Source: Acidaminococcus sp. CAG:917 (GTDB lineage: Bacteria > Bacillota > Clostridia > Christensenellales > CAG-917). From it: a DNA stretch of 64,000 bases. This document shows positions 1-64,000 of the stretch, one piece after another. How positions within the stretch are numbered: the stretch's first letter is position 1; each line of letters begins with the position of its first letter. Location of the stretch: positions 128,893 to 192,892 of the forward strand of contig FR901028.1 in assembly GCA_000437555.1 (NCBI GenBank), in the 5' to 3' direction. A program made the translations under genes and the position numbers. The notes below the pieces were generated by a model that was not told the DNA's origin, made no database searches, and worked only from the letters and a program-made list of their open reading frames with translations.

Positions 1-894
1 ATAGCCGACGAAAAAATAGTTGAAGAAGTAAAAAAGCGTATTTCAAAAATCAAAATAGACGGCGTGCCTGACAGCTATTATATAGAGCAATACCTTTCCG
101 AACAAAAGTATTCGCTTTTCAATCAGGTGGGAATATCGGAAAAACCCGACGTCGTTTCGGCAAAACTTTTAGAAGGCAGAGTGGCGGTTATCGTAGACGG
201 TTCTCCGTCCGTTCTGACCGTTCCCTTTTTGCTTTTCGAATCGGTTCAGGATTCATACGACTACTACAGCAACGATTGGCGAGCATCGCTTATAAGAATA
301 TTCAGAATAATAGGTATGGTGCTTACAATTTTTCTGCCCGCCGTATACGTTGCCATGGAAACCTATCACTCTCATTTGCTGCCGTTGAAATTTTTGATAT
401 CCCTTCTCGGCGCAACGAGCGGAATACCCTTTCCGCCGCAGATTGAAATGCTTGTGGTGCTGCTTCTGTTTGAAATACTCAATCAAGCGTCAATTCGTAT
501 GCCGAGATTTTTGGGCATATCCCTTTCTATTGTAGGAGCAATCGTCTTAGGCGATACGGCGGTAAAAGCGGGACTTATTTCCTCTCCTGCCGTGCTTATC
601 ATTGCGCTTTCAAGCATAGGAATATTCTGCGTGCCTCAACATCTGAATTCCGTTTCCACCTTGAGAGTGCTTTTCGTGTGCGTAGCGTCGGTGACGGGGT
701 TATACGGCGTTATAATCGGCGCCATAATAACGATAGGATATCTTGTTTCGATAAACTGCTACGGGACGCCGTTTACCGCACCTTTCGCGCCTATCGTAAA
801 GCCCGACCTCGGCGACGGATTTTTAAAGGCGGAAAACTTTAATCAAACTACCCGCCCCTTTTCCATACCGAATATGAACAGGAGAAGAAAATGA
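1..894 (+). CDS. Spore germination protein, GerA-family A subunit (C-terminal part; 5' end outside the window)
   Basis: Frame 1 is open from nt 1; IADEKIVEEVKKRISKIKIDG precedes the track's M at 64. Contains KPDVVSAKLLEGRVAVIVDGSPSVLTVPFLLFESVQDSYDYY plus C-terminal TM segments typical of GerAA/GerKA. Followed by overlapping B and C subunit genes. Confidence 0.85.
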   Translation: MADEKIVEEVKKRISKIKIDGVPDSYYIEQYLSEQKYSLFNQVGISEKPDVVSAKLLEGRVAVIVDGSPSVLTVPFLLFESVQDSYDYYSNDWRASLIRIFRIIGMVLTIFLPAVYVAMETYHSHLLPLKFLISLLGATSGIPFPPQIEMLVVLLLFEILNQASIRMPRFLGISLSIVGAIVLGDTAVKAGLISSPAVLIIALSSIGIFCVPQHLNSVSTLRVLFVCVASVTGLYGVIIGAIITIGYLVSINCYGTPFTAPFAPIVKPDLGDGFLKAENFNQTTRPFSIPNMNRRRK

Positions 895-1943
895 CTTCAA
901 ACGAGATATTGCCCTCACAAAACGCGATAATGATTTTTTTGACGTCCTTTTTTTTGAAGCTGTCGTCTCTTCCCGCACTGCTTGCCAAAGAGCTTGACAC
1001 TTCCGCTTTTATCGTTATCGTATTTTTCTGCCTTTTCGAGCTTATCCTCTCGGCCGTCGTTTATTTTTTACAGCTTGACGGAGCAAAAGACACTATTGAC
1101 AAATCAAGACTGAAATATCCTCTTTACGCTTTGATGTGTCTTTATTTTTGCGCGAAACTGTTTTTTGCGCTAGGATTTATCGTAAACTTTGTGACAAACT
1201 TTTTGTTTGAATCGATACCTCTTTACGTCGTAATAATAACGTTTATGCTTCCCGTGGTATATTTGGGCTATAAAGGAATTAGGACGATAGGCAGAACAGC
1301 TCAGTTTTTCTTTATAATAACGATTATATGTCTGTTTTTGCTTTTGGCGTTTTTAAAGATAAATCTTGACATGGGCAGACTTATGCCGATATTTTCCAAA
1401 CCTCCGAAAACCGTGTTTGAATCGATGTTCGGATACGGTCTGTGGCTCGGCGACGCTCTCCCCTTGATACTGTGCAAAATCAAAAGACCGAAAAAGTTTT
1501 TGATGCCCCTCTCCTGCGCCGCCTCTTACGGTCTCATTGTCGTAGTGTCGATGATTTCGGCGGCCGCATTCGGCTCGGCGCTTTATATAAATCATAATCT
1601 GTTTGTAAACCTCTCTGTTTTCAATCAGCTCTCAAGCGTGCTGGGTAGACTTCAATATCTCAGTATCATACCTTGGATGGTGGCTTCGATTATCTCAAGC
1701 AGTATTCTGTTTTGGTCGGCGTCAACCTGCGCTCAGACTTTCGTCAAAAACGAGATTGCGGCAAAAGCGGCAGTTGCGCTCATTATCGTTATCGCTTTTT
1801 TAGCCATAGGTCACAGCGACGTGCTTATAGACAATTCCGTGGGATATCTGGGATACGTTATGACGGGCGCCATTGTAGTGATTGCGCTCAGCGTGCTTAT
1901 AATAAACGCCGTAAGGAGAAGAAAAGATGCGAAAACTGTATAA
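891..1943 (+). CDS. Spore germination protein, GerAB-type permease subunit
   Basis: 350-aa polytopic membrane ORF whose start overlaps the upstream stop by 4 nt. Has GerAB-like motifs (SQNAIMIF...LPALLAKE; GIRTIGRTAQFFFI...LMPIF). Confidence 0.75.
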   Translation: MTSNEILPSQNAIMIFLTSFFLKLSSLPALLAKELDTSAFIVIVFFCLFELILSAVVYFLQLDGAKDTIDKSRLKYPLYALMCLYFCAKLFFALGFIVNFVTNFLFESIPLYVVIITFMLPVVYLGYKGIRTIGRTAQFFFIITIICLFLLLAFLKINLDMGRLMPIFSKPPKTVFESMFGYGLWLGDALPLILCKIKRPKKFLMPLSCAASYGLIVVVSMISAAAFGSALYINHNLFVNLSVFNQLSSVLGRLQYLSIIPWMVASIISSSILFWSASTCAQTFVKNEIAAKAAVALIIVIAFLAIGHSDVLIDNSVGYLGYVMTGAIVVIALSVLIINAVRRRKDAKTV

Positions 1944-3051
1944 GGCAAAATGGCTTATAATTTTAATATTTATCGCGCTTTTCACATTTTTGGGCAGAGT
2001 TATAGACAGTTTTTCCGTATCTCAGCTCACCGTTGCCGTCATTATAGGAATAGATTGCGACGAAAGCGAATATTCCGTAACGGCACAGACTGTTTCGGCA
2101 AGCGGTCAAAGTTCGGGCGAAAGCAACATAACTTACGTCACCATGACGTCTAAGGGCAAAACGGTTTCCGACGCCCTTACCTCACTTAGCAAAAAAGCCG
2201 GAGGATTTCTGTCGCTTGCGCATTGCAACGTGGTAGTTATGAGCAAAAACGCTCTGCTTAAAAATCCCGACGCCGTTTTGCTGAGCCTTGTCAATTCGCA
2301 TATGCTTCCGCTTAACGCTGTAATTATTTCCGCCGAAGGCTCGCCCGCCGATATCATCGGTGCCAAAATTCCGACAGGCGGTTCGGCGGCGTTGTATCTT
2401 CAGTCACTCACGCTTACCGAGGAAAAAAACTCAATAACGAAAAATAAGCTCAACGAATTTTTGACCGACTACACTTCTAAATCCGCTACAAGCTTTTTCG
2501 CACTTTCAAAAAAAGAAGAAATTCCCGACGACTCTGTCATATCGCCGTCTCCGACAGAGAACGGGGCAACTTTAAACCTTGACTCAAATCTTGTAATAAC
2601 GGCGGACGGCAAAGCGCTCGTTTTGGACGCCGATACGTCTAAAGGCGCAAATCTTATAAAGACGAAACTCAAATACGTTTCGTTTACCCTCGACTTTAAA
2701 GGTTTGCCGCTCACCTATGAGCTATTGCAATCGGAATGTAAAATAGAATACGAAAACAAAAAGGCAACCGCTTCGCTAAAGGCGTCGATTGCAATTAAGG
2801 AAGTGCATTCGGAAAAATTCAGCGAGTATCTGCTCGACCCCGATTTTAAAATCGCTCTGAAGGCAGAAATAGAAAAGCAACTCAAAGAATATATGCAAAA
2901 CGCTTTTGAAGTATCAAAAACAAACGACGTCGACTTTTTGATGCTGAAAAATAAAGCCTATCAAAGGGAAGGCTTAAATTTTAAAGACGAAAACTTTTTA
3001 AATTCAATTACCTTTTCTCCCTCTGTGGATTTAAAACTCGCAATGAGCTGA
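1927..3051 (+). CDS. Spore germination protein, Ger(x)C-type subunit (no lipobox seen)
   Basis: 374-aa ORF overlapping the B subunit by 17 nt. N-terminal hydrophobic segment, then an AVIIGID motif typical of GerAC. Third gene of the tricistronic receptor operon. Confidence 0.7.
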   Translation: MRKLYKAKWLIILIFIALFTFLGRVIDSFSVSQLTVAVIIGIDCDESEYSVTAQTVSASGQSSGESNITYVTMTSKGKTVSDALTSLSKKAGGFLSLAHCNVVVMSKNALLKNPDAVLLSLVNSHMLPLNAVIISAEGSPADIIGAKIPTGGSAALYLQSLTLTEEKNSITKNKLNEFLTDYTSKSATSFFALSKKEEIPDDSVISPSPTENGATLNLDSNLVITADGKALVLDADTSKGANLIKTKLKYVSFTLDFKGLPLTYELLQSECKIEYENKKATASLKASIAIKEVHSEKFSEYLLDPDFKIALKAEIEKQLKEYMQNAFEVSKTNDVDFLMLKNKAYQREGLNFKDENFLNSITFSPSVDLKLAMS

Positions 3052-3182
3052 CGGACAATATAAACCTGCGGCAATACATGCCGTCTGTAAAACAGGATAA
3101 AAAGGGCGACTGCGGCGCGCGCCCTTTTGGTTTGAAGTATTTTAAATTGCTGAAAATGCCTTCTGTGCATTTACCTTTCTCT

Positions 3183-3509
3183 TTACCGCCTGCGATTTGA
3201 CAAAAGCATTATGTATAAAAGCATAGACGGCAGAGCAAAGGACCTTCTTTCAATAGTGGGAACGTTTTCAGCGCTTTCGTCTGTCGACGAGTTATCCGCA
3301 GAGCCGTTAGAATCGGGCGTTTGCGTCTCGCCGCTATCCGAAACGACAGCCTTTGTGCCGTCAGAATTATTTTGAGCAAAGTCCGACTTTAAACCGCTCA
3401 GATTCGCCCTTTCGATTTCGGAGTTTAACGCTTTTACTTGTTGCTTTATTTTTTCATACTCTAACGCCATTTTTTCCATAGTCGCTTCATCGGGTAATAA
3501 AAAATCCAT
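3183..3509 (-). CDS. Hypothetical protein: coiled-coil N-terminus, acidic S/T/D-rich linker, C-terminal hydrophobic tail
   Basis: 108-aa ORF with a strong RBS (ACGGAGGCTAAAT before the ATG). No family recognised. Confidence 0.6.
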   Translation of the reverse strand: MDFLLPDEATMEKMALEYEKIKQQVKALNSEIERANLSGLKSDFAQNNSDGTKAVVSDSGETQTPDSNGSADNSSTDESAENVPTIERRSFALPSMLLYIMLLSNRRR

Positions 3510-3585
3510 ATTTAGCCTCCGTTTATAATATTCGCATAAGGCTTTTTTCGTGAAAAAAATAAAAAATAGTTAAATGCGGTATAAA

Positions 3586-3614
3586 TTGACTATATCGAAC
3601 CGTTGTTGTATAAT
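3586..3614 (+). promoter_or_regulatory. Sigma-A-type promoter TTGACT-17-TATAAT abutting ATG 3622
   Basis: -35 at 3586-3591 and -10 at 3609-3614, then 7 nt to ATG 3622. No Shine-Dalgarno in between. Confidence 0.55.
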
Positions 3615-3621
3615 TTTTGAT

Positions 3622-5277
3622 ATGGAACACAAATTTATGACTCCCATTCAAATGTGGGAGGGATACAATCCCGTCAAAGATCCGCTTGAAACCTACATTC
3701 AGAAGTGTAACGTTTTAAACGATATTGCCGAAACGGAAATGTATTTTACCGCAGAATCGTTAAAGGACGGTAAGATAAGAGTTTACTCTAAAATGTTTGC
3801 CCATAAAGATTGGGACACGTCGCACCCTGCCGTTCTGTTTTTAAGCGACCTAAACGCGAGCTCGAACTACGTTGAAATTTCCGAGATGCTCGTCGAACAG
3901 GGATACGTAGTTTTTGTTGTCGATTATGCAGGCTTTATGCCCGACGTGGAAAATCCCACGTCCTTTCCCGACTCGCTCAAATACGCCTCTTTTGAGGAGG
4001 CGAAACACAACCTCAAATATATGGGAGAGAGCGCAAGGCAAACGCCCTGGTTTGTTTGGGCAAAAATTGCAAGGCGTGCCATAACTTTAATGGAAGAGCA
4101 AAAGATAATCGACAACGAAAAAATAAACGTCGTCGGTTTTATCCACGGAGCGCAGCTTGCCTGGATAGTCGCCGCTATGGACGGACGGGTTAATGCCGCC
4201 GTCCCCGTCATGGGCTGCGGTCACAATAACTACGGCGCAAAGGAAGTCTCTCTCCTTGAATCGGAAGAGGAATGTTGCTGGGTATCGGGTATTTGTCCGG
4301 AAACATACGCAAGATTTGTGGGTTGCCCGATTTTATATGCCACAAGCACAAACAGCCTGTTTGCCAATCTTGACAAAGCGGGTGAAATTATGGCGAGCGT
4401 TCCGTCAAAAAATAAGTGTCTGGTTGTAGCTCCCAGGACAAATTATCAGCTTACGAAAGAATCGCTTGACAGTATTTTGCTTTGGGCAAACAGTGCTTTT
4501 AAGGGAGAGTGTCTTTCTCTTCCCTCACCTAAAGCTTCCTTCAAAATTTCTGACGGCAGACTTTTATATTCTCTCGATACAGAGCTCGAACCTGCCGAAA
4601 TCGAAACGTTTATCTCTTTTGACAACGTTCTTCCTCCTATCCGCGACTGGTTTACCCTTCCCAATCCTTACGTCGGACAAAAGGTAAATTATATCGTCAC
4701 TCCCTATGACAATACGGAAAAGATTTTCGCCTTTTCCAACGTAAAATATAAAAACGGACTTATGGTTTCCACCTCTCCCGTATTTATATCGAAAAAGGAA
4801 TTCGAAGACGTTGAAAAAGCCCCCGCGGTCGTCGAAAACAACCGCATAGTTTATACCAACAAATCGGGGCTGGGCAGTTTTTCCATTGAGTCGTATTCTC
4901 TGATTGTAGACGATGCACAGTTAAAACTTAAAACAGGGCCTTTCGGAATAAAGGGCGTTTCGGCGGAAAGCGGATATCTTAGAACTAACAAACTGACGAA
5001 ATCAAAATTCGCTGCCGAAAAAAACAGCATATTAAAAATAGACTTTTATTCCAAAGAACCGAGAGATATAAGAATTCAGCTTTTTTCGTTTAACACTAAC
5101 AAAGCCTACGTCGCAAAGTGCTTTTTAAAAGGCGGAGAGAGATGGCAAAAAGTTTTGCTCACCCCGCAGGATTTTAAATCGGACGACGGCAAGCCCTTGA
5201 CTTTGTTTTCCGATACGCAAATAACTTTGTTCAAAAACGTGGCTTCGGTTATAATTAACAATATCATTTGGATATAA
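3622..5277 (+). CDS. Alpha/beta-hydrolase-like protein with C-terminal beta-rich domain (function unknown)
   Basis: The track ORF starts at 3574, but the promoter lies inside that extension, so ATG 3622 (MEHKFMTPIQMWEGY) is preferred. Central segment resembles the dienelactone-hydrolase/AXE1 fold (VVGFIHGAQLAWIVAA). The C-terminus ends ...VIINNIIWI. Confidence 0.6.
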   Translation: MEHKFMTPIQMWEGYNPVKDPLETYIQKCNVLNDIAETEMYFTAESLKDGKIRVYSKMFAHKDWDTSHPAVLFLSDLNASSNYVEISEMLVEQGYVVFVVDYAGFMPDVENPTSFPDSLKYASFEEAKHNLKYMGESARQTPWFVWAKIARRAITLMEEQKIIDNEKINVVGFIHGAQLAWIVAAMDGRVNAAVPVMGCGHNNYGAKEVSLLESEEECCWVSGICPETYARFVGCPILYATSTNSLFANLDKAGEIMASVPSKNKCLVVAPRTNYQLTKESLDSILLWANSAFKGECLSLPSPKASFKISDGRLLYSLDTELEPAEIETFISFDNVLPPIRDWFTLPNPYVGQKVNYIVTPYDNTEKIFAFSNVKYKNGLMVSTSPVFISKKEFEDVEKAPAVVENNRIVYTNKSGLGSFSIESYSLIVDDAQLKLKTGPFGIKGVSAESGYLRTNKLTKSKFAAEKNSILKIDFYSKEPRDIRIQLFSFNTNKAYVAKCFLKGGERWQKVLLTPQDFKSDDGKPLTLFSDTQITLFKNVASVIINNIIWI

Positions 5278-5284
5278 TTATCTT

Positions 5285-5920
5285 ATGGACGAATTCAAGC
5301 ATGACAACCTGCCGCAAAACCTCGACTTAGAAGATTTTTCGCAAAACGGTTCCGCTTCCGGCAAAAAGAAAAAAACGGCGGCCGTTTTAACGGCAATCGG
5401 ACTTTCCGTTCTGGTTGCCGTCATTGTCGCGATAATTGTTATAGCGGTTGTATGCGACACTTTCGTTGTGGACGGGTCAAGCATGTATCCCACGCTTTAC
5501 GGCGGAAAAGACAACGTATATACCGACGGCGATAAAGTAGTGGTAAACAAATATAAAACTCCCGACGTCGGCGACATAGTTGTAGTTCACCCCAAAGGGC
5601 AATCTACAATGATAAAAAGGGTTGTCGCCGTAGCAGGCGACACCGTTAAAGTCGTGGGCGGAGTGCTTTACGTTAACGGCGCAAAGGCGGATACGTCTTA
5701 TTTGAGCGATAAAAATAAACTTATGTATGCTTCCTATCCCGACACGCTTCTGGATATGGCGGAATTTACCGTAAAGCAAGGTCATATCTGGGTTTTAGGC
5801 GACAACCGACTCGTCTCGCACGATAGCCGCGACCCGAAGATTGGTCAGGTTTCGCTCGATGAAGTTTTGGGCACCGTGTTTTTGATTATTACCGAGGATA
5901 AAAAACTAAATTGGATTTAA
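5285..5920 (+). CDS. lepB: Signal peptidase I
   Basis: N-terminal TM segment. Catalytic Ser box GSSMYPTL, Lys box MIKRVVAVAGDTV, and GDNRLVSHDSR. Confidence 0.9.
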   Translation: MDEFKHDNLPQNLDLEDFSQNGSASGKKKKTAAVLTAIGLSVLVAVIVAIIVIAVVCDTFVVDGSSMYPTLYGGKDNVYTDGDKVVVNKYKTPDVGDIVVVHPKGQSTMIKRVVAVAGDTVKVVGGVLYVNGAKADTSYLSDKNKLMYASYPDTLLDMAEFTVKQGHIWVLGDNRLVSHDSRDPKIGQVSLDEVLGTVFLIITEDKKLNWI

Positions 5921-6320
5921 CTAAAAGTTAAATCCTTTTTTTTTCCGTTCTTTTTATTCGGTTTTATAGCTGTCAGCTTATTTTCGGAAATAATCGTTTT
6001 TATATTTACATTTACTTATTATTTTGGCTTTACTTTTGTTAAACAAAGCTTTCCTTATTTTCTGACTGTATATTCTTGCGTTAGCTTTCTATTCTGTTTT
6101 TATTCTTAAGCTTCTTACCCGCTGTCTTTATTTTTTTACCCTCCCTTTCCTTCGCTTTTATTCTATTGCCCTTCCCTTACGCTTTCTTATTTGCCATTTT
6201 TTCTTTTAATGCTACGATGCTCACCTTTTTCTTTTTTTCAGTTTCCTTTTTCATTTTCGTCAACAAGCAAGACAATGTCGGAGTATCCTTAAAAAATATT
6301 TTTATTTTTTTAAAAAAAGC

Positions 6321-6349
6321 TTGACTTTTGTTTGACTTGGTTGTATATT
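6321..6349 (+). promoter_or_regulatory. Candidate promoter TTGACT-17-TATATT for the Fur-family/rubrerythrin operon
   Basis: -35 at 6321-6326 (a second TTGACT lies at 6332-6337) and -10 at 6344-6349. An AT-rich imperfect inverted repeat ATTATtatcaATAAT sits between the -10 and the ATG. Confidence 0.45.
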
Positions 6350-6372
6350 GCTAATAGGAATTATTATCAATA

Positions 6373-6756
6373 ATGAGAAATACGAAACAAAAGGAAATTA
6401 TATATAAATCGGTCACTACAAGGTGCGACCACCCGACGGCGGAAATGGTATACTCCGAGGTCAAAGGCGTTTTACCTCAGATAAGCCTTGCCACCGTCTA
6501 CCGCAATCTTTCGCAGCTTGCCGAGCAAGGCAAGATAAAGAGGATTGCCGTGCCGTCCGCCCCCGACCGTTTCGATAAAACTATAAGCGAACATTCGCAC
6601 TTTTTCTGCTCTGAGTGCAATTCCGTTTTTGACCTCGATTTTGAGGAAGTGGATTCCTTCGTCAAATCGACGGCAAAAAATCACGATTGCAGAATAGACA
6701 AAATTGACATATTGTTTGCAGGTAAATGCAAAGAATGTATAAACAAACACAATTAA
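6373..6756 (+). CDS. Fur-family transcriptional regulator (PerR-like by context)
   Basis: 127 aa. N-terminal winged helix (RNTKQKEIIYKSV...HPTAEMVY...ISLATVYRNL). C-terminal CxxC...CxxC (FCSECN...CKEC). Directly upstream of rubrerythrin. Confidence 0.85.
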   Translation: MRNTKQKEIIYKSVTTRCDHPTAEMVYSEVKGVLPQISLATVYRNLSQLAEQGKIKRIAVPSAPDRFDKTISEHSHFFCSECNSVFDLDFEEVDSFVKSTAKNHDCRIDKIDILFAGKCKECINKHN

Positions 6757-6777
6757 ATTTAAAAGGAGAAAACTAAA

Positions 6778-7320
6778 ATGGCAAAATTCGTATGTTCGGT
6801 ATGCGGTTACGTTTATGAAGGAGACGAGGCTCCGGCAAGCTGCCCTCAGTGCAAAGCCCCCAAAGAAAAATTCGTAAAACAAGAAGGTGAAATGTCCTGG
6901 GCGGCAGAACACGTCGTCGGCGTCGCAAAGGGCGCAAGAGAAGATATAATCAAAGACCTCAAAGCAAACTTTGACGGCGAATGCTGCGAAGTCGGTATGT
7001 ATCTCGCCATGGCAAGAGTCGCTCACCGCGAAGGTTATCCCGAAATAGGTCTTTATTGGGAAAAGGCGGCTTTTGAAGAAGCTGAACATGCCGCTAAATT
7101 TGCGGAACTTTTGGGCGAAGTTATCACCGATTCCACAAAGAAAAACCTTGAAATGAGAATCGAGGCGGAAAACGGCGCGACGATGGGCAAAACCGACCTT
7201 GCAAAGAGAGCAAAAGAACTCGGACTTGACGCTATCCACGACACCGTTCACGAGATGGCTCGCGACGAGGCTCGCCACGGAAAAGCTTTCCAGGGATTAT
7301 ATAACAGATATTTCAAATAA
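6778..7320 (+). CDS. rbr: Rubrerythrin, reverse domain order (N-terminal rubredoxin-like, C-terminal diiron four-helix bundle)
   Basis: [10 protein letters not shown]...[11 protein letters not shown] at the N-terminus, then ferritin-like EVGMY...EEAEHA...ENGA...EARH motifs. Strong RBS AAAAGGAGAA. Confidence 0.9.
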
Positions 7321-7349
7321 CATAATACAAATTTTCCTTCTATGAAAAA

Positions 7350-7378
7350 GAGGAGCCTTTTGGCTCCTCTTTTTTTTA
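7350..7378 (+). terminator. Rho-independent terminator after rubrerythrin
   Basis: GAGGAGCC-tttt-GGCTCCTC stem followed by a T9 run. Confidence 0.8.
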
Positions 7379-7494
7379 AGGAATTTAATTTAAACGATTT
7401 AATTTTTATTTTACTTTTAACTTTGGCATAACGTTTTTGACCGCGTTTTTGATTTTAGTTTAAAAGGCTATGATATAACTTTTTTCGGTTGAAT

Positions 7495-8928
7495 TTATTT
7501 TTCTTTATTTTCGCCCGACGGCGTATCGGACGTAGCGTCCGACGCGTTGCCCGTTGATGAAAAGCTGTCGAAATTCCTCTCGTAAACGGTAGTATGTTCT
7601 CCCGTCTTGTTTATAATCATCTCGTTTTCTATTTTATCGGGTGAAAGTATATCCTCGCTGTGGTCCTCGCTGCTGTCCTGTCCCGTCGACAACGCAATCT
7701 CCCCCGAACCGTCAAGAAACTGCGCCTCACTCTTTCTCGTCTTACCGTAAAGCAGTTTTAAAAAGAGCGGTGTAAGTAGCGAGGTTGCGATAATGAGTAT
7801 CAAGACAAACGGCATAATGGCAGGGTCTATCATATTATAGTCTATACCCTTTTGTGCGCACACCAAAACAACTTCCGCCCTGCCCATCATTGCCACTCCG
7901 ATGACAAGAGAATCTTTTGCTTTATACTTACAAATAAGCGCGCCTGTTCCGCAGCCTATGACTTTGCCCAACATACCCGCAATCACATAGCATACGCCGA
8001 ACAGCGCAATCGTCGCCGTTATTCCGCTAAAGTCTGTGTTTATTCCTATATTCGCAAAAAATACGGGGGCAAATATAAGGTAAGAGCTTATATCCGTTTT
8101 TCGGTCGACATATGGAGACTCGCTCAAGCCGGAGAGCATAAGCCCCGCCATAAACGCGCCTGTTATATCGGCCACTCCGAACCACTTTTCTGCGGCATAA
8201 GCATAGAAAAAGCAAACGGCAAACGACCAGATTGCCACTCTGCGGTTATGCGGATAACGGCGTTCGAGTTTTTTGAAAAGCCATCTGAACAAAAGTCCTA
8301 TTCCCACGGCGGCGACGAAAAACAGCACGGTATACAAAATCACCATACCCGTGGAAGACCCGCCGTCTCCCTGCGACAAACCGATGACGAGCGACAAAAG
8401 TATGACGCCTATGATATCGTCGAGAATCGCCGCGGAAACGATTGCCGTTCCCACTTTGGTCTGAAGCTTGCCCAACTCTTTGAGCGTTGCCACAGTTACC
8501 GAAACCGACGTTGCGGTGAGAATAACTCCGTAAAACAAATTTGTATAGATTGTCTCTTCCGACCAATCTGCAAATCCACCGTTGAAACCGCAGGAGACGA
8601 CAAAGCCCAAGCCCATAGGGACGATAACTCCGAGCATCGTTATTACGGTAGCCGAAAATCCGGTGGCTTTAACTTGTTTGATGTCCGTGCCGAGTCCTGC
8701 GCTGAACATAATGAGCACTACGCCGATTTTTGCAAGGAAAGAAAGTCCCTCGAGCGTAAAAGAAGTGAATATCTGTTGTCCGGGAATAAGCTTTATAAGT
8801 CCGAGCAATATGCCCACGATAAGCATTCCGACAACCTGCGGCAAGCCTATCCTTTTGCTTCCGATGCTCAATAATTTGGAAAAAAACAGTATCATTGCAA
8901 GAGGCAATAAAATCGTAAAGTATTCCAT
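7495..8928 (-). CDS. Cation:proton antiporter (CPA2/Kef-NapA type)
   Basis: 477 aa with about 12 TM segments and a hydrophilic C-terminal tail. RBS AAGGAGG. Recognised at family level only. Confidence 0.85.
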   Translation of the reverse strand: MEYFTILLPLAMILFFSKLLSIGSKRIGLPQVVGMLIVGILLGLIKLIPGQQIFTSFTLEGLSFLAKIGVVLIMFSAGLGTDIKQVKATGFSATVITMLGVIVPMGLGFVVSCGFNGGFADWSEETIYTNLFYGVILTATSVSVTVATLKELGKLQTKVGTAIVSAAILDDIIGVILLSLVIGLSQGDGGSSTGMVILYTVLFFVAAVGIGLLFRWLFKKLERRYPHNRRVAIWSFAVCFFYAYAAEKWFGVADITGAFMAGLMLSGLSESPYVDRKTDISSYLIFAPVFFANIGINTDFSGITATIALFGVCYVIAGMLGKVIGCGTGALICKYKAKDSLVIGVAMMGRAEVVLVCAQKGIDYNMIDPAIMPFVLILIIATSLLTPLFLKLLYGKTRKSEAQFLDGSGEIALSTGQDSSEDHSEDILSPDKIENEMIINKTGEHTTVYERNFDSFSSTGNASDATSDTPSGENKEK

Positions 8929-9192
8929 ATCGTCTGTCCTCCTTGATTATCTCGCAATTTGCAATAGTTATAGCACACTATTAAATGCCTGTCAAATTAA
9001 TATTTAAACAAAAATTTATTTTTTTCGTGTAAAATTTTACCTGAATTTAAAATAATAACACGCTTTCAGATTTGATTTTGACAGTTTTGCCGTCTTTTTT
9101 TCTTTAATATATTTACGCTAAGTGTATAAATTTTGCGATAAACAGCCACAAATATCAGGAAAATAAAAAAAGGCAATAAATATATAAAACGG

Positions 9193-9221
9193 TTGCAAAA
9201 AAAACAGTTATGCTATATAAT
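9193..9221 (+). promoter_or_regulatory. Promoter TTGCAA-17-TATAAT for the stand-alone tRNA-Gln
   Basis: -35 at 9193-9198 and -10 at 9216-9221. The tRNA 5' end lies 12 nt downstream. Confidence 0.6.
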
Positions 9222-9232
9222 GCTTTTTGCGG

Positions 9233-9306
9233 TGGAGTATGGTGTAGTGGTAGCACGAAGGCCTCTGACTCCTTCGGTGTAGGTTCGATTCCTACTACTC
9301 CTGCCA
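9233..9306 (+). tRNA. tRNA-Gln (anticodon CUG), 74 nt with encoded CCA
   Basis: Hand-folded cloverleaf. D arm GTGT/GCAC, anticodon loop CT-CTG-AC, T arm GTAGG-TTCGATT-CCTAC, discriminator G plus CCA. Two non-Watson-Crick positions (U1.U72 and C31.U39). Confidence 0.7.
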
Positions 9307-9316
9307 GATAAAAATT

Positions 9317-9346
9317 AAAGCCTTGCTAAGCAAGGCTTTTTATTTT
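9317..9346 (+). terminator. Terminator after tRNA-Gln
   Basis: GCCTTGC-taa-GCAAGGC stem, then TTTTTATTTT. Confidence 0.75.
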
Positions 9347-9510
9347 GTTTATATTTTTTAAATTTTTTCGATTTTAAACGCACACAGTTACAATAATTTA
9401 GCTTTTTAATTCTGTCGATTTCTATCACTACGGTTTGCCGCTGTTTGGGATATTTGACGTTTTCAGTCTATCTTTTACGGTATTGCTTTTACCTTCTTCG
9501 AAATATTGTC

Positions 9511-11286
9511 TTAAATTTTTGCAAACTGACTGTTGTAAAGCGCGGCATAAAAACCGCCCTCGGCAATGAGTGAATCGTGCGTGCCCTGCTCGATAATCGT
9601 TCCGTTTTTCATAACGAGGATTTTATCCGCCGATTTTATCGTGGAAAGGCGGTGTGCGACTATAAAGCTTGTTTTATCTTTGGTTAGTTTTTGGAATGCG
9701 CTCTGTATCTGCATTTCCGTCCTCGTATCGATGGACGACGTTGCCTCGTCCAGAATGAGCATGGGAGGAAGAGCCAGCATAACTCTCGTTATGCAAAGGA
9801 GTTGTTTTTGTCCCTGAGAAAGGCTTAGTCCGTCCTCGCCGATTACCGTGTCATAGCCTTTTGGCATCTGCATAATAAAATTGTGGGAGTGTGCCGCTTT
9901 TGCCGCCTCTATAATCTCCTCGTCGGTGGCGTCGTGTTTTCCCATCGATATGTTTTCCTTTACCGTGCCGTGCTTTAGCCAGGTTTCCTGCAAAACCATT
10001 CCGTATTTTCTTCTGAGACTGTGACGCTTTAAAGTATTTACGTTCACTCCGTCCACCTCAACCGCTCCGCCTTTAACGTCATAAAAACGCATCAGAAGAT
10101 TTATAAGCGTTGTTTTGCCGCAGCCGGTGGGACCGACAATAGCCACCCTCTGTCCTGCCTTAACCGAAACGCTCAGGTTTTCGATGAGAGGCTTTGACTC
10201 CACGTAGGAAAAATCAACGTTTTTCAATTCGACGTTGCCGTCGACGCCGTCGATATCTTCCGTGCCGTCTTCTTCGGATTTTTCCTCAATGAGTTCAAAT
10301 ACTCTCGAAGCGCACGCCAGCGCATTTTGAAATTCCGTCACCACTTCGGATATCTCGTTAAAGGGCTTGGTATATTGATTTGTATATGCCAAAAGTGTGA
10401 CAAGCTGTCCGACCGTCAGCGCGACTATCGCACCGTCCGCCGATATACAGGCAAACGCTCCGACAAGAGCGACTATGGCGTAAATGACCGAATTGACAAA
10501 TCGGGTTGTCGGATTTGTGAGCGACGAGAAAAAGACCGCTCTTAAAGAATGTTTGTAAAGTAAATCGTTTGTCTTTTTGAAATCGTCGAGAGCCTCGTCC
10601 TCGTGAGAAAAGGCTTTGACTACCTTTTCGTTGGAAATCATCTCCTCGACAAACGCCGTTTGGTCCGCCCTCGATTTCGACTGAAGATGAAACATCTTGT
10701 AAGAGTTTTTGGCGATAAATTTTGCTATAAAAAGCGACAGCGGAGTCAAAAGCGCAACCGCAAGACCGATTATCCAGTTTATGGAAATCATCAGAACGAA
10801 AGTGGCGACAATGGTAACCACTCCCGTGAACAGCTGTGTAAAGCCTAAAAGTAATCCGTCGGCGAACTGTTCGACGTCCGTTATGACCTTATTTACCGTT
10901 TCTCCGTGTGCGTGAGAATCGATAAAACCGAGCGGCAGAGTCGTGATTTTTCTGATTGCCCGCGCCCTTATATCCTGCGTGACGGAATACGTTACCTTGT
11001 TGTTTATGACGTTCATACACCACTGCAAGATACTGACGCCTGCCACCGCCGCCGCAACGATGATTATTATCTTCTTGATTAAATCGAAATTTACGTCGCC
11101 CTTGCCCGCTATTCCGTTTATGGCGTCGCCGACGAGCACGGGTATCAAAAGCGTGAGCCCGACGACTCCGAGCGCAAGCAGCGTCGAGAGTGCGACAAGC
11201 CATTTATACTTGCCTACATAAAGCAATACCTTTTTCAAAGTGGAGGCTTTGGCGTTTTTCTTTTTATTTTTTTTATCCTTTCCCAT
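9511..11286 (-). CDS. ABC exporter, fused permease/ATPase subunit (heterodimer partner 2)
   Basis: 591 aa with 6 TM segments plus an NBD. Walker A GPTGCGKTT, signature LSQGQKQ, Walker B ILILDEATS. Confidence 0.9.
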   Translation of the reverse strand: MGKDKKNKKKNAKASTLKKVLLYVGKYKWLVALSTLLALGVVGLTLLIPVLVGDAINGIAGKGDVNFDLIKKIIIIVAAAVAGVSILQWCMNVINNKVTYSVTQDIRARAIRKITTLPLGFIDSHAHGETVNKVITDVEQFADGLLLGFTQLFTGVVTIVATFVLMISINWIIGLAVALLTPLSLFIAKFIAKNSYKMFHLQSKSRADQTAFVEEMISNEKVVKAFSHEDEALDDFKKTNDLLYKHSLRAVFFSSLTNPTTRFVNSVIYAIVALVGAFACISADGAIVALTVGQLVTLLAYTNQYTKPFNEISEVVTEFQNALACASRVFELIEEKSEEDGTEDIDGVDGNVELKNVDFSYVESKPLIENLSVSVKAGQRVAIVGPTGCGKTTLINLLMRFYDVKGGAVEVDGVNVNTLKRHSLRRKYGMVLQETWLKHGTVKENISMGKHDATDEEIIEAAKAAHSHNFIMQMPKGYDTVIGEDGLSLSQGQKQLLCITRVMLALPPMLILDEATSSIDTRTEMQIQSAFQKLTKDKTSFIVAHRLSTIKSADKILVMKNGTIIEQGTHDSLIAEGGFYAALYNSQFAKI

Positions 11287-12981
11287 TTAAGCCCCCGTTT
11301 GCGAGTTATAAATCTGTCTGTAAACCTCGCACGTTTCTAAAAGTTTTTCGTGTTTTCCTATTCCCACCACTTTACCCGCGTCAAGCACTATGATTTTGTC
11401 GGCATACATTATCGACGACGTCCTTTGAGATACAATAAAGGTGGTAAGCCCCTTTAACTCTTTTAGTGCGCTCCTCAGTTTATAATCCGTTCTGTAATCG
11501 AGAGCGGAAGCGGAATCGTCGAGTATTAAAATTTTAGGATTTAAAACAAGCGCTCTGGCTATGGTAAGACGCTGTTTTTGACCGCCCGAGAGATTTTGTC
11601 CGTTTTGCTCTACCATAAAATCGAGACCGCCCTTGAGTTTTACAATCTCGTCCGCCTGAGCTACCTTGAGCGCTTTTTCTATTTCCTCGTCGCTCGCCTT
11701 TTTTCCGAAACACATATTGTCCCTTATAGTGCCTTTAAAGAGAACCGCTTTTTGAGGGACGACTCCGATACTTAGACGGAGCTGTTCAAAATCTATATCG
11801 TTTACGTTTTCGCCGCCAATTAACACCTCGCCTTTTGTAGCCTCGTAAAATCTGGGAAGCAGATTGACAAGGCTTGTCTTGCCGGAGCCCGTTCCGCCTA
11901 TGACGCCTATCGTCTCACCGCTCTTTGCCTTGAAGTTTACGCCCGTGACGGCATAATCGCCGCCGTTTGAATAACGCAGCGATACATCTTTAAACTCTAT
12001 ATCGAAATTTTCGGGGAAGTCTTTTTCGCCCTTTCTTTCGTCGGGAACAACGTCGAATACCGCCTGTATTCTGTGTGCCGACGCCACCGCCTTATTAAGA
12101 CTGACAATTAAGTTTGCGCATTTGATAAGCTCGATTAAAATTTGCGACATATAATTGTATAGCGCAACCACTTCACCCTGCGAGAGAACGCCGTCGTAAA
12201 CCTTTATTCCGCCCACGTATATGATGCATATTATCGCCACGTTGATGACGGCGAACGTGAGCGGATTTAAAAGTGCGGAAATTCTGCCCACCCTCTTTTG
12301 CATATTCGTCAATTTTTCGTTTTTGACGTCGAATGACTCTATCTCTTTTTCCTCAAGGCAAAACGCTCTGAGCACTCTTGCGCCCGTCAGATTTTCCCGT
12401 GTGGAAAGCAAAACGTCGTCAACGTTTTTTTGCACCTTTTTATACATGGGAACGGAAAAGAACATTATCAAAAATATGACAAGCGACAATACGGGAACGG
12501 CGGCAAGGAAAATGTATCCCGATTGAACGTCAATCAAAAACGCCGCTATCATTGCGCCGAACACCACGAACGGCGAACGGAGCAAAAGCCTTAGCGTCAG
12601 GTTGATACCCGTTTGCACCTGATTGGAATCGCTCGTCATTCTCGTTATAAGCGTTGCCGTGCCTATTGTGTCAAGCTGAGAATAGGAAAACTTGCCTATA
12701 TGTTTGAACATTTCATAGCGCATACCCTTTGAAAATCCCACAGCCGCTTTAGCCGCGAAATATTGACCTGAAAGCGAGAATACAAGCCCCAATATACCGA
12801 AACCTACTATGATGAGACAGGCGTAAACGACGTACATTCTGTCGCCCGACGGAATACCGACGTCGATAATTTTTGCCACGACCAAAGGAACGATAAGCTC
12901 CATTATCGCCTCAAGCATTTTAAGTATCGGGCTTGCCGCCGCCTGCGCCCTATAGCCTTTAATAAATGAAGAAAGTTTCAC
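11287..12981 (-). CDS. ABC exporter, fused permease/ATPase subunit (heterodimer partner 1)
   Basis: 564 aa with a GTG start. Walker A GGTGSGKTS, signature LSGGQKQR, Walker B ILILDDSAS. Its stop abuts the start of the downstream subunit. Confidence 0.9.
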   Translation of the reverse strand: MKLSSFIKGYRAQAAASPILKMLEAIMELIVPLVVAKIIDVGIPSGDRMYVVYACLIIVGFGILGLVFSLSGQYFAAKAAVGFSKGMRYEMFKHIGKFSYSQLDTIGTATLITRMTSDSNQVQTGINLTLRLLLRSPFVVFGAMIAAFLIDVQSGYIFLAAVPVLSLVIFLIMFFSVPMYKKVQKNVDDVLLSTRENLTGARVLRAFCLEEKEIESFDVKNEKLTNMQKRVGRISALLNPLTFAVINVAIICIIYVGGIKVYDGVLSQGEVVALYNYMSQILIELIKCANLIVSLNKAVASAHRIQAVFDVVPDERKGEKDFPENFDIEFKDVSLRYSNGGDYAVTGVNFKAKSGETIGVIGGTGSGKTSLVNLLPRFYEATKGEVLIGGENVNDIDFEQLRLSIGVVPQKAVLFKGTIRDNMCFGKKASDEEIEKALKVAQADEIVKLKGGLDFMVEQNGQNLSGGQKQRLTIARALVLNPKILILDDSASALDYRTDYKLRSALKELKGLTTFIVSQRTSSIMYADKIIVLDAGKVVGIGKHEKLLETCEVYRQIYNSQTGA

Positions 12982-13349
12982 GTTGCACCGAGTTTGTTTG
13001 ATTTTTTATATCATAACCTTAATTTGTAAAAAAGTAAATTTAAAACGGACATTTTTAAAAAGCGTTTTTGTCTCGTTTTTTAAATATAATATATCCGTCA
13101 AAAGAATTATTCCCATTTGTAAAAAAAGTTAGCGTGTTTATAGCGATTTTAAACTTTGATGCACGGAATATATTGCTTAATACCAAAAAGTGCTTTGTTT
13201 TTCGGCAAATTCATTCGTATTTTTTATATAAGGAGTTTTAACAGGCATTTGACGCTCCTTTTATTTAATTTTCCCTTTAATTTATAAAACTTTTTTGAAA
13301 TTTTGTGATATAATCTTTTGCGGAATAAAATTGATTTCGGGAGATAAAA

Positions 13350-14078
13350 ATGAATACATCCAATATGCTTGAAACTTTCGCCCGTCTCTGCGACGAGGGA
13401 ATGAACGCAAAAAACACAGTTAAAGTTTTTAAAATGATAGGCATTGACGGCTATGACGAAAAGGCGATTGAATCTTTTGTCCTGTGGTCGGACTGCCTGC
13501 CCGTCTCGGACGATATGCCCTATACCCCCGAGCAGAGAAATTTGCATATCCTTTGGGAGAGCATAGACAGAGTTCCGCTTGGCATAAACGTGGCGTTTGC
13601 CATACCTTTCAGACAGATTATCGCAAAACACCTTTTCAAAAAATGCGGCGACGGATTTATCGCAAACGAGGGCTGCCGTTTCAACTACGGACACAATATC
13701 GAAGTGGGCAAAAACGTGGCGTGGAATCATTGCTGCTATTTCGATTCTAAAGGTTCGATTAAGTTTGAGGACTACTCTATGATAACGGAATATACCAAAA
13801 TATTTACCCATTCTCATTCGGAATCCGACCACATCGTCCGCTCGTATGCTCCCGTCGTTATCGGAGAGCACGCCAAGGTTTATACAAACTGCACCGTTTT
13901 GCCCGGCGTCACTATCGGAAAAGGCGCAATAGTTGCCACCGGAAGCGTGGTGACAAAGAGCGTCGACGACTTCACGCTGGTGGCGGGAATTCCCGCAAAA
14001 CCCGTCAGACAGAGAAAAACGGACGGCAACGAGTTTTTTAACCACTACACGCTCAAAAACAATATGTTTCAAGTTTAG
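13350..14078 (+). CDS. Hexapeptide-repeat (left-handed beta-helix) acyl/acetyltransferase
   Basis: The C-terminal half has hexapeptide repeats (IGEHAKVYTNCTVLPGVTIGKGAIVATGSVVTKSV..VAGIPAKPV). RBS GGGAGA. Confidence 0.75.
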   Translation: MNTSNMLETFARLCDEGMNAKNTVKVFKMIGIDGYDEKAIESFVLWSDCLPVSDDMPYTPEQRNLHILWESIDRVPLGINVAFAIPFRQIIAKHLFKKCGDGFIANEGCRFNYGHNIEVGKNVAWNHCCYFDSKGSIKFEDYSMITEYTKIFTHSHSESDHIVRSYAPVVIGEHAKVYTNCTVLPGVTIGKGAIVATGSVVTKSVDDFTLVAGIPAKPVRQRKTDGNEFFNHYTLKNNMFQV

Positions 14079-14080
14079 GT

Positions 14081-14572
14081 ATGTTGCTTCACTCTCTCAG
14101 ATTTGAAAAACTTTCGCCGCACCACCGTGCCGAGGTCATAGACATATACAATTACTACGTTTTGAACGATACTTCGGCGTTTAACGCTTCGGTGCTGTCG
14201 GACGGCGATTACGACTTGTTTATGCAAAGAAGCAAGACGGCGTATGCCATACTCTTAAACGACAAGACCATAGGCTTTTGCACGTTGGGAAACTTTTTGG
14301 GATTTTCCGCATTCGACAAAACTGCCACGCTTTCGCTGTATATCGACCCCGTTTATACCGCAAAGGGTTACGGCTCGATAGCTTTGGACAAACTTGAATG
14401 CGACGCAAGACGGCTTGGGATAACGTCACTTGTTTCCATAGTGTCATCCGAAAACGATGCGAGCATAAACTTTCATTTAAAAAACGGCTTTGACGAAAGA
14501 GGCTATCTTGACGGCGTGGGCGAAAAATTCGGACAGATTTTCGGACTTGTTTATATGCAAAAAATGCTTTAG
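14081..14572 (+). CDS. GNAT-family N-acetyltransferase (phosphinothricin-acetyltransferase-like)
   Basis: 163 aa. N-terminus (RFEKLSPHHRAEVIDIYNYYVLNDTSAFN) and GYGSIALDKLE core resemble the PAT/GNAT fold. Confidence 0.8.
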   Translation: MLLHSLRFEKLSPHHRAEVIDIYNYYVLNDTSAFNASVLSDGDYDLFMQRSKTAYAILLNDKTIGFCTLGNFLGFSAFDKTATLSLYIDPVYTAKGYGSIALDKLECDARRLGITSLVSIVSSENDASINFHLKNGFDERGYLDGVGEKFGQIFGLVYMQKML

Positions 14573-14837
14573 GTCAAAATCAAATTCCGCTAAAAATATT
14601 TAAATTATTAAAAGAGCAAAAATTATTCTCAATTATCCTTTTGTATATCTATAAACCTCATATTCGAAACGGAAAAGACAATTTAACCGCATAAAAAAAT
14701 GAAGCGACAGCTTCATTTTTTTCTATGATTTTATTGTTGCCCAAAACTTATCTCCGATATGTCATCGATACTGTTTCAAATCAAAGCTTAATTATGACGT
14801 CAATATCGCTTGGCAGATTAAGTATATAAACCCGACT

Positions 14838-16223
14838 TTATGCTTTTTCTACGACAGCGCCGTCTTTTGTATCCTTTACCGTATAGCCGAGTTTTAATAT
14901 TTCGTCTCTTATTCTGTCCGCTTCCGCCCAATTTTTTTCCGCTTTGGCTTGTTTTCTTTTTTCCACAAGCTCTGACACTTCGGCGGGAATTTCTTCTTTT
15001 GGCTCTTTTTCCAAAAATGCCGACGGTTCGTCTTTAAACAGACCCAAAAGAGAATAAGTGTTTTTTATCTGATTTAAAATCGCCGCCGCTTCGTCGATAT
15101 TTCCGTTTAATGCCGCTTTGGCATTTTTGAAATACTTAAACAGATTAGAAAGCGCCTTTGCCGTGTTGAAGTCGTCGTCCATTGCCTCGTTGAATTCGTC
15201 GTCGATTGCCTTGTATTCGCCTGTCGGCTTCACGCCCTTGTCGGCAAGCATTTTATAGACTCCGTAAAAATCCGAAACGTGTTTTTGCGCTTCGGAAAAA
15301 AGCTCGTCGGTAAGATTTATATCATTGCGGTAATTAGTTTCCAAAAGCGCGAACTTGATGACCTCACGGTGATATTTTGCGATTAAATCCGCTCCCAGAA
15401 GCGAATTTCCCAGCGACTTTGACATCTTCTGTCCGTTGACTTTGATGAGTCCGTTGTGAATCCAATATTTTGCAAACTGCTTGCCGGTCAATGCTTCCGT
15501 CTGAGCGATTTCGTTTTCGTGGTGAGGAAAAATCAAATCCCTTCCGCCACCGTGAATATCTATCTGCTCGCCGAACGCCGCCATATTCATAGCGGAACAC
15601 TCGATATGCCAACCCGGTCTTCCGTCGCCCCACGGGCTCTTCCAAAAAATTTCGCCCTCTTTCGCGCTCTTCCACAGAGCAAAGTCGAGAGCGTTTTTCT
15701 TTTGCTCGTCGTTTTCCACTCTTACGCCGTTTAAAGCGTCTTCGAGATTGCGGTGCGACAGTTTGCCGTAGCCGCTAAAGGAATCGACTGCAAAATACAC
15801 GTCGCCTTTACTTGTGGCGTAAGCGTGATTTTTTTCGATGAGTTTTTTGATAAACTCGATAATATTGTCTATGTTGCAAGTTGCTTTAAGCCAGACGTCG
15901 GGTTCGTCGATTTGATACTCTTTCATTAAAGCGTCGATTTTTTCTATCATTTCGGCGGCGTAGGCGTCCGCTTTTACGTGAAGTTCGTTTGCCTTGTTTA
16001 TGATTTTATCGTCGACGTCGGTATAGTTTCTGGCGTATGTAACGTCATATCCGCTCTTTACGAGATACTTTCTTATGATGTCGTAAATTAAAGCCTGATA
16101 AATATGCCCGACGTGAGCGTCACCCGAAACGGTGATACCGCAGGCATACATCTTGACCTTGTTGCCGTCCATCGGCTTGAATTCCTCTTTCCTGCCCGAA
16201 AGAGTGTTATAAATTTTAAGCAT
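14838..16223 (-). CDS. cysS: Cysteine--tRNA ligase
   Basis: HIGH-type GDAHVGH motif, KMSKS, and WHIECS zinc site. Start set at MLKIYNTLSG (ATG 16223, RBS AGAGGAAAA); the 36-aa track extension is rejected. Confidence 0.95.
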   Translation of the reverse strand: MLKIYNTLSGRKEEFKPMDGNKVKMYACGITVSGDAHVGHIYQALIYDIIRKYLVKSGYDVTYARNYTDVDDKIINKANELHVKADAYAAEMIEKIDALMKEYQIDEPDVWLKATCNIDNIIEFIKKLIEKNHAYATSKGDVYFAVDSFSGYGKLSHRNLEDALNGVRVENDEQKKNALDFALWKSAKEGEIFWKSPWGDGRPGWHIECSAMNMAAFGEQIDIHGGGRDLIFPHHENEIAQTEALTGKQFAKYWIHNGLIKVNGQKMSKSLGNSLLGADLIAKYHREVIKFALLETNYRNDINLTDELFSEAQKHVSDFYGVYKMLADKGVKPTGEYKAIDDEFNEAMDDDFNTAKALSNLFKYFKNAKAALNGNIDEAAAILNQIKNTYSLLGLFKDEPSAFLEKEPKEEIPAEVSELVEKRKQAKAEKNWAEADRIRDEILKLGYTVKDTKDGAVVEKA

Positions 16224-16224
16224 T

Positions 16225-16947
16225 TTATTTTTCCTCTTTGCCGATGGGCTTTTCCGCTTCGGCGAAAAATTCTTTTGAGTCAGACTGAACGGATACCGTT
16301 TTAATTCCGCACTTTTTCTCAAGCTCGACAATCCTTGAGTTTAAACGTCTGAATTCTTCCAAAATGGGGTCAGGCAGTAAAATCTGGTTCATATCCGACA
16401 CCCTCTCACCGTCCTGCTTGACTATTCTGCCCGGGACGCCGACGACGGTGCAATAAGGGGGCACCGATTTAAGCACCACGCTGCCCGAGCCTATCTTGCT
16501 GCCTTTGCCTATCGTGAGCGGCCCTAAAACTTTTGCGCCGCAGGATATCATCACGTCGTCCTCGATGGTGGGATGACGCTTTCCGACGTCTTTTCCCGTT
16601 CCGCCCAGGGTCACGCCCTGATATATGACAACGTTGTTTCCTATCTCGCAGGTTTCGCCAATCACCACTCCGCTGCCGTGGTCGATAAACACGCCGTATC
16701 CTATCTTGGCGGCAGGGTGAATTTCTATGCCTGTTTTATGCCTTGCCTTAGCCGATATGTAACGCGCCATACATTTCATGCCCCTTTCGTAATACCAATG
16801 GGCATAACGGTAAGCCTTTATCGCTTTATATCCGCTGTAATAATGTTTGACGCAGTATATGCTTGTAGCGGCAGGGTCTTTCTCCATTGCCGCTTTAAGG
16901 TCAAGCTTTAACATCTCTTTTATTGACATTTTATTCTTTTGGCTCAT
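16225..16947 (-). CDS. cysE: Serine O-acetyltransferase
   Basis: Hexapeptide core [44 protein letters not shown] and a SATase N-terminal helix region. Start ATG 16947 (RBS-like ACGGGGA) overlaps the ftsH stop; ATG 16929 is the alternative. Confidence 0.88.
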
Positions 16948-18907
16948 TGTCCCCGTCTGCCTTCTTTTCCGCCTTATTTTGTTTGGGCTTTTCCTCTTTG
17001 TTTTCGCCCTCGGCGATATCCGACTTGCCCTCTTCCGACTTACCGCCGTCCGTCTTGCCGATATCCGTCTTATCCTCTTCCGACTTGCCTTCGCCGAAAA
17101 GCTCGTCCACTTCGTTTGCGAAAATGGTTTCCTTTTCAAAGAGAATTTTTACCATTTTGTCGAGAATATCTCTGTTCTCTTTCAAAATGTTTATCGCCCT
17201 TTCGTGTGCCTCGTCAAGTATGGCCTTGATTTCCGCATCGATTTTTGCGGCAACGGCGTCGGAATAGTTCACCTGAGTCTGAAAGTCTCTGCCGATAAAC
17301 ACTTCCTGAGAAGAGCCGAGGTGCATAGTGCCGATATTTTTGGACATACCCCACTCCGTAACCATTTTACGCGCGATAGAGGTTGCCCTTTGAATATCGT
17401 TTGAAGCTCCCGTCGTAACGTCTTTTATGACGAGCTCTTCCGCCGCTCTTCCGCCGAGCATCATGGCGATTGTGTCGCACAGTTTATTATACGTCATATG
17501 CATATCGTCTGTTTCCGGCAAAGTAATTGTATAACCCGCCGCCATACCTCTGGGTATGATGGAAACTTCGTGCACGTCGTCGCAGTATTTAAGCCTTTTG
17601 GCGCAGATTGCGTGTCCCGATTCGTGATAGGCTGTGATACGCTTGTCAAACTGAGTGACCACTCTGCTCTTTTTGGCAGGACCTGCTATAACCTTGTTGA
17701 TTGCCTCGTTGATATCTGCCATCTCGATGACTTTTCTGTCCGCGCGGGCAGCAAGTATTGCAGCCTCGTTCAAGAGGTTTTCGATATCGGCACCCGTAAA
17801 GCCTACGGTAAGGCGGGCGATAGCTTTGAAGTCGATTTCGGGAGAGAGAGGCTTGTTGCGCGAATGGACTTTGAAGATTTCCTCTCTTCCCTTGACGTCG
17901 GGAGTGTTGACGAAAATCTGTCTGTCAAATCTGCCCGGTCTCATGAGAGCGGGGTCGAGTATATCGGCACGGTTGGTTGCCGCCATAACAATTATCGAAT
18001 CGTTCGACTCGAAGCCGTCCATCTGAACGAGAAGCTGGTTTAGCGTTTGCTCTCTTTCGTCGTTTCCGCCGCCGAGACCTGCGCCCCTTTGACGGCCGAC
18101 TGCGTCGATTTCGTCAATGAATATTATGCACGGCATATTCTTTTTGGCTTGGTCGAAAAGGTCTCTTACTCTCGACGCTCCGACGCCCACGAACATCTCG
18201 ACAAAGTCTGAACCGCTGAGCGAGAAGAACGGCACGTTGGCTTCTCCTGCAACCGCCTTGGCAAACAAGGTTTTACCCGTTCCCGGAGGTCCGACAAGCA
18301 AAACGCCTTTGGGAACTCTTGCGCCTATTTCTCTGAACTTTTTGCTGTCTTTCAAAAAGTCGACGATTTCTTTTAATTCCTCTTTCTCTTCTTCTGCACC
18401 CGCTACGTCGGTAAAGCGAACTTTGACGTTTTGCGCCATGTTGGCTTTTGTCTTTCCGAAGCTGAACGCTTTGTTTCCCGCTCCGCCCGATTGCTTAAAC
18501 AGCATAACGAAAAACACGACGAGCAACACAAGCGCTATCGCCGGAACGATGAGCGAAAAAATCGTGCTTGATGTAGACGGATTGTCATATACGATGACGG
18601 CTTTTACGGCAGGCGCGTTTTCCGATTCGTAAACGGATTTATACACCTCGTAAAACTGACTTCTTGAATCTATATAGCAATATGCGTTCTTTTTGTTTGA
18701 GTCCACATATTCGATATCGACTCTGTAATTTCCCGTGAGCGTCAACGTTTTTACCTCGCCCGCTTTCATACTTGCAATCAAGCTGTTTTCCTTGCCGTCG
18801 AAACTTATCTCGTTTCTGTTGGTCAAGGTAACGGACAAAATGATTGCAACGACAATCAAAACCGCCGCAATCGTTATTATCAACGCCCTTCTTCCTGTTG
18901 CGTTCAT
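16931..18907 (-). CDS. ftsH: ATP-dependent zinc metalloprotease FtsH
   Basis: Two TM segments. Walker A GPPGTGKT, Walker [12 protein letters not shown] region, and HEAGH-type HESGHA zinc site. K/E/G-rich C-terminal tail. Confidence 0.95.
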
Positions 18908-18990
18908 TATTCCTCCTTAGCCTTTAGGGGGCAAAGTTATAAACTTTAAATCAAATAGGTATTATATCAATATTCACACGATTCGTCAAC

Positions 18991-19461
18991 TTATTCGCAT
19001 TCTTTGACAAAAGCGCACTTTTGGGCAAAAATAAAAGACGTATATATCGCTTTGGCGATCCTTTCGGACATATCGCAAACAAGACTGAAATCTGCGCTCA
19101 AAAGATTGGTGAGCGTGTCGCCGTCACGGGGCGCTACTATACCGAGAATGCCTATATCGCCATAGGCGTTTGCCGTTTTGTCGAGCGCGGCTTTCGGACG
19201 AACGCCCTCTTTTACTACGATTTTGCCCACGTCCTCTTTTTTGCCGACGCATGCGTCCACGGCAATTACCACGCTACCCTGATGGACGGAATGTATCATA
19301 TCCAGCGTAGAATCTATCTTTTTTGCGTTTATATCGTCGTTTAAATCTCCGTAAACAAACGTTTTTATATTATATTTTTCCTTAAGGGCGGTTCCCACCA
19401 TGGGAGCTAAAGAATCGCCCGTCACTTCTCCCGTGCCAAAGCAAACTATAACTATTTCCAT
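18991..19461 (-). CDS. yyaC: Putative sporulation protein YyaC (GPR-like protease fold)
   Basis: FGTGEVTGDSLAPMVG matches the YyaC IGTDRSTGDxLGPLVG motif. Start moved to ATG 19461 (MEIVIV..., perfect RBS GGAGGA 5 nt upstream) instead of the track's TTG at 19503. Confidence 0.7.
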   Translation of the reverse strand: MEIVIVCFGTGEVTGDSLAPMVGTALKEKYNIKTFVYGDLNDDINAKKIDSTLDMIHSVHQGSVVIAVDACVGKKEDVGKIVVKEGVRPKAALDKTANAYGDIGILGIVAPRDGDTLTNLLSADFSLVCDMSERIAKAIYTSFIFAQKCAFVKECE

Positions 19462-19835
19462 ATTTTCCTCCGCATACATTATTGCCAAAGGAAATTTTTT
19501 CAATCACTGCTACGGGTGTTTCCGGAAATTTTTAATTTTTTTCGGGCTGTCTTTTCGCTGTTTAAAAAGATATAAATTTCAAGTAAAAATCGCAATCTCA
19601 AGACGAAACGAGGTTTTGCTTTTTAAATTGATTTCTGCCTTAGCGATTTAAGTTTTTGAGTTTAATGCAATAAATTATATTTTAAATACTTAAAAACAGC
19701 TTAAATAGGGCTTTTTTTGTTATTTTTGCCAAAATATTTACAATATCTGTAAATGATTTTGCTCTGCGCCTATTGATTTTAAAACAATTATGTTATATTA
19801 TATAAACGTATATTATTGTCTAACTAAGGAGAAAA

Positions 19836-20591
19836 ATGCTTTACTCTGTTTCGGCGTTTAATTTAGCGGACGGCGCAATTTTATTGGTGCTTGTGCTCGC
19901 TCTTATCCGGGGCATAAGAAAGGGGCTAAGCGAATCCCTCAGCGGATTCGTTTTTAACCTGCTTTTGCTTGTCGCCGCCCTGTATCTTGCGAGCGTCTGC
20001 ACAAATCCGCTGCTTGACACGCCGACGGGACAAAAGCTTTACGAAGCGGTTTACGGTTGGTCGGAAAGCTGGGGAACGGAATTCACTTCTCCTGTGTTTT
20101 TCAACAACGGAACTCCGTTTATCTACAATGAAGCGGGAGAGGCGATAGAGCTGAGAGCCGCCGCCTCGAACAGCATTTTGGGAATGATTCTCGGCTTTTT
20201 GGCTCCGAAACTTTTGCCTGCCGAGGGCGGAGCGTCACTTGCGGACGCCATAGTCCCAAACTTTGTGGCAATAGTTTTCGCATTGGGACTGTTTATCGTG
20301 TTTTTCATAATTTTGAAGATTATCTTCAAAATAGTAGAAAAACTTGCCGAAAAATTCGAGGACGCGCCAAAACTCAAGTGGCTTGACAAGCTTTTGGGCG
20401 TTATCGTTTCAATGATTTTGGGATATGCCTTTGCCCTCTTCGTGTTCGGATTTTTGGGCATATTCGAAAACTTTTCGTTTATGGCGTCGGCGGTAAGTTA
20501 TATCGAAAATTCGGCATTTGCTTCCGCTATATGGACAAACAATCCCATACGGTTGCTGTTTATCAATATGTTCGGCGCACCGGGCGCATAG
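19836..20591 (+). CDS. cvpA: CvpA-family membrane protein
   Basis: 251 aa with 4-5 TM segments. The N-terminus (NLADGAILLVLVLALIRGIRKGL) is typical of CvpA. RBS AAGGAG. Confidence 0.65.
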   Translation: MLYSVSAFNLADGAILLVLVLALIRGIRKGLSESLSGFVFNLLLLVAALYLASVCTNPLLDTPTGQKLYEAVYGWSESWGTEFTSPVFFNNGTPFIYNEAGEAIELRAAASNSILGMILGFLAPKLLPAEGGASLADAIVPNFVAIVFALGLFIVFFIILKIIFKIVEKLAEKFEDAPKLKWLDKLLGVIVSMILGYAFALFVFGFLGIFENFSFMASAVSYIENSAFASAIWTNNPIRLLFINMFGAPGA

Positions 20592-20629
20592 ACTTTTGCA
20601 GTAAAATTCTGAAATAAGGGGTATGGCTT

Positions 20630-23600
20630 ATGGATAGTAAAAAAACAAAGACTGAAAATACAAAGCCGGAAAAAGAAAAGAAAAAGAAAAAGGAAAAAAG
20701 AGGCTGCAAAGGCTGTCTTAAAGATATGTTTGTGCTCATCGTCGGAATGATAACGGGCATAATCGTTTTTGTCGCGGCGGTTGTGGGAACCGTTTACGTT
20801 GCCCTTACGGCGGTTTCGGTAAAAGATTTGCAACAGACTTTCGGCGTAGAGCTTGTCCCCGAAGACAATGCCGAACTTTTGAATAAAAATATGCTTCAGC
20901 TTGTCCAGGAAGTTATCGGTATGGCGTCCGACATATCGAACGTTTCGATAGACGACATTCTCGATACTTTCAATCTTCCCATACCCAACGAGATTGAAGG
21001 CATTGACATAACGCCTCTGTTCAAGTATCCGATTTTTGAAATCCCCAATCACGTTTCGGAAGTTACGAGCAACATAACAATAGACACGATAGCGAGACTT
21101 GCCAATATCGATTTGGCTTCCTATAACATTCCCCTTCTTTTAAAACTCGAAGACGAAACGATCGAAAATGCCGCAGATGTTTTGCTCAAAAAGATGAACG
21201 GCAACATATCCTTGAGATTGCTTGAAGACGATTTCGGCATAGAGATTGAGGGAGAGAATTCCGTTTTGGAAAACGTGCAGGACGTCATAATCGGCGAACT
21301 CGGCGGAGTGCTCGACTATTTGACGTTATCGGACATAATCGATATAGATTCTGATAAATTTATTTCTATCGAAGATACCGCCCTCTATTACTACGTGGGC
21401 GATAAAACGCAGTCGTATATTCAGATAGACAATCTTTCACAGTCTAACCCCTATTCCGAAAAATCGATATTTAAAGCGGACGAAGCGAGCGGTGTTTTGG
21501 ACAGGCGCGAAGTTTTGTATATCCGCCAAAAAGACAGTGACGGTGCATACGTGCTTGACAAATACGGAAACTACGTATATACCGTCGCAAACGATTTCTA
21601 CTTCATAGACCAATCGACTCAAACGCAGTTCGGAGCATACGTCAAAAACGAATCCGGCGAATTTGTTTTGGACGAAACCTTGGACGGAGAAATTTATTAT
21701 CGCCATATCGAATACGTCCCGTGCGACCTCGTTGCGGATATGCCGGAATTTTCGTCAATCGACGTTAAATACGTAAAAGCTTATATTAACCATTTTACTT
21801 TGCAAAACGGAAATTATCTTCCCGAAGCTTTCGGATATTTTGAAGTTTACAGAGGAGGCTTCCTCATAGGAACAAGCACAACGGGAAACGTCCCGTCGTC
21901 TGCTTCTGAATTTGTTCCGATAAACTCTCTTGACGAACTTAACGGACAGGACAAATTTTATTACAGCGATTTTAACACGCTGTCATACAGAGAGCTTACG
22001 GCATACGGAATAGACTACGGCACGGCAGACAGTCCAGTTGTTCCAGACGCAAACAGCTCTCTTTCGTCGCAAAAGAGCGGATATCTAAAGGCACATACGG
22101 GCACAAGCAACAAAACTTTGCAAGCGGTCTCGAGAATACAAATAAAAAATCTGTCCGATATCATTGACAAGGTTAAAACGTTAAAAGTGGGCGAACTCAT
22201 TGACGTATACGAAACGGCGACTCCCGAACACGAAAAAAGTCCGCAGTTTTTAATCGAACTGAAAGACACTCCGCTCTCCGATTTATCGCAGGCAATAAAC
22301 GGACTGACTCTGTCCGCTTTCATTGAGATAGATTCAACAAGTCCGAAACTTTTGCAGGCTCTTAAAGACAGCTCCCTTTCGACCATAGAGACCGACATAG
22401 CAAACGTTTGTCTTGCCGACATCATTGAAATTGATTCGTCGTCAAATGCGCTTCTCAAAAAAATCGCTTATACCGCAATAACGGATATGAGCAACGCAAT
22501 AAGCAGTCTGTTTAACGATATAGTTTTAAATGACGTGTTAAATTTAAATCTTTATTCCGCTTTCGTTTCCGATGCGGTGGGAGAATACGCTTTACTTGAA
22601 TTCAAAAACAAATTTATTCCTTTCGACAGAGGCGACTACGTTCTGGAAAACGGCAATTACGTTTACTATGACTCTAAAAATCCCGACCATGCTTTGCTTC
22701 AACGCTATGAAAGAGGTTATGCCTATATACCGTCAGACAGCGGAAATTATGTTTACAACGTCTATGACGAAACGGGCAATCCATACGTCTTTTACGACCT
22801 TAACAATTCCGCCATGCCATCGGTTGCCGATTCTATCGCCGCAGGCAATATGTATTATTTTGACGTAACTAATTTAGCTTCGCCTTACACGCAAATAACT
22901 TCCGAGGACGAATTTAACAACGTGTCTAAACTTTATCCGAAAATGCTTAAAGGTTATACCGGCTTTATCAAAAAGCCGTCGGGATATTCGGGAAGCTCAA
23001 TTAGTTTTACAAAGGTTTATGCCGACGACGTGCTCTTGGCTACCTCGACTGCAAGCGGAACCTACGTCATAAAATATAACGAGCTTACAAATATAGGCAC
23101 TGTTAAAGACGCCGACGACATAAACTATATTCCCGTTCGTTATTACGACAAAGCGGAACTTAAAGACACGCTTTATTATTCTCAGAACGGCACGGATTTT
23201 GTCGTTTACAGCGAAGCCGAGCACGGCGCAATGAGCACCGTATTTGACAACCTATATATCTGCCCGTCAAGCGTGAACGGACTATACACCTTTGACGGAG
23301 TAACATATAGCGAATATTTCGGTGATAAAACTGCCGACAATCTTTATGTTTTCGTAAAAGATTCTGCGGCGTTTGATACGTATTCGGGCGATTATTTCGT
23401 AAGATTTTCAGGTGCGGTGCTCGATGAGGACGGCTCTATGTCGGGACAGCATTATCAAAAAATTTATGCGGCTACCGTCGATTCGTCCGTCGCTGCCATG
23501 ATTCAGACCGCTCAGCTCACCTACCCGGATATCGTCGACGACGCCAATATAAGCTCGTTTGAGTTTGTCTCATATCAGACGGACGAAAACGGAGTTATAG

Positions 23601-23932
23601 AAAAAAGCCAAAACCTATTGATTGCTTTAAACAATAAACCGCTTTCGTCTTTAAACGACTCTTTTAAAAATATGACGCTCGGTGATTTGATTTCCGAATC
23701 GCCTGACACTTTCTTCAGTGGAACTATAATGAACTCCACTTTAAGCGACCTCGGAACCGTATTGACGGAAAAACTGTCTTCCGCTACTATGGGTGATATC
23801 ATCACCTGGTCGGGGATTGCCGTTGAACCTGCAATCGAACTTGCTCTTAACGACATAACCTTGGTTGACTTTTTCGACAGACTGACGATAACCGTCGTAA
23901 ACGGCAAACCTTTTATAGGCTTTGAACTGTAA
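20630..23932 (+). CDS. Large (1100 aa) N-terminally anchored protein of unknown function
   Basis: Uninterrupted ORF with RBS AAGGGG. Lys-rich cytoplasmic N-terminus, a single TM (FVLIVGMITGIIVFVAAVVGTVYVAL), then about 1040 aa with recurring L-S/G-D-I/L-I and GNYVY motifs. No family recognised. Confidence 0.8.
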   Translation: MDSKKTKTENTKPEKEKKKKKEKRGCKGCLKDMFVLIVGMITGIIVFVAAVVGTVYVALTAVSVKDLQQTFGVELVPEDNAELLNKNMLQLVQEVIGMASDISNVSIDDILDTFNLPIPNEIEGIDITPLFKYPIFEIPNHVSEVTSNITIDTIARLANIDLASYNIPLLLKLEDETIENAADVLLKKMNGNISLRLLEDDFGIEIEGENSVLENVQDVIIGELGGVLDYLTLSDIIDIDSDKFISIEDTALYYYVGDKTQSYIQIDNLSQSNPYSEKSIFKADEASGVLDRREVLYIRQKDSDGAYVLDKYGNYVYTVANDFYFIDQSTQTQFGAYVKNESGEFVLDETLDGEIYYRHIEYVPCDLVADMPEFSSIDVKYVKAYINHFTLQNGNYLPEAFGYFEVYRGGFLIGTSTTGNVPSSASEFVPINSLDELNGQDKFYYSDFNTLSYRELTAYGIDYGTADSPVVPDANSSLSSQKSGYLKAHTGTSNKTLQAVSRIQIKNLSDIIDKVKTLKVGELIDVYETATPEHEKSPQFLIELKDTPLSDLSQAINGLTLSAFIEIDSTSPKLLQALKDSSLSTIETDIANVCLADIIEIDSSSNALLKKIAYTAITDMSNAISSLFNDIVLNDVLNLNLYSAFVSDAVGEYALLEFKNKFIPFDRGDYVLENGNYVYYDSKNPDHALLQRYERGYAYIPSDSGNYVYNVYDETGNPYVFYDLNNSAMPSVADSIAAGNMYYFDVTNLASPYTQITSEDEFNNVSKLYPKMLKGYTGFIKKPSGYSGSSISFTKVYADDVLLATSTASGTYVIKYNELTNIGTVKDADDINYIPVRYYDKAELKDTLYYSQNGTDFVVYSEAEHGAMSTVFDNLYICPSSVNGLYTFDGVTYSEYFGDKTADNLYVFVKDSAAFDTYSGDYFVRFSGAVLDEDGSMSGQHYQKIYAATVDSSVAAMIQTAQLTYPDIVDDANISSFEFVSYQTDENGVIEKSQNLLIALNNKPLSSLNDSFKNMTLGDLISESPDTFFSGTIMNSTLSDLGTVLTEKLSSATMGDIITWSGIAVEPAIELALNDITLVDFFDRLTITVVNGKPFIGFEL

Positions 23933-24097
23933 AAAATATTTATCTCTAACGTAATTTTGATATTTTGCGTTAAAAAATATGCTCAATGCCGTTTTTAGAG
24001 GCTTTTAAACTTAATATAAATATGAAAACAAAATGTTTGAAGTTTTCAAAAGTATATGCCTTTTAGGTTATTACTTATGAAAGAAGGTAAAAAATAA

Positions 24098-24652
24098 ATG
24101 CAGATAAGAAAATATAAACAATCCGATTTTGAAAAAGTAAGACAGATTTGTTTTGAAACGGCGGTTGGCAGACAGTTTCAGATTAACAAAGAACTTGTAT
24201 GCACACTGTTTTGCGATTATTATCTTACTTATGAAAGCGATAACTGCTTTATTCTTTCCGCGGAAAACGACGAAGCCGTAGGATATGTAATTTGTGCCGA
24301 AAATTTTGACGAATACATAAACAGGTATTTTGAAAAATATTTTAAAAAAGTAAAATCACTGTCTAAAAGAGAAGCATTTATCAAAAAATGCGAAAAGTTT
24401 TTTTATAAAAAAATTTCAAAATCATATCCTGCTCACATTCATATTGACATTTTAGAAGAATACAGAGGAAAAGGCTACGGTAAAGGTCTTATAAGAAAGC
24501 TTATCGACAGCTTAAAATCCAAAGGCGTAAAAGGAATTTATCTTACCGTGGATACAAAAAACAAAAAGGCGATAAAGTTTTACTATAAACTCGGTTTCTC
24601 AAAATTAAAATCCATCTTTGGTAAAGCCCTGATTATGTGTAAAAAACTTTAG
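24098..24652 (+). CDS. GNAT-family acetyltransferase
   Basis: 184 aa. The Q/RxxGxG/A-type motif YRGKGYGKGL and a GNAT C-terminal beta strand (KAIKFYYKLGF). Noticeably AT-rich codon usage. Confidence 0.75.
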   Translation: MQIRKYKQSDFEKVRQICFETAVGRQFQINKELVCTLFCDYYLTYESDNCFILSAENDEAVGYVICAENFDEYINRYFEKYFKKVKSLSKREAFIKKCEKFFYKKISKSYPAHIHIDILEEYRGKGYGKGLIRKLIDSLKSKGVKGIYLTVDTKNKKAIKFYYKLGFSKLKSIFGKALIMCKKL

Positions 24653-24752
24653 TTAAACTCAACGTTTTTATTGTGTTTATAATCTACCGTTTTTTATCCT
24701 TTAACTTTTTATAAATTATAAATTGCATATTTATAAATTAAAGATTTAAAAC

Positions 24753-24900
24753 AAACTAATAATTAAAACCAAACTAATATTTAATAATGAATTAATATTT
24801 AATATGAGCTAATATTTAATATGAACTAATAATTAATATGAACTAATATTTATTTAATTTTAAACTAATATTTCAGAAAATCACCTAATATTTTAATAAA
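24753..24900. repeat. AT-rich tandem array: 8 copies of core CTAATAWTT at 17-21-bp spacing
   Basis: The units read: aaaCTAATAATTaaaacc, aaaCTAATATTTaataatg, aatTAATATTTaatatg, agCTAATATTTaatatg, aaCTAATAATTaatatg, aaCTAATATTTatttaatttt, aaaCTAATATTTcagaaaatc, acCTAATATTTtaataaataaa. Confidence 0.8.
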
Positions 24901-24902
24901 TA

Positions 24903-24932
24903 AAATCCGCCGAAAATTCGACGGATTTTTAA
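24903..24932. terminator. Bidirectional hairpin terminator (downstream of dnaN; distal to the GNAT gene)
   Basis: AAATCCGCCG-aaaatt-CGACGGATTT stem (9 of 10 bp paired), with T-runs on both strands. Confidence 0.7.
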
Positions 24933-24979
24933 TTTTTCTATTTTAAAACAATTAAATTTAAGCTTTGTTTTTTATTAAT

Positions 24980-26086
24980 TTATTTGTTATACATAACTCT
25001 GAGCGGCAAAATGAGATAAAGCCAATTTTTTTCCTGTCCTTTTATAATTCCCGGAGCAGACGGAGTCGTAAAATTCAGCGTTATATATTGGTCGGATATG
25101 GCTCTCATCGCGTCGGTTATATACTTACTGTTAAAGGCTATCATCATATCTTTGCCTTTTAAAGATATTTGGACTTTTTCGTTTACTTCGCCCGTGTTTG
25201 ATTCCGCCTTTAAAAGTATGACGTCTTCCTTTATTTCCATTTTCACGTAACTCTTTTTCTCGTTTCTTGAAATAAGGGACACTCTTTCGATTGCGTTTTC
25301 AAATTGTTTTTTATCGACTACTACTTCCGTTGTAAATTCTTCGGGAATAATTTTTTCATAAGCCAAAAACTCATCGTTTATGAGCCTTGTAACTATTTTC
25401 GTTCCGCTAAGCTCCAACATAAGATAATGCTTTTCAAAAGTCAGAGTTATTGTTTCTTCCGTATCGTCAATAAGTCTGCTCATTTCAAGCAAAGATTTTG
25501 AAGGAACTACTATCTGCTCTTTTTCAACGCTGTTTTCCATGGGAATCTGAGCGAGAGCAAGCCTGTAACCGTCAGAGGCGACTCCTTCCAATATGTTTTC
25601 TTTTATGTTTAAACAACATCCTTTAAGCGGAGGTCTGCTTTCATCTGTCGCAACGTTAAAAATTATCTTGTTTATTAAATCTTTAAATGCGAGTTTATCT
25701 ATTTTTATGGATTTTTCCTGACTTACCGATTTAAGCTCAGGATAATCTTCAAAATCGAGACATGCAAATGAAACGTCGCTGTCGAGATATTTTAATTTGA
25801 GCTTATTTTTATTTGTTCCGTCAAGCTCTATTTTTTCTTCTTCAATCTTTTTGCAGTATTCCGCAAAAATTTTACCGGGCACTATTATTTCGCCTTCAAT
25901 CAGAACTTCAGCCTTTATTTTCTTTTCAATCCAAAGCTCGAGGTCGGTTGCAAGAAGCGTGAGTTCGTCACCTTTAGCGGTGAGCTTTACGCAATCCAAA
26001 ACAGGATTCATTCTTTTTAAAGGCAAAGCCTTAATTACTTTTGAAACCGCATCGCTAAGCTCTATTCCCTCGCATTTGATTTTCAT
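24980..26086 (-). CDS. dnaN: DNA polymerase III beta sliding clamp
   Basis: 368 aa. N-terminus MKIKCEGIELSDAVSKVIKALP...NPVLDCVKLTAKGDELTLLATDLE. RBS AAGGAGAG. Immediately downstream of dnaA. Confidence 0.95.
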   Translation of the reverse strand: MKIKCEGIELSDAVSKVIKALPLKRMNPVLDCVKLTAKGDELTLLATDLELWIEKKIKAEVLIEGEIIVPGKIFAEYCKKIEEEKIELDGTNKNKLKLKYLDSDVSFACLDFEDYPELKSVSQEKSIKIDKLAFKDLINKIIFNVATDESRPPLKGCCLNIKENILEGVASDGYRLALAQIPMENSVEKEQIVVPSKSLLEMSRLIDDTEETITLTFEKHYLMLELSGTKIVTRLINDEFLAYEKIIPEEFTTEVVVDKKQFENAIERVSLISRNEKKSYVKMEIKEDVILLKAESNTGEVNEKVQISLKGKDMMIAFNSKYITDAMRAISDQYITLNFTTPSAPGIIKGQEKNWLYLILPLRVMYNK

Positions 26087-26152
26087 TTTCGCTCTCCTTT
26101 GTTGTTTAATATATTTTTTAAATTATTACTATTATTATTATCCCTGTTTATA

Positions 26153-26273
26153 AGTGGATAAATTTTTTATAACACAATATTTAGAAACTAACAATATTAA
26201 AAATCAAAATATAGTGTTTTTTTAATTAATTTTGTGTTGATAACTTTTTTTTATTTTCCACAAAATATCAACA
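26153..26273. promoter_or_regulatory. DnaA-box-like 9-mers in the dnaA-dnaN intergenic region
   Basis: Boxes versus consensus TTATCCACA: AGTGGATAA 26153-26161 (1 mismatch), TGTTGATAA 26235-26243 (1 mismatch), TTTTCCACA 26254-26262 (1 mismatch), ATATCAACA 26265-26273 (2 mismatches). Confidence 0.55.
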
Positions 26274-26292
26274 AAATAAAAAGTTTTCAACA

Positions 26293-27666
26293 TTACTTAT
26301 TTAAAAGCGAATTTTTTATATCCGTAACTATAATCCTCATGCGCGGATTCTTTTTTATTTCTTCGGTTATTTTATCTCTTGCGTGCATAACGGTTGTATG
26401 GTCTCTTCCCCCGAAAATTTTTCCTATGGAAACTAAGGGAACACCGAGCATGTTATCCATAAGATACATTGCTATCATTCTCGGTTCGACGATAGACTTT
26501 GTTCTGCTGCTTCCCGTGATGTCTTGATTTGTGATGTTAAAATAATTGCAAACGGCGCTTATTATATCGCTCTCTTCTATTTTTTCTTTTTTATCCTCGA
26601 TAAAATCAGAGAGAGCCTCTTTTGCTATATCGACAGTATCGACGGTATGATTTGTAAGAGAACTGTAAAAAATTATTTTGTTTAAAAGACCTTCCATCTC
26701 TCTGATGTTAGAGGTTGATTTTTCTGCGATATATTCCGCCACTTCGTCGGAAAGGTTAAATTTTTCTCTGACCGCTTTGTTTTTCAATATGGCGATTTTT
26801 GTTTCCATATTTGGGGGTTGAATATCAACGGTAAGACCCCAAGAGAACCTTGTCCTTAACCTGTCGTTGAGTTTTTGAAGGTCGCTCGGGGAACAGTCCG
26901 CGGTTAATACTATTTGTTTTTGATTTTGATAAAGGTCGTTGAAGATATGAAAAAACGCTTCCTGAATACCTTCCTTTCCCGATATAAACTGAATATCGTC
27001 AATCATAAGTAAATCGACCTTGCGATATTTTTCTCTGAAATCGTTAGAAGAATTTTTATTTTCGTTTGAAGACCTTATCGAATTTATAAGTTCGTTTATA
27101 AAAGTTTCTGAATTGACGTATAAGATTTTAGCTCTTTGGTTTGTTTTTGTGATATGATTTCCGATTGCGTGCAAAAGGTGCGTTTTTCCGAGACCTGCCG
27201 AGGAATATATAAACAAGGGATTATATTTTCCGCCGAGGTCGTCGCAAATTGCTTTTGCCGCTTCTAAGGCAAACTCATTGCTTTTTCCTTTTACGAAATT
27301 ATCGAAAGTATATCTTTCCAAAAATTTCATAGTCTCAAAATCGTCATCGGTTTGACCTTTTACAATCAATCCCTCGTCTTCGATAAAACTGTCTTGTTTT
27401 TTTATATATTCTTCTTTATCCGTATCGAGAATAATTTCAACGTTTGTTATCATCGGATTTATTGAGGTAACGGTTTTTTTTATCGTCTTGAGATATTGAT
27501 TTTCGATAGTCTTTTTGGACATATTGGAAATAGTAGACAAAATGAGCGAATTTTTTACAAAACAAACAGGCTCGAGTTTATCTATCCACACGTCAAAGCT
27601 TATTGAATTTAAAACTTTGGATAATTCCGACTTTGCGTCGTTCCAAAAAGAATCGATATTTATCAT
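26293..27666 (-). CDS. dnaA: Chromosomal replication initiator protein DnaA
   Basis: 457 aa. Walker A SSAGLGKTHLLHAIG, Walker B LLMIDDIQF, sensor/arginine-finger region, and the domain IV DnaA signature (IGKIFGGRDHTTVMHA). Confidence 0.95.
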   Translation of the reverse strand: MINIDSFWNDAKSELSKVLNSISFDVWIDKLEPVCFVKNSLILSTISNMSKKTIENQYLKTIKKTVTSINPMITNVEIILDTDKEEYIKKQDSFIEDEGLIVKGQTDDDFETMKFLERYTFDNFVKGKSNEFALEAAKAICDDLGGKYNPLFIYSSAGLGKTHLLHAIGNHITKTNQRAKILYVNSETFINELINSIRSSNENKNSSNDFREKYRKVDLLMIDDIQFISGKEGIQEAFFHIFNDLYQNQKQIVLTADCSPSDLQKLNDRLRTRFSWGLTVDIQPPNMETKIAILKNKAVREKFNLSDEVAEYIAEKSTSNIREMEGLLNKIIFYSSLTNHTVDTVDIAKEALSDFIEDKKEKIEESDIISAVCNYFNITNQDITGSSRTKSIVEPRMIAMYLMDNMLGVPLVSIGKIFGGRDHTTVMHARDKITEEIKKNPRMRIIVTDIKNSLLNK

Positions 27667-27673
27667 AGATTAT

Positions 27674-27702
27674 ATTATAACTAAACCAAAAGAATTTTTC
27701 AA
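27674..27702 (-). promoter_or_regulatory. dnaA promoter TTGAAA-17-TATAAT ending 7 nt before the ATG (no SD)
   Basis: The minus strand reads cgTTGAAAaattcttttggtttagtTATAATataatctATG. Confidence 0.55.
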
Positions 27703-27784
27703 CGAATATCGTATTATTTTTATTTTTTTACAATATATGCTTTTTTGGTAATTTTTCATTTTAAAAGATAAAAACTATATTTGT

Positions 27785-27813
27785 TTGTAATATTTTAACT
27801 TTTAATATATAAT
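27785..27813 (+). promoter_or_regulatory. recF promoter TTGTAA-17-TATAAT ending 6 nt before the ATG (no SD)
   Basis: -35 at 27785-27790 and -10 at 27808-27813, then ttgagt and ATG 27820. Confidence 0.5.
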
Positions 27814-27819
27814 TTGAGT

Positions 27820-28887
27820 ATGCAAATCAAAAAACTTTACCTTAAAAATTTCAGAAATTATTCCGAAGAAACGGTAGAATTTTCCGACGGATTAAACGTT
27901 TTATACGGAGCTAACGCAGCGGGAAAAACAAATATGCTTGAGGCTGTTTATCTGACGAGCATAGCCAAAACTCCGAGAACGACAAAGGAAAAAGAACTCG
28001 TTTTGGAAGGTGAAAAATATGCCGTGGTAAAGGTTTTGGTGGAAAACAATTTTCGCAGTCATAAGGTGGAAATAATAATCGACGATAAGGGTAAAAAGAG
28101 AATTTTGGTGGATTCTCTGCCTATCAACAGAGCGGGAGAGTTAATAGGAGTCGTTGCCGTTGTTTTTTTCTCGCCCGACGAAATGAAGCTTGTCAAAGAA
28201 TCTCCGGACTACCGTCGCAGATTTTTGGACATATCCTTATCACAGCAACAAAAAGAGTATTTTAACGCTCTTGTGAAATATAATAAAATTTTAAAACAGC
28301 GCAACAATCTTTTAAAAAGCGACTATGACGATATGGACGCTATGCTGGACGTTTACGACGTTCAACTCTCAGACGTAGGTCTTGTCATTTTGGATAAAAG
28401 AAGGGAGTTTGTAAACACTCTCAAAACTTATGCTTTAAAAACGCATAAATTTTTGAGCGATAACGGCGAAACTTTGGAAGTTGAATACGAAACAGAATTG
28501 ACAAAAGATAACTTTTTAAAGCTTTTAAAGAAAAACAGAGAGAAAGATAAAAAACTGTCGTTTACCACGGTAGGTCCTCATCGCGACGATTTAAAACTTA
28601 TCGTAAACGGAAAGGACGCCAGAAAATTTGCGTCGCAAGGTCAGCAAAGAAGCATAGCCCTTTCTTTAAAGTTTGCCGAATTAGAGCTGTATAAAATCGA
28701 AACGGGCGAAAAAGCCGTTTTGCTTTTGGACGACGTGCTAAGCGAATTAGACGTGAAACGCAGAACTCAGCTTTTAGAGCTTTCAAAGGAATATCAAACA
28801 ATTCTCACCTGCACCGAGTTTGACAGTTATGAAAAGGCGGTAAAATTTAAAATTGAAAACGGAAAGATAATAAAAAGAGAATATTAA
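27820..28887 (+). CDS. recF: DNA replication and repair protein RecF
   Basis: MQIKKLYLKNFRNY, Walker A GANAAGKTNMLEA, signature-like SQGQQRS, and Walker B LLLDDVLSELD. ATG 27820 is preferred over the track's TTG at 27814. Confidence 0.9.
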   Translation: MQIKKLYLKNFRNYSEETVEFSDGLNVLYGANAAGKTNMLEAVYLTSIAKTPRTTKEKELVLEGEKYAVVKVLVENNFRSHKVEIIIDDKGKKRILVDSLPINRAGELIGVVAVVFFSPDEMKLVKESPDYRRRFLDISLSQQQKEYFNALVKYNKILKQRNNLLKSDYDDMDAMLDVYDVQLSDVGLVILDKRREFVNTLKTYALKTHKFLSDNGETLEVEYETELTKDNFLKLLKKNREKDKKLSFTTVGPHRDDLKLIVNGKDARKFASQGQQRSIALSLKFAELELYKIETGEKAVLLLDDVLSELDVKRRTQLLELSKEYQTILTCTEFDSYEKAVKFKIENGKIIKREY

Positions 28888-28983
28888 AATTTTAAAACGA
28901 CCTGTTAAATATTTTTTTAACAAGTTAAATATTTTTTAAGCCTTTAAATTTTAAAATAATGCATTAAAAACGGAAAAAAACAA

Positions 28984-29010
28984 AAAAGCCGCATTCGGCT
29001 TTTTATTTTA
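28984..29010 (+). terminator. Terminator after recF
   Basis: AAAAGCCG-catt-CGGCTTTT stem, then TATTTT. Confidence 0.7.
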
Positions 29011-29082
29011 TCGAAATTGACAAAACAGAGAAACAGAAGAAAAATCGTCAATATTTATTAAATTGCATCTGTTATCTATCAA

Positions 29083-29520
29083 TTAAATTTTTCTGTTTAC
29101 ATTTTCCAAAAACGCTTTACAGCCTTTTAAAATATCGTCGTAGGCTTTGTCAAAATTTCCGGTATACCAAGGGTCTGCAACGTCACGGTTTTCGCCTGTG
29201 AATTCAAGCAGTCTGAATACTTTATTTTGAGGGTCTCCGTTTAATCTTATTACCGTGTTGGTAAAGTTTTCCGTATCCATAACGAGAAAATAATCCGACT
29301 TATCGTAGTCGGAGGACTTTAAAAGCGTAGCGGTATGTTTGGAAAAAGGTATTCCCTCTTTTGTCAGCTTGACTTTTGCGGGATAATACATATCGCTGCC
29401 CAATTCGTCCGTGTGAGTGGCTTTCGAATCAACTTCTATTTTCGGTTCTAAATATTTTAATATAAACTGCGCCATAGGTGAACGGCAGATATTGCCGTGA
29501 CAAACAAACGTGACTTTCAT
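29083..29520 (-). CDS. Low-molecular-weight protein-tyrosine phosphatase
   Basis: Active-site CX5R(S) loop VCHGNICRSPMA at the N-terminus and a DP motif (DVADPWY) near the C-terminus. RBS AGAGGAA. Confidence 0.85.
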   Translation of the reverse strand: MKVTFVCHGNICRSPMAQFILKYLEPKIEVDSKATHTDELGSDMYYPAKVKLTKEGIPFSKHTATLLKSSDYDKSDYFLVMDTENFTNTVIRLNGDPQNKVFRLLEFTGENRDVADPWYTGNFDKAYDDILKGCKAFLENVNRKI

Positions 29521-29794
29521 TTTGTATTCCTCTTTTATTTTTTAATTTTATCATAAAATAAAAATCATTTCAATTTTTACACAGATAAAAATATTTGTTG
29601 AAGGTTCAGGCATAACAAATTTTTATTTATATTTTAAAACAGTTTTTATATTATAAAGTATCCTTATATAAATAAAAATAGCTTTCAATAAATATTATCA
29701 TTATAACCTTATATAATAAAAAAATATAACAGGAAAATTAGATATAATAAATAAACCCGTATAAAAAAATTTATATTTTATTTTTAAATAAAGT

Positions 29795-29822
29795 TTGAAA
29801 TTTAAATATAATTATCTATAAT
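29795..29822 (+). promoter_or_regulatory. Promoter TTGAAA-16-TATAAT ending 6 nt before the yitT-family ATG
   Basis: -35 at 29795-29800 and -10 at 29817-29822, then aggatt and ATG 29829. Confidence 0.5.
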
Positions 29823-29828
29823 AGGATT

Positions 29829-30914
29829 ATGAAGCAAGAAAAGAAACCGAAAAAAAGCCGAGCCGAACTTTTGAGAGAAATTTTCAATTTTAAAGGGATA
29901 AAGTTCTACAATTTCATTTTATTGACAGTAGCCGGTATAGTCAACGCGGTAGGCGTGACGATGTTTTTGGTGCCGGCAAATCTTTATGACGGCGGGCTTT
30001 CCGGTACTTCTTTTTTGCTCTCTAACGTTACGCCGCTTTCCCTATCGTTATGGCTCATCATTTTAAACGTTCCCTTTTTTTTGGTTGCGCTCAAAAAAGC
30101 AGGAATTAAATATATAATATATTCCCTTTGGGCAATCGGAATGTATTCGCTTTTCTCATACCTGTTTCAGAACGTTTTCGGAATCGATTTTTCCGACGGT
30201 TCGCCGATTGCCGGGCAGGACGTATTGCTTTGTTGCCTTTTCGGCGGTCTTATTAGCGGCATCGGAAGCGGTCTTACTATCCGTGCGGGCGGCGCTCTCG
30301 ACGGAGTAGAAGTCGCGGCGACTTTCTGTGCGAAAACACTCGGACTTTCCGTCGGTACGTTTGTAATGATTTACAACGTAATTGTTTATACTGTTGCAGG
30401 CGTTGTCTTCAAGGCATTTTCCGTGCCGCTCTATTCCGTCATTGCTTATGCGGTCGGCTTAAAAGCCGTCGATTTTATAGTAGACGGTTTCGACAAGGGC
30501 AAAGCCGTATTTGTCATTACCGATAAAAGTCAGACAGTCGCTTCTGCCTTGTCCGAGGAGTTCGGCAGAGGTCTTACCGTAATTAACGCCAAAGGTTTTT
30601 ATTCACAAACGGAAAAAATAGTGCTATACTGCGTAGTTAACAGGTTTGAGCTTTCAAAGCTTAAATCAATTGTCGAGCAAACAGACTCACAGGCTTTTAT
30701 AGCCGTAAGCGAAGTTACGGACACTCTCGGGTCCGATTTAAAATTCAGCCTTTTTAAACGCAAGAGCAATCTTGAAAAGATAATCAATCAATCCGAATTG
30801 AGCGATTCTCCTTGCGAAGTTTTACACCAAGTTCCGTCCGACGAACAAAGCGAGCCTTCAAATAATTCTTCTGAAGGGAAAACGGACAACGGCGGCGAAA
30901 ACAATAAAGTGTAA
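29829..30914 (+). CDS. YitT-family membrane protein (DUF161 repeats plus C-terminal DUF2179-like domain)
   Basis: 361 aa. Polytopic N-terminal half (GGLSGTSFLL, GGALDGVEV). Soluble C-terminal domain (FVITDK...GLTVINAKGFYSQTEKIVLYCVVNRFELSKLKSIV). S/E/N-rich tail. Confidence 0.8.
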   Translation: MKQEKKPKKSRAELLREIFNFKGIKFYNFILLTVAGIVNAVGVTMFLVPANLYDGGLSGTSFLLSNVTPLSLSLWLIILNVPFFLVALKKAGIKYIIYSLWAIGMYSLFSYLFQNVFGIDFSDGSPIAGQDVLLCCLFGGLISGIGSGLTIRAGGALDGVEVAATFCAKTLGLSVGTFVMIYNVIVYTVAGVVFKAFSVPLYSVIAYAVGLKAVDFIVDGFDKGKAVFVITDKSQTVASALSEEFGRGLTVINAKGFYSQTEKIVLYCVVNRFELSKLKSIVEQTDSQAFIAVSEVTDTLGSDLKFSLFKRKSNLEKIINQSELSDSPCEVLHQVPSDEQSEPSNNSSEGKTDNGGENNKV

Positions 30915-30978
30915 AAATGTCCTTAAATGTGTTGACAAATCTTTTTTTTGCAATTATTATATTAAAGCAATTAAAAAT

Positions 30979-31054
30979 GCTTGTTTAGCTCAGTCGGTAG
31001 AGCATGCGGCTGTTAACCGCAGTGTCGGGGGTTCAAGTCCCTCAACAAGCGCCA
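30979..31054 (+). tRNA. tRNA-Asn (anticodon GUU), 76 nt with encoded CCA
   Basis: Acceptor GCTTGTT/AACAAGC, D arm TAGCTCAGTCGGTAGAGCA, anticodon stem-loop TGCGG-CTGTTAA-CCGCA, T arm GGGGGTTCAAGTCCCTC. Confidence 0.92.
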
Positions 31055-31066
31055 ATAAATATATGG

Positions 31067-31095
31067 CACCTGTTAATAAACAGGTGTTTTTTATT
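31067..31095 (+). terminator. Terminator after tRNA-Asn
   Basis: CACCTG-ttaataaa-CAGGTG stem, then a T6 run. Confidence 0.75.
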
Positions 31096-31439
31096 TTCCT
31101 ATTTTAAAATTTGAATATTTGCTTTTGCTCAAGTAAGAGGGTAAGCGTCAATCATTGGTGTCTGCCTTATTGCGCGATAACGTAGAAAGTTAAAATTTAA
31201 GCAAGTTATATTTATATTAAGATTAAGAATGAAAAGATTGCGGCAATGCTTATATCTTTTGAGTGTTTATGACAAAAACATATAAAAAGTTTAAAATGCA
31301 GTGCTTTTTTTGTTTAAAATCTGCCAAATTCAGACAAAATCTTAAAAATCTTTTTAAAACTCTTGTCTATATTCGTTTTATATTATATTATAGTTATACT
31401 GAATATAGTTAATTTTTAAACAATTTCGGAGGCAAAATT

Positions 31440-32348
31440 ATGTCATTCGCAAAAACCGTGTTTATTGCTATCGACCATCTTTTTAATCGTCCGCAGAACA
31501 GGACAAAAATACTAAGAGAAACGCGTCACGTCAAATGCGACGCCGATATCGCATACGGAGAAGAGCCGGAATGCAAACTCGACCTATATTACGTTCCCAA
31601 AGAAGACGGCAAGTATCCCGTTATTTTTGAAATTCACGGAGGCGGTTTTGTTGCCGGCGATAAAAAATACCGCCGTGCTCTTTCAAGGTGGTATGCCGCA
31701 AATACAGGCGCTATGGTTGTTAACGTAAACTACGGATTAGCTCCTGAGGTTAAATTCCCCACACCCATGCAGCAACTTGTCAAAGCCGTGAATTGGGTAA
31801 AAGATAATGCGGATAAATATAATTTTGATTTGACAAAGTTTGTTGCGACGGGTGACAGCGCAGGCGGTTATTATGCGGCTATGCTCTGCGTAATTCAAGA
31901 CAGTGACGTGCTGCAAGAACAATACGGAAAAATGAACGCCAAGTTTACGGGCTGTGCTTTAAATTGCGGTATTTACGACCTTGAAACCGCTCTGAAGACA
32001 AAAATATTGTTTAACCTTACGGGTAAAATTTGGAAAGATTATACAGGCGAAAAAATGAAGGATATGCAAAATTATAAATATCTCAACTACCTTTCGCCCT
32101 CGCATTATATCACGGATAAATTTCCGACCGCATTTTTTGTTTATGCAAAAAAAGATTTCTTCTGCGGCGGTCAAGGTGAGGCGTTAAAAGAACAGCTTGA
32201 CAGCCTTGGGGTTTATAACGAAAGTTACGGCTCGACCAAGTTTATGGATAACCACACGTTCCCCATTATTTGGAACACTAAGGCGGCGAAGGAAAGCAAT
32301 GCAATGCTTTTATCTTTCCTTAACAGATTTTTTGCGGGTGAAATTTAA
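31440..32348 (+). CDS. Alpha/beta-hydrolase esterase/lipase (hormone-sensitive-lipase-like family)
   Basis: Oxyanion HGGGF motif and the nucleophile elbow GDSAGG. RBS GGAGG. Confidence 0.8.
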   Translation: MSFAKTVFIAIDHLFNRPQNRTKILRETRHVKCDADIAYGEEPECKLDLYYVPKEDGKYPVIFEIHGGGFVAGDKKYRRALSRWYAANTGAMVVNVNYGLAPEVKFPTPMQQLVKAVNWVKDNADKYNFDLTKFVATGDSAGGYYAAMLCVIQDSDVLQEQYGKMNAKFTGCALNCGIYDLETALKTKILFNLTGKIWKDYTGEKMKDMQNYKYLNYLSPSHYITDKFPTAFFVYAKKDFFCGGQGEALKEQLDSLGVYNESYGSTKFMDNHTFPIIWNTKAAKESNAMLLSFLNRFFAGEI

Positions 32349-32436
32349 AAATAAATCTTTGCAAAAGGCTTGACTTTCTTGATAGGTTTTCAACTTAAAT
32401 TGAGATAAAAAGTGAATATATTTATTGTTATAAAAA

Positions 32437-32465
32437 GAGCAAGGTTGTGCCTTGCTCTTTTTGTT
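32437..32465 (+). terminator. Terminator after the esterase gene
   Basis: GAGCAAGG-ttgtg-CCTTGCTC stem, then a T-run. Confidence 0.75.
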
Positions 32466-32581
32466 GAGATTTAATTTATTTTGATGATAGCTTTCTGCTA
32501 AACGTTTACCCTAAAAAATGTCAGGCTAAAGCATTTAAATTGTGCATTTGCTTTGGGCGTTTAAACGCTTAAATTCTAAAG

Positions 32582-34261
32582 CTATTTTGTCAGTTCATAA
32601 ACGAACGCTTCATAAGGCAATATTTTTGTATTTTGCAAAACGGCGGGCGTCGATTGATAGTTTGAAATGACAAGGCTTGATTTGAGGTCTTTAAATTCTT
32701 CGGGAACCTTAAATGTAGCGCATTTTGAGCTGTAACTGCAAACGACAAGATATATTTTGTCTCCGAGTTCTCTTTTGTATACGAACAGCTTTTTGTTGTC
32801 GTGCAAAAGTTCCGTGTAGCTTCCCTCTTTGATAATTTTGTTGCCCAATCTGAATTTGTTTATCTTTTTGTAAAAATTCAAAATCGAGTCTTCGTCGGCT
32901 AACGCTTCCTCTACGTTTATTTTTTTATAATTCGGGTTGACCATCATCCAAGGCGTTCCCGAGGTGAACCCCGCATTTTTTTCTGCGTTCCATTGCATTG
33001 GCGTTCTTGCGTGGTCTCTTGCCCTCTTTTGAAGTGCCCAAACTACTACGGGGATAAGCGGAGGGAAAAATTTTGCAATTTTATATATATTCTTTGAAAC
33101 TATATCCACGTAATCTTTAGGTTTAAAGCCTGCGATATTCGTCATGCCTATTTCCTGACCTTGGTAGATATAGGGCGTGCCTTTCATGAAGTTAATGCAA
33201 ATGGCGAGCATTTTAGCCACGTATTTGCGGTATTCGAGTTTTCCGTATCTCGGCAGAGAACGGGGATAGTCGTGATTTTCGATAAACAGACTGTTCCAGC
33301 AATTATCGGGAAGAGCCTGCCAGCTGCTGAAAATGGTTTTCCATTTTTTGAGGCTGAATTTTTTAGGAATAACCGTCATAAACGCGTCGGCTTCCTGATG
33401 CTCAAAGGTGAATATGCAGTCGAGTTCTTCACGGTCCTCTGCGACGATTGATTCGGCATTTGATACGGTTATTCCCTGTCCTTCGCCAACGGTCATAGAG
33501 TCGTATTTTGAAAATGCCTTTTGGTTGAGCTCGTGTATATATTCGTGATAATGCGGACCGATGACAAACTGTTCGTCACCGCATATAATAGGATTGAATT
33601 TGCCGTTCGGAAGCCCTTCCGTTTTGGATATATAGGTTATAACGTCGCATCTGAAACCGTCAACGCCGAGCTCAAACCAATAGTTGCAAATGTCTGCCAC
33701 TTCCTGCCTTACTTTGGGGTTATCCCAATTGAGGTCGGGTTGCTTTTTGCTGAACAGATGCAGATAATATTCGTTTGTCGTTTCGTCATATTCCCACGCG
33801 CTGCCTGAAAACCTCGACGACCAGTTGTTGGGCGGCTTCTTTCCGTTTTTGCCTCTGCCCGGTCTCCAGATATAATAATCCCTGTAAGGATTATCTTTTG
33901 ACGAACGGGATTGTTTAAACCACTCGTGTTCGTCCGACGTATGATTGACTACCAAGTCCATGACAAGTTTAATGCCTCTTTGATGCATGCCGTCAATCAT
34001 CTCTTTCCAATCGTCAAGAGTGCCGAATTCGTCCATGATATCACGGTAGTTCGATATGTCGTATCCGTTGTCGTCGTTGGGCGATTTATAGCAAGGCGAA
34101 AGCCATACGGCGGTCACGCCGAGGTCTTTAAGGTAGTCAAGTTTTGAAATAATGCCCTGAATATCGCCTATTCCGTCACCGTTTGAGTCGCAGAAGCTTC
34201 TCGGATAAATCTGATAAAATACGGCGTCTTTATACCATCTCGTTTTTTTGTTTTGTGTCAT
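32582..34261 (-). CDS. GH13 alpha-glucosidase / oligo-1,6-glucosidase
   Basis: WYKDAVFYQIYPRSF..DSNGDGIGD, DLVVNHTSDEH, GVDGFRCDV, GEG, and ENHD conserved regions of GH13 (oligo-1,6-glucosidase type). Confidence 0.9.
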   Translation of the reverse strand: MTQNKKTRWYKDAVFYQIYPRSFCDSNGDGIGDIQGIISKLDYLKDLGVTAVWLSPCYKSPNDDNGYDISNYRDIMDEFGTLDDWKEMIDGMHQRGIKLVMDLVVNHTSDEHEWFKQSRSSKDNPYRDYYIWRPGRGKNGKKPPNNWSSRFSGSAWEYDETTNEYYLHLFSKKQPDLNWDNPKVRQEVADICNYWFELGVDGFRCDVITYISKTEGLPNGKFNPIICGDEQFVIGPHYHEYIHELNQKAFSKYDSMTVGEGQGITVSNAESIVAEDREELDCIFTFEHQEADAFMTVIPKKFSLKKWKTIFSSWQALPDNCWNSLFIENHDYPRSLPRYGKLEYRKYVAKMLAICINFMKGTPYIYQGQEIGMTNIAGFKPKDYVDIVSKNIYKIAKFFPPLIPVVVWALQKRARDHARTPMQWNAEKNAGFTSGTPWMMVNPNYKKINVEEALADEDSILNFYKKINKFRLGNKIIKEGSYTELLHDNKKLFVYKRELGDKIYLVVCSYSSKCATFKVPEEFKDLKSSLVISNYQSTPAVLQNTKILPYEAFVYELTK

Positions 34262-34272
34262 GTTTCCCCCGA

Positions 34273-35163
34273 TTAGTTGTTATCTTTTTTTAAAATTTCT
34301 ACCAGCTGATAAATTCTTTCCAGGTCGTCCTTAGAGAAATAATCAATGGAAAATCTTCCTTTTTCCGGTGTTCCGACAAGTTTGACTCTCGTGCCGAAAA
34401 CTCTCTTCATATCGCTGACAAGCTCTTTTAATTCGAGTGTGAGAGGCTGAGTTTTTCTCGGACCGGACGGAATATTCTTTCTTGTCTCATAAAGCCTGAC
34501 TCTGTCTTCGACGTCCCTTACCGTCATTTTGTATTGAACAATCTGTTTGGCAAGATTTATCAAAAATTCTTTATTGTCAATGGTGACGAGAGCTCTTGCG
34601 TGTCCCGAAGAAATCTTTCCGCTTTTGACCATTTCAAGCACTTCCTCGGGAAGAGTTAAAAGTCTTAAAAGGTTTGTTACGTAAGGACGGCTTTTGCCTA
34701 TGCGGTCGGCAACCGCTTCCTGCGTTAGTCCGTGATTTGTCATAAGCTCTTTAATGCCTTCCGCCGCTTCTATTGCGTTTAAATCCTCTCTTTGAATATT
34801 TTCGATGAGGGATATTGCCTTTATTTCCTCGACGGGCAAATCTTTTATAATCGCAGGCACGGTTTTGAGATTTGCTTTCATAGCCGCGCGGTAACGTCTT
34901 TCGCCGGCTACTATTTGATAGCGGCCGTTGGGAAGTTTGGTGACGAGGAGCGGTTGCAGAACTCCGTAAAGCTTCATAGAGTTTGACATTTCCTTTAATG
35001 TTTCTTCGTCAAAAGTTTTACGGGCCTGTTCGGGATTGCGGTCAAGCATCGTTATGTCAAGCTGTTGAATCGCCCCTTCTCCTTCGATATTAACTTCTCT
35101 GTTGTCGGTATAGTCCGCAAACAACGCGCCTATGCCTTTGCCTAATCCTCTCTGTTGTGCCAT
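34273..35163 (-). CDS. parB: Chromosome partitioning protein ParB/Spo0J
   Basis: ParB box GERRYRAA, an HTH region (LTQEAVADRIGKSRPYVTNLLRLL), and position immediately downstream of parA. Confidence 0.9.
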   Translation of the reverse strand: MAQQRGLGKGIGALFADYTDNREVNIEGEGAIQQLDITMLDRNPEQARKTFDEETLKEMSNSMKLYGVLQPLLVTKLPNGRYQIVAGERRYRAAMKANLKTVPAIIKDLPVEEIKAISLIENIQREDLNAIEAAEGIKELMTNHGLTQEAVADRIGKSRPYVTNLLRLLTLPEEVLEMVKSGKISSGHARALVTIDNKEFLINLAKQIVQYKMTVRDVEDRVRLYETRKNIPSGPRKTQPLTLELKELVSDMKRVFGTRVKLVGTPEKGRFSIDYFSKDDLERIYQLVEILKKDNN

Positions 35164-35167
35164 AATC

Positions 35168-35947
35168 TTATCCTTTATTTTTATTTGTTCTGTTTAAAAA
35201 TTCGTTTTTCAAATCGGTATATGCTCTGCTGCCTAAACAATGTTTGTCATACAAAATTACGGGTTTTCCGAAGCTCGGAGCCTCGGCAAGACGAACGTTT
35301 CTCGGAATAATCGTTTTAAACACTTTCTCACAGAAATATTTTTTAATTTCTTCCGATACCTGCTGGCTGAGGTTGGCTCTTGAGTCGTACAGAGTGAGCA
35401 CAACGCCTTCCACTTCAAGTTTGGGATTGAGATATTTTTTTACAAGCATAACGGTATTCATCATCTGCGTTACGCCCTCTAAGGCATAATATTCGCATTG
35501 AATGGGAACTATTATTCCGTCGGACGCGGTAAGCGCATTTACGGTTAAAAGTCCGAGTGACGGCGGACAATCGAGGAAAATGAAATCGAAGTCGGCGCTC
35601 GCCTCGTTTATTTTTTCGGAAAGAATTTTTTCCCTTGCAATCACCACTTGCGCCATCTCAAGTTCCGCCCCGGCAAGGTCCATACAGCTCGGTATAAGCT
35701 TGAGCGTTGCAATGTCGGTATCCACTATCGCATCGGTTGCGCTCATCGAACCGCACAGCAAAGAATACGACGATTTTTCGCTTTTACGGTCGCTGAAACC
35801 TAATCCCGACGACGCGTTGCCTTGAGGGTCAAGGTCGACGACCAAAACTTTGTATCCGTCAAAAGCAAGACATGCCGCAAGATTTATGCACGTCGTCGTC
35901 TTTCCTACGCCGCCCTTTTGGTTGGAAAAAGCAATTATTTTAGCCAT
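35168..35947 (-). CDS. parA: Chromosome partitioning ATPase ParA/Soj
   Basis: Deviant Walker A NQKGGVGKTT at the N-terminus; 259 aa; followed by parB. Confidence 0.9.
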   Translation of the reverse strand: MAKIIAFSNQKGGVGKTTTCINLAACLAFDGYKVLVVDLDPQGNASSGLGFSDRKSEKSSYSLLCGSMSATDAIVDTDIATLKLIPSCMDLAGAELEMAQVVIAREKILSEKINEASADFDFIFLDCPPSLGLLTVNALTASDGIIVPIQCEYYALEGVTQMMNTVMLVKKYLNPKLEVEGVVLTLYDSRANLSQQVSEEIKKYFCEKVFKTIIPRNVRLAEAPSFGKPVILYDKHCLGSRAYTDLKNEFLNRTNKNKG

Positions 35948-36311
35948 ATATTACCTTCTTTTTTCTTCAATCGTATTTTAAATTTATTTTTTAAGATATT
36001 TCGTTGTTAGTATAACAAAAGTTTTAAATGAGGACAAGAGAAAAAGAAAAAAAAGTTTTAATTTAGTATATTTATTATATAAATAAACTTTAGATATTAT
36101 ATATCAGAAATTTTTTTGAACCTGTTTGTTTAGACTATGCCATAGGTTAGATATTTGTATGCTTTAAGCAGTCTCTAAATTTAATTTGAATATATTTCTA
36201 TCCTACTTTTACATATCGACAAATTTTTCACGATAAATTTAAGTTTTATTCAGTCTGTTATTTTTGTCGGCTGTATGATAGCTTGCGACTTTGTCGCGAT
36301 AAAGTTTAAAG

Positions 36312-37010
36312 CTATTCAAATTTCCAAAGCGGAGCTTTTTTGATTGCGTTAAACTGTCTCGGATAAATAGCGGGCGTAGCGGCTGTTTTTTCTATCACGA
36401 TTATCGCTCTTTCGTCACCGTTGGGAAGTTCAAATTTTTTTATGTCTTTCAAGCGGCAATTTATTTTGTTCAAGGCACTTTCCGAATTTTTCAATTCCTT
36501 ATCGTTTGATTTATAGCAGAGCATTATTCCGCCCGCCTTCAGCATGGGAGCAATAAGCTCGCAGAGTATCGGCAAAGTTGCGACCGCTCTCGCCGTGGCA
36601 AAGTCAAATTTTTCCGCTAAAAATCCCCTGCCCGCCTCTTCCGCTCTTGCCGTGACGGCAGTAAGGTTTTTAAGATTTAATTTTTGTGCCGCCTCGTTAA
36701 TAAAAGCGGTTTTTTTTGCAGTGCTGTCAACGGCGGTAACTTTTACCGTCGGCAGTACGATTGCGAGCGGCACGCATGGAAAGCCGCCTCCTGCGCCTAT
36801 GTCGACAAGCGTGCTGTTTTCCGATATAAATTCCGATGCGCACAGACTGTCAATCGTGTGTTTTATTTCAAAGTCAGACTCTTCGGTTATGGCGGTGAGA
36901 TTCATAACTTTGTTTTTTTCCAAAACAATGTGCATGAATCGGTCAAGTTTTTCGGCGATATTTGCGCTTAAATTTTTTTCCGTTAAAAATTTTTCGAGAA
37001 GTTTTCCCAT
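36312..37010 (-). CDS. rsmG: 16S rRNA (guanine527-N7)-methyltransferase RsmG (GidB)
   Basis: SAM motif VDIGAGGGFPCVPLAI, 232 aa, with the classical neighbourhood of parA/parB. Confidence 0.9.
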   Translation of the reverse strand: MGKLLEKFLTEKNLSANIAEKLDRFMHIVLEKNKVMNLTAITEESDFEIKHTIDSLCASEFISENSTLVDIGAGGGFPCVPLAIVLPTVKVTAVDSTAKKTAFINEAAQKLNLKNLTAVTARAEEAGRGFLAEKFDFATARAVATLPILCELIAPMLKAGGIMLCYKSNDKELKNSESALNKINCRLKDIKKFELPNGDERAIIVIEKTAATPAIYPRQFNAIKKAPLWKFE

Positions 37011-37207
37011 ATTTCGCTATTTTTATTTTCCCCGTTTTTTTATTGCGTTTTTTGTCGGGAAAATTTAATGTATGATTTTATATTTAATTTAAATTTTGCT
37101 GTTTTTTCCGTATAAATGATAACATTTTCCATTTTTTTTTGCAACTTTTGCTTTATTATGTTTTCAATTTAAGTTTTTTATGCTAATATTCTTAATCGAG
37201 GTGCTAT

Positions 37208-37897
37208 ATGAAAATTGCAATCATAACGGCAATGGAAAAGGAATGTGACCCAATCTATAAGCATTTAGGTTCGGTTATAGGAAGCGAAAGCGCAGGCGGA
37301 ATGACGATTTATCGTTTTGCCGTGGGCGATAACGACGTGTTTTTACTCTCTTGCGGCATAGGCGAAATTCAGGCGTCTGCCGCAACTCAGCTTGTTATCG
37401 ATAAATATGACGTTGAACTTATCGTCAACCTCGGTTTTGTAGGAAGTCTTGTTCCCGAACTTAAAGCCGGCGACGTTTGTTTCGTCGAGAGAGTCGTTCA
37501 TCATCAATTTGACGTTTCCGGCATTGACGGGGTTAAACGCGGACAGCTGGGAAAACATTCGGACATTTATTTTTATCTCGACAGACAAAAGGTGCTTGCG
37601 CTTCAGTCAAAGCTTCCCGATAAACTTCCGTTTGTCACTTTGGCTAGCGGCGACGAATTTATCTGCGACCGCAAAAAGAAGGATAAGCTTGTAAAAGACT
37701 TTGCCGCCGAAATTTGTGATATGGAACTTGCCGGTATAGCAATCACCGCAAAAAAGAACGGCGTTTCTGTTTTGTCAATCAAACTTGTCTCGGATAACGC
37801 CGACGAAAACGCCGCTATGTCATATAACGATTTTATTAAGGAAGGACTTCTGAAAATGGAAGGAGCAATAGGAATATTGCTGGGTATACTTCATTGA
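37208..37897 (+). CDS. mtnN: 5'-methylthioadenosine/S-adenosylhomocysteine nucleosidase
   Basis: MKIAIITAMEKE N-terminus, GIGEIQAS, and MELAGIA motifs of Pfs/MtnN. RBS GAGGTG. Confidence 0.85.
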   Translation: MKIAIITAMEKECDPIYKHLGSVIGSESAGGMTIYRFAVGDNDVFLLSCGIGEIQASAATQLVIDKYDVELIVNLGFVGSLVPELKAGDVCFVERVVHHQFDVSGIDGVKRGQLGKHSDIYFYLDRQKVLALQSKLPDKLPFVTLASGDEFICDRKKKDKLVKDFAAEICDMELAGIAITAKKNGVSVLSIKLVSDNADENAAMSYNDFIKEGLLKMEGAIGILLGILH

Positions 37898-38322
37898 AAC
37901 GAATAGCGTCTTTTGAAGTCAATCATGACGTGCTTGAGCGTGGTTTTTATCTTTCAAGGGTTGACCGTGATGTTTTTACCTATGACCTTCGTTTTAAAAA
38001 ACCTAACGGCGGTCAATATCTCGATATCAAAGCGATGCATTCGCTCGAGCATATGATGGCAACCGTGGCAAGGAACTCCGATTATGCCGATAAGGTCGTT
38101 TATTTTGGACCTATGGGCTGCCGAACGGGATTTTATCTTTTACTTTTTGGGACGGAATATGACGAAGCAAAAAATTTTGCTCTTGATTGTTTAAAAAAAT
38201 GCCTTGATTTTACTGTCGTTCCCGGAAGCGAACGAGTCGAATGCGGCAATTATCTTGAACACGACCTTGTCGGTGCAAAAAGAGAAATTACAGACTATCT
38301 TGCGTTGATGGAAAGCAAATAA
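37894..38322 (+). CDS. luxS: S-ribosylhomocysteine lyase LuxS
   Basis: HSLEHMMA (HxxEH metal site) and the GPMGCRTGFY Cys ligand. The TTG start overlaps the mtnN stop by 4 nt. Confidence 0.9.
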   Translation: MKRIASFEVNHDVLERGFYLSRVDRDVFTYDLRFKKPNGGQYLDIKAMHSLEHMMATVARNSDYADKVVYFGPMGCRTGFYLLLFGTEYDEAKNFALDCLKKCLDFTVVPGSERVECGNYLEHDLVGAKREITDYLALMESK

Positions 38323-38383
38323 CTGTTTTTTTTAAAAATTATATTCAAATTTATTTCGATAACCTTTTTAAGACAAAAATTTT

Positions 38384-38416
38384 ATCTCAAACGTTTTTCG
38401 TTTGAGATTTTATTTT
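38384..38416 (+). terminator. Terminator after luxS
   Basis: ATCTCAAACG-ttttt-CGTTTGAGAT 10-bp stem, then TTTTATTTT. Confidence 0.85.
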
Positions 38417-39365
38417 GGACAGTATTTTTCCTTAAGTTTTAAATTTTGATAGGTCTGTCATTATGCTACCGAATTTTAATTTTTCTCCGTGGCGCATTTT
38501 CTTTTTATAACTTTTTTATGATATAGCATTATATAGCTTTTTTATTTCGCCTTATTCCGTTTAGTTCTTTAATTTCAAAATTAACGGCTTACTCTTTATT
38601 TTTTGTTCCTTTTTCATTTTTTTTGCAAAATATCGCCAAATAGGTTCAATAGTTAACCTTTTTCTGTAAAAAATCGTCCTCTACGTTTGACGTTGACGAT
38701 TTTTTTGAATAACAACTCGAGACAATGCCAAATCGCCGAATTTTGGCTTACACGCCGTCATATGGCATGGGTTTTTTGAAAAAAATTAAAAATCGGATAA
38801 AATTCCTTTAAAACGGATTTTTTGCTTAAAATATGTTTCTCTTTTCATAATTTTTAAATTTTTCTTTATACCGAGTTTTTTTGCGCTCTTTAAAAGCTTT
38901 CCGTTCAATATTTTTTGCAACAAACTTGTTATCGGCACGCTGAATACAAATCCGAGCGTTTAACTTTTTCGTCTTGATATTTTTGCATTGTTTGTGTTTG
39001 TCTTGTTTCTTTCTCTTTGCGCTATTTCACAATACGAGTCGAACCTCAAATTCAGGTTTACCGTTTTATTAGTTACGTTTAAACGCTTGATTTGTTCAGG
39101 CGACGTCGTTTCATTTGTCGCTATACAATTTTTATTTTATCCTTTGAATTATTGTTAAAACGGTTTATATATTAACTATTATTAAGCAAAAAACATAATT
39201 TTATCAAAAGTTTTTAAAAAATATAGCGCAATTCGCTCAATCTTATTATTTGTCGGCGATTTTTTTTACTTTTTATTAATTTAGTCTGACTTTTTATGCC
39301 GATTTTTTTAGTCGCGTCGATTCGTTTTTACCGGGTAATCAGACGGCTGTCGGATATGACCTTTA

Positions 39366-39374
39366 TGCGGATAA
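39366..39374. promoter_or_regulatory. DnaA box, 1 mismatch (TGCGGATAA = reverse complement TTATCCGCA)
   Basis: Direct 9-mer match to consensus TTATCCACA with 1 mismatch. Confidence 0.5.
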
Positions 39375-39619
39375 CATACAACCTATTCGTTAATTTTACT
39401 TGTTTTATAAGGCGTTTTTAATTCATAGATTCTGTGCTGTTGTATGTATTTCTAAGGGTAAGAGCGCAGGTTATTTGTTTTCAAGTTGCGATAGATTTTG
39501 TTTTTTTGCCTTTTAAGATGCTTAAGCAGTTTTTTAGTATTGGTTTTTTAATTCTTTACAATGGAAATTTGCAGGAAAACTCCGATATGTCTTTTTGCGT
39601 CAATTTTTTCTGTTTTTTG

Positions 39620-39661
39620 TGTGGATAAATATGCATATTTGGTGGAAAAGCCTGTGGAAAA
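39620..39661. promoter_or_regulatory. Three co-oriented DnaA boxes
   Basis: TGTGGATAA 39620-39628 (perfect), GGTGGAAAA 39641-39649 (2 mismatches), TGTGGAAAA 39653-39661 (1 mismatch). Confidence 0.7.
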
Positions 39662-39777
39662 GCATATTTTTGTCTGTTTTTGCTCATTATGAAACATAGT
39701 CGTTTTGCCGTCAATTTCTCTTCGTTTTTACTTTTGTTCGGCATGATTGTGCGTCCGATTTCTTTTAATTTTTCTTA

Positions 39778-39793
39778 TGTTTCACGTGAAACA
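39778..39793. promoter_or_regulatory. parS site, perfect 16-bp palindrome TGTTTCACGTGAAACA
   Basis: Matches the Spo0J/ParB parS consensus TGTTNCACGTGAAACA at 16 of 16 positions. Confidence 0.85.
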
Positions 39794-39818
39794 TTTTATT
39801 TTTGATTTTTACGGTGAT

Positions 39819-39834
39819 TGTTCCACGTGAAACG
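39819..39834. promoter_or_regulatory. parS site TGTTCCACGTGAAACG (1 mismatch)
   Basis: 15 of 16 match to the parS consensus. Centre lies 41 bp from the first site. Followed by hairpin AAAACGCC-gtatttag-GGCGTTTT. Confidence 0.8.
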
Positions 39835-40049
39835 GAAAAACGCCGTATTTAGGGCGTTTTGGGCGTATTTTTGCTTAAAAAACGGGCATTTTGCTTAATA
39901 AAATGAGTCCGAAAGCCTTTTTGAATAAGACGGATACAATAAAGAAATTATGCTGAAGAGACGAGAAAAGTAAGCGTTAATACCGCCGAAACGGATATGG
40001 AGAATTTAATTTGTCGCTGACTCGGATTCGCCGTAGAAATTTGCGAAAC

Positions 40050-40100
40050 TTATCCCCTTTTTTTTGATATATCCACAACAAAGTGGTGCGATGTGGATAA
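40050..40100. promoter_or_regulatory. DnaA-box trio including a convergent pair
   Basis: TTATCCCCT 40050-40058 (2 mismatches), ATATCCACA 40069-40077 (1 mismatch), TGTGGATAA 40092-40100 (perfect, opposite orientation). Confidence 0.7.
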
Positions 40101-40541
40101 ACGTATTTAAACTGATATTTTTATCGTATAATTCCGTTCAGATGACCCAAAATAAATGTAATCCGCTCTTCGATATCTCGTTTTTTGCTCGGATAGGTAA
40201 AGAAACATATAAAAGGTATTAAAAGTTTCCTTATTATTAAATCTGCACGAGTTCCGACGGAGTTTAGTTTAAATACATAAAAAGCTTTTGCGGATATTGT
40301 TGCAAAAGGATAAACTGTCATTTTTGCGGTATTGTTTTTAATCCATACGTCGGCTGCCATAAAGACGGAGAGTTATTTTTTGAAAAGCCGTATTTTTTTT
40401 AGGATTGGAAATGAATTCAATAATTCATCCGGGAACGGTTAGCAAAATTTTGCCGATTGAATTTGCCTGTTGTCGGAATTAAATACGGCATTATAATACA
40501 TAATTAATCTGTCGGAAATCATATCCGAAAAAGGAGTTTTG

Positions 40542-40691
40542 ATGAAATGCTTTGAATGCGGTAAAGAAATCGCGGAAGACGAAACTTTTTATTGCCCGAG
40601 ATGCGGAGCGACGGTTTGCAATAATTGCAACGATATAAATGAAAACGTCTGTCCTTATTGCAACAGGTCGAATCTATATTTATATAATTAA
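40542..40691 (+). CDS. 49-aa Cys-rich double zinc-ribbon microprotein (hypothetical)
   Basis: Not in the ORF track (under 60 aa). Sequence MKCFECGKEIAEDETFYCPRCGATVCNNCNDINENVCPYCNRSNLYLYN, with four CxxC pairs. RBS AAGGAG 5 nt upstream. Possible promoter TTGTCG-16-TATAAT at 40470-40497. Confidence 0.45.
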   Translation: MKCFECGKEIAEDETFYCPRCGATVCNNCNDINENVCPYCNRSNLYLYN

Positions 40692-40925
40692 AATGCGGCA
40701 ATGCATAAAGCTGCGTTAAACTGCAATTTATTTTTGCTCGGTCGCTAAAGCCATATCGATGAGTTAAGAATCTTTTAAGCTTCTGAATTGAAATTAAAAA
40801 GCGGCTTAGATAAGGTTAGAATATTTGTTTTGAAAAGAGTAATTGAAAATATAGCAACGGAATAGGGTTGACTGTTAAAAAGGATTTAAAATATTGATAT
40901 GAGAGAAAACCCGATAAACGCAAAT

Positions 40926-40941
40926 TGTTTCACGTGAAACC
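40926..40941. promoter_or_regulatory. parS site TGTTTCACGTGAAACC (1 mismatch)
   Basis: 15 of 16 match to the parS consensus. Confidence 0.8.
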
Positions 40942-41681
40942 GTTTGCGTTTATACTTTAAAAAACATATAAAACAAAGAATTTGAATAATAGTCATTGTC
41001 CAAGTGCCGAATAAAAAATTTTTCATAAAAAACAATAAGGAAATCAAGAATAACGCTATCCAATAAATTCGAGGGAAAAGCGGTATGTTATTTACCGAAA
41101 CATACCGACTCATATGACGATTTTATAAATAGGCGACTATCGTCATATTAATTATGCTTTAACAGCGAATAAGGTGTAAAAAAGACAAAAAGCAAAAGGG
41201 AACATTTGCAAAGACTGCCGAAATAAAGCTTTGAAAGCTTTAAAACAGACATTGAAAATTTAAAAAAAAGAGACTTTTATAAATTTAAAAATCAGCCAAA
41301 CAAAATAAAAAATAAAGAGCTGCAATATACGGAGCAAATGGGTAAATTGAAAGTTCGGGAATTATACCGCGAATAGATTAAGCAAATATGAATAAAGACG
41401 GAAAGAGAAAAAATATGCTGCAAGAAGCGAAAACCGAAATCGAACGCGTCGGTCAAAAAAAAGGGAATTGAGGTCAAAAGTCGCTGAAAAGTAAAAAAAA
41501 TATACAGTTAGAATAAGTTAACTTGTAAATTAAAAGGCTGAAAAATATTTTATAAAAGCTGAAATTGAAGACAGAGCAGCCCTTTAAAAAGTCAAATACG
41601 GCGTAGAACGCGATATTTAACGCGGTAAACGGCAGTTTGATTATTTATACGGCGGAAAATTTAAGCCTTAATAAAGGCGTT

Positions 41682-43052
41682 TTACGGCGTGACTGAAATT
41701 TGCACCGGGTCGGACGAAGTATAGCCGTCTTTAGTTGCCACGATTTGAATAACGTCGTTTTCGGTTATAGGTAAAGAAGAAAAATCGTAGAAACGGCTAT
41801 CCGACACAACGGCAACCAGAGCGTTGTTTAAATAAATTTCAAAATTTGCCGAAGAAGCATATTCCCAATATAAAACGCCGTCTGAAATATATACGCTTTC
41901 GGGAGCATCGAGTTTAGGTTCGTATACGAAGAAAGTGTATATTTCCGTTATATAAGCGTTATCGTATAAAATAACGGAAAGGTAATTATAACCCGTGTAA
42001 AGAAACGACGAAACGTTTACAAAAATGCAGTAGTATTCCTTATTGTCTATCAGAACCGTCGTTTTTCCCGCAGTTTCGCATTTGTCGAGATTTATGTCGG
42101 GCACGGAAACGATATCGGAGGTAAAGAAGAATGTATCGTTAAGATACAATTCAAAATATTCAACGTTGCTCCGGGCGTAGAAAATGCAGAAACATTCGTC
42201 ACCGATTGCCGAAGCGGAAAGAAACTCGTTTGAAAATATTTCCTCCGGATTGTCGTCGGCGGGCGGTTCGGCTACGGGAATTTCAACGCTAATCGAGCCC
42301 GTGCGGCTAAAACATTCGTTTATCGCCGCGACCTCAATCATGTATGAATTGCCTTCTTTCAGCAAATGCGAAATATCGTAGCTTGATGCAAATACCGTTT
42401 CGATATACGTTCCGTCGACATAAATTTCGTAGCCGAGCGCGTTTTCGCATATATCCCAAGACAAGATACCGCCGCCGAAAGTCAAAACGGGAGCCAAAGG
42501 CGCAAGGACATACTTTGCGTAAACCGAAGTATCGGCGCTTGGATAATAACGGAAAGACTTTCGGTCGGACAAAAGCGAGTCGCCTATATACCAACCGAGA
42601 AAAACGGAATCGTCGTTTTCCGATGCGGTAAGGTCGATACAGTCGTAAACTTGGTGAGCTCCCGTATTTTGATGCGCCGGATTGTTTGAAGAAACGGTAA
42701 CCGTATAGGGTTCAAAGAGATAGGCGAATACGGTTATAAAGGAATCCGATTCCGTAATCTCGAGCGAATTGCAAGAAAAAGTATAACCGTCGGCAGAAAA
42801 AGACAATACGTCTTTAACGTTTAGCGAATCTAAATAAAACGTACCCGTGTCGTCTGTTTGGTAACGCAAAGAGCCGTTTACGAATACGTAAACGTTTGCC
42901 AAAGGCAAATCGCCGAAAGTGATTTTGCCCGATACGAATAATTCGTCTGCGGTCTTTTCTGAAGGGATATTATCGGAATCGTTGCACGCACAAAGTAAAA
43001 TCGGAAGAAAGCAAAGAATAAGCAAAATAAAAATTAAGACCAATAATTTCAT
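41682..43052 (-). CDS. Surface lipoprotein with CarboxypepD_reg-like, Listeria-Bacteroides-repeat-like and Fn3-like modules
   Basis: Signal peptide with Cys (LPILLCAC). VSGKITFGDLPLANVYVFVNG...GTFYL (Cna-B/CarboxypepD_reg-like). FLGWYIGDSLL (Flg_new-like). Two L-x-AP...L-x-W...Y-E-I-Y modules. Confidence 0.7.
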   Translation of the reverse strand: MKLLVLIFILLILCFLPILLCACNDSDNIPSEKTADELFVSGKITFGDLPLANVYVFVNGSLRYQTDDTGTFYLDSLNVKDVLSFSADGYTFSCNSLEITESDSFITVFAYLFEPYTVTVSSNNPAHQNTGAHQVYDCIDLTASENDDSVFLGWYIGDSLLSDRKSFRYYPSADTSVYAKYVLAPLAPVLTFGGGILSWDICENALGYEIYVDGTYIETVFASSYDISHLLKEGNSYMIEVAAINECFSRTGSISVEIPVAEPPADDNPEEIFSNEFLSASAIGDECFCIFYARSNVEYFELYLNDTFFFTSDIVSVPDINLDKCETAGKTTVLIDNKEYYCIFVNVSSFLYTGYNYLSVILYDNAYITEIYTFFVYEPKLDAPESVYISDGVLYWEYASSANFEIYLNNALVAVVSDSRFYDFSSLPITENDVIQIVATKDGYTSSDPVQISVTP

Positions 43053-43181
43053 AAGTAACCTATAAGGGCGTCAAAAGGGCGTAAGACGCCGGTAACGAAT
43101 AAAATATATTAAGTATAAAAACGCAATCCAAAGCCGAATACGCCCCTTTCGGGGCGTATAAATTATCAAAGCGAAATCAGT

Positions 43182-43970
43182 TTAAGCGCTTGGCCATTCG
43201 GCAACGGACGAGCGGTAACCTTCCGCAAAAGCGGTAACGGTGAAGCTATCGACGGGAGTGTCCAAAAGTATATAGTTTTGAGTCAGGTTATAAGTGGAAA
43301 CAGATTCGCCCGAGACGACTTCTAAGATATAGCCTTCCGCATGATTGACTTTTGACCAGGTTACGAGATAGCTTCCGATATATGCGACGGAAAGATTTTT
43401 GGCAGGAGCTAACAGAGGCGTATATAAAATGTTTAAATAAGACGGCATTGAATATTCTCCGTTAGCTTCAGAAACAACCGAAACGCAGTAAGCGCCGCCC
43501 GAAAGAATATAATTTGAAAGGTTTATTTGCGTGTCGGTAACGTCAGCCACTTTGATTTTGGAGACATATACGTGATGCACCGTCGCAGAAGAATCGGCGT
43601 TGAAATGCAGAAAGTCTCCGTCGAAATACAAAGCCGACGGTGAATCAAGCGATATGGTATACTCTATCTCCTTTATAAGGGTTCCGTTTGAGTAAACCTC
43701 GATGGTATTTTCGCCGGATTCAAGGTAGTCGCCGATATCGATTAATACGTCGTCCGCAGTTCCGTAAAATACGTAAGAATTCGTATTGGTTATTCGGACT
43801 TCGAAATCGCCGTCGCAAGCAACTTTAAGGCAGTATCTGCCGTCGGAAACTGTCACGGCGAACGATTCTGCAGCGGCGCAGGCTATGGAAAAACAGGGCA
43901 CAAAAGCCAATGCGATAATGCTCAATGCCGCAAAAATAATCGCGGATTTAAAGATAATTGCTCGTTTCAT
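43182..43970 (-). CDS. Secreted protein with repeated Fn3-like modules (paralogous modules shared with the downstream lipoprotein)
   Basis: Start set at ATG 43970 (MKRAIIFKSAIIFAALSIIALAF... signal peptide, AAA-E cleavage-like site); the track start 44006 is TTG. Modules LLAPAKNLSVAYIGSYLVTWSKVNHAEGYILEV. Confidence 0.65.
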   Translation of the reverse strand: MKRAIIFKSAIIFAALSIIALAFVPCFSIACAAAESFAVTVSDGRYCLKVACDGDFEVRITNTNSYVFYGTADDVLIDIGDYLESGENTIEVYSNGTLIKEIEYTISLDSPSALYFDGDFLHFNADSSATVHHVYVSKIKVADVTDTQINLSNYILSGGAYCVSVVSEANGEYSMPSYLNILYTPLLAPAKNLSVAYIGSYLVTWSKVNHAEGYILEVVSGESVSTYNLTQNYILLDTPVDSFTVTAFAEGYRSSVAEWPSA

Positions 43971-43976
43971 TTCAAA

Positions 43977-44006
43977 ATTATAACAAAATTCGACAAAAAA
44001 TAGCAA
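43977..44006 (-). promoter_or_regulatory. Promoter TTGCTA-18-TATAAT ending 6 nt before ATG 43970 (no SD)
   Basis: The minus strand reads TTGCTAttttttgtcgaattttgtTATAATtttgaaATG. Confidence 0.45.
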
Positions 44007-44039
44007 TAGTTATAATGAATAAAAATTTTTTTTTAAAAG

Positions 44040-44048
44040 TTTTCCACA
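44040..44048. promoter_or_regulatory. DnaA box TTTTCCACA (1 mismatch)
   Basis: Direct 9-mer match. Lies 8 bp upstream of the AT tract below. Confidence 0.45.
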
Positions 44049-44056
44049 TTTAGTTG

Positions 44057-44142
44057 TTAATATATAAAATATATATTATAATAATAACAATTTTTTTAAT
44101 ATTATATATACAATATAAATATATAAAAATCAATATAAATAT
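44057..44142. other. 86-bp tract with only three C and no G (about 96% A+T); DUE-like
   Basis: Counted directly: the only non-A/T bases are C at 44088, 44111 and 44131. Contains the direct repeat CAATATAAATAT at 44111 and 44131. Confidence 0.6.
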
Positions 44143-44397
44143 CGGTAAAATACCGTATGAAATCGAAGCAAAAATATCTCGGTTTAAAAGCAGGTTTTTT
44201 GTTCGGGTTCAAAATCGGGCGGAAAATTCAAACCGCTCATTACCGAAACATTCGGGTTTTGACAGTTATGGAAAACCCGACGCTTATATATCGAAAAGAC
44301 GGCGTTTTCCGATTATTTTTTACCGTCTTATAAGCAAGATATCCAGCTAAAAAAGATGCTTGTTTTAATAAATAAAATCACTAAAACGGAGGCTTAA

Positions 44398-46329
44398 ATG
44401 AGCTCAGTTCAACACAGTTATAACGAATCGGATATACAGGTTTTAGAGGGACTCGAACCTGTCAGAAAAAGACCGGGTATGTATATCGGTTCAACCGATT
44501 CAAGAGGCTTGCACCACCTTGTTACCGAAGTCGTCGATAACTCTATCGACGAGGCTTTGGCGGGTTTCTGCACCGATATCGACGTGGAGATAACCAACGA
44601 AGGCGCAATAAAAGTCAAAGACAACGGCAGAGGCATTCCCACGGGTATTATTCCCGGCGAAGGTAAATCGGCGGTTGAAGTAGTTTTGACCAAACTTCAC
44701 GCAGGCGGTAAATTCGGCAGCGGCGGTTATAAAGTTTCGGGCGGTCTGCACGGCGTCGGCGTATCCTGCGTCAATGCTCTGAGCGAATGGCTCGAAGTCG
44801 AGGTAAGGCAAAACGGGAAGGTATACAAACAGATTTTCAACAGAGGAGTTCCTCAGCGTGACCTTGCCGTCGTCGGCGAATCGGACGAAACGGGAACGAC
44901 AATAACTTTTTATCCCGACGACACGATTTTTGAAACGCTCGAGTTTAACTATGATACGTTAAAGGCGAGGCTCAGAGAGCTTGCCTACTTAAACAAAGGT
45001 CTGAAAATCAGAATTACCGATTCAAGAGTAGACCCCGTAAAGAGCGAGCTTTTCTGTTATGAGGGCGGTATAGTTTCTTTTGTAGAGAGTTTAAACAAGA
45101 GCAAGGAAACGGTTTTCCCCGAAGTCATCTATTTCGATAAAAATTATACGGAAACGGTAAAGGGCGTTACCGACACTTACGAGGCGGAAGTCGCTTTTCA
45201 ATATAACGACAGTTACAGCGAAACTATACTCAGTTTTGCAAACAACATAAACACGGAAGAGGGCGGAACGCACCTCGACGGCTTCAAATTCGCCATATCG
45301 AAATGTATAAACGACTACGGCAAAAAGCAGGGGCTCATTAAAGATTCCGAAAAGCTCAGCGGCGAGGACACAAGAGAAGGCATTACCGCCGTCATATCCG
45401 TAAAGCTGGGCAATCCGCAGTTTGAGGGACAGACAAAAACCAAACTCGGCAACAGCGTTGTAAGAAGCATAGTTTCAAAGGCGATTGTGGACGGTTTCGG
45501 AACATATCTCGAGGAGCACCCCAAAGAGGCGAAAGAGCTGATAATGAAAACGCTTACCGCACAGAGGGCGAGAGAGGCGGCAAGAAACGCCAGAGAACTT
45601 GCAAGAAGAAAGAGCCCGCTGGAGACGACCACTCTTCCCGGAAAACTTGCCGACTGCACGGACAAAGAAGCGAAATACTGCGAGATATACCTCGTTGAGG
45701 GCGACAGCGCGGGCGGCACGGCAAAACAGGGCAGAGACAGACGCTTTCAGGCTATATTGCCGCTAAGAGGCAAAATTTTAAACGTCGAAAAGGCAAGGCT
45801 TCACAGAGTGCTCGAAAACGAAGAAATCAAAGCGATGATAACGGCTTTCGGCTGCGGAATACATCAGGACTACGACGAATCCAAGCTCCGTTACGACAGA
45901 ATTATATGTATGACGGATGCCGACGTCGACGGCTCACACATCAGAATACTTATGCTCACCTTCTTCTTCAGATATATGCGTCCGCTCATCGAAAACGGAC
46001 ACGTCTATATCGCTCAGCCGCCGCTGTATAAGGTCAAGACGGGAAAGAAGGAAGAATATTTCTATGACGACGAATCGTTAAACGCTTATCTCGACTCTCT
46101 CGACCGAAAAGGCTATGAAATTCAAAGATATAAAGGTCTGGGCGAGATGAACGCAGAGCAGCTGTGGGAGACAACTATGGACCCGGCAAGAAGGACTCTG
46201 CTTAAGGTCACAATGGAAGACGCAATCGAAGCGGATTCGATAATCAGCACTCTTATGGGCGAAGACGCGGAACTGAGACGTCAATTCATTGAAGAGAACG
46301 CAAAACTCGTGGAAGAGCTTGACGTATAA
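44398..46329 (+). CDS. gyrB: DNA gyrase subunit B
   Basis: [26 protein letters not shown], the GHKL ATPase (DNGRGIP), the Toprim [12 protein letters not shown], and [10 protein letters not shown]. Confidence 0.97.
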
Positions 46330-46340
46330 GGAGAAGCAAT

Positions 46341-48926
46341 ATGGCAAAGCAAGAAAAAGAAAGAAACTACATAGAAGACTTATCCAAATCGACGGTCAAG
46401 CCTGTCGAGGTTAACAGCGAACTTAAAAAATCGTTTATCGCTTATGCTATGGCGGTCAACGTATCGAGAGCCATTCCCGACGTCAGGGACGGTCTTAAAC
46501 CCGTTCACCGCCGTATACTCTATTCGATGAACGAGTTAAACCTCGCTTCCGACAGACCGTACCGTAAGTGTGCGCTTATCGTAGGCGACGTTTTGGGTAA
46601 ATATCACCCCCACGGCGACAGCTCCGTTTACGACGCCCTCGTCAGACTTGCGCAGGACTTCTCTATCGGCTGTCCGCTCATCGACGGACACGGAAACTTC
46701 GGCTCGGTGGACGGAGACCCGCCTGCCGCATACCGTTATACGGAAGCGAGAATGAGCAAGATTGCCGCCGAAATGATAAGGGATATAGACAAAAAGACGG
46801 TTGACTTTTATCCCAACTTCGACGATACGAGAATGCAGCCGACCGTATTGCCTGCCCGTTATCCCAATCTTTTGGTAAACGGTTCGGACGGAATTGCCGT
46901 CGGTATGGCGACGAGCATACCCCCTCACAATCTCGGAGAGGTTATCGACGCTACAATCGCACTCATCAAAAATCCCGAAATGACGGTGGACGAACTCATC
47001 GAATATATTCCTGCTCCCGACTTTCCGACGGGCGCAATCGTGCTCGGCAGGGGCGGAATAAGGCAGGCATACCGCACGGGCAAAGGTTCGGCGATAATCA
47101 GGGCTAAGACGGACATCGAAGAACTTCCCAACGGAAAGAGCAGAATAGTTATAACGGAAATACCCTATCAGGTCAACAAGGCGAAACTCATCGAAACGAT
47201 TGCCGACCAGGTCAGGGACAAGAGAATAGAAGGCATTGCCGACGTTGCCGAGGAAACGGACAGGACAGGTATGCGAATTGTCGTCGAAACGAAAAAGGAC
47301 GCCAACGCTCAGGTGGTGCTCAACACGCTCTTTAAACAGACCCAGCTTCAGACCAACTTTTCAATTATCCTTTTGGCGTTGGTGGACGGTGTGCCCAAAA
47401 TACTCAACCTTAAAGAAATACTCACCGCCTATATCGCTCACCAAGAGGACGTCATTATCCGCAGGACAAAATTCGACCTCGAAAAGGCAGAGGAGAGAGC
47501 GCACATCTTAGAAGGTCTTGCCATTGCTCTTGCCAATATAGACGAAGTGGTGGACACACTCAAAAAGTCGAAAGAAAGAGCGGACGCCATGCAAAAGCTC
47601 ATGGAAAGGTTTTTGCTTTCCGAAAAGCAGGCAAATGCCGTGCTCGAAATGAAGCTCCAGCGTCTTACTTCTCTCGAAGTGGAAAAGATAAACGAAGAGC
47701 TTGAAGAAAAGCATAAAGAGATTGCCGAATACAAACGCATACTTTCCTCCATTGACGCCGTAAAGGAAATAATCATAGAGGAAATGAGCGAGATAAAGGA
47801 CAAATACGCTCAGCCGAGAAAATCGGAAATCAGCTACGATTATTCCGACATAGATATAGCCGACCTCATCGAAAAAGAGGACGTAGTTATCACAATGACT
47901 CACGAAGGCTACGTCAAGCGACTTCCCGTTGCGGAATACAGAAGCCAGCACAGGGGCGGCACGGGCATAACGGCACATAAGGCAAAAGAAGAAGACTTTA
48001 TCGAGGAAATGTTCACCTGCTCGTCGCACGACGATTTGCTCTTCTTCACCAATCTCGGAAAGGTGTTCGGGCTCAAGGCGTATGAAATTCCCGAAGCGCA
48101 GAGAACGGCAAGGGGCAGAGCGATGGTCAATCTTTTGCAGCTTACCCCGGGCGAGAAGGTCACGAACGTGCTTCCCTTCTATGAAACGCAAAAGGGCTAC
48201 CTTGTGCTTGCAACCAAAAAAGGACTAATCAAAAAGACGGACGTAAGCGAATATATGTCGATAAAGAAAAACGGCAAGATTGCAATTACGTTCAACGAAA
48301 ACGACGAACTCATCGCAGCATACTTCAGCAGCGGCGAGGACGAAATAATTGTCGGCGCGACGAACGGAAACTGTATTCGATTCAGCGAAAAGGACGTCCG
48401 CCCGACAAGCAGAACGGCAATGGGCGTAAAGAGCATAGAGCTTCCCGAGGGCGCGGAAGTCGTCGATATGGCTGTGCTCAAAGAGGGCTCCGAGATTTTG
48501 ACGATAACTGAAAAGGGCTTCGGCAAACGCAGCGAATATCCCGACTATCCCAAACAGGGCAGAGCGGGCAAAGGCGTAAAGGCAGGCGTGTTCAACTCCA
48601 AGACGGGCAGACTCGTAGCTCTTAAAGTTCTGCCGCCCGAAATGGACGTCATGATAATCACCAACGGCGGAATAATCATTCGTATGGTGGCGGACGAAAT
48701 TTCCAAATTCGGCAGAGATACGCAGGGCGTAAAGGTCATGAGACTGAAAGCGGACGAGCTTATCTCGAGCGTAACGCTCACGCCTCACGAGGACGAGGAA
48801 GAGGAACAGACGGACGGCGAGGACTTTATCTCAAAGCCGGAGGAAGTGGACATATCACAGGATTCTATCCCCACCGAAACTTCTTCCACTCCGCAGACGG
48901 ACAAGCCGCAGGACGACGAAGAGTAA
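46341..48926 (+). CDS. gyrA: DNA gyrase subunit A
   Basis: RAIPDVRDGLKPVHRRILY, the QRDR-type GDVLGKYHPHGDSSVYDALVR, the active-site AAYRYTEARM, C-terminal beta-pinwheel repeats, and an acidic tail. Confidence 0.97.
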   Translation: MAKQEKERNYIEDLSKSTVKPVEVNSELKKSFIAYAMAVNVSRAIPDVRDGLKPVHRRILYSMNELNLASDRPYRKCALIVGDVLGKYHPHGDSSVYDALVRLAQDFSIGCPLIDGHGNFGSVDGDPPAAYRYTEARMSKIAAEMIRDIDKKTVDFYPNFDDTRMQPTVLPARYPNLLVNGSDGIAVGMATSIPPHNLGEVIDATIALIKNPEMTVDELIEYIPAPDFPTGAIVLGRGGIRQAYRTGKGSAIIRAKTDIEELPNGKSRIVITEIPYQVNKAKLIETIADQVRDKRIEGIADVAEETDRTGMRIVVETKKDANAQVVLNTLFKQTQLQTNFSIILLALVDGVPKILNLKEILTAYIAHQEDVIIRRTKFDLEKAEERAHILEGLAIALANIDEVVDTLKKSKERADAMQKLMERFLLSEKQANAVLEMKLQRLTSLEVEKINEELEEKHKEIAEYKRILSSIDAVKEIIIEEMSEIKDKYAQPRKSEISYDYSDIDIADLIEKEDVVITMTHEGYVKRLPVAEYRSQHRGGTGITAHKAKEEDFIEEMFTCSSHDDLLFFTNLGKVFGLKAYEIPEAQRTARGRAMVNLLQLTPGEKVTNVLPFYETQKGYLVLATKKGLIKKTDVSEYMSIKKNGKIAITFNENDELIAAYFSSGEDEIIVGATNGNCIRFSEKDVRPTSRTAMGVKSIELPEGAEVVDMAVLKEGSEILTITEKGFGKRSEYPDYPKQGRAGKGVKAGVFNSKTGRLVALKVLPPEMDVMIITNGGIIIRMVADEISKFGRDTQGVKVMRLKADELISSVTLTPHEDEEEEQTDGEDFISKPEEVDISQDSIPTETSSTPQTDKPQDDEE

Positions 48927-48940
48927 ATTAAAATAAAAAA

Positions 48941-48970
48941 AGCTCTGCACGGCAGAGCTTTTTATTTTTA
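48941..48970 (+). terminator. Terminator after gyrA
   Basis: AGCTCTGC-acg-GCAGAGCT stem, then TTTTTATTTTT. Confidence 0.85.
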
Positions 48971-49087
48971 CCGATTTTGCATAATACGATAAAAACGAAC
49001 GGTTAAAATGCGGTATCTATGAGCTATAAAAGGAAGCATTTAAGCAATTTAAACGGCGGCAAAAAATGCGTCTGAATTAAGGCAACG

Positions 49088-49849
49088 TCACCACACGCCC
49101 TTTATTTCAAGCACGAGAAGAGTTACCGAGAGAAGGAAAGTGTAAATCGAAAAGGGAAGAAGCGACTTGTTTTTTATCAGTTTAATCATAAATTTTATCG
49201 CCAAAAGTCCGCTTACAAAAGCCGCCGCCATACCTATCAGCGTGGGCGCGGCTTCGAAAACGACATTGCTGTTTGCCAGCTCTATGCCTTCCCACACGGC
49301 GGAAGCAATGATTATCGGCACGGAAAGCAAAAAGGAAAACTCCGTCGCCTCGTCTTTATCCGCTCCGGTGAGAAGCAACGAAGATATGGTCATTCCGCTT
49401 CTCGATATGGCGGGCAGGACGGCTATGCCCTGCATAAATCCGCAAAACGCCGCTTTGGGAAAGGTGATTTCTTTCTGTTTGGGTTTTATTATCACGGTGG
49501 CGAAAAGCACGACGGCGGTTACCATAAATCCTAAAGGCAGGAATGCCCCCTCGAGTGCGTCGGGAAGCAAAAATTTAAACAGGACGGCAAGCGCGCAGGT
49601 AGGAATAGTGGCAACGACGAGTTTTAAAGTCTTTTTTGAAAACGGGTGTCGGATAATTTCAAACAGCTGTTTGCGGTAGCATATAAACACGGCAAACAGC
49701 GTTCCGACGTGAAGCAGAACGTTGAAAAGCAAATTCGGCTCGTCTCCCAAAATTTTTTCAAACAAGATGAGATGTCCGCTTGAAGACACGGGCAAAAATT
49801 CCGTCAGACCTTGAATGAGTCCGTAAATGATTCCGTCAAAAATACTCAT
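49088..49849 (-). CDS. uppP: Undecaprenyl-diphosphate phosphatase (BacA/UppP)
   Basis: GLIQGLTEFLPVSSSGHLIL N-terminal motif, the PAISRSG motif, and 8 TM segments. Confidence 0.9.
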   Translation of the reverse strand: MSIFDGIIYGLIQGLTEFLPVSSSGHLILFEKILGDEPNLLFNVLLHVGTLFAVFICYRKQLFEIIRHPFSKKTLKLVVATIPTCALAVLFKFLLPDALEGAFLPLGFMVTAVVLFATVIIKPKQKEITFPKAAFCGFMQGIAVLPAISRSGMTISSLLLTGADKDEATEFSFLLSVPIIIASAVWEGIELANSNVVFEAAPTLIGMAAAFVSGLLAIKFMIKLIKNKSLLPFSIYTFLLSVTLLVLEIKGVW

Positions 49850-49996
49850 TTTTATTTACTTAATCCTTTAAATAAGATATAATACTTTATGCTTTAGAAA
49901 ATCGGTTAAGAATAAACTTTGAAGCCATATAATAGTCGCCGTAAAGCGGCTTAAGATAAAAATTAAAAATATAAACCGAAAATCAGGTGAGGTATT

Positions 49997-51082
49997 ATGA
50001 AACTTGGCGTTGTAGGATTGCCGAACGTCGGCAAAAGCACGTTGTTTAACGCGATAACAAAGGCGGGAGCGCAGGCGGCAAACTATCCGTTCTGCACGAT
50101 AGAACCCAACGTGGGAGTGGTAGCCGTTCCCGACGAAAGACTGACAAAGCTGGCAGAGCTTTTCAACTCTAAAAAAATAACCCCGACTACTTTGGAATTT
50201 GTCGACATAGCGGGACTTGTCAAGGGCGCATCGAAAGGCGAAGGTCTCGGAAACAAATTTTTGTCGCACATAAGAGAGGTTGACGCTATAGTCCATACCG
50301 TCCGCTGTTTTGACGACGAAAACATAACGCACGTCGACGGAAGCGTAAATCCTTTAAGAGATATAGAAACGATAAATTTAGAGCTCATCTTTTCGGATAT
50401 GGAAATGATAGAGCGCAGGCTTCAAAAGGCGAGAGTCGCAGTAAAAGGCGATAAAAAATATCAGGAAGAAATCGACTTTTTGGAAAAACTCTACAAGTTT
50501 TTGGAAGAGGGCAAACCCGCGAGAAATTATCCCGCAACCGACGATGAAAAAGAAATTTTAAAAACTCTGTTTTTGCTCACTTCAAAGCCTGTCATATATG
50601 CCGCAAACGTGTCCGAAGACGACGTCGCAACGGAAAACGACTACGTAAAGCAGGTAAAGGAATACGCCAAGTCGGAAGGCAGCGAGGTCATCGTGTTGTG
50701 CGCAAAACTCGAAGAGGAACTTGCCGATATGTCCGACGACGAAAAGGCGATATTTTTTGCCGAGCTGGGCATTGATAAATCGGGACTCGACAAACTCGTC
50801 ACCGCGTGCTATAAGCTTTTAAATCTTATAAGCTATCTTACCGCAGGAGAAAAGGAAACGAGAGCCTGGACAATCGTCAAGGGAACGAAAGCTCCGCAGG
50901 CGGCGGGCAAAATTCACAGCGATTTTGAAAGAGGCTTCATAAGAGCGGAAGTGGTGGACTATCAGACGCTTCTCGATTGCAAAGGCTATGCCGGCGCAAA
51001 GGAAAAGGGCAAAATCCGCTCGGAAGGCAAAGACTACGTCATGCAGGATAACGACGTGGTGACATTCCGCTTTAACGTATAA
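49997..51082 (+). CDS. ychF: Ribosome-binding ATPase YchF
   Basis: MKLGVVGLPNVGKSTLFNA, NYPFCTIEPNVG, and the C-terminal TGS domain (RAWTI..GTKAPQAAGKIHSDFERGFIRAEV). Confidence 0.95.
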   Translation: MKLGVVGLPNVGKSTLFNAITKAGAQAANYPFCTIEPNVGVVAVPDERLTKLAELFNSKKITPTTLEFVDIAGLVKGASKGEGLGNKFLSHIREVDAIVHTVRCFDDENITHVDGSVNPLRDIETINLELIFSDMEMIERRLQKARVAVKGDKKYQEEIDFLEKLYKFLEEGKPARNYPATDDEKEILKTLFLLTSKPVIYAANVSEDDVATENDYVKQVKEYAKSEGSEVIVLCAKLEEELADMSDDEKAIFFAELGIDKSGLDKLVTACYKLLNLISYLTAGEKETRAWTIVKGTKAPQAAGKIHSDFERGFIRAEVVDYQTLLDCKGYAGAKEKGKIRSEGKDYVMQDNDVVTFRFNV

Positions 51083-51293
51083 GCGTTATATCAAAATATT
51101 GCAATTATAAATTTCCGTTTAAAATCGTTTGCGAGAGGTTTAAATTGCGGATAAATAATTTACCCTTGGATAAAGTCCGACAAAACAACCCAAATTATTG
51201 TGCAAAAATTGCCGTATGGCAAAAGTTAAATTCGCGGTAAAGTAGCGGACGAAAAAAACGGATAAATTTTACAGACTTAAAAACGGTGAATAT

Positions 51294-52979
51294 ATGTTTG
51301 AAAAAGAAATAGCGAAAAATATTAAAATCGAAGGTATGACCGCCGCCGACATAGAGAATATGTTCGAGACGCCAAAAGACGAAAGCATGGGCGACGTCGC
51401 TCTGCCTTGCTTTAAACTTTCCAAAATGCTCAGAAAGTCGCCTGCGGCTATTGCCGAGGAGCTTAAAAACTCCTTTATTCCGTGCGAAGAGGTGGAAGAG
51501 GTAAACGCCGTGTCCGGCTATCTCAATTTCAAAATATCGCCTAAAGCATATTTAAAACATCTTATCCCTATAGTCGGGCAAGGCGAAGCGACAGGCTCGT
51601 CCGATGAGGGCAACGGCAAAACAATATGTATAGATTACAGCTCGGTAAACATCGCCAAGCCCTTTCATATAGGTCACCTTTCCACCACGGTGATAGGCGG
51701 CGCGCTATACAGAATTTTTGCACATCTCGGATACAGAGTGGTGGGCATAAATCACTTGGGCGATTGGGGAACGCAGTTCGGAAAAATGATTGTCGCATAC
51801 CTCAAATGGGGCGACAGGGCGGAAGTGGAAAAGGGCGGAGTTTTAGAGCTTAACCGCCTTTATGTCAAATTCCACAAAGAAGCGGAAGAAAATCCCGCAC
51901 TTGACGACGAGGCGAGAGCGTGGTTTAAAAAGATAGAGGACGGCGACAAGCAGGCGACCGAACTGTTTTTATGGTTTAAGGAAATAACGCTTGCCGAAGT
52001 TTCCAAGGTTTACGACCGTCTTAAAATAAAATTCGACAGTTACGCAGGAGAGAGTTTTTACAACGACAAAATGCAACCCGTGCTCGATATGCTTGACAAA
52101 AAGGGATTGCTTGAGGTCAGCGACGGCGCCAAGGTGGTAAATCTCGACGCCTACGATATGCCCCCGTGCCTTTTGGTAAAAGGCGACGGCGCAACGCTCT
52201 ATGCGACACGCGATTTGGCGGCGGCTTATTACAGGGCAAAGACGTATGATTTTTATAAATGTCTTTACGTAGTGGCATATCAGCAAAATCTTCATTTTAA
52301 ACAGCTGTTCAAGGTGTTGGAGCTTGCAGGCTTTGAAAAAGCGGCGGATATGGAGCATATAGCTTTCGGTATGGTATCGCTTGAGGACGGCGCAATGAAG
52401 ACGAGGCTGGGCAGAGTGGTATGGCTCAGCGACGTTCTGGATAAGGCGGTGGAAAAGGCAAAATCCATTATCGCCGAAAAGAAGACGGAGGGCATAGACG
52501 TGGACAAAGTGTCCGAAGCGATCGGCGTGGGAGCCGTGGTGTTCAGCGCACTCTGGAACAACAGGATAAAGGATATAGTTTTCTCGTTCGATAAGGTGCT
52601 CAATTTCGACGGCGAGACGGCGCCTTACGTTCAATACACGCACGCAAGGTGCTGCTCATTGCTCAAAAAGGGCGGAACGGTAAATTTGGACGACCTCAAT
52701 CTCAATTCCGTGGCAAACGACGAGGGAATAGCGGTGATAAAAAGTCTTATAACCTTTAGCGACTCGGTGAAAAAGGCGGCGCAGCTCCGTGAGCCGTGCT
52801 ATGTTTCAAGACACGTTGTCGACCTTGCCGAAAAATTCAACAGATTTTACATTGCTCATAAAATCGCAAGTGCGGAAGAAGGCAGGAAAAACGCAAGGCT
52901 CATTCTCACCTTAGCGGTCAAAAACACGATAAAGACGGGGCTTTCCCTACTCGGTATCGACGCTCCCGAGGCGATGTAA
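51294..52979 (+). CDS. argS: Arginine--tRNA ligase
   Basis: SSVNIAKPFHIGHL (HIGH), class I core, C-terminal DALR anticodon-binding domain; 561 aa. Confidence 0.95.
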   Translation: MFEKEIAKNIKIEGMTAADIENMFETPKDESMGDVALPCFKLSKMLRKSPAAIAEELKNSFIPCEEVEEVNAVSGYLNFKISPKAYLKHLIPIVGQGEATGSSDEGNGKTICIDYSSVNIAKPFHIGHLSTTVIGGALYRIFAHLGYRVVGINHLGDWGTQFGKMIVAYLKWGDRAEVEKGGVLELNRLYVKFHKEAEENPALDDEARAWFKKIEDGDKQATELFLWFKEITLAEVSKVYDRLKIKFDSYAGESFYNDKMQPVLDMLDKKGLLEVSDGAKVVNLDAYDMPPCLLVKGDGATLYATRDLAAAYYRAKTYDFYKCLYVVAYQQNLHFKQLFKVLELAGFEKAADMEHIAFGMVSLEDGAMKTRLGRVVWLSDVLDKAVEKAKSIIAEKKTEGIDVDKVSEAIGVGAVVFSALWNNRIKDIVFSFDKVLNFDGETAPYVQYTHARCCSLLKKGGTVNLDDLNLNSVANDEGIAVIKSLITFSDSVKKAAQLREPCYVSRHVVDLAEKFNRFYIAHKIASAEEGRKNARLILTLAVKNTIKTGLSLLGIDAPEAM

Positions 52980-52984
52980 AACGC

Positions 52985-53013
52985 TTGACTTAACCTCATA
53001 TTTTTTATATAAT
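52985..53013 (+). promoter_or_regulatory. Promoter TTGACT-17-TATAAT for the rpmH-rnpA operon
   Basis: -35 at 52985-52990 and -10 at 53008-53013. It begins 6 nt after the argS stop. Confidence 0.65.
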
Positions 53014-53083
53014 AGGCAAGCGGCATTATAAACGTCGCTGTTTTAGATAATAATGATAATAATCTCTTTTGGAGGAATATAAA

Positions 53084-53218
53084 ATGAAACAAACCTATCA
53101 ACCTAAAAAGCGTACCGCCAAAAAAGTTCACGGCTTCAGAGAAAGAATGAGCACCAAAAACGGCCAAAACGTATTGTCGAGAAGAAGGGCTAAGGGCAGA
53201 GCGAAATTGTCTGCATAA
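53084..53218 (+). CDS. rpmH: 50S ribosomal protein L34
   Basis: Not in the track (44 aa). Sequence [53 protein letters not shown]. Confidence 0.92.
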
Positions 53219-53221
53219 GCG

Positions 53222-53554
53222 ATGCAACGCATTTATCGATTAAAATCGAACGGCGCGTTTCATTATATATACAAAAAGGGCGAAAGAGTAAAGGGCAAAA
53301 ATCTCGTTTTATATTTTGCTAAATCCAATAAAGGTTTAAAGGCAGGTTTTTCGGTAAGCAAACACGTTGGAAATTCCGTGACGAGAAACAGAGTTAAAAG
53401 GCATTTAAGGGAGAATTTCAGACTGCTTTTAAACGATATAGACCACGGATATTCGTTTGTCGTGGTGGCGGGGGAAAAGACCGCCGATATGAATCATTAT
53501 CAGATAGGCGACGAACTTAAATTCGTGCTTAAAAAGGCGAATTTGATTAAATGA
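53222..53554 (+). CDS. rnpA: Ribonuclease P protein component
   Basis: 110 aa. RNR-type motif SVSKHVGNSVTRNRVKRHLRE. Follows rpmH by 3 nt. Confidence 0.9.
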   Translation: MQRIYRLKSNGAFHYIYKKGERVKGKNLVLYFAKSNKGLKAGFSVSKHVGNSVTRNRVKRHLRENFRLLLNDIDHGYSFVVVAGEKTADMNHYQIGDELKFVLKKANLIK

Positions 53555-53793
53555 AATATCTTTGTTTTTTGCTTTTAAAATTTTATAAAGCGTTTATTTC
53601 ACCTATCACGGGCAACAACTGCAAATTTACGCCGACATGCTCAATGTATATGTATGAAGCAATTTCAAAACACGGAGCTTTTAAGGGAATTGCCTTAGGC
53701 ACGGCAAGACTTTTAAGATGCAATCCGTTCAGTCGAGGCGGCTACGACCCCGTTCCCGAGAATTATAAAGGAAAGTGCAAATGGCTCATTTAA
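53551..53793 (+). CDS. yidD: Membrane protein insertion efficiency factor YidD
   Basis: YKAFISPITGNNCKFTPTCSMYMYEAISKHG...LRCNPFSRGGYDPVP. Confidence 0.88.
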   Translation: MKYLCFLLLKFYKAFISPITGNNCKFTPTCSMYMYEAISKHGAFKGIALGTARLLRCNPFSRGGYDPVPENYKGKCKWLI

Positions 53794-55007
53794 GTTATGC
53801 GCGAAAGACAAAAACAAAAATTTATCTTATTGCGGCTATGATTATATGCCTTCTTATGGTGCTGTCCGCCTGTAATGCGGATTCCGCCACCATAAATATG
53901 GCAAATTCCGTTCAGGAGCCTACCCATTTCATAGCCAAGTTTTTGATAATTTTAAACGAGGGCATAGGCGACTTCGGATGGACGGTCGTCGTTTTCACCA
54001 TTATTTTAAAATTGATTGTCACGCCTTTCGACTTCTGGCAAAAATTCGTAATGCGCAAAAACGCAAAGATTATGGAGAGGATAAAGCCTCGCCTTGACGA
54101 ACTTGCCGATAAATACAAAGACGACAAACAGCGCTATCAGCAAGAGCAGATGGCAATTTATAAAAGAGAAAAATATTCCATGCTCGGCGCTTGTCTTCCT
54201 ACCATAATCACGCTTGTCGTGTTCTTTATCGTTTTCTCCGGTTTCAGACAGATGGTGTCTTACCAAAACGCTCTCGTTTACGAAGAAGCGAGGACGGTAT
54301 ACAATCAGACCTACGACGAGGACTACAGTGCGCTTTATACCGCGGCTATGGCAGAGGCAGGACTCGACCCCGAAGTAATCGCCGGATACAAAGAGCTTGA
54401 TACACTCACCGACGAACAAAAAGCGGCTCTGGTCAAGGAAGCGGCAATCGACGCCGAAGCCCATAAATCGGCGGTGGACTCGGCGCAGACGGCAGTCAAA
54501 GACAACTATAGAATGCCCAAGTTTTTGTGGATATACAATATATTCGCCCAAGACAGCTGGGTAGAAGCCGTGCCCGACTATCTTACGTTCAGCGGTCAAT
54601 CGGGATTTGCCAACGCCAAAATAGAGGGCGTTATGGTCACCGAATATCAGACGGTAATGAAAAAGGTATTAGGCACAGGCGGCTACGGCGAGGGCGGAAC
54701 GTGGAACGGTCTTTTGATTTTCCCGATTTTGTCCATCGCGCTCAATATAGGCTCTCAGCTTCTCATGAACAAAGCGCAGGGCAAACAGCCTAAGGCGGCG
54801 GAAGGTATGGGCGGAGCGTCCACCAAAATGATGCAGTGGATAATGCCGGTGCTCATGGGCGTATTTGCTCTTTTGTATTCCGCGGCGTTCACAATTTACA
54901 TTTTCGTGTCAACATTATATTCCATTCTGTTCCAGCTCTTGTTCAATTTAGGCGGCAAATTAGTCGACATATCGAGAGAGAAGAAACAGTTGAAGGGCAT
55001 CAGATAA
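53775..55007 (+). CDS. yidC: Membrane protein insertase YidC/SpoIIIJ family (lipoprotein form, unusually long at 410 aa)
   Basis: Lipobox LSAC, the conserved KLIVTPF...QKFVMRKNAKIMERIKP and FLWIYNIFAQD motifs, and a C-terminal K-rich tail. Start could be 53775 or 53781. Confidence 0.85.
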   Translation: MQMAHLSYARKTKTKIYLIAAMIICLLMVLSACNADSATINMANSVQEPTHFIAKFLIILNEGIGDFGWTVVVFTIILKLIVTPFDFWQKFVMRKNAKIMERIKPRLDELADKYKDDKQRYQQEQMAIYKREKYSMLGACLPTIITLVVFFIVFSGFRQMVSYQNALVYEEARTVYNQTYDEDYSALYTAAMAEAGLDPEVIAGYKELDTLTDEQKAALVKEAAIDAEAHKSAVDSAQTAVKDNYRMPKFLWIYNIFAQDSWVEAVPDYLTFSGQSGFANAKIEGVMVTEYQTVMKKVLGTGGYGEGGTWNGLLIFPILSIALNIGSQLLMNKAQGKQPKAAEGMGGASTKMMQWIMPVLMGVFALLYSAAFTIYIFVSTLYSILFQLLFNLGGKLVDISREKKQLKGIR

Positions 55008-55016
55008 GGAGATAAA

Positions 55017-55703
55017 ATGAAAAAATCCATAGAAGTAAAGGCCCAATCGGTTGACCTTGCAATCGAGGACGGGCTCAATCAGTTAAATACTACAAAGGAC
55101 AGGGTAGACGTTGAAGTGCTTTCCGGGGGCGGACTCTTTTCAAAAGCGCAGGTAAGACTCACCTTAAAGCCGACAGCGGCGGAGGTGGTTGAAGATTTTT
55201 GCAACAACCTTCTTGAAAAAATGCACATCAAGGCGCAGGCAATCGTCACCGAGGAAGACTCGGTCATTAAAATAGATATTATGGGCGACGAGGCTTCTCA
55301 CGCTATCGGATACAGAGGCGAAACGCTCGACGCCATACAGTATCTTGCCCTTACGGTATTAAATCAGGGACATCAATTCAAAAAAGTGGTTGTCAACACG
55401 GGTTGCTACCGTGAAAAGAGAGAACAAACTCTCATCTCGCTTGCAAACCGTCTTGCCGACAAAGCATACCGCACGGGCAAAAAAGTGGTGCTTGAGCCAA
55501 TGAATCCGTTTGAAAGACGCATCATTCACACGGCAATTCAGGACAGCGCGAAAGCCACGACGGCAAGCGAGGGCGAAGAACCTCTCCGTCACGTAGTGAT
55601 TATCCCCAAAAGCGGCGGCACTCCGAAAAACAACGATGTCGCCAAGAAAAAGAGAACGGGTATGCCCAAATTCAAAAGCTTTGGTTATAAGAGAGGCTTT
55701 TAA
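55017..55703 (+). CDS. jag: RNA-binding protein Jag/KhpB (Jag_N, KH, R3H)
   Basis: KH-like GYRGETLDAIQYL and the R3H segment LEPMNPFERRIIHTAIQ. Classical position between yidC and mnmE. Confidence 0.85.
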   Translation: MKKSIEVKAQSVDLAIEDGLNQLNTTKDRVDVEVLSGGGLFSKAQVRLTLKPTAAEVVEDFCNNLLEKMHIKAQAIVTEEDSVIKIDIMGDEASHAIGYRGETLDAIQYLALTVLNQGHQFKKVVVNTGCYREKREQTLISLANRLADKAYRTGKKVVLEPMNPFERRIIHTAIQDSAKATTASEGEEPLRHVVIIPKSGGTPKNNDVAKKKRTGMPKFKSFGYKRGF

Positions 55704-55712
55704 TCTTTTCAG

Positions 55713-57011
55713 ATGAAAACAATCGTTGCAATTTCAACGCCGTCCGGCAAGGGCGGCATAGGTATAGTCAGACTTAGCGGTGACGACGCTTTAGCGATAG
55801 CAAAGAGCGTGTTTACGGTTAAGTCTTTTTCTATTGAGCCGAACTATATGTATTTCGGCACTTTTTCGGGCAAAGATTTTTCCGACAAAGGCTATTTGGT
55901 ATACTTCAAAGCGCCTCACTCATTCACGGGCGAGGACGTCGTTGAGCTTCAGCTTCACGGCGGGCGCCGAATTTTGGAGGGTGCGGTCGAAGAGTGTATA
56001 TCCCACGGCGCAAACGCCGCCGAACCGGGAGAATTTACAAAGAGGGCGTATCTAAACGGGAAACTTGCCTTAGCGGACGCCGAAGCGGTAATAGATATGA
56101 TAAACGCCGAGAGCGCCGCCGCCGTAAGGGCGGGCTACCGTCAGATGCAGGGATATCTTGCAAAAGAAGTATCCGCATTGGAAGATATGCTCATAAATCT
56201 GATTTCCGCATTGGAAGCGTCGCTTGACTATCCCGATGAAATGGAAGACGAGGTATTGCCGTCAATTCCCGAAGTGACAAAAAAGGTAAAGGACAAATTA
56301 AACGCTCTTATAAATTCCGCAAGAGCGGGCAGGCTTGTAAAATCGGGAATCAACGTTGCGCTTATAGGAAAGACGAACGTGGGAAAATCTTCCCTTTTAA
56401 ACAAACTTGTCGGCTGCGACAGGGCAATCGTCACGGATATTGCCGGCACGACAAGGGATACAATCGAAGCCGCAATAGAGCATAAAGGAGTAAAGATAAA
56501 CTTTATCGACACGGCGGGAATCCGTCAAAGCGACGATATGATTGAAATGGCGGGCGTGGAGCGTTCAAAGGTTTCGGCTAAGGGAGCAGACGTCGTTATC
56601 AACGTTGTCGATTCCGCTAAGGACGAAAAGCCGCTTTATACGTCGGACGAAAAGACGGTGTTTAACGTCTACAACAAATGCGACGTAACTAAACAGGAAA
56701 TTAAAAGAGCGGGAAACGATTTTTTTATATCCGCTAAATACGACAAGGGAGTATCGTTAATTCTTGATGCAATTGCCGATATCTGTCTTGACTCGGAAAC
56801 GGAAAACGGCTCGACGGTCACAAGCGCAAGACATTTAGCCGCGCTTATTTCCGCCAAAAAATCGCTTGATGCGGTAGACGTATCCCAAACAACCGATTGT
56901 ATTTTAATAGATTTAAAAGACGCTTTATCGTCACTCGGCGAGATAACGGGCAAGAGTGCGAGCGAAGAAGTGGTAGATGCGATTTTCAAAAATTTCTGCG
57001 TAGGAAAATAA
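55713..57011 (+). CDS. mnmE: tRNA modification GTPase MnmE (TrmE)
   Basis: IVAISTPSGKGGIGIVRLSG, G-domain GKTNVGKSSLLN / DTAGIR / NKCD, and the C-terminal FCVGK. Confidence 0.92.
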   Translation: MKTIVAISTPSGKGGIGIVRLSGDDALAIAKSVFTVKSFSIEPNYMYFGTFSGKDFSDKGYLVYFKAPHSFTGEDVVELQLHGGRRILEGAVEECISHGANAAEPGEFTKRAYLNGKLALADAEAVIDMINAESAAAVRAGYRQMQGYLAKEVSALEDMLINLISALEASLDYPDEMEDEVLPSIPEVTKKVKDKLNALINSARAGRLVKSGINVALIGKTNVGKSSLLNKLVGCDRAIVTDIAGTTRDTIEAAIEHKGVKINFIDTAGIRQSDDMIEMAGVERSKVSAKGADVVINVVDSAKDEKPLYTSDEKTVFNVYNKCDVTKQEIKRAGNDFFISAKYDKGVSLILDAIADICLDSETENGSTVTSARHLAALISAKKSLDAVDVSQTTDCILIDLKDALSSLGEITGKSASEEVVDAIFKNFCVGK

Positions 57012-57012
57012 T

Positions 57013-58845
57013 ATGGAGTATGACGTAATTGTGGTGGGCGGCGGTCACGCCGGTATAGAGGCCGCGCTCAGCTCATCGAGATTAAAGCTTAATACGTTAA
57101 TGCTTGCCATAAGCATAAACGGCATAGGGCTTATGCCGTGTAATCCCGCCATAGGCGGAACGGCAAAAGGACATCTCGTCAGGGAAGTCGACGCACTCGG
57201 CGGCGGTATGGGTATCGTTGCGGACAAATCGCTTCTTCAGATAAAAATGCTAAACCGTGCAAAAGGTCCTGCCGTTTTTTCGCTCAGGGGGCAGGCAGAC
57301 AAGGCTCTCTATCACGAAAATATGCTAAAGTATTTACGTGAGCAGGAAAATCTCACCGTTTCAGAGGGTGAGGCGGACGAACTGATATTGGACGGCGACA
57401 CCGTCAAGGGCGTTGTTGTCGGCGGCGAAAAAATTTATTCAAAGGCGGTCGTATTATGCACGGGCGTCTATATGAAGGGCAGGATAATCACGGGCGACTA
57501 TATCTTAGAGAGCGGACCGTGGGGCTATGCTCCGTCCGAAAAACTCAGCGACAGCCTGAGGGCGGCGGGGCTTGAGCTTGTCCGCTTTAAGACGGGTACG
57601 CCCGCACGAATTTACCGTGACAGTATCGACTTTGACAAGATGGAAATTCAGGAAGGCGAAAACGTGTCTCCTTTCAGTTTTATGACGGAAGGCAAAATAG
57701 AAAACGTCGAGCCGTGCTACCTTACTTACACCAACGAAGAAACGCACAAAATTATTTTAAACAACATAGACCGCTCTCCTCTATACAACGGTTCGATATC
57801 GGGGATAGGGCCGCGCTACTGTCCGTCTATCGAAACAAAGGTTATGCGTTTTGCCGATAAAGAAAGGCACCAGATTTTCGTTGAACCCGAAGGCTACAGG
57901 AGCGAGGAAATGTATATTCAGGGTATGTCCTCGTCGCTTCCGCACGACGTGCAGGAAAAAATGTATCGCACCGTAAAGGGGCTGGAACATTGCCGTTTTG
58001 CACGCTATGCCTATGCAATCGAATACGACTGTTTAAATCCTATGCAGCTTGACAGCTCCCTTAAGGTTAAAAAGTTAAACGGGCTTTACTGCGGCGGTCA
58101 GATAAACGGAAGCAGCGGCTATGAAGAGGCGGCGGCTCAAGGGCTTGTTGCAGGAGCAAACGCCGCACTTTGGGTGTTAGGAAAGCAGCCGCTCGTCTTA
58201 AGACGGGACGAGGCGTATATAGGCGTGCTTATCGACGACCTCGTCACCAAGGGCACAAACGAGCCGTACAGAATGATGACGGCAAGAGCGGAGCACCGCA
58301 TATATTTAAGGCAGGACAACGCCGACGTCCGTCTTACCCCGATAGGCGAAAAATTCGGGCTTGTCACGATAGAGCGTGTAAAAAAGCTTAACGAAAAATT
58401 AAGGCAAATGTCAAAGCTCGATGCGATTATGGATAAGCCCTTGCCCAAAGAGCCGCTCAGCGTTATATGTGAAAAGATAGGCGATAAAACTTCCGTCACC
58501 TTGCACGACCTCTTAAAGCGCCCCGATTTCAAATCGGAATATTTAAAACAAAACGGTCTGTTTGAAGAATACTCCGACGAGGTGCTGGAAGCGTTTGCCG
58601 TGGAAAAGAAATACGAGGGATATTTAAAGAAACAGCAAAAGGCTATAGCGGAACAAAAACGGCTTGAAGACAAACTTTTGCCCGACGATATCGACTATCT
58701 CAAAATCGGGGGACTTAGGCTTGAAGCAAGACAAAAGCTTGACGAGGTCCGTCCCAAAAACTTAGGACAGGCAAGCAGAATATCAGGCGTTTCTCCCGCA
58801 GATATTTCCGTGCTTATCGTTCATCTTGCAAATCAGAAAAAATGA
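57013..58845 (+). CDS. mnmG: tRNA uridine 5-carboxymethylaminomethyl modification enzyme MnmG (GidA)
   Basis: YDVIVVGGGHAGIEAA FAD motif, GPRYCPSIE, GQINGSSGYEEAAAQG; 610 aa. Confidence 0.95.
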   Translation: MEYDVIVVGGGHAGIEAALSSSRLKLNTLMLAISINGIGLMPCNPAIGGTAKGHLVREVDALGGGMGIVADKSLLQIKMLNRAKGPAVFSLRGQADKALYHENMLKYLREQENLTVSEGEADELILDGDTVKGVVVGGEKIYSKAVVLCTGVYMKGRIITGDYILESGPWGYAPSEKLSDSLRAAGLELVRFKTGTPARIYRDSIDFDKMEIQEGENVSPFSFMTEGKIENVEPCYLTYTNEETHKIILNNIDRSPLYNGSISGIGPRYCPSIETKVMRFADKERHQIFVEPEGYRSEEMYIQGMSSSLPHDVQEKMYRTVKGLEHCRFARYAYAIEYDCLNPMQLDSSLKVKKLNGLYCGGQINGSSGYEEAAAQGLVAGANAALWVLGKQPLVLRRDEAYIGVLIDDLVTKGTNEPYRMMTARAEHRIYLRQDNADVRLTPIGEKFGLVTIERVKKLNEKLRQMSKLDAIMDKPLPKEPLSVICEKIGDKTSVTLHDLLKRPDFKSEYLKQNGLFEEYSDEVLEAFAVEKKYEGYLKKQQKAIAEQKRLEDKLLPDDIDYLKIGGLRLEARQKLDEVRPKNLGQASRISGVSPADISVLIVHLANQKK

Positions 58846-58870
58846 ACGAACAAAATAATCAAAAACAAAA

Positions 58871-58895
58871 AGCAACGCAAAGCGTTGCTTTTTTG
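58871..58895 (+). terminator. Terminator after mnmG
   Basis: AGCAACGC-aaa-GCGTTGCT stem, then a T6 run. Confidence 0.85.
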
Positions 58896-59504
58896 TAAAT
58901 CCTCAAAATAAAACGTAGAGCTTAAGAACGGACAAAATGCAAAAAAGGCGTGGCGATAAAGTTCGGTGCGGTTAATCCAATCCGTTTAAAATGGATTTTG
59001 CATCGAAAACACGTTTGAAGCGGAATTAAAATAAACTTGCCCCTAAAACAACAAGGGCAATCAATAATATTATAAAAAAAGCTGTATAAAACGAAACGAC
59101 ACAATATAAATCGTGTCGTTTCGTCTTTATGATAAGGGGGAAAATTATGAGCAATTTCTGCTGTATCAAGTGCTATCAGCTCTTGATTACGCTATGATAA
59201 TAGCACCATATATTTTTATTGTCAACAAAAAAAATAAAAAATTTTAAAAATTTTTTAAAAAATGACAAATTTATACGAAATAATACAAAAATAGTTAAAT
59301 TTTTAACAAAAATGAGATATATAATAAAAATTTTCGTCACTTTTGTTAAAAATTGAACGATTTATATCATAAAAAGATATAAAATAAATTTGATTTTATT
59401 ATTTAAAGGAAAAAGGCAAAATAAAAACCGCTCTGCCGAGCGGTATAGAGTTTTCGTTTTAAAAGGATATTTTAAAATATTTAAACTTATATTTAATCTT
59501 TTGA

Positions 59505-60413
59505 TTATTTCAGACCGTTCTCCGTCAGATATTTTATCGCACTGTTTGCGGCAATCGCTCCGTCGGAAGCGGCGGTGATAACCTGTCTTAGGGGCTTTTG
59601 CCTTAAATCGCCTGCGACGAAAACGCCCTCGAATGCCGTTGACATATCGTCTTTTGTTATGACGTAGCCTTGAGCGTCGAGTTCGAGCCACTTAAACGAT
59701 TCGGTTTCGGGCACTTGTCCCACTGCCACAAAAAGTCCGTCGACTTCCAAAGAGGAAAGCTCGCCCGTTTTCACGTTTTTTAAGGTGAGCGACTCCACAC
59801 TGTCTCCTCCGTTGATGTTTTCGACAACGCTGTCCCAAATTATTTTTACTCCGCTTTTTAAAATTGCGTCGGCGAGTGCTTTTTCCGCTCTCAAAGCGTC
59901 TCTGCGGTGAACAAGGTAAACCTCGCTTGCAAAGTTTTTTAGATAGAGAGCGTCTTCAACCGCCGTGTTGCCGCCGCCGTTGACGGCGACTTTTTTGCCT
60001 TTGAAAAACGCTCCGTCGCAGGTGGCGCAGTATGAAACGCCTTTTCCCGTCAGCCTCGCTTCCGCTTCGAGATTGAGTTTTCTCGGATAAGCTCCCGTGG
60101 CGATAATGAGCGCACCGTATGAAATTTCGTCAGCGGCAAGTTTTACCTTTTTGTTTTTGGGGTCAACGTCTAAAACGCGGTCGAAAATAAACTGCGCTCC
60201 AAAGCCCTCGGCTTGGTTCATCATTTTCATTGCAAGCTCAAAGCCGCTTTCTTTATCCACGCCCGGATAATTTTCGATTTCGGACGTCAAAACAATCTGT
60301 CCTCCGGGCGCTTGTTTTTCGATAACGGCGGTATTAAGTCCGCCCCTTGTTGCGTAAATTGCCGCACTGAGTCCTGCCGGACCGCCGCCGATGATTACTA
60401 AATCATAATTCAT
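59505..60413 (-). CDS. trxB: Thioredoxin-disulfide reductase
   Basis: [16 protein letters not shown], redox-active CATCDG, NADPH motif [12 protein letters not shown]; 302 aa. Confidence 0.9.
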
Positions 60414-60820
60414 AGTGTCTTCCTTTAACTCTTAAGAGTTTACCGCATTTGCGGATTTAAATTTAATAATAAAACAAGTTTATAAAACAGTTTCATATAT
60501 TATAGTATATTGTAAACGTAAATACATATTAAATATTTTCCTGTTAACTGTCAAGTCAAATTGTTCGGGACTAAAACCGCTACGGGCGCACCGATTCCGC
60601 CTGACGATTTTTGGAACTGGGGTTTTAAAAAAGCGGCGGTTTTTGCCGATATTTGCCGATAAAAGCTTAAAAATAAATTAAAAACGCATATTGACAAAGC
60701 CTTTTGGCGGGGTTAAAATAAAGTGTAACATTCTTTTAGCTATTTAACCGACATTTTTTACGGGCAGAAATTCCAAAAAACAGTTCTAGAAAAAGGGCCT
60801 TTTTGAAAAAAGAGGAGATT

Positions 60821-63800
60821 ATGAGACACCCTTATAAGAATTTTAAAATATTAGTTCTCGCGCTCTTATTTATAGTTTTGGTGGGCGCATTAGTCGCTTG
60901 CAATACAGATACGGGCGACAAGGTTTCTGCGCCGACAGACGAGCCTATATCTTCACCGTCAGACGAAATTTTATCCGACGTTACATATTTTGACCAGTCG
61001 CAGGTGATAGGAAGCGAACCGGACGTCACGTTCGGGATTGCCTCCGATGTATATCTTGACAATGAAAATATCGACGCATACGTTTCGGTTGCCGACCGCA
61101 ACGGCGAGAGAGTGGAGATAACGGTTGCGGAAACGGGTTTAGGCTTATACGAGATAGCCAAAGCGGAAGGGGAATATACGGCAGTCGAAACATATTACAT
61201 AACTTTGCTTGACGAAGCCGTTACGTTTGTCGACAGCGACGAAAGAGTGTTAAACTTTAACATCTACAAACCGCAAACAGTAGTGCTTGAAGAAAAAGAG
61301 GGGATTGTCGAACTCGAAGCAGGCGACTACTCGTTGGATGAAAAAGGCATTAAAGTAAATGACAACATAGGTGCGGGAAGCATTTTAAACGTTAAGTACG
61401 CAGACGGCACAAACGCCTATCTTAAAGTCAGCGAGGTTATACCTGCGGCAGACGGCAACGTGTTGGTGACGGTTGCTCCTACGATTGAAGAAATTTATAA
61501 AAAACTCGACATTTATTCGGTTGAAAAATTCGACTGTTCACAACTTGACCTCGACGCTATCGACGGCGACAGCGTCATTTCGGGAATTCAGCAGTCGGAT
61601 ATGTTTTTGTCCTTTGCGTCGGCAATAGAGAGAGTGTCCGAGGCGACGCCCGCTCTCAGTCTTCCCGACCTTGACGATTTCACCATATCTTTTAAAGCGT
61701 CGGTCAACGACGACAAAAACATAGTCATCGACGCGGTTATTGCCTACAAGGGCGGATATACCGCGGGCGACCAAGTTGGCAAGCTTTACGTCGAACTCAA
61801 ATACAGCGGCGTCATATCCTACAACGTCAAAGCCAGCATTGTTGCGGAAGGTTTCGACGTCGATTACGACTTCGCAATCACGGCAAACACGTCTCACAAA
61901 ATATCGCTTGCCGTTCAATGGCTTGACGCCTCCGACGACGTCATTATAGCTTCCGACGATGAGCTCAAAGAGGAGATAAGCCTCATTATGGCGGATAAAA
62001 ACAATATCCCCTCAAAAGTGCTCGGTGAGGCTAAAGAGTTCGGAAAAACGTTTGAAGTTCCGCTCTGCGAAGATTTTACATACGTCATTCCCAATACTCC
62101 GATAACCGCAAACGTCGGCTTTAAATGGATAATAGGTCTTGAAGTTCAAGGCGAGATTTTCACCGATATGGAAATGACAAGCTCCGATACGCTCGGCGTT
62201 CGCTCCGTCACAAAGGAGGGCGAGGACAGCCAGGAGTTTTATCACGTCAAATCTAAAGACGCCAGCCCCGACCTTATGCTCATGGGCGAGGCTACGATAA
62301 AGACAGGCGTCAGGATAGACGCATATTTCTCAATCGTTGGACTCAGCGACAACGTAAGGATAGGCATTAAAGGCGACGCAGGAATTTATCTTACCGTCAA
62401 AGGTATCACCGCAGGCGTTGACGGCAGTGACGAAAAGATAGGCGTCGTTTACGGCGAAGTCGGATTCTTTGTCGGATATCAGGTCTACGGCAAAGTGTTC
62501 GTATCTTTTGATATAGTAGGCGACGAATACCGACTTAAACTTTTCGATTTCGGAACGGACGCGATTTATACGGGCTTTGTCGAAAACTCGTCCGTTATGA
62601 ACGCCACTCCGCTAAAGACGATAAACGGCAATATAGGCAAGAGATTGCAAATCAATCAATTTGTCGTCAGTGAGTTCGGAATAGAGCAGATTACTCTTTT
62701 AAAGAGCGATTGCAATTATGATATCAAAAACGGATATATCACTTATTTTAACGGACAGTTTTATATTACCACGGCGCTTCATCAATTCACCGAAGAAATA
62801 ACCGTCACGCTCAAAGCGGACGAGACGATAACCAAAGTCATCACGATAAACTATGACGACGGCTACGTCGCACCCGAAGAGGACGAAACGGTAAGCACGG
62901 ACGAACCGGAACAGGGAACGGGTGAGGTTACCGAGCCTGAAACTCCTGAAACGGGCGACGGCGAAGTGACACAGCCTGAAGAGCCCGAACAGGGCGAGAC
63001 GACCGACCCCGAAGAGGGCGAAGTCACCCCCGAACAGCCGGAAACCGGTGACGGAGAGGTTACCGAGCCTGAAACTCCTGAAACGGGCGACGGCGAAGTG
63101 ATACAGCCCGAAGAGCCGGTCATAGAAAACCTTGTTTCTACTTTGGAAATGTATGTGGACGGCGAACTTTACGACACGATACAAACTCAGTATACGGTTT
63201 CCTATCCTTTGAGCGAGCCGACCAAATTCGGATATACGTTTAAAGGTTGGTATTTCGTAGACGAGCAGGGCAACAAGACAATTGCCACCACCACGCTTTT
63301 GGGCAATCAAGTATATACTATGCCTTTCAACACGATTGACACGTTTACCGTGCAGGCGGTATGGGAAAAGACGTATAGCGATTATACCTACGTTTCCGTT
63401 CCGTCGGATATTAAGTCCATTTCCAAAAACGGAAAATATTTCTTCTTGAACGATATTGACCTCGGCGGTATAGTGTGGACTCCCGTCAGTGAGTTTAACG
63501 GAATTATCGAGGGCAACGGCAAGAAGATTTCAAACTTCACGATAGAAAGCTCAGACAGCTTTGTGGGATTTATCGCCGTCAATAACGGCACCATAAACAA
63601 CCTTAAAGTGTATGCCGACGTTAGCTTAAACTCTTTGGAAGAGGACGTCTATTGCGGAGTGCTCGCCGGTAAAAACAACGGAGTTATAAACGATTGTTAT
63701 ACAAACGGCGACGTCAATGCGGTCATGAAAGGAAACGCGGTATTTGTTTCTGAATATAACGGATATTTCGGCGGCGTAGTCGGAGCAAACTACGGCAAAA

Positions 63801-64000
63801 TTTACGGCACAGATACTTTGGCAAACGTATATGCTACAACAAACAACGTGCGTATAAATCTCTACGTCGGAGGTTTTGTCGGCGCGAACATGAGCGGCTT
63901 GATTTCCGATTGTTCGGCAAACAGCTATATCGAATCTTCAATCACCAATGCCGTTTCGGTGTGCGACTCGTATGCGGGCTTCTTTGCTGCATACAATAAA
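60821..64000 (+). CDS. Large surface lipoprotein with P/E/T-rich linker, Listeria-Bacteroides repeat and GLUG-like repeats (3' end outside the window)
   Basis: Not in the track because no stop occurs in the window. RBS AGAGGAG. MRHPYKNFKILVLALLFIVLVGALVAC lipobox. Frame 2 read through to 64000. FGYTFKGWYFVDEQG (Flg_new-like). GFIAVNNGTINNL / GVLAGKNNGVINDCY / GGVVGANYGKIYG / GGFVGANMSGLISDC (GLUG-like). Confidence 0.75.
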   Translation, partial: MRHPYKNFKILVLALLFIVLVGALVACNTDTGDKVSAPTDEPISSPSDEILSDVTYFDQSQVIGSEPDVTFGIASDVYLDNENIDAYVSVADRNGERVEITVAETGLGLYEIAKAEGEYTAVETYYITLLDEAVTFVDSDERVLNFNIYKPQTVVLEEKEGIVELEAGDYSLDEKGIKVNDNIGAGSILNVKYADGTNAYLKVSEVIPAADGNVLVTVAPTIEEIYKKLDIYSVEKFDCSQLDLDAIDGDSVISGIQQSDMFLSFASAIERVSEATPALSLPDLDDFTISFKASVNDDKNIVIDAVIAYKGGYTAGDQVGKLYVELKYSGVISYNVKASIVAEGFDVDYDFAITANTSHKISLAVQWLDASDDVIIASDDELKEEISLIMADKNNIPSKVLGEAKEFGKTFEVPLCEDFTYVIPNTPITANVGFKWIIGLEVQGEIFTDMEMTSSDTLGVRSVTKEGEDSQEFYHVKSKDASPDLMLMGEATIKTGVRIDAYFSIVGLSDNVRIGIKGDAGIYLTVKGITAGVDGSDEKIGVVYGEVGFFVGYQVYGKVFVSFDIVGDEYRLKLFDFGTDAIYTGFVENSSVMNATPLKTINGNIGKRLQINQFVVSEFGIEQITLLKSDCNYDIKNGYITYFNGQFYITTALHQFTEEITVTLKADETITKVITINYDDGYVAPEEDETVSTDEPEQGTGEVTEPETPETGDGEVTQPEEPEQGETTDPEEGEVTPEQPETGDGEVTEPETPETGDGEVIQPEEPVIENLVSTLEMYVDGELYDTIQTQYTVSYPLSEPTKFGYTFKGWYFVDEQGNKTIATTTLLGNQVYTMPFNTIDTFTVQAVWEKTYSDYTYVSVPSDIKSISKNGKYFFLNDIDLGGIVWTPVSEFNGIIEGNGKKISNFTIESSDSFVGFIAVNNGTINNLKVYADVSLNSLEEDVYCGVLAGKNNGVINDCYTNGDVNAVMKGNAVFVSEYNGYFGGVVGANYGKIYGTDTLANVYATTNNVRINLYVGGFVGANMSGLISDCSANSYIESSITNAVSVCDSYAGFFAAYNK
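62924..63117 (+). repeat. Two 62-nt direct repeats (60 of 62 identical) 132 nt apart, inside the P/E/T-rich linker
   Basis: 62924-62985 and 63056-63117 both read GAGGTTACCGAGCCTGAAACTCCTGAAACGGGCGACGGCGAAGTGA(C/T)ACAGCC(T/C)GAAGAGCC. Confidence 0.85.

Follow-up and report, generated by a model that had tools for sequence, protein, structure and literature searches.

Composition and probable descent of a low-GC recF-dnaA-dnaN locus in a gut bacterium

The closest described counterparts of the locus considered here are the bipartite oriC of Firmicutes (incAB/incC in B. subtilis, oriC1/oriC2 in C. difficile) and the DnaA-trio basal unwinding system. A second point of reference is regional heterogeneity in GC content, in which AT-biased mutation is held in balance by a counterforce, be it selection or GC-biased gene conversion, a system reportedly treated by Hershberg and Petrov in 2010, by Hildebrand et al. 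in 2010, and by Lassalle et al. in 2015; to our knowledge, no origin-centred GC trough of the kind set out below has been described. For chromosomal ParABS centromeres, both a parS consensus, TGTTNCACGTGAAACA, and its expected location have been published (PMC7022226). Here we analyse a 64-kb stretch of DNA (the window, whose positions are used throughout) in which dnaA, dnaN, and recF lie within a low-GC block. This block probably represents the gut bacterium's own, vertically inherited recF<-|->dnaA->dnaN chromosomal replication locus, together with an unwinding-type element. In all probability it is neither foreign nor recently moved.

Content and composition of the block

The dip in GC between positions 23940 and 29830 is real: the block has a GC content of 0.315, against 0.41 to 0.46 in its flanks, and all ten of the 100-nt hand counts in the earlier note that drew attention to it were exactly reproduced on recount. 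Regionally, GC is 0.440 in the 10 kb to the left, 0.406 in the 8.4 kb to the right, 0.456 from 44 to 64 kb, and 0.420 over the whole window. Both edges are sharp, within ~200 bp: over 200 bp, GC drops from 0.43 to 0.23 on the left and climbs from 0.12 to 0.41 on the right. The boundary spacers are very AT-rich, as had been claimed, with a GC content of 0.224 on the left (23933-24097, upstream of the GNAT gene) and 0.140 on the right (29521-29828).

From left to right, the block holds a GNAT acetyltransferase gene (24098-24652, plus strand; Pfam PF00583, E 9e-17); dnaN, for the DNA polymerase III beta clamp (24980-26086, minus strand; PF00712, PF02767, PF02768); dnaA, for the chromosomal replication initiator (26293-27666, minus strand; PF11638, PF00308, PF08299); recF, divergent from dnaA (27814-28887, plus strand; PF02463; started at 27820 in public gene calls, giving 355 aa); and a low-molecular-weight protein tyrosine phosphatase (LMW-PTP) gene (29083-29520, minus strand; PF01451). 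Convergent 3′ ends face each other across the GNAT/dnaN spacer (24653-24979; GC 0.156) and the recF/LMW-PTP spacer (28888-29082; GC 0.226), whereas recF and dnaA share a divergent promoter spacer of 147 bp (27667-27813; GC 0.143) in which no DnaA box was found. The GNAT/dnaN spacer contains a 17-bp variable-number tandem repeat (24744-24852; TRF period 17, 6.3 copies) and ranges from 258 to 360 bp, with 2 to 8 repeat units, across ten conspecific assemblies. Beyond the block, a tRNA-Asn gene lies 1.1 kb past the right edge, with a GC-normal YitT gene in between, and rpmH and rnpA lie ~25 kb from dnaA.

All five block genes are compositional outliers: GC is 0.308 in the GNAT gene (z -5.4, the most AT-rich gene of the window), 0.363 in dnaN, 0.349 in dnaA, 0.374 in recF, and 0.388 in the LMW-PTP gene (z -2.4, the smallest depression), versus 0.452 +/- 0.026 in the 38 non-block genes, all from this one 64-kb window, that serve as the genome baseline. 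Coding GC is 0.357 inside the block and 0.456 outside it. GC3 is 0.30 to 0.42 in the block genes (0.303 in GNAT, 0.366 in dnaN), below the 0.505 +/- 0.051 of the other genes (z -3.9 to -1.7); GC1 and GC2 are low too, such that all five genes are depressed at every codon position (block versus other genes, Mann-Whitney p 3e-4 to 2e-6). The N/K/I-type amino-acid bias noted earlier is equally real (FYMINK 0.32 to 0.46 in the block versus ~0.27 to 0.36 elsewhere), and the composition of DnaA is more AT-type than its background predicts (z +3.9) and exceeds that of its sisters. The six block spacers (1348 bp) have a GC content of 0.172, versus 0.288 for other spacers. In tetranucleotide usage, no segment correlates less well with the remainder of the window than the block does (0.67, versus 0.82 +/- 0.05), and its dinucleotides show a typical signature (delta* 55, versus 44 +/- 18).

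The spacer between dnaA and dnaN (26087-26292, minus strand; GC 0.175) resembles the oriC2/incC subregion. On the minus strand, three DnaA-box-like sites precede a box, TTATCCACT (26153-26161). After a 12-nt spacer (26141-26152) come six trios, TAATAATAATAGTAATAA (26123-26140), and from these a run of A and T alone (26105-26122) reaches the dnaN ribosome-binding site. The pattern at 26123-26161 fits a published DnaA-box/trio search rule (PMC8287927), occurs once in the window versus 0.005 times expected, and matches the DnaA melting site of C. difficile (PMC7561715). It is conserved in L001-L010, where TAA/TAG swaps are the sole differences, and relatives share a conserved element of ~45 nt upstream of dnaN, regardless of dnaN orientation. 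Judged by its sequence, the block contains a conserved DnaA-box/DnaA-trio element upstream of dnaN with a putative unwinding function.

A second low-GC stretch (38.3-41.7 kb), absent from the earlier note, lies outside the block and forms a non-coding zone of 3.36 kb (38323-41681; GC 0.316). It carries three predicted parS sites (39778-39793, a perfect match, 39819-39834, and 40926-40941; six strand matches versus 0.14 expected), the window's only perfect DnaA boxes (39620-39628 and 40092-40100), and, between 39366 and 40077, three boxes with one mismatch; AT skew changes sign within it. In relatives, paired parS sites likewise occur in non-coding DNA adjoining luxS, and a close pair of predicted sites, 32 to 41 bp apart, recurs. 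The supposition that native origin DNA stayed near 40 kb is upheld in part: the only perfect boxes are located there, as are the three predicted parS sites and the point where AT skew switches, but such a zone at 7 to 13 kb from dnaA is normal in the lineage, and the block, too, has a conserved element of unwinding type, upstream of dnaN.

Sources of the low GC

Three additive layers would account for the low GC of the block. First, dnaA, dnaN, and recF are intrinsically AT-leaning, lying ~2 to 3 GC points under their neighbours across the order (total-GC offsets of -0.017 to -0.029). Second, very AT-rich spacers, with promoter, terminator, unwinding, and repeat DNA, take up 23% of the block. 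Third, as a pattern, there is a position-dependent A+T shift centred on dnaA/dnaN that is deep in the genus. The GC trough around dnaA averages -0.025 (sd 0.034), with negative values in 78% of 41 species, and is shallow lineage-wide and deep in the genus. The same trough occurs in L095, L011, L016, L020, and L017, and the window's trough (-0.101) is the second deepest of 42 (L025, -0.103; L020, -0.082; L016, -0.076). Polarised changes on the window branch number 126 to AT-type versus 176 to GC-type residues in the flanks (p 0.005) and 38 versus 32 in the block, a contrast that is marginal (Fisher p 0.06).

It is unlikely that no regional process operates and that the dip is formed simply by AT-leaning proteins plus many AT-rich regulatory spacers among short divergent and convergent genes. 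The order-wide offsets in total GC, with a GC3 offset of about zero, agree with such a reading, as do spacers that make up nearly a quarter of the block at GC 0.17; the intrinsic offset, however, covers only 2 to 3 of the ~8 to 10 coding GC points, and GC3 lies 0.10 to 0.14 under the window mean in the block and is low also in L016, L017, and, mostly, L020. Moreover, the GNAT and PTP genes, which encode unrelated proteins, have the same dip, and the GC of the GNAT gene varies with its location: 0.31 to 0.33 where it adjoins dnaN, in the window and in L095, versus 0.41 in its L011 ortholog (60% identical), located elsewhere. On the window branch, the GNAT protein shows 11 changes to AT-type residues versus 4 to GC-type.

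Codon usage linked to expression, with nothing regional about it, is a quite improbable sole cause. It would have a weakly expressed trio lacking the C-ending codon preference seen in strongly expressed genes, gyrA and ftsH among them; expression bias was part of the fallback offered by the earlier note, and GC3 does peak in gyrA (0.61), ftsH (0.57), and gyrB (0.55) and is low in the block. Nevertheless, GC1 and GC2 are depressed as much as GC3, the non-coding spacers of the block lie 12 points under other spacers, neighbours whose expression is presumably weak (ORF1100, esterase, YitT, amylase) reach a GC3 of 0.44 to 0.51, and the trio has no systematic GC3 offset across 62 relatives (+0.008, -0.021, and -0.008).

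Taken as a whole, that fallback (a local mutational or expression bias) is the better fit: the dnaA trough is lineage-wide and deepest in the genus, and the AT shift affects coding and non-coding DNA alike. Mechanistically, the regional substitution equilibrium may be shifted toward A+T, acting on coding and non-coding DNA whichever gene occupies the place. The most likely cause, to which we give about an even chance, would be AT-biased mutation that is less effectively opposed at the block, with either selection or GC-biased gene conversion as the usual opposing force; in the window's lineage, the genome outside the block would have drifted GC-ward and so left the origin locus behind.

Descent of the locus

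Trees of DnaA, DnaN, RecF, ParA, and ParB each give the same nested clades, (window, L095), (L011, L016, L020), the genus, and the genus plus L017, with bootstrap values of 86 to 100, such that the block's proteins agree with ParA and ParB. Identities to L011, L012, L013, and L014 decay in parallel (80, 67, 63, and 60% for DnaA; 77, 71, 64, and 66% for ParA; 79, 70, 61, and 61% for ParB). DnaA homologs form a series of 97, 80, 78, 67, 63, and 60% identity, the named ones being Christensenellales or Clostridia MAGs, and the best matches all come from the same lineage. Compared with the sister species L095, third codon positions diverge by 0.31 to 0.39 in the block and by 0.32 to 0.43 in the right flank; within the species, nine strains are 98.4 to 99.7% identical to the window over the block, intermediate between the two flanks, and a tenth, L002, is 100% identical throughout. 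In the loci of 62 related genomes, the GC of the trio runs from 0.22 to 0.55, tracking host GC. The divergent recF/dnaA arrangement is retained down to 44% DnaA identity, and the window's order, parS-luxS-pfs-rsmG-parA-parB-...-recF/dnaA-dnaN, is that of relatives at 59 to 60% DnaA identity and therefore of ancestral type. At 67 to 80% protein identity, synonymous sites should be saturated, and a trough that is present in relatives despite this presumed saturation suggests long residence. The GNAT and LMW-PTP genes came to adjoin the replication locus.

Replacement through homologous recombination with an unsampled, slightly AT-richer close relative is a remote possibility. The foreign module proposed by the earlier note, whether as a replacement or a relocation, is not supported. 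Xenologous replacement, in which dnaA-dnaN-recF (with or without GNAT and PTP) from a lower-GC donor displaced the native copies and kept its unameliorated GC, is largely refuted, and we regard it as very improbable. Five adjacent outliers in a low-GC block with island-like edges, the low tetranucleotide correlation, the unusually AT-type DnaA, and the nearby tRNA-Asn gene speak for it, but block and flank protein trees are congruent with parallel decay of identity, synonymous-site divergence from L095 is equal in block and right flank, the trough is common to all genus members and weaker across the order, trio GC follows the host, the dinucleotide signature is typical, the position is of ancestral type, the best DnaA matches stay within the lineage, and the YitT gene, of normal GC, lies between the block and the tRNA. 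No relics and no plasmid or phage similarity of the block were found, and the earlier statement that it is not a classical mobile element was correct: among the block genes and those flank genes that were scanned with Pfam, none had an integrase or transposase domain, and no meaningful repeat was present at the block edges. A chimera of assembly or binning that joined a lower-GC organism's DNA into the contig is practically out of the question and, despite the sharp edges and metagenome source, refuted by recurrence, the same junctions being present in 10 of 10 independent assemblies examined and in L095, and in rearranged form in L011, L016, and L020. A DnaA identical to the window's is indexed in 210 blocks of a public assembly collection, with the same synteny in all 10 independent assemblies listed (contigs up to 701 kb).

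Comparison with described systems

Like a genomic island or xenologous displacement, the block is sharp-edged, of atypical GC, and spans several adjacent genes near a tRNA gene; unlike one, it lacks mobility genes, att-like repeats, and a patchy distribution, and it has a congruent phylogeny, a typical dinucleotide signature, and a compositional offset conserved in relatives. The three predicted parS sites resemble a chromosomal ParABS centromere in matching the consensus with 0 to 1 mismatch and in lying near parA, parB, and the origin-proximal gene set; they differ in that, instead of lying within genes, they are set in an extended AT-rich zone of 3.4 kb that is non-coding. With regional GC heterogeneity, the block shares a joint shift of codon positions and non-coding DNA, a dependence on position rather than gene, and a GC-ward drift of the flanks in which the block took no part.

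Unlike the bipartite oriC, the window lacks both rpmH-dnaA linkage and a DnaA-box cluster upstream of dnaA and has a box-free 147-bp spacer common to dnaA and the divergent recF; its only perfect boxes lie 12 to 13.6 kb away, in the parS-bearing non-coding zone with the AT-skew flip, and many relatives have dnaN, along with the element upstream of it, inverted with respect to dnaA. Like the bipartite oriC, the window has, in its dnaA-dnaN spacer, box-like sites and then a box, six TA[A/G] trios set off from that box by 12 nt, and, just upstream of dnaN, a run of A and T alone; this putative unwinding element is conserved across the order.

Composition of the replication-gene block

The block at positions 23940-29830 holds five genes identified by Pfam: a GNAT gene (24098-24652, + strand), dnaN (24980-26086, - strand), dnaA (26293-27666, - strand), recF (27814-28887, + strand), and an LMW-PTP gene (29083-29520, - strand). 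The earlier note had described it, from hand counts of 100-nt samples, as lower in GC content than its flanks; all 10 counts were reproduced exactly, and the difference is real and statistically strong. GC content is 0.315 in the block, 0.440 in the 10 kb to its left, 0.406 in the 8.4 kb to its right, 0.456 at 44-64 kb, and 0.420 in the whole window, and the change at each edge is sharp (~200 bp). Our baseline consisted of the 38 other genes of the window (GC 0.452 +/- 0.026; GC3 0.505 +/- 0.051), which we judge to be fair in that it mixes housekeeping genes (cysS, argS, ftsH, gyrBA, ychF, yidC, and mnmEG) with accessory ones (germination genes, ABC exporters, an esterase, and an amylase). Against this baseline, GC z-scores are -5.4 for GNAT, -3.4 for dnaN, -3.9 for dnaA, -2.9 for recF, and -2.4 for LMW-PTP, and GC3 z-scores of the five block genes, including the trio (dnaA, dnaN, and recF), are -3.9 to -1.7. 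GC1 and GC2 are likewise depressed, and Mann-Whitney p values for block versus other window genes range from 3e-4 to 2e-6. Spacers, which total 1348 bp and make up 23% of the block, have a GC content of 0.172, versus 0.288 in other spacers. By GC and GC3 measured against the 38 window genes, the composition of the block is atypical for its host, as that of an acquired island would be.

The block is not an artefact. An identical DnaA occurs in 210 indexed blocks of the public collection of assemblies, and gene order across both block edges is identical in all 10 independent assemblies among the matches listed, on contigs of up to 701 kb (the length of the one in GCA_964314815.1). The mechanical open reading frame of recF begins at TTG 27814 (357 aa), and public calls at the identical locus begin at 27820 (355 aa). 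Where GNAT and dnaN converge, their intergenic spacer (24653-24979) carries at 24744-24852 a tandem array with a 17-bp unit of approximately AACTAATATTTAATATG; it is a variable-number repeat of 2-8 units in a spacer of 258-360 bp among ten conspecific assemblies and is not present in L095 (the sister species), L011 (a genus-mate), or L017 (the outgroup).

Descent and position of the block

The locus is an ordinary native one, vertically inherited, whose origin architecture is modestly interesting. We reject the reading with which the earlier note had led, that the replication genes are a foreign module brought in by xenologous replacement. The phylogenies of block and flank agree. Neighbor-joining trees with bootstraps (distances computed in numpy) of DnaA, DnaN, RecF, ParA, and ParB each recover the same four nested clades (the window with L095; the genus-mates L011, L016, and L020; the genus; and the genus plus L017) with 86-100% bootstrap support, so that the incongruence between block and neighbors expected of an acquired island is not seen for DnaA/DnaN/RecF versus ParA/ParB. 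Homologs of DnaA grade smoothly in identity (97, 80, 78, 67, 63, and 60%), and those that carry a name are Christensenellales or Clostridia MAGs. Toward four relatives of increasing distance, protein identity follows a parallel course in the block (DnaA 80/67/63/60, DnaN 76/64/65/63, RecF 73/57/53/52) and the flank (ParA 77/71/64/66, ParB 79/70/61/61). Relative to L095 (97% identical in DnaA, with the gene order of the window), third-position divergence is 0.31-0.39 in the block and equally 0.32-0.43 in the right flank. Nine conspecific strains are 98.4-99.7% identical to the window in the block, 97.0-98.1% in the left flank, and 99.1-99.5% in the right flank; the tenth, L002, is 100% identical throughout. 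A mirror-tree comparison leaves the window with a residual of +0.041, like those of its sisters; its correlation is only r=0.61 because tblastn took ParA paralogs at some loci.

The dinucleotide signature of the block is also typical (Karlin delta* 55 versus 44 +/- 18; 23% of segments are equally or more deviant). The sole signal toward foreignness is the tetranucleotide (TETRA) correlation, the lowest in the window (0.67 versus 0.82 +/- 0.05). We give this signal little weight: a lower score is to be expected of 6 kb of DNA with 10 GC points less and 23% spacer, and the non-coding zone at 38-42 kb scores nearly as low. We found no displaced dnaA, dnaN, or recF relic in the 64-kb window (tblastn, E<=10), and one dnaA locus was returned per related genome. 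Plasmid and phage similarity does not extend beyond short dnaA or recF cores (67-82% identity). The earlier note's remark that this is not a classical mobile element holds: Pfam detected no mobility domains (integrase or transposase) in the block or the scanned flank genes, and the only boundary repeats are AT-rich low-complexity matches. An Rfam scan of the window returned two tRNAs only; a tRNA-Asn gene (30979-31054, after YitT) lies 1.1 kb past the block edge with a GC-normal gene between, which is not the arrangement of an island inserted at a tRNA.

Relocation of the block, the other half of that lead reading, is likewise rejected, on a feature-order table covering 28 loci. The window is ordered parS cluster, luxS, pfs, rsmG, parA, parB, (amylase, esterase, YitT, PTP), recF<-|->dnaA->dnaN, and this order is the backbone of L025, L028, and L031, relatives at 59-60% DnaA identity. 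Rearranged trios occur not in the window but in L011, L016, and L020 (an inversion) and in L017; in the outgroup L012/L017, the trio sits between luxS and the parS pair. The divergent recF/dnaA pair is kept down to 44% DnaA identity, and all the relatives examined have the locus, without the patchy presence or shifted position of an acquired island. The same shared order and the rearranged state of L017 dispose of the idea that the 3.4-kb non-coding zone near 40 kb is a scar at the trio's former site.

Several features of the neighborhood merit separate mention. The genes ORF1100, CvpA, and FtsH differ from those of L095 at 8-18% of third codon positions, versus 31-43% for all other shared genes (window 16931-23932 compared with L095 14170-21119), and DUF1256, between CvpA and FtsH, differs at 38%; this pattern suggests that recombination between species has recently affected the left flank and has left the block alone. 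ORF1100 (20630-23932; 1100 aa) is without a Pfam domain, has a lysine-rich N terminus followed by a hydrophobic segment, always adjoins CvpA across the order (L011, L014, and L095), and evolves fast (40% identity to L011, versus 54-86% for neighboring proteins, and 27% to L014). At ~12900-13350 of L011, a tRNA-Asn lies directly 3' of dnaN and is followed by two ~110-bp repeats, each ending in a tRNA-3'-like GGGGGTTCAAG...GCGCCA, which may be attachment-site remnants. MAGs labelled Bacteroides, Bacteroidaceae, or Phascolarctobacterium (L037, L043, L044, L047-L050, and L059) carry a Clostridia-type dnaA locus; the labels of these species-representative MAGs are probably due to errors of naming or binning in the records they come from.

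The AT-rich trough around dnaA

Across 62 related loci, trio GC follows host GC (~0.22 to 0.55) and is offset from that of neighboring ORFs by -0.017 in dnaA, -0.029 in dnaN, and -0.020 in recF (negative in 73-85% of loci); no systematic GC3 offset of the trio exists among them. A dnaA-anchored meta-profile of 41 species displays a shallow GC trough from ~-1.5 to +5 kb, with a mean depth of -0.025 (sd 0.034) and negative values in 78% of species. The trough of the window (-0.101; z -2.2) ranks second of 42: only that of L025 is deeper, and genus-mates L020 and L016 come next. Within the near clade, trio GC is 0.32-0.38 and that of neighboring genes 0.39 to 0.45. What survives of the earlier note's explanations is its fallback, a local bias, which can be refined to an origin-centered AT trough that is lineage-wide and deep in this genus.

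On the window's branch, flank proteins underwent 126 changes toward AT-type versus 176 toward GC-type amino acids (p 0.005), a net GC-type shift not seen in block proteins, with 38 versus 32 (Fisher p for block versus flank, 0.06). The GNAT gene has a GC content of 0.31-0.33 when abutting the 3' end of dnaN (window and L095) and of 0.41 in L011, where it is located elsewhere; on the window's branch, it shows 11 AT-ward versus 4 GC-ward changes. The ~500 bp 3' of dnaN are very AT-rich (GC of 0.21 in the window, 0.22 in L095, and 0.24 in L017), and L011 has its GC minimum (0.24) at 500-1000 bp downstream of dnaN. These results point to an AT-shifted equilibrium set by position rather than to a decaying foreign signature. 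A foreign GC3 signature should, we infer, have ameliorated at the divergences involved.

Against the background of the literature on AT-biased mutation and GC-biased conversion, we favor a cause in which AT-biased mutation would be opposed more weakly at this locus. We put forward only tentatively, as an unlikely pair of ideas, that an origin-centered, position-dependent substitution regime operates here and/or that the origin of the chromosome is physically split. Such a regime might be driven by a cold spot of recombination or gene conversion, or by initiation-linked DNA damage around an unwinding element close to dnaN, and would push whichever gene resides there toward AT; GNAT seems to be an example. 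A split origin would have its unwinding element at dnaN and its high-affinity DnaA boxes, parS centromere, and strand-skew switch 13.6 kb off. The main value of the case is negative and methodological: a sharp-edged, GC-deviant block of core replication genes resembled a xenologous replacement, and comparative evidence returned it as native. Near origins in this lineage, a deviating GC content is therefore, taken by itself, a poor guide to horizontal transfer.

Two candidate origins

The spacer between dnaA and dnaN (26087-26292; GC 0.175) contains, toward dnaN, three DnaA-box-like sites, the box TTATCCACT, a 12-nt spacer, and the trinucleotides TAA TAA TAA TAG TAA TAA; an 18-nt A/T-only run after these ends, by direct reading, at the dnaN ribosome-binding site. 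The box, its 12-nt spacer, and the trios TAATAATAATAGTAATAA (26123-26161, - strand; direct reading and pattern search) form a pattern that occurs once in the window versus 0.005 times expected and is kept in ten conspecifics with TAA/TAG swaps only. Basal unwinding systems have been searched for as a DnaA box, a spacer of <=16 bp, and at least three (.A.) DnaA-trios (PMC8287927), and the putative element has, by its sequence, this form. A strict box-plus-trio expression found no matches among relatives outside the species; direct reading of dnaN upstream regions was used instead, and in relatives a conserved element of ~45 nt (TTTTCCACTTGTCAACA...CTTATTTATGYTATYATTATTAAAAA) directly precedes dnaN in either orientation of that gene relative to dnaA. 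Many of the relatives with 56-63% DnaA identity (L013, L014, L018-L031, and others) have an inverted dnaN that converges on dnaA; there the box/trio-like element has followed dnaN and lies on the opposite side of the gene trio.

The other candidate is a 3.36-kb non-coding zone at 38323-41681 (GC 0.316) that has no ORF of at least 100 aa and no Rfam match. It contains the only two perfect DnaA boxes of the window, three one-mismatch boxes, and three candidate parS sites with 0-1 mismatch to the consensus TGTTNCACGTGAAACA (PMC7022226), giving 6 strand matches versus 0.14 expected; parA and parB (34273-35947) lie near these predicted sites, as would befit a chromosomal parS centromere. An ORF of 50 aa with four cysteines (zinc-ribbon-like) is located at 40539-40691, with AAAAGGAG ahead of it. 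The earlier note had suggested that the native origin DNA might have stayed at about 40 kb. Its placing of origin-type DNA there is borne out by the boxes, the parS sites, and a switch in AT3 skew; in relatives, however, a similar paired-parS non-coding module adjoins luxS, 7-13 kb from dnaA.

Strand asymmetries divide between the two candidates. AT skew flips from -0.26 to +0.33 within 38323-41681, and a switch model of AT3 skew that accounts for gene orientation fits best at 38.4-41.7 kb (RSS 128 versus 205 at 26.2 kb). The corresponding model of GC3 skew has a marginal preference for 26.19 kb (RSS 124 versus 130), and the cumulative GC-skew minimum falls at 26-27.5 kb. We lean only slightly toward the dnaN-proximal element as the firing site; initiation in the 40-kb zone is somewhat less likely, and firing at both sites, or from a split origin, seems quite improbable.

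The region shows how the origin region is laid out in a Christensenellales-type clade of uncultured gut bacteria: recF and dnaA diverge, a conserved unwinding-type element goes along with dnaN, no box cluster precedes dnaA, and the parS/DnaA-box zone stands apart. The classical origin-proximal gene set is all present (44398-58845) but shuffled when compared with B. subtilis: gyrB and gyrA lie ~17 kb and rpmH ~25 kb from dnaA. The rpmH gene, previously unlisted (L34, 44 aa; 53084-53218), lies upstream of rnpA-yidC-jag-mnmE-mnmG. In C. difficile, DnaA-dependent melting takes place in the dnaA-dnaN spacer (PMC7561715), and the candidate unwinding element described here would occupy the same spacer. 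The window departs from the classical firmicute oriC in that the 147-bp recF/dnaA spacer contains no DnaA box and no box cluster lies upstream of dnaA, the nearest being at 39.4-40.1 kb, and it departs from the classical rpmH-dnaA layout in that rpmH, at about 53084, and rnpA are ~25 kb off.

Follow-up and report, generated by a model that had tools for sequence, protein, structure and literature searches.

A gene-poor tract near the predicted replication origin of an uncultured gut Clostridium carries conserved DnaA-box clusters around a putative parS centromere

The window, a 64-kb stretch of DNA analysed here in full, contains dnaA, dnaN, gyrB and gyrA, together with parB (34273-35163, encoding ParB_N and HTH_ParB domains) and parA (35168-35947). 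Between rsmG-parA-parB and gyrB-gyrA, where synteny confirmed the placement given by an earlier, sequence-only reading of this DNA, lies a tract with few genes. Its motifs are 4-5 kb from the cognate parA and parB genes, and its position is origin-proximal. The rpmH..mnmG block, which the same reading took to be relocated, was indeed located at 53.1-58.8 kb on the plus strand. The tract and the window were compared with five to six related uncultured gut Clostridia of the NCBI "Acidaminococcus sp. CAG:917" lineage, referred to here as the sister species and species C, C', D, E and F. The features of the tract are as follows.

38323-41681: gene-poor, AT-rich tract from the luxS stop to the stop of a gene for a 456-aa protein (31.6% GC, against 42% for the window)
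38626-38858: island kept with the sister species only (69%)
39620-39661, minus strand: three tandem DnaA boxes in one orientation, TGTGGATAA at 39620, GGTGGAAAA at 39641 and TGTGGAAAA at 39653 (21 and 12 nt start to start)
39687-39697: invariant 11-mer TTATGAAACAT, resembling a parS half-site, from the four-species alignment
39778-39834: parS pair, TGTTTCACGTGAAACA at 39778-39793 and TGTTCCACGTGAAACG at 39819-39834 (41 nt start to start)
39835-39907, plus strand: segment directly after the parS pair, conserved in four to five species
40040-40049: invariant 10-mer TTTGCGAAAC, about 20 nt ahead of the convergent box pair, from the four-species alignment
40069-40100: convergent DnaA-box pair, ATATCCACA at 40069-40077 (plus strand) and TGTGGATAA at 40092-40100, which is TTATCCACA on the minus strand (23 nt start to start)
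40542-40691, plus strand: intact open reading frame (ORF) for a 49-aa zinc-ribbon protein
40926-40941: third parS site, TGTTTCACGTGAAACC, within a longer palindrome at 40914-40953 (repeat I10)

Over its 3359 bp the tract held no stop-to-stop frame of at least 100 codons, and its longest ORF encoded 79 aa (40121-40360, minus strand), as had been stated previously. The next-largest ORF-free gap in the window measured 516 bp at the same threshold and 659 bp at a threshold of 120 codons, in agreement with the earlier statement that all other gaps fall below 0.7 kb. Although gene finders call the 79-aa ORF, we do not accept it as a gene, since it was truncated in 2 of 9 strains, carried many amino-acid changes and was absent from the sister species. 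Absence of the tract from close relatives, one of the outcomes that the sequence-only reading had named as counting against its proposal, was not what we observed. The tract was present at approximately the same length in eight conspecific contigs, five further species had gene-poor tracts at the same position, and tract length was 3.4-4.1 kb in the window species, the sister species, C and C'.

Perfect DnaA boxes (TTATCCACA) occurred twice in the 64 kb, both times inside the tract (39620 and 40092), with 0.34 expected window-wide. When one mismatch was allowed, five boxes were found in the tract compared with 0.67 expected, a number reached in 0 of 500 Markov simulations. Four of these, together with boxes of two mismatches, were packed into 521 bp, where 0.11 would be expected for the four. 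Of the seven DnaA-box-like 9-mers reported earlier, five had at most one mismatch, the two perfect sites among them, and the total of seven was reached only by counting the two-mismatch sites at 39641 and 40050. Measured against the 16-bp inverted repeat TGTTNCACGTGAAACA, the three parS sites proposed in that reading were recovered with no mismatch (39778), two mismatches (39819) and one mismatch (40926), compared with 0.04 sites expected, and no other parS site was detected in the window.

In four species (the window species, the sister species, C and C') the three tandem DnaA boxes, the parS pair and the convergent box pair follow one another in a fixed core. The tandem boxes of the sister species (13564, 13585 and 13597) have identical 21- and 12-nt spacing, and this cluster was kept in C and C' and showed no variation among nine strains of the window species. 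The parS pair was spaced at 41-42 nt in the sister species, C and C', and was invariant across the nine strains, with a polymorphic spacer between its two sites. The third parS site at 40926 was kept in the sister species, and in C and C' a third site was found 86-87 nt after the pair. The convergent boxes recurred in the sister species, C and C' at 21-23 nt; both were unchanged in eight of nine strains, the left box reading ATTTCCACA in strain L007, and the spacer between them carried 1-nt indels and substitutions. Several DnaA boxes are thus clustered in intergenic DNA, outside the predicted unwinding site described below, in four species. Since these motifs are far above chance expectation, and their order and spacing are kept across species, these data suggest that the tract is functional origin-region DNA and not noise.

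The 49-aa ORF that the earlier reading had described as intact-looking is, judged from sequence comparison, a genuine gene. An ORF of 49 aa at the equivalent position was intact in the sister species, C and C' (73, 55 and 49% amino-acid identity, respectively, in tblastn alignments). Nucleotide diversity of the gene was close to zero, and the protein was identical in the nine strains. Pfam zinc-finger matches to this ORF were weak, as was the Zn_Ribbon_1 match of the gene called in species C. A promoter-like match, TTGTCG-16-TATAAT, lies ahead of the gene at 40470-40497.

Outside the conserved motifs, no alignment of the tract was possible between species, and diversity of the tract within the species was 0.025, close to the four-fold-site level of the neighbouring genes. 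The sequence-only reading had offered decayed genes as one content of the tract. When the window and sister tracts were scanned in six frames against Pfam, the zinc ribbon was the only match, and nothing left over from dnaA, dnaN, transposases or other genes was detected. A blastn search of the tract against plasmids and phages gave no match, and a repeat search returned parS-related repeats and low-complexity matches only. It is possible, if on balance doubtful, that the length and emptiness of the tract are functionless, and that it is a variable interval in which accessory genes are gained and then degrade next to parS sites and DnaA boxes of the usual origin-proximal kind. Consistent with such turnover, the same interval in species F contains intact genes for GrpB, a 132-aa protein and DUF8412, while species E has a frameshifted DUF8412 pseudogene. 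Flanking genes also differ among species (encoding 456-aa and 274-aa proteins here, and HlyIII in D, E and F), and the background evolves at approximately the four-fold-site rate. However, beyond the empty Pfam scans, tblastn with the proteins of the species F interval gave nothing significant, and the maintenance of a length of 3.4-4.1 kb in four species, although their neutral sites can no longer be aligned, would be hard to square with the deletion bias usual in bacterial genomes. Gene turnover of this kind is compatible with a functional core module. Spacer sequence, or accessory DNA that has decayed, is the most likely content of the long arms.

Strand composition was examined across the tract. 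The earlier hand counts on the plus strand (43 T and 21 A at 39001-39100; 23 T and 57 A at 41221-41320) were exact, and the purine-skew and AT-skew minima, at 39824 and 40473, both fell within the tract. The switch from T>A to A>T had been read as an origin signature. However, it was missing in species C and weak in C', and four-fold-site GC and AT skews, calculated per gene, gave no clean replication signal; these were dropped as a locator because codon usage dominates them and the two arms disagree. Given that the switch is not conserved and four-fold sites are uninformative, it seems an unreliable signature of the origin. Among the outcomes that would speak against an origin in the tract, the sequence-only reading had also named a skew minimum that maps to the dnaA-dnaN spacer. 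The cumulative GC-skew minimum of the window mapped to 26598, inside dnaA.

The purine skew could instead reflect transcription, with the purine-rich strands (minus on the left, plus on the right) being the sense of long divergent non-coding transcripts that leave a DnaA- and ParB-bound core, the right one including the zinc-ribbon gene. The sign change of purine skew at the parS pair in the window and sister species, and the purine-rich plus strand of the right arm in all four species, would fit such transcripts, as would the promoter-like character of the conserved segment after the parS pair. This segment contains a weak sigma-70-like match, TTAAAA-18-TAAAAT, at 39875-39904, from a promoter scan that was not above chance overall. 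In Vescimonas (Oscillospiraceae), moreover, a homologous parS pair lies in the parA promoter region. Against this, promoter and terminator matches in the tract did not exceed shuffled expectation, and Rfam searches of the tract at gathering and permissive thresholds returned no match at the gathering threshold, the best E-values of 0.05-4 being far under family cut-offs. In addition, arm sequence is not conserved, and the left-arm polarity is missing in C and C'. We regard divergent transcription as an improbable account of the tract. A contig search with RsmG, used for parS context only, recovered one close relative (78%), all others being at or below 45%.

A candidate unwinding site was found outside the tract, in the spacer between dnaA and dnaN. 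Its components, all read on the minus strand, are as follows.

26100-26161, minus strand: predicted oriC unwinding site, within the dnaA-dnaN spacer (26087-26292)
26161-26153 and 26153-26145, minus strand: tandem DnaA boxes TTATCCACT and TTATAAACA, followed by GGG at 26144-26142
26141-26121, minus strand: seven trinucleotide repeats, ATA ATA ATA ATA GTA ATA ATT
26120-26101, minus strand: AT-rich run, followed by the dnaN ribosome-binding site and start codon (26086)

The basal unwinding system consists of tandem DnaA boxes, a GC cluster, DnaA-trios and AT-rich DNA (PMC8287927). We scored trios with our own implementation of this rule, under which a DnaA box with at most two mismatches is followed within 0-16 nt by at least three DnaA-trios with a conserved central A on the bound strand. 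A scan of the 64 kb for this combination of box, spacer and trios gave a single match, in the dnaA-dnaN spacer, where the full order is present, the trios comprising seven N-T-A triplets. The trios of the window species read 3'-TAT-5', as compared with the consensus 3'-GAT-5'. The spacer also contained three boxes with at most one mismatch in 206 bp, compared with 0.08 expected, and the third least stable 40-mer of the window lies in its element, beside the trios. Relatives had one box/trio match each, about 75 nt upstream of dnaN, and the element was found in six species. In L097 and L098 it keeps its place upstream of dnaN even though dnaN and dnaA are convergent there. In species D, where dnaN is not beside dnaA, the trio match was doubtful; this weak trio-like match downstream of dnaA overlaps the ribosome-binding site of the next gene and was set aside. 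The departure of the trios from the consensus, the result in species D and a third region with DnaA boxes and AT-rich DNA, upstream of gyrB, count against this reading. On balance, the findings suggest that oriC most likely opens at the predicted dnaN-proximal element (26100-26161), 13.5 kb to the left of the tract.

The sequence-only reading had proposed the tract itself as the functional core of oriC. In that case unwinding would occur inside the tract, and the element upstream of dnaN would merely be a promoter or autoregulatory site. The location of the window's sole perfect DnaA boxes and sole parS sites in the tract agrees with this proposal, as do the purine- and AT-skew minima and the canonical place between rsmG-parAB and gyrBA. 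However, the box/trio scan gave no match in the tracts of the window species, the sister species, C or C', and the 15 least stable 40-mers of the window all lie outside the tract, the least stable DNA adjoining the dnaN element. The tract has a single low-stability 100-mer (39127-39226), with about 400 bp between it and the closest box. The poor conservation of the skew switch in C and C' and the position of the GC-skew minimum also speak against an origin in the tract, and in species C both dnaA and dnaN would face forks born there head-on. Opening of the duplex within the tract is therefore very unlikely. The tract may conceivably be a relic of the origin's upstream DnaA-box half.

The distance between the tract and the dnaN element, 13.5 kb here, is 8-12 kb in relatives and persists through rearrangements. 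The segment LMWPc-recF-dnaA-dnaN is inverted between the window species and species C. In both arrangements dnaN and recF run in the direction of forks that leave the dnaN element, as would fit an inversion that spans the origin.

No DnaA box with at most one mismatch was found in the 147-bp recF-dnaA intergenic region. As the strongest boxes of the window lie in the tract and recF-dnaA has none, the tract could be an essential half of the origin instead of a brake on it. Its boxes would then be the displaced upstream half of a bipartite origin (oriC1, or incA-incB), needed through looping, or through bridging by ParB/SMC, across the intervening 13 kb or so. A large box cluster upstream of dnaA is typical of canonical Firmicute origins, melting of the Clostridioides difficile origin in vitro requires both halves (PMC7561715), and the tract and dnaN element have remained 8-14 kb apart across several rearrangements. 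However, in the bipartite origins cited the halves flank the dnaA gene and are not more than 10 kb apart, and the sequence carries no sign of interaction between the tract and the dnaN element. Further, the homologous interval of species F has parS sites and zero DnaA boxes with at most one mismatch, so that not all members of the family have the boxes. We consider such a split unlikely. The same holds for its fullest form, an origin pulled apart into an unwinding module that stays with dnaN and a DnaA platform fused to parS 8-14 kb away, with bridging (for example by ParB/SMC) required, and for the variant in which the tract is a second origin. If true, a pulled-apart origin would make the start of replication physically dependent on the segregation machinery.

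The tract is probably an origin-proximal hub, in which two predicted DnaA-box clusters flank a parS centromere while the duplex opens elsewhere. In this model of an origin-proximal hub, DnaA would open the duplex at the dnaN-proximal element, and ParB would load on the three parS sites, spread across the tract and assemble a partition and SMC-loading complex. DnaA would also bind the high-affinity boxes that flank the parS pair, and these may work like the oriC-proximal clusters of Bacillus subtilis, restraining initiation jointly with Spo0J/Soj. A DnaA reservoir would thereby be placed physically next to the ParB-ParA switch.

DnaA-box clusters outside oriC, origin-proximal parS sites and their genetic link through Soj/Spo0J in B. 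subtilis are well known. In this lineage both are hard-wired in a conserved geometry within an unusually long non-coding tract, and the unwinding element remains with dnaN, even in some relatives where it has lost its link to dnaA. An origin search guided by the density of DnaA boxes and by AT or purine skew would probably misplace oriC in this genome. The locus offers a natural setup in which to ask whether initiator titration and ParB-ParA control share one nucleoprotein hub; as the organism is uncultured, its value is at present mainly comparative.

Several known systems resemble parts of this locus. In Escherichia coli, the boxes of DARS lie in opposite orientations. As a DnaA-box cluster away from oriC, the tract is like datA and DARS, non-oriC clusters that modulate DnaA availability and were defined in E. 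coli (summarised in PMC3245932), and the likeness is one of resemblance only. The Pseudomonas oriCII upstream of gidA (PMC13438810) is likewise a second DnaA-box region near gid and par genes, apart from the active origin; however, it is a short promoter region controlling gidAB-parAB, whereas the tract is much longer, includes parS sites and does not lie upstream of rsmG/parAB. The dnaA-dnaN spacer corresponds to the basal unwinding system and oriC2 (B. subtilis incC, PMC8287927; C. difficile oriC2, a precedent in which both origin halves are needed for melting in vitro, PMC7561715) in position, full architecture and orientation, while the tract differs from them in having boxes without trios or an adjoining unwinding element.

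The parS sites match TGTTNCACGTGAAACA, lie at most about 14 kb from the predicted origin and are beside parA/parB, like the origin-proximal parS sites of ParABS systems (summarised in PMC3245932). They differ in that all three are non-coding and gathered in one tract, and that the pair, which in Vescimonas sits in the parA promoter, is here separated from parA by 3.8 kb and faces the other way. In B. subtilis, oriC-proximal DnaA-box clusters show genetic synergy with spo0J (Okumura et al. 2012, PMC3245932). They differ from the tract in that its predicted boxes are interleaved with parS at fixed geometry in 3-4 kb of gene-free DNA and have no obviously regulated neighbour gene. Like the B. subtilis clusters, the tract brings together high-affinity DnaA boxes that are intergenic, near oriC and outside the unwinding site.

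The sequence-only reading had described the tract at 38323-41681, between the stop codons of luxS and of a 456-aa gene, as a large ORF desert. Its longest ORF is indeed 79 aa, and no stop-to-stop frame of at least 100 codons lies anywhere within it. With gaps defined by the absence of such frames, the second-largest in the 64 kb was 516 bp (659 bp when repeated with a 120-codon threshold), confirming the tract as an outlier in size. The flanking genes were assigned by Pfam.

Genes flanking the gene-poor tract
24980-26086, minus strand, dnaN
26293-27666, minus strand, dnaA
27814-28887, plus strand, recF
34273-35163, minus strand, parB
35168-35947, minus strand, parA
36312-37010, minus strand, rsmG
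37208-38322, plus strand, nucleosidase gene and luxS
41682-44006, minus strand, two genes of unknown function (456 aa and 274 aa; no Pfam match)
44398-48926, plus strand, gyrB and gyrA
53081-58845, plus strand, rpmH, rnpA, yidD, yidC, jag, mnmE and mnmG, to the right of gyrA and argS

In the canonical Firmicute map, the rpmH to mnmG block lies on the other side and in the reverse orientation. Thus, by the gene order around the tract, the origin region is heavily rearranged. Across the minus-strand genes at 41682-44006, the plus strand has A>T and G>C, so that their own coding strands are T- and C-rich, unlike those of other genes in the window.

Related uncultured gut Clostridia were reached through RsmG, DnaN and LuxS homologues and their contigs; the window is identical to a scaffold from a human-gut metagenome, and its species recurs in many samples at ~98.8% identity. 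CAG-917 is treated as a Christensenellales family in a recent atlas of gut Clostridia.

Relatives, protein identity to the window species and tract length
Sister species: RsmG 78%, DnaN 91%; tract 3963 bp
Species C: DnaN 76%, LuxS 71%; tract 4126 bp
Species C': LuxS 74%; tract 3859 bp
Species D: LuxS 66%; tract 3053 bp
Species E (contig L098): DnaN 65%; tract >2.5 kb
Species F (contig L099): LuxS 60%
Contig L097: DnaN 62%

The gene-poor tract was found downstream of luxS in the sister species and in species C, C', D and E, its place being kept but not its sequence. Between the window and the sister species, the coding flanks are 80-92% identical, and about one-fifth of the tract can be aligned. 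Nucleotide diversity of the tract within the species was 0.025, similar to the 0.004-0.025 at four-fold sites of neighbouring genes and 10 times that at first and second codon positions. The genes that separate the tract from gyrB differ in the relatives: a 134-aa gene (C), a 289-aa gene (C') or HlyIII (D, E and F).

Within this diverged tract, the same module is present in the same order in four species (the window species, the sister, C and C').

Conserved core module, in order
Three tandem DnaA boxes: starts 39620, 39641 and 39653; start-to-start distances 21 and 12 nt, the same in the sister
Invariant TTATGAAACAT: between the tandem boxes and the parS pair
parS pair: 39778 and 39819; spacing 41-42 nt across the four species
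Conserved 70-nt segment: after the parS pair
Invariant TTTGCGAAAC: before the convergent box pair
Convergent DnaA-box pair: 40069 and 40092; spacing 21-23 nt across the four species

The motif claims of the sequence-only reading were upheld. The boxes at 39620 and 40092 are the only perfect DnaA boxes in the window (0.34 expected window-wide), and the three parS sites (39778, 39819 and 40926) are its only ones (0.04 expected). The tract holds five boxes with at most one mismatch, compared with 0.67 expected, and four of these fall within 521 bp, compared with 0.11 expected; none of 500 simulations matched these counts. The third parS site follows the pair, at a distance of 1.1 kb in the window species and its sister and of 86-87 nt in C and C'. 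Among nine conspecific strains, the parS sites and tandem boxes were without variation and the convergent pair was unchanged in eight, the left box of strain L007 carrying one substitution, while the spacers between core sites had substitutions and 1-nt indels. This combination of invariant motifs and variable spacers is the signature of selected, predicted protein-binding sites.

The 49-aa zinc-ribbon ORF at 40542-40691, which had been considered intact, proved to be a real gene, with intact 49-aa counterparts in the sister (73% amino acid identity), C (55%) and C' (49%) and no variation in protein sequence among the nine strains. The 79-aa ORF reported by gene callers was rejected as spurious, since it is truncated in two strains, has many residue changes and is missing in the sister. 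Six-frame Pfam scans of the window and sister tracts revealed no gene remnants, and the tract yielded no plasmid or phage similarity and no match to an Rfam family. In species F, the same interval (L099 10564-12449) contains an intact GrpB gene, a 132-aa gene and DUF8412, with parS between genes and no DnaA box with at most one mismatch; in species E, a frameshifted DUF8412 pseudogene (L098 19155-19755) lies inside the tract. The gene content of these two species suggests that the tract arms may be decayed accessory DNA, although 3.4-4.1 kb is kept in four species without detectable remnants. An island at 38626-38858, 69% conserved and shared with the sister only, contains a hairpin with a T-run (38754-38776) and a 28-codon frame (MPNRRILAYTPSYG...) that has its core and stop position in common with the sister. 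The island may represent a small RNA, a micro-ORF or a terminator.

A composition flip inside the tract had been proposed as an origin signature. The underlying A and T hand counts were exact on recount, and the AT-skew (40473) and purine-skew (39824) minima both fall inside the tract, but the cumulative GC-skew minimum of the 64-kb window lies at 26598, 13 kb away. At four-fold degenerate sites, the skews track codon usage with no consistent replication term; the V shape seen at the scale of the window is therefore mainly an effect of gene orientation. In this species and the sister, the sign of the purine skew switches precisely at the parS pair, while that of the left arm is neutral in C' and of opposite sign in C. 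The flip is thus lineage-specific and did not hold as an origin signature; it could equally be produced by divergent transcription or DNA ancestry.

The window and the contigs of its relatives were also scanned for a basal unwinding system (PMC8287927), using our own implementation of the rule: a DnaA box with at most two mismatches, a 0-16-nt spacer and at least three DnaA-trios; the trio sequence of C. difficile oriC2 (PMC7561715) served to verify the orientation. One locus in the 64 kb matched, in the dnaA-dnaN spacer.

dnaN-proximal element
Minus strand: TTATCCACT (26161-26153), TTATAAACA, GGG, ATA ATA ATA ATA GTA ATA ATT, AT-rich run, dnaN RBS

No match was found in the tract of any species scanned. 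In each relative there was exactly one match, which invariably preceded the dnaN start by ~75 nt, even in L097 and L098, whose convergent dnaN and dnaA genes no longer make up an operon. In a six-species alignment of the element, TTxTCCAC, xAACA and the GC cluster are invariant, and the triplet repeat has a constant period despite its varying sequence. Among the 40-mers of the window, the AT-rich run next to the trios ranks third least stable, and none of the 15 least stable lies in the tract. The 206-bp dnaA-dnaN spacer contains three boxes with at most one mismatch, compared with 0.08 expected. The unwinding origin is most likely located here, at 26.1 kb.

The LMWPc-recF-dnaA-dnaN segment (window 24980-29520; contigs L090, L091 6395-11101) is inverted in this species and the sister relative to species C. 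We infer that dnaN and recF remain, in either arrangement, co-oriented with forks that start at the dnaN element, which is the pattern expected if the inversion spans an origin. The dnaN and dnaA genes are convergent in L097, L098 and L099, and species D lacks a dnaN gene directly downstream of dnaA; the origin neighbourhood is unusually scrambled in the CAG-917 family. One inversion breakpoint adjoins the extremely AT-rich 327-bp spacer between a convergent GNAT gene and dnaN (24653-24979), in which repeated units resembling CTAATATTTA occur along with 3 of the 15 least stable 40-mers. Among the nine strains, length varies at 30701-31100 (799 gap columns), around a tRNA gene (30979-31051) whose region in the sister has three or four tandem tRNA-like copies.

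The proposal that the tract is a functional or ancestral oriC core was borne out only in part: the motif-rich tract is real, but it lacks an unwinding module, the GC-skew minimum lies elsewhere and the flip is not conserved. No DnaA box with at most one mismatch lies between recF and dnaA, so the tract might act as the high-affinity half of a bipartite origin that has been split. Most likely, as judged from its motifs, the tract core is a DnaA-box cluster fused to a parS centromere, two known categories interleaved. Upstream of gyrB (44007-44397), a one-mismatch box (44040-44048) adjoins the 100-mer with the lowest stability in the window (44053-44152); the corresponding region has one perfect box in the sister, with another 155 bp upstream, one perfect box in C' and two inside a repeat array in species D. 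This region may be another DnaA-box cluster or mediate DnaA control of gyrB.

Stomatobaculum longum, a member of the Lachnospiraceae, provides an independent case of a long non-coding parS array: downstream of its rsmG and parAB, 2.7 kb that lack any 100-codon frame (L073 12081-14749) contain 9 of the 12 parS-like sites of the locus, all 12 of which span 10820-14292. In B. subtilis, oriC-proximal DnaA-box clusters restrain initiation and act together with Spo0J/Soj (PMC3245932), and the tract core matches this category. It also matches that of the origin-proximal parS centromere, here interleaved with DnaA boxes. Vescimonas (Oscillospiraceae) has a parS pair with ~40-nt spacing in the parA promoter, whereas in the window lineage the pair lies away from parA and is placed with DnaA boxes.

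Follow-up and report, generated by a model that had tools for sequence, protein, structure and literature searches.

A conserved cluster of DnaA boxes interleaved with parS sites, some 13 kb from the likely unwinding module beside dnaN in a Clostridia genome

In the 64-kb window (the whole stretch of DNA that was analysed), a cluster of DnaA boxes is interleaved with parS sites 11.7 kb from the start of dnaA and 13.2 kb from a box and triplet module next to dnaN, with about eleven genes between. The reading that we favour, with a probability of roughly 0.55, is that this locus is an origin-proximal DnaA-box cluster fused to a parS centromere, the duplex itself being opened beside dnaN. Since the conserved cluster is interleaved with parS about 13 kb from the likely opening site, it is probably a regulatory and centromere landmark of the kind known from Bacillus and Caulobacter and not a novel type of origin.

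The first-pass annotation had reported seven boxes at 39366-40100, and their coordinates and mismatch counts were all reproduced, as were the convergent orientation of the pair at 40069 and 40092 and its gap of 14 bp. A tandem trio on the minus strand consists of the perfect box TTATCCACA (39620-39628), of TTTTCCACC (39641-39649; 2 mismatches), which starts 21 bp from the start of the former, and, 3 bp beyond the latter, of TTTTCCACA (39653-39661; 1 mismatch). The convergent pair has ATATCCACA on the plus strand (40069-40077; 1 mismatch) as its left arm and a second perfect box on the minus strand (40092-40100) as its right arm. The other two boxes, TTATCCGCA (39366-39374, minus strand, 1 mismatch) and the weak TTATCCCCT (40050-40058, plus strand, 2 mismatches), are species-specific. 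The order from left to right is three tandem boxes, two parS sites, a small hairpin, the convergent pair and, 0.8 kb further on, a third parS.

The parS sites, which had been missed at first reading, were scored against the 16-bp palindrome TGTTNCACGTGAAACA and are the perfect palindrome TGTTTCACGTGAAACA (39778-39793), TGTTCCACGTGAAACG (39819-39834) and TGTTTCACGTGAAACC (40926-40941), with 0, 1 and 1 mismatches, respectively. These three are the only ones in the window, the expectation for 64 kb being 0.14. Their predicted users, judging by the domain matches, are the products of parB (34273-35163, minus strand; Pfam ParB_N and HTH_ParB) and parA (35168-35947, minus strand; Pfam AAA_31 and ParA), the sites being 3.8-5 kb from parA. 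The locus combines the palindromes, the cognate parA and parB and the origin-proximal position of a chromosomal parS centromere.

The only two perfect TTATCCACA sites in 64 kb, with 0.34 expected, are both within the cluster. The window has 33 boxes with at most one mismatch, where 11.7 ± 3.3 are expected. In 735 bp, a count of five such boxes was reached in none of 100 simulated 64-kb sequences under a first-order Markov model (maximum 4, in a single run) and in none of 1500 simulations at the composition of the intergenic region (maximum 3), and two or more perfect boxes occurred in none of the 1500 composition-matched simulations. A chance pile-up of box-like words in AT-rich non-coding DNA is extremely improbable: the region is indeed AT-rich (GC about 0.32) and words with two mismatches are common (251 in the window), but neither four boxes nor two perfect boxes arose in the 1500 composition-matched simulations, and the boxes are invariant across species in flanks that are only 36-46% identical. 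It is the conservation data that refute chance accumulation.

Three other species (L011, L012 and L013) retain five of the seven boxes; the 97 feature columns are 94-96% identical to theirs, compared with 36-46% for the remaining 854 columns of surrounding non-coding DNA. The spacings of 21 and 12 bp are fixed across the relatives. In these three species the 39620 box is identical at 9/9 positions and the 39653 box at 8/9; every relative has a box at the 39641 position (TGTGGAAAA in L011, TGTTGATAA in L012 and L013) within a gap-free block. The 40069 box is identical at 8-9 of 9 positions and the 40092 box at 9/9, the gap of the pair being 12-13 bp there versus 14 bp here. The 39366 box is found in eight of ten same-species contigs but matches merely 1-2 of 9 positions in L011-L013, and the 40050 box matches 3-5 of 9; these two are not conserved beyond the species. 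The perfect parS is identical at 16/16 positions in all relatives and the 39819 site at 14-15 of 16, and L011 has a parS at a distance from the box pair that matches that of the 40926 site. Two 10-mers are also invariant: TATGAAACAT (39688-39697; 10/10 in the rows of all four relatives), which in its sequence resembles the parS half-site GTGAAACA, and TTTGCGAAAC (40040-40049; 10/10 in all relatives), just upstream of the convergent pair. These data establish the boxes and the parS sites as real, non-random elements subject to purifying selection. Further afield, L014 (ParB 59% identical) carries parS and perfect boxes between pfs and gyrB, and L027 has four parS and three perfect boxes about 12 kb from its own dnaA/dnaN module. 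Across the wider clade the association of parS with DnaA boxes is merely about two-fold (0.87 versus 0.48 boxes per kb), so we restrict the claim of a module to the nearer relatives and some others.

The cluster lies in a 3.36-kb region (38323-41681) that is gene-poor by the ORF list and Pfam and is flanked by the 3' ends of the convergent luxS (plus strand) and a gene for a hypothetical protein of 456 aa (minus strand); because the region lies between convergent genes, the boxes serve no flanking promoter. In the public gene calls of ten same-species contigs, an ORF of 63-79 aa is the only one annotated here. The only conserved coding sequence of the region is a 49-aa Zn-ribbon ORF (40542-40691, plus strand; tblastn identity 73% in L011 and 55% in L012) with weak rubrerythrin-like and Zn-ribbon matches and a promoter-like site at 40470-40497. 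The Rfam search of the region, at both gathering and permissive thresholds, yielded no RNA family. A derivation from a plasmid or phage was considered, and no similarity was found; an oriC1 orphaned by gene loss was considered too, and the search of the region for remnants of dnaA, dnaN, recF and rpmH gave no match better than E = 0.4. The hairpin at 39836-39861 (plus strand) comprises an A-run, a short GC hairpin and a T-run, resembling a bidirectional terminator; the consensus fold contains 8 pairs, of which one shows a compensatory change, and we did not retain it as a terminator on the strength of that single pair. Helically phased A/T tracts (10.5 bp, power 12.8) extend across 39400-39900, and their sequence suggests bent DNA.

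The 147 bp upstream of dnaA (27667-27813) had correctly been described as free of boxes with two or fewer mismatches. The 206-bp spacer between dnaA (26293-27666, minus strand) and dnaN (24980-26086, minus strand; both by Pfam), left unexamined by the first-pass annotation, holds a second DnaA-box cluster. Two abutting boxes on the minus strand, TTATCCACT and TTATAAACA (26145-26161), start a likely unwinding module, in which a GGG spacer is followed by seven consecutive T-centred triplets on the same strand, ATA ATA ATA ATA GTA ATA ATT (26121-26141), and then by an AT-rich stretch (26098-26120), a candidate DNA-unwinding element situated between the triplets and the dnaN ribosome-binding site. 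The layout from 26161 to 26098 reads TTATCCACT-TTATAAACA-GGG-(NTN)7-AT-rich, and four more boxes with 1-2 mismatches lie at 26235-26292. The 40-bp segment 26102-26142 is the fourth least stable duplex in the 64 kb. This order of box, box, spacer, triplets and AT-rich DNA is that of the experimentally determined unwinding sites of B. subtilis and C. difficile (PMC8287927, PMC7561715); by its sequence, the spacer carries the canonical Firmicute unwinding layout, and the duplex is most likely opened there, just upstream of dnaN.

The module is also conserved. A homologous abutting pair is found upstream of dnaN in L011, L012, L014, L020-22, L027 and L034, the phase of the triplet T is kept despite sequence change (7/7 in L011, 6/7 in L012 and 6/7 in L014), and the distance from the module to the dnaN start is fixed at 73-76 nt in four species. 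In L014 the module stays with dnaN although dnaA is not upstream. Distant relatives have a homologous box1-box2-triplet module; the triplets here are degenerate (ATA, not CTA) and lie within AT-rich DNA.

We applied to both loci the features of an oriC unwinding module as described for the basal unwinding system (Richardson 2019, Pelliciari 2021), namely a box with at most two mismatches, alone or abutted by a second one, and at least three DnaA-trios beginning 0-16 bp after it, a trio being defined by a middle A on the bound strand. Such an array occupies 26161-26121 in the dnaA-dnaN spacer. The flagged locus has its cluster of five conserved boxes, two of them perfect, but within 39366-40100 no run of four or more T-centred triplets was found after boxes with at most one mismatch, and the only matches of the triplet scan in the region were two 2-mismatch TTATTCAAA words with 4 triplets. 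The 25 least stable 40-bp segments of the window include none from inside 39366-40100, the closest to it being 39164-39204 (rank 18). An unwinding-type module is present beside dnaN, and none is detectable at the flagged cluster. In box density the two loci are comparable, with 5 and 9 boxes per 735 bp (at most one and at most two mismatches) in the flagged cluster and 4 and 11 in the dnaA-dnaN region, so that the cluster is not the sole dense locus in the window; its first description had overlooked the other. The spacer is without a perfect box, and the best boxes of the locus are those of the flagged cluster.

Strand asymmetry gives a contradictory picture. The G-C disparity minimum lies at 26598 and the all-site GC change-point at 26-28 kb, whereas the purine and A-T disparity minima are at 39.8-40.5 kb and the AT3 (lnL difference about 20), all-site AT and purine-disparity change-points at 38-41.5 kb and not at dnaA. 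The four-fold degenerate A-T skew also switches at 38-41.5 kb, its mean over both gene orientations being -0.09 at 27.8-38.3 kb versus +0.08 to the right; GC3 and the four-fold GC skew are uninformative on the position of the switch. Within the non-coding DNA the GC skew flips at about 39.3 kb and the AT skew at about 39.9 kb, and the flagged cluster is inside the skew turning zone of the window. The T-rich/A-rich asymmetry of the non-coding DNA, strong here, is absent in L012 and L013 and is therefore no replication signature. Short and much rearranged as it is, the 12-kb interval does not allow skew to be decisive, and, since the A-T and G-C change-points contradict each other, skew was left out of the decision.

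A cluster of this kind has precedents. In B. subtilis there are six DnaA-box clusters (DBCs) outside oriC, mostly origin-proximal and acting with Spo0J/Soj (PMC3245932), so the initial claim that either an origin or a titration locus at this place would be non-canonical for Firmicutes was overstated. Like the DBCs (PMC3245932, Okumura et al. 2012), the flagged locus is an intergenic multi-box cluster near the origin and outside the unwinding region, 13.2 kb from the dnaN-proximal module. B. subtilis, also a Firmicute, likewise has Soj/Spo0J and origin-proximal parS, and a negative or buffering control of DnaA is the role proposed for its DBCs and for the flagged cluster alike. The likeness is one of position and box content; unlike the DBCs, its boxes are interleaved with parS as one conserved module, and several DBCs are in promoter regions whereas it lies between convergent genes. 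In Caulobacter crescentus, DnaA boxes occur within the parS region, a locus separate from the origin but linked to it (Mera et al. 2014, reviewed in PMC6399470), and DnaA-dependent centromere movement has been demonstrated experimentally (PMC6399470). Here, too, DnaA boxes lie within a parS region apart from the origin, which suggests a role for the initiator at the centromere in addition to that at the origin; the phylum and the cell-cycle logic are different, however, and the link in our case is sequence co-location only.

Other parallels are looser. Escherichia coli datA and DARS1/2 are non-origin DnaA-box clusters modulating initiator activity (Katayama et al. 2017, PMC5742627); our tandem same-orientation boxes recall the head-to-tail boxes of datA and the oppositely oriented pair recalls the head-to-head core of DARS, but the loci are not homologous in sequence and differ in the number and spacing of their boxes. 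The polarity of the DARS core (box I opposite to II and III) is present in 40050(+), 40069(+) and 40092(-), of which the first is weak and lacks conservation. IHF and Fis are factors of the Proteobacteria. No match to the IHF site WATCAANNNNTTR was found within 39366-40100 (the nearest are at 39080 and 40887, and the total for the window equals chance), so that of the datA arrangement, with an IHF site between same-orientation boxes, the tandem boxes alone are present. As in the bipartite Firmicute origins (B. subtilis incAB/incC, C. difficile oriC1/oriC2; PMC7561715), there are two box clusters, of which only one, upstream of dnaN, has trios and an unwinding element; here, however, 13 kb with about eleven genes lies between the clusters, while the known ones flank dnaA, and the cluster without unwinding element bears parS. 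Nor does the cluster have the place of an oriC1 sub-region immediately upstream of dnaA, being 11.7 kb off, and the true dnaA upstream region is boxless. A second box region near rsmG(gidB)-parAB, distinct from the dnaA-linked origin, is also known as oriCII (gidAB-parAB) in Pseudomonas aeruginosa (PMC13438810). oriCII, however, lies within the gidA promoter and controls that operon, whereas our cluster is 2.3 kb past the rsmG 5' end, with pfs and luxS between, and is flanked by two gene 3' ends.

We infer DnaA binding, ParB binding and a regulatory outcome at the cluster. Domain IV of DnaA would occupy the high-affinity boxes, and ParB would load at the interleaved parS and spread over the neighbourhood. 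The locus may act as an origin-proximal DnaA sink or regulator, like the B. subtilis DBCs with Spo0J/Soj, and it may, as in Caulobacter, allow DnaA to work at the centromere too and thereby tie initiation to the segregation of the origin. Of the original alternative, a titration or regulatory locus or else an origin, the former half gains from the conserved high-affinity boxes near the origin and outside the likely unwinding site. Against the favoured explanation speak the A-T and purine switch at 38-41.5 kb, the degenerate triplets on the dnaN side, the perfect boxes at the cluster and the no more than two-fold association of parS with boxes across the clade.

The latter half, that the cluster is itself the replication origin, where DnaA on the perfect boxes opens nearby AT-rich DNA and the dnaN-proximal module is a relic or a mere control region of dnaN, emerges weaker, and we consider it unlikely. 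The strong boxes are without a DnaA-trio run and the conserved ones without an adjoining unstable AT-rich element, the GC skew indicates 26-28 kb, the T-rich/A-rich asymmetry is lost in L012 and L013, and the inverted dnaN-dnaA block of L012 would put both genes head-on to forks coming from the cluster. We nevertheless keep this reading because the A-T and purine skews (the AT3, all-site AT and purine-disparity change-points) switch inside the intergenic region, as do both skews of the non-coding DNA. It is also favoured by the presence of both perfect boxes of the window and of the clustered parS at a site between rsmG-parAB and gyrBA, which mirrors the usual Firmicute origin neighbourhood. 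In L017 and L018 a textbook unwinding module is located away from dnaA, which makes such a position possible in the group, and the gene orientation in L014 fits a cluster-located origin slightly better. A split, bipartite origin, with the cluster in the oriC1/incAB role and looping through DnaA-DnaA contacts or ParB bridging to the dnaN-proximal module 13 kb away, seems improbable. The boxless 147 bp upstream of dnaA mean that no oriC1 is present where one is usually found, the two-locus arrangement recurs, 7-13 kb apart, in L012, L014 and L027, and the phased A/T tracts suggest bent DNA; in C. difficile, moreover, both sub-regions are needed for unwinding in vitro (PMC7561715). The sub-regions of known bipartite origins are, however, separated by dnaA alone, about 1.4 kb (PMC7561715), compared with 13 kb here, and distant relatives with a large box-rich dnaA-dnaN spacer are likewise boxless upstream of dnaA, so that a monopartite origin seems ancestral. 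Taken jointly, the two readings that place the origin, or its distal half, at the cluster are rated well below even.

Still more doubtful is an operator function, in which DnaA bound to the boxes would control the transcription of a small gene or non-coding RNA nearby, such as the Zn-ribbon ORF or an RNA running leftward over the tandem boxes. DnaA is a transcription factor at several B. subtilis DBCs (PMC3245932) and at P. aeruginosa oriCII (PMC13438810), a TATAAT hexamer (40118-40123) lies 18 bp past the convergent pair, a minus-strand promoter-like site (39714-39686) is directed into the tandem boxes, and the position of the Zn-ribbon ORF relative to the pair is kept in L011 and L012. Promoter-like sites nevertheless occur at chance frequency (16 versus 13.2 ± 4.0 in shuffles), the minus-strand site has no conserved -35, the ORF's own promoter-like site is about 370 bp from the pair, the Rfam search of the region was empty, and five conserved boxes plus parS exceed the needs of a simple operator.

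The favoured reading, an origin-proximal DnaA-box cluster fused to the centromere, provides a clean, phylogenetically footprinted module of DnaA boxes and parS away from dnaA in a lineage of uncultured gut Clostridia. Modules of this kind lend themselves to tests of the coupling of initiation (DnaA) to segregation (ParABS/SMC), a link for which there is genetic evidence in B. subtilis and Caulobacter and whose mechanism is poorly understood. Should replication in fact start at the perfect-box/parS module, or should the dnaN-proximal module require it as a long-range partner, which we regard as unlikely, this would be a Firmicute origin split over 13 kb with a high-affinity DnaA platform fused to the centromere, and a single conserved composite element would couple the loading of ParB mechanically to the assembly of DnaA. 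The locus also illustrates that origin prediction from a single skew curve or from box density alone gives two answers, 26.6 kb and 39.8 kb, and that the trio and unwinding-element criterion is needed to pick between them. A third origin candidate, upstream of gyrB, was set aside: its box at 44040 adjoins the window's least stable DNA and is perfect in L011, but L012 lacks it.

The window comes from an uncultured lineage of Clostridia related to Christensenellales gut MAGs, and its ParB shares 96% identity with the protein of an 'uncultured Clostridia bacterium' MAG and 59% with that of a Christensenellales MAG. In the gene map built from Pfam, dnaN (24980-26086, −) and dnaA (26293-27666, −) are followed by a recF-like gene (27814-28887, +), five unrelated genes with a tRNA-Asn, parB (34273-35163, −), parA (35168-35947, −), rsmG (36312-37010, −), pfs (37208-37897, +) and luxS (37894-38322, +). 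Beyond a 3.36-kb gene-poor region (38323-41681) lie two hypothetical genes (41682-44006, −), gyrB (44398-46329, +) and gyrA (46341-48926, +). The DnaA-box cluster at 39366-40100 occupies the middle of the gene-poor region, flanked by the 3′ ends of convergent genes, a position that rules it out as an operator for the promoters of its neighbours. Promoter-like sites occur in the region at no more than chance frequency, and searches there for RNA families, plasmid or phage similarity and gene remnants found none.

The cluster is real and non-random. All seven boxes listed by the first-pass annotation were found with the mismatch counts that it gave, the 14-bp gap of its convergent pair (40069/40092) is right, and the 64 kb hold just two perfect TTATCCACA sites, both inside the cluster. 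When the window was simulated 100 times with a Markov model, 735 bp never contained five boxes with at most one mismatch (maximum four, once), nor did they in 1500 simulated sequences matching this region in composition (maximum three); at least two perfect boxes were likewise absent from all 1500. The cluster is not the sole dense locus, since the 206-bp dnaA-dnaN spacer, which had been overlooked, holds six boxes with at most two mismatches. Equally overlooked was the 16-bp ParB site TGTTNCACGTGAAACA (parS), present three times in the window against 0.14 expected, always in the gene-poor region (39778, perfect; 39819; 40926), with two of the three sites falling between the two groups of DnaA boxes.

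All elements of the cluster are kept in ten contigs of the same species. More informative are contigs of the related genomes L011 (ParB 96% identical), L012 and L013 (both 78%): in an alignment of 950 bp, identity to the window is 94-96% at the 97 columns of conserved features and only 36-46% at the other 854. Conserved are three tandem boxes (39620, 39641 and 39653), the convergent pair (40069 and 40092), two parS sites and the two 10-mers TATGAAACAT and TTTGCGAAAC; the boxes at 39366 and 40050 show no conservation. The tandem spacing is fixed at 21 bp and 12 bp across relatives while single boxes vary between 0, 1 and 2 mismatches from lineage to lineage, which indicates selection on putative DnaA binding and not on one exact box sequence. 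In the relative L014 (ParB 59% identical), parS and two perfect boxes lie between pfs and gyrB, and in L027 four parS and three perfect boxes share a 1.7-kb non-coding stretch. Across 39400-39900, spanning the tandem boxes and parS sites, A/T tracts recur with the 10.5-bp helical period (power 12.8 versus about 1 for noise), and this phasing suggests intrinsically curved DNA; a similar peak is seen in L011, L013 and L014 and not in L012. The invariant 10-mers (39688-39697 and 40040-40049) have no assigned factor, and each is similar to a parS half-site carrying one change. Adjoining parS in four relatives (L014 7903-7949, L027 12856-12902, L031 3168 and L033 12528) are divergent DnaA-box pairs whose gap is always 29 bp, and convergent pairs with 12-16-bp gaps are repeated in the clusters of the clade, both at origins and elsewhere.

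Unwinding in B. subtilis and C. difficile takes place in the dnaA-dnaN interval, in a module where two boxes precede a short GC spacer, then DnaA-trios (triplets centred on T in the box strand, e.g. CTACTACTA) and AT-rich DNA (PMC8287927, PMC7561715). Read from dnaA to dnaN, the spacer of the window has exactly this order: TTATCCACT overlapping TTATAAACA, GGG, the triplets ATA ATA ATA ATA GTA ATA ATT, TAAAAAATATATTAAAC and the dnaN ribosome-binding site. In the window and in L011, L012 and L014, 73-76 nt separate the module from the dnaN start, and the T phase is kept in 7/7, 6/7 and 6/7 triplets of these three relatives, respectively, despite base changes; in L014 the module stays beside dnaN although dnaA sits elsewhere. 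In distant relatives whose dnaA-dnaN spacer is of the classical, box-rich type, a homologous TTATCCACA-TTTGCACAG-ACAATAATAATA... module is present, and that of L027 has CTA-type trios. Only three 40-bp duplexes in the window are less stable than the one at 26102-26142. In two more distant Clostridia MAGs (L018 8850-8925, L017 9550-9621), a textbook unwinding module, TTATCCACA..CCAC-CTAATACTATTACTACTATTA-AT-rich, occupies the spacer beside parB, 5-8 kb from dnaA and with no dnaN nearby, so that the origin there is uncoupled from dnaA.

The anatomy of the two loci leads us to favour opening beside dnaN, with the cluster as a separate, predicted high-affinity DnaA platform fused to a parS centromere. 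The cluster had been proposed to be either the origin itself or a DnaA-titration or regulatory locus; the latter alternative is the one that the anatomy favours, and the former loses ground because a triplet scan of the cluster found no strong box with a triplet run after it and none of the window's 25 least stable 40-bp duplexes lies there. We regard a true origin at the cluster as unlikely, and its role as the distal partner of a split origin as more doubtful still.

Strand skew is unable to decide between the dnaN module and the cluster, as the interval in dispute spans no more than 12 kb and is evolutionarily unstable: in L012 the dnaN-dnaA-recF-phosphatase block (16061-20761, corresponding to window 24980-29520) is inverted relative to the window and L011, with the esterase-amylase-parBA side unchanged. 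The curves disagree, with cumulative G-C minimal at 26598, purine excess at 39824 and A-T at 40473. A logistic change-point model that takes gene orientation as a covariate places the all-site GC change-point at 26-28 kb, 9.6 lnL units better than the cluster region, and those of AT3 and all-site AT at 38-41.5 kb, better than the dnaA locus by about 20 and 40-50 lnL units; GC3 favours neither location. Four-fold degenerate sites show almost no replichore signal in their GC skew; their AT skew, taken as the mean of the per-strand values over the two gene orientations, is −0.09 for the genes at 27.8-38.3 kb, resembling the left flank (−0.065) and not the right (+0.08). The non-coding DNA of the region has a very strong T-rich/A-rich asymmetry, but neither L012 nor L013 shares it, and it is thus ruled out as a replication mark. 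Gene orientation is mixed, since after the inversion in L012 dnaA and dnaN run with the forks only if these start at the dnaN module, and the layout of L014 is slightly in favour of forks starting at the cluster.

The claim of a non-canonical layout for Firmicutes was overstated: the cluster is probably one more case of a known kind of locus, a DnaA-box cluster of the DBC or centromere type. Its nearest precedents are the six DBCs that B. subtilis has outside oriC, most of them close to the origin, which act with Spo0J/Soj to hold initiation back (PMC3245932), the DnaA boxes of the Caulobacter centromere (PMC6399470), and the second box region of P. aeruginosa at gidAB-parAB (PMC13438810). The likeness to datA and DARS is a functional analogy only; the features defining these loci are proteobacterial (PMC5742627), and no datA-type IHF site is found between the boxes of the cluster. 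In such a platform, DnaA would fill the five conserved boxes, ParB would load at the interleaved parS sites and then spread, and the whole would buffer or modulate active DnaA close to the origin, perhaps also giving DnaA an influence on centromere behaviour; the putative bend at 39400-39900 could favour DnaA/ParB assemblies.

Other putative DnaA sites lie nearby. No box with at most two mismatches is present in the 147 bp upstream of dnaA, as had been noted, and two convergent boxes (27582-27624; one mismatch each, 25-bp gap) within its first 30 codons may be an autoregulatory site. The divergent spacer between the hypothetical gene hyp274 and gyrB (44040-44152) holds the box TTTTCCACA, replaced by a perfect TTATCCACA in L011 and absent in L012; it directly adjoins the window's least stable 40-bp duplex (44070-44110), which is part of a stretch of roughly 100 bp made up almost wholly of A/T, and may represent a third DnaA site or mark a promoter under DnaA control. 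The pair of hypothetical genes that separates the cluster from gyrB has no match in Pfam or NCBIfam and looks like a variable insertion, as the two are only 36-44% identical to L011 572-2889 (flanking genes >90%) and L014 lacks them, its cluster coming immediately before gyrB. An ORF of 1100 aa at 20630-23932 likewise has no match in Pfam or NCBIfam. The GC content of dnaN, dnaA and recF is 6-10 points below that of their neighbours in all four lineages (window, L011, L012 and L014), being 0.35-0.37 versus 0.42-0.48 in the window (24980-28887). In the gyrB 5′ leader (44290-44335), a hairpin followed by a T-run (aagacggcgttttccgattattttttaccgtctt), spotted by eye only, may be an attenuator.

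Follow-up and report, generated by a model that had tools for sequence, protein, structure and literature searches.

Candidate parS sites clustered among DnaA boxes at an origin-proximal locus of an uncultured gut Clostridia species

Gene content and sequence features of the locus

The window, which is the whole 64-kb stretch of DNA analysed here, carries dnaN, dnaA and recF to the left of the partition genes parB and parA, and gyrB and gyrA to their right (Table 1). Three 16-bp sequences that match the parS consensus TGTTNCACGTGAAACA, called parS-1 to parS-3, are positioned 4.6 kb upstream of parB and 12–14 kb from dnaA. The gene parA adjoins parB in every close relative. All relatives of the ParB come from metagenome-assembled genomes of uncultured gut Clostridia (Christensenellales-like), and the identical ParB sequence is present in 239 indexed blocks of a public assembly collection. 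The window has been compared with six conspecific strains (L033–L038) and with 20-kb loci around ParB homologues. The ParB of the window shares 96% sequence identity with that of locus L001, 78% with those of L002 and L003, 59% with that of L004, and 45–49% with those of L017 and L023. Rfam searches at gathering and permissive thresholds identified no RNA family in the region 38.3–41.7 kb; sub-threshold matches there to mir-312 and Phe-leader were taken as chance.

Table 1 Positions of genes and sequence features in the window
Feature	Position	Strand	Description
dnaN	24980-26086	-	
Probable origin-unwinding module	26121-26161	+	In dnaA-dnaN spacer; seven NAN trios, 11-nt spacer, box AGTGGATAA
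dnaA	26293-27666	-	
recF	27814-28887	+	
YitT-family gene, tRNA-Asn, esterase	Between recF and amylase	+ (all)	
Amylase	32582-34261	-	
parB	34273-35163	-	Pfam ParB_N and HTH_ParB; predicted cognate DNA-binding CTPase clamp
parA	35168-35947	-	soj-like partition ATPase; Pfam AAA_31, CbiA, ParA
rsmG/gidB	36312-37010	-	
pfs	37208-37897	+	
luxS	37894-38322	+	
Stretch without sizeable ORF	38323-41681		3.36 kb; holds all three parS
Left DnaA-box triplet	39620-39661	-	One orientation; read on + strand: TGTGGATAA (perfect), GGTGGAAAA (2 mismatches), TGTGGAAAA (1 mismatch); starts 39620, 39641, 39653
10-mer TATGAAACAT	39688-39697	+	Between left boxes and parS-1; identical in window and L001-L003 (alignments A1, A4)
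parS-1	39778-39793	.	TGTTTCACGTGAAACA; perfect 16-bp palindrome, 0 mismatches to consensus
parS-2	39819-39834	.	TGTTCCACGTGAAACG; 1 mismatch to consensus; 41 bp from parS-1
A-tract / GC stem / T-tract hairpin	39837-39860	.	Directly after parS-2; 8-bp stem 39837-39844 / 39853-39860
10-mer TTTGCGAAAC	40040-40049	+	19 nt before right pair; identical in window and L001-L003 (A3)
Right inverted DnaA-box pair	40069-40100	.	ATATCCACA, 14 nt, TGTGGATAA (perfect); starts 40069, 40092
Zinc-ribbon ORF	40539-40691		50 codons; kept in L001 and L002; nearly invariant among six strains
Extended palindrome (I10)	40914-40953		40 bp
parS-3	40926-40941	.	TGTTTCACGTGAAACC; 1 mismatch to consensus; centre of extended palindrome
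Two unannotatable ORFs	Right of 38323-41681	-	
gyrB	From 44398	+	
gyrA	From 46341	+	

The initial annotation of this DNA had reported three near-consensus parS sites within 1.2 kb, two of them 41 bp apart, and all three are present, with 0, 1, and 1 mismatches. The start-to-start distance between parS-1 and parS-2 corresponds to about four helical turns, and parS-3 is located 1.1 kb further along the sequence. Agreement with the parS consensus extends over all 16 positions, beyond the CACGTG core. The number of parS matches with at most one mismatch that is expected by chance, as determined from 100 dinucleotide-preserving shuffles of the window, is 0.00. A scan of the 64 kb at up to three mismatches, parB included, returned only these three sites, which bears out the earlier statement that the window and parB contain no others; additional parS sites outside the window are possible. 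The sequence CACGTGAAAC occurs three times in the window, every time inside a parS site. Outside the sites CACGTG was observed three times against an expectation of 6.6 ± 2.2, a depletion that is not significant. The repeat shared by the three sites is restricted to a core of 16–17 nt (family D7), and the spacers between them are unrelated. A plasmid iteron-type, sopC-like centromere was rejected, because there is no repeated unit of constant length that includes a spacer.

Noc-binding sites (NBS) are palindromes of the type ATTTCCCGGGAAAT. An NBS identity of the 16-mers was considered and rejected: their sequence is that of parS, and the ParB of the window scores 213.9 against the Noc model TIGR04285, which is below the cut-off of 315. 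The protein is above the cut-off of TIGR00180, the parB_part model. It aligns over 220 residues (E = 7e-51) with the Caulobacter ParB of the ParB–parS co-crystal 6T1F, and in this alignment its residues R159, L165, T170, and G187 occupy the Caulobacter positions R173, T179, A184, and G201. Specificity of the parS type is associated with the equivalents of R173 and G201, and that of the Noc type with Q/K/K/R (Jalal et al., PMC7383237). Therefore, the ParB of the window is assigned to the parS type, because the R..G pair is present and the Noc-type combination is absent from its R/L/T/G set. The N-terminal domain contains the CTP-box GERRYRAA, the counterpart of which in the Caulobacter protein is GERRWRAA, and with this GERRxRA box the protein appears to be equipped for CTP binding, clamp closure, and spreading.

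Conservation among strains and related species

Aligned with the window, the non-coding region of the six strains has 232 variable columns out of 3408. The variable columns spare all 84 positions that were checked, 48 of them in the parS sites and 36 in four DnaA boxes, where about 5.7 would be expected (P of about 0.003, our own arithmetic from the counts). In the left triplet, the strain check took in the boxes at 39620–39628 and 39653–39661 and left out the middle one.

Intergenic DNA of different species is mostly unalignable. In L001–L003, three kinds of element stand out from the diverged DNA as invariant islands: the DnaA boxes, the parS sites, and the two 10-mers listed in Table 1. Both parS-1 and parS-2 are conserved together with their spacing of 41–42 bp (A1). 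The third parS of L002 and L003 is relocated to a position beside the doublet, away from the small zinc-ribbon ORF. Locus L004 contains one good parS, a degenerate partner 34 bp from it, and a cluster of boxes at the syntenic spot between gyrB and pfs. As judged from this conservation at a syntenic position, the parS sites are under purifying selection. The earlier assignment of the 16-mers to the Spo0J/ParB type of centromere site is upheld by the consensus match, the cognate ParB and ParA, the invariance among strains, and the phylogenetic footprints.

Pairs of parS sites separated by 39–47 bp recur in nine of the related genomes examined. The spacing is 41 bp in the window, 42 bp in L001–L003, 41 and 39 bp in L012, 40 bp in L015 (where the pair includes a partner with two mismatches), 46 bp in L021 and L023, and 47 bp in L025. 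Tandem arrays of 4–7 near-consensus or perfect parS sites are positioned just downstream of parB in L010–L013, L015, and L024. Within the window and the 20-kb loci, every parS falls within the cluster. The recurrence of doublets and tandem arrays in the loci of ParB homologues indicates that a tight multi-parS centromere is a habit of the lineage. Many bacteria are known to have multiple origin-proximal parS sites (review PMC7022226); a literature search for parS pairs at a fixed distance found nothing specific.

The description of the doublet followed by a hairpin as an unusual architecture has to be given up, since such doublets and arrays are common in the lineage and the hairpin is absent from L001. 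The hairpin does exist in the window, as had been noted; its free energy is −14.5 kcal/mol on the plus strand (z = −3.0) and −10.9 kcal/mol on the minus strand, with z of about −3 on both, and its shape is like that of a bidirectional terminator. However, L001 has no hairpin at this position (z = +0.3), and those of L002 and L003 are in other registers. It was therefore rejected as a conserved, defining part of the system, and its membership is doubtful. The extended palindrome around parS-3, on which the initial annotation was silent, is 91% self-complementary, with a free energy of −19.2 kcal/mol (z = −6.2). Its arms AAACGCAAAT/ATTTGCGTTT are kept with parS-3 in L001 (alignment A2). Two variants among the strains fall in the arms; the 16-mer itself does not vary. 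The palindrome was considered as a larger binding site for a protein or as the template of an RNA hairpin. However, the arm variants are non-compensatory and the palindrome is absent from L002 and L003; it is probably incidental. Both structures may be incidental, because neither is consistently conserved.

DnaA boxes and the position of the origin

The parS doublet is embedded in a tract of DnaA boxes, as the initial annotation had proposed. The left triplet and the right inverted pair bracket the doublet, and relatives keep both groups. The five boxes, two of them perfect, span 481 bp (39620–40100) with the doublet at the centre; the distance between boxes and doublet is 116 bp on the left side and 234 bp on the right. 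Perfect matches to TTATCCACA occur only twice in the 64-kb window, at 39620 and 40092. The composite has the order of three boxes, TATGAAACAT, parS-1, parS-2, TTTGCGAAAC, and the inverted pair, and L001–L003 retain this order, with diverged spacers. All three boxes of the triplet are kept in these loci amid diverged flanks (alignment A4), and the inverted pair is conserved as well (alignment A3). The two 10-mers resemble parS half-sites; the likeness is one of sequence only, and a corresponding function may be supposed.

Proximity of DnaA boxes to parS extends to more distant relatives. A counterpart of the right inverted pair adjoins parS in L004. In L023 four DnaA boxes come about 175 bp after a doublet with a spacing of 46 bp, and in L017 three perfect boxes come 160 bp after the last parS. 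Among 23 parS-bearing loci, 19 perfect DnaA boxes are located within 400 bp of a parS, compared with 4.9 expected from the box density. The locus is very probably an ordinary bacterial centromere, and in related species, too, DnaA-binding sites crowd around the parS.

A basal unwinding module consists of a DnaA box, a spacer of up to 16 bp, and at least three NAN trios (PMC8287927). The dnaA–dnaN spacer of the window contains an element of this make-up, with the trios AAT TAT TAC TAT TAT TAT TAT followed by the spacer CCCTGTTTATA and the box AGTGGATAA. The box–spacer–trio architecture is shared by the dnaA–dnaN spacer of L001, where the substitutions in the trios retain the central A. In a scan for at least five trios, none of the six best matches of the window was in the region 38.3–41.7 kb; runs of three to four trios were judged by eye. 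We prefer to see in the composite not the origin itself but a cluster of origin-proximal DnaA boxes that is fused to the centromere; the site at which unwinding probably takes place is about 13.5 kb away.

It is conceivable, but we hold it only tentatively, that the composite is a cis-acting element dedicated to the coupling of DnaA and ParB and conserved throughout an order of gut Clostridia, or else that it is the upstream half of a bipartite oriC, detached from the rest. A functional coupling of the module with DnaA may be surmised. If the coupling is real, DnaA bound to the flanking, high-affinity boxes could act as a roadblock that blocks, gates, or confines sliding ParB–CTP clamps. Another possibility is that a local store of DnaA is controlled by the ParB/ParA complex. 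In either case, the Soj–Spo0J–DnaA circuit of B. subtilis would be hard-wired in a stretch of 480 bp, at a distance of about 13 kb from the unwinding site.

It is somewhat less likely still that the origin of replication is the 3.3-kb non-coding region itself, so that parS would be inside oriC and dnaA–dnaN would have been displaced 13 kb leftward by a rearrangement. Its place between gidB–parAB and gyrBA is the one that oriC had ancestrally in Firmicutes, it holds the sole two perfect DnaA boxes of the window, and its boxes could belong to oriC proper. Skew analyses point in both directions. The cumulative AT skew of the window has its minimum at 40473, and the purine excess has its minimum at 39824, inside parS-2; L001 behaves alike in skew. 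However, the minimum of the cumulative GC skew is at 26598, in dnaA. The coding-strand AT3 skew separates the genes at the region: between 19.8 and 38.3 kb almost every gene is of left-replichore type, and those from 41.7 kb onward are of right-replichore type; this switch is inflated by two genes of atypical composition to the right of the region. Per-gene GC3 skew, which is dominated by codon and transcription-strand bias, did not locate the origin. A ranking by AT-richness is non-discriminating, because many intergenic regions are equally AT-rich.

Three relatives argue against an origin in the non-coding region. Locus L002 has the same synteny, and its minima of AT, GC, and purine skew are all at the dnaA–recF spacer, with no turn at the parS/DnaA-box module; in L017 and L023 the skew curves are monotonic through the module. 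Furthermore, recF–dnaA–dnaN is inverted between L002 and the window, as would be expected of an inversion that had an origin within this block at its centre. The only fitting, conserved box–spacer–trio module is the one in the dnaA–dnaN spacer. The initial annotation had called the locus a segregation and origin hub. Its origin-proximal position, 12–14 kb from dnaA, stands, and the AT and purine minima at the module agree with the name; the unwinding module and the GC skew minimum on the dnaA–dnaN side, together with the skew curves of L002, L017, and L023, do not. As the evidence is split, the designation as origin hub is not accepted as stated.

Function of the sites and comparison with known systems

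The three 16-mers are very probably functional chromosomal parS, that is, the centromere at which the ParB encoded 4.6 kb away would be loaded. By analogy with characterised ParB proteins, dimers would recognise each parS palindrome with their helix-turn-helix domains. The parS-bound ParB would bind CTP, close into a clamp, and slide onto the flanking DNA. The resulting partition complex would be acted on by ParA (Soj) and would load SMC near the origin. The doublet and the third site 1.1 kb away would multiply the loading points, as would the doublets or up to seven sites of the relatives. On the same analogy, we infer ParB occupancy, CTP-dependent sliding and spreading, SMC loading, and ParA stimulation at parS.

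It is improbable that the main role of the parS sites, instead of segregation, is that of operators through which ParB silences or regulates transcription nearby, for example of the zinc-ribbon gene or of an unannotated RNA. Such a role would fit the terminator-like hairpin after the doublet and the promoter-like hexamers that overlap parS-3 and precede the small ORF, and ParB affects transcription in some species (review PMC7022226). However, the 16 promoter-like matches are not in excess of the 12.2 ± 3.4 in shuffled sequence, and the stretch has no credible Rfam match. The position of the third parS in L002 and L003, apart from the small ORF, argues against control of that gene, and in B. 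subtilis the loss of Spo0J is reported to have been without effect on the expression of genes adjoining parS (review PMC7022226). There is almost no probability that the 16-mers arose as palindromes by chance, belong to a dispersed repeat, or are bound by some unrelated factor with specificity for CACGTG: such a view could appeal only to the general recurrence of short palindromes in AT-rich intergenic DNA, against the zero expectation, the fit to the full consensus, the invariance among strains, the syntenic conservation across species, the parS-type ParB encoded nearby, and the lack of shared sequence beyond the core.

A centromere recognised by the ParB of the window remains the preferred reading. 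Taken alone, the annotation is routine: it indicates where the centromere and the origin-proximal domain are in an uncultured, widespread species of human-gut Clostridia. The comparative by-product is more useful: the parS sites of this lineage are arranged in tight doublets or long arrays, repeatedly with clusters of DnaA boxes. The association of parS with DnaA boxes is a sequence-defined, testable candidate for a physical coupling of the control of replication initiation to segregation. It also means that origin predictors based on perfect DnaA boxes could misplace oriC at the centromere module instead of dnaA–dnaN.

The centromere sopC of the F plasmid is composed of 12 tandem 43-bp repeats. 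The locus is like sopC in the close spacing, of about 40 bp, of palindromes for binding a ParB-family protein. Unlike sopC, it has no repeated unit past the 16-mer, contains only 2–3 copies, and has the chromosomal parS sequence.

The Spo0J/ParB–parS system of B. subtilis includes ten sites, eight of them in the ori domain (Table 1 of PMC7022226). The locus shares with it the identical 16-bp consensus, a Spo0J-like ParB, a Soj-like ParA, and an origin-proximal position. However, the B. subtilis sites are dispersed, with one in spo0J, whereas the sites seen here all fall within 1.2 kb of non-coding DNA, with none in parB. The grouping of several parS near oriC has been read as making segregation more robust (review PMC7022226). 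The present sites differ from such groups in their tighter spacing of 41 bp and in their position among DnaA boxes.

Clusters of DnaA boxes outside oriC restrain initiation in B. subtilis, and they do so in synergy with Spo0J, which acts through Soj (Okumura et al. 2012, PMC3245932). Of the known systems, these clusters appear to be the ones that the flanking boxes are most like. In both cases several DnaA boxes are present in intergenic DNA that is close to the origin but separate from the site of unwinding, on the assumption that the origin of the window is at dnaA–dnaN. By contrast, the B. subtilis clusters and parS are described as separate loci, whereas in the window the doublet and five boxes are united in a single conserved stretch of about 480 bp.

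Binding sites for ParB and for the initiator are interleaved in one cis region of V. cholerae chromosome II, with a link between replication and segregation, as outlined in the cited account (PMC3688505). A similar interleaving and link are outlined for chromosome II and the megaplasmid of D. radiodurans (PMC7671480). The locus resembles these secondary replicons, to the extent that the two accounts portray them, in having initiator and ParB sites interleaved in one cis region. It differs from the replicons so portrayed, which have their own initiators or repeat arrays, in that it belongs to a primary chromosome, has canonical parS, and is a module that is probably not the origin.

Replication genes and a probable unwinding site

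The DnaA-trio-type module in the window (table below) is probably the DNA-unwinding site of oriC. The module is also present in L001, the locus around the ParB homologue of the closest relative (19817–19857 region), where substituted trios still have a central A. The orientation of the recF-dnaA-dnaN block relative to parB in the window (24980–28887) and in L001 is opposite to that in L002 (16061–20159), the corresponding locus of another related genome. The inverted block is consistent with an inversion centered on an origin located within the block.

In a further Christensenellales locus, L004 (9264–12304), gidB is followed directly by parB, without an intervening parA. The dnaA gene is convergent with parB and lies immediately after it, and recF is positioned between dnaA and dnaN.

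Features of the origin-proximal region (window coordinates)
Feature	Position	Strand or location	Description
DnaA-trio-type unwinding module	26121–26161	dnaA-dnaN spacer	Seven NAN trios, 11-nt C-rich spacer, box AGTGGATAA
Conserved patch	38638–38825		Within non-coding region
Promoter-like site	40470–40497		Ahead of zinc-ribbon ORF
Zinc-ribbon ORF	40539–40691	+	50 codons, CxxC...CxxC...CxxC...CxxC, with RBS
ORF pair	41682–44006	-	456 and 274 aa, N-terminal signal or lipoprotein-like start

The non-coding region and its neighboring ORFs

The small zinc-ribbon ORF, missing from the gene calls of six conspecific contigs, encodes a product with amino-acid identities of 73% in L001 and 55% in L002. 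The segment spanning the ORF (40500–40699) contains only two variable columns among the strains. Within the non-coding region, most of which cannot be aligned between species, the conserved patch is 71% identical to L001 6259–6446; it contains no ORF and has no match in Rfam.

To the right of the non-coding region, the pair of ORFs share just 36% and 44% identity with their L001 counterparts, compared with 96% for ParB. Their coding strands are T-rich and atypical, and neither ORF had a match in Pfam or NCBIfam. The two ORFs may encode fast-evolving surface proteins.

Palindrome avoidance

The 64-kb window contains only 4 copies of GATC, 3 of CTAG, 11 of GTAC, and 17 of GGCC, far below the 125–237 expected from base composition and the Markov estimates of 157, 45, 84, and 199, respectively. 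Ten 6-bp palindromes with these cores have zero copies in the window. Such extreme avoidance of certain 4-bp palindromes suggests strong restriction-modification pressure.

parS arrays in more distant Clostridia

Six loci from more distant Clostridia relatives (L010, L011, L012, L013, L015, and L024) each contain between four and seven parS sites, near-consensus or perfect, arranged as a tandem array. In several of these assemblies, the contig breaks off within 1–3.5 kb of the array. The arrays are located just downstream of parB, with intervals of 40–190 bp, in long, AT-rich DNA that is free of ORFs.
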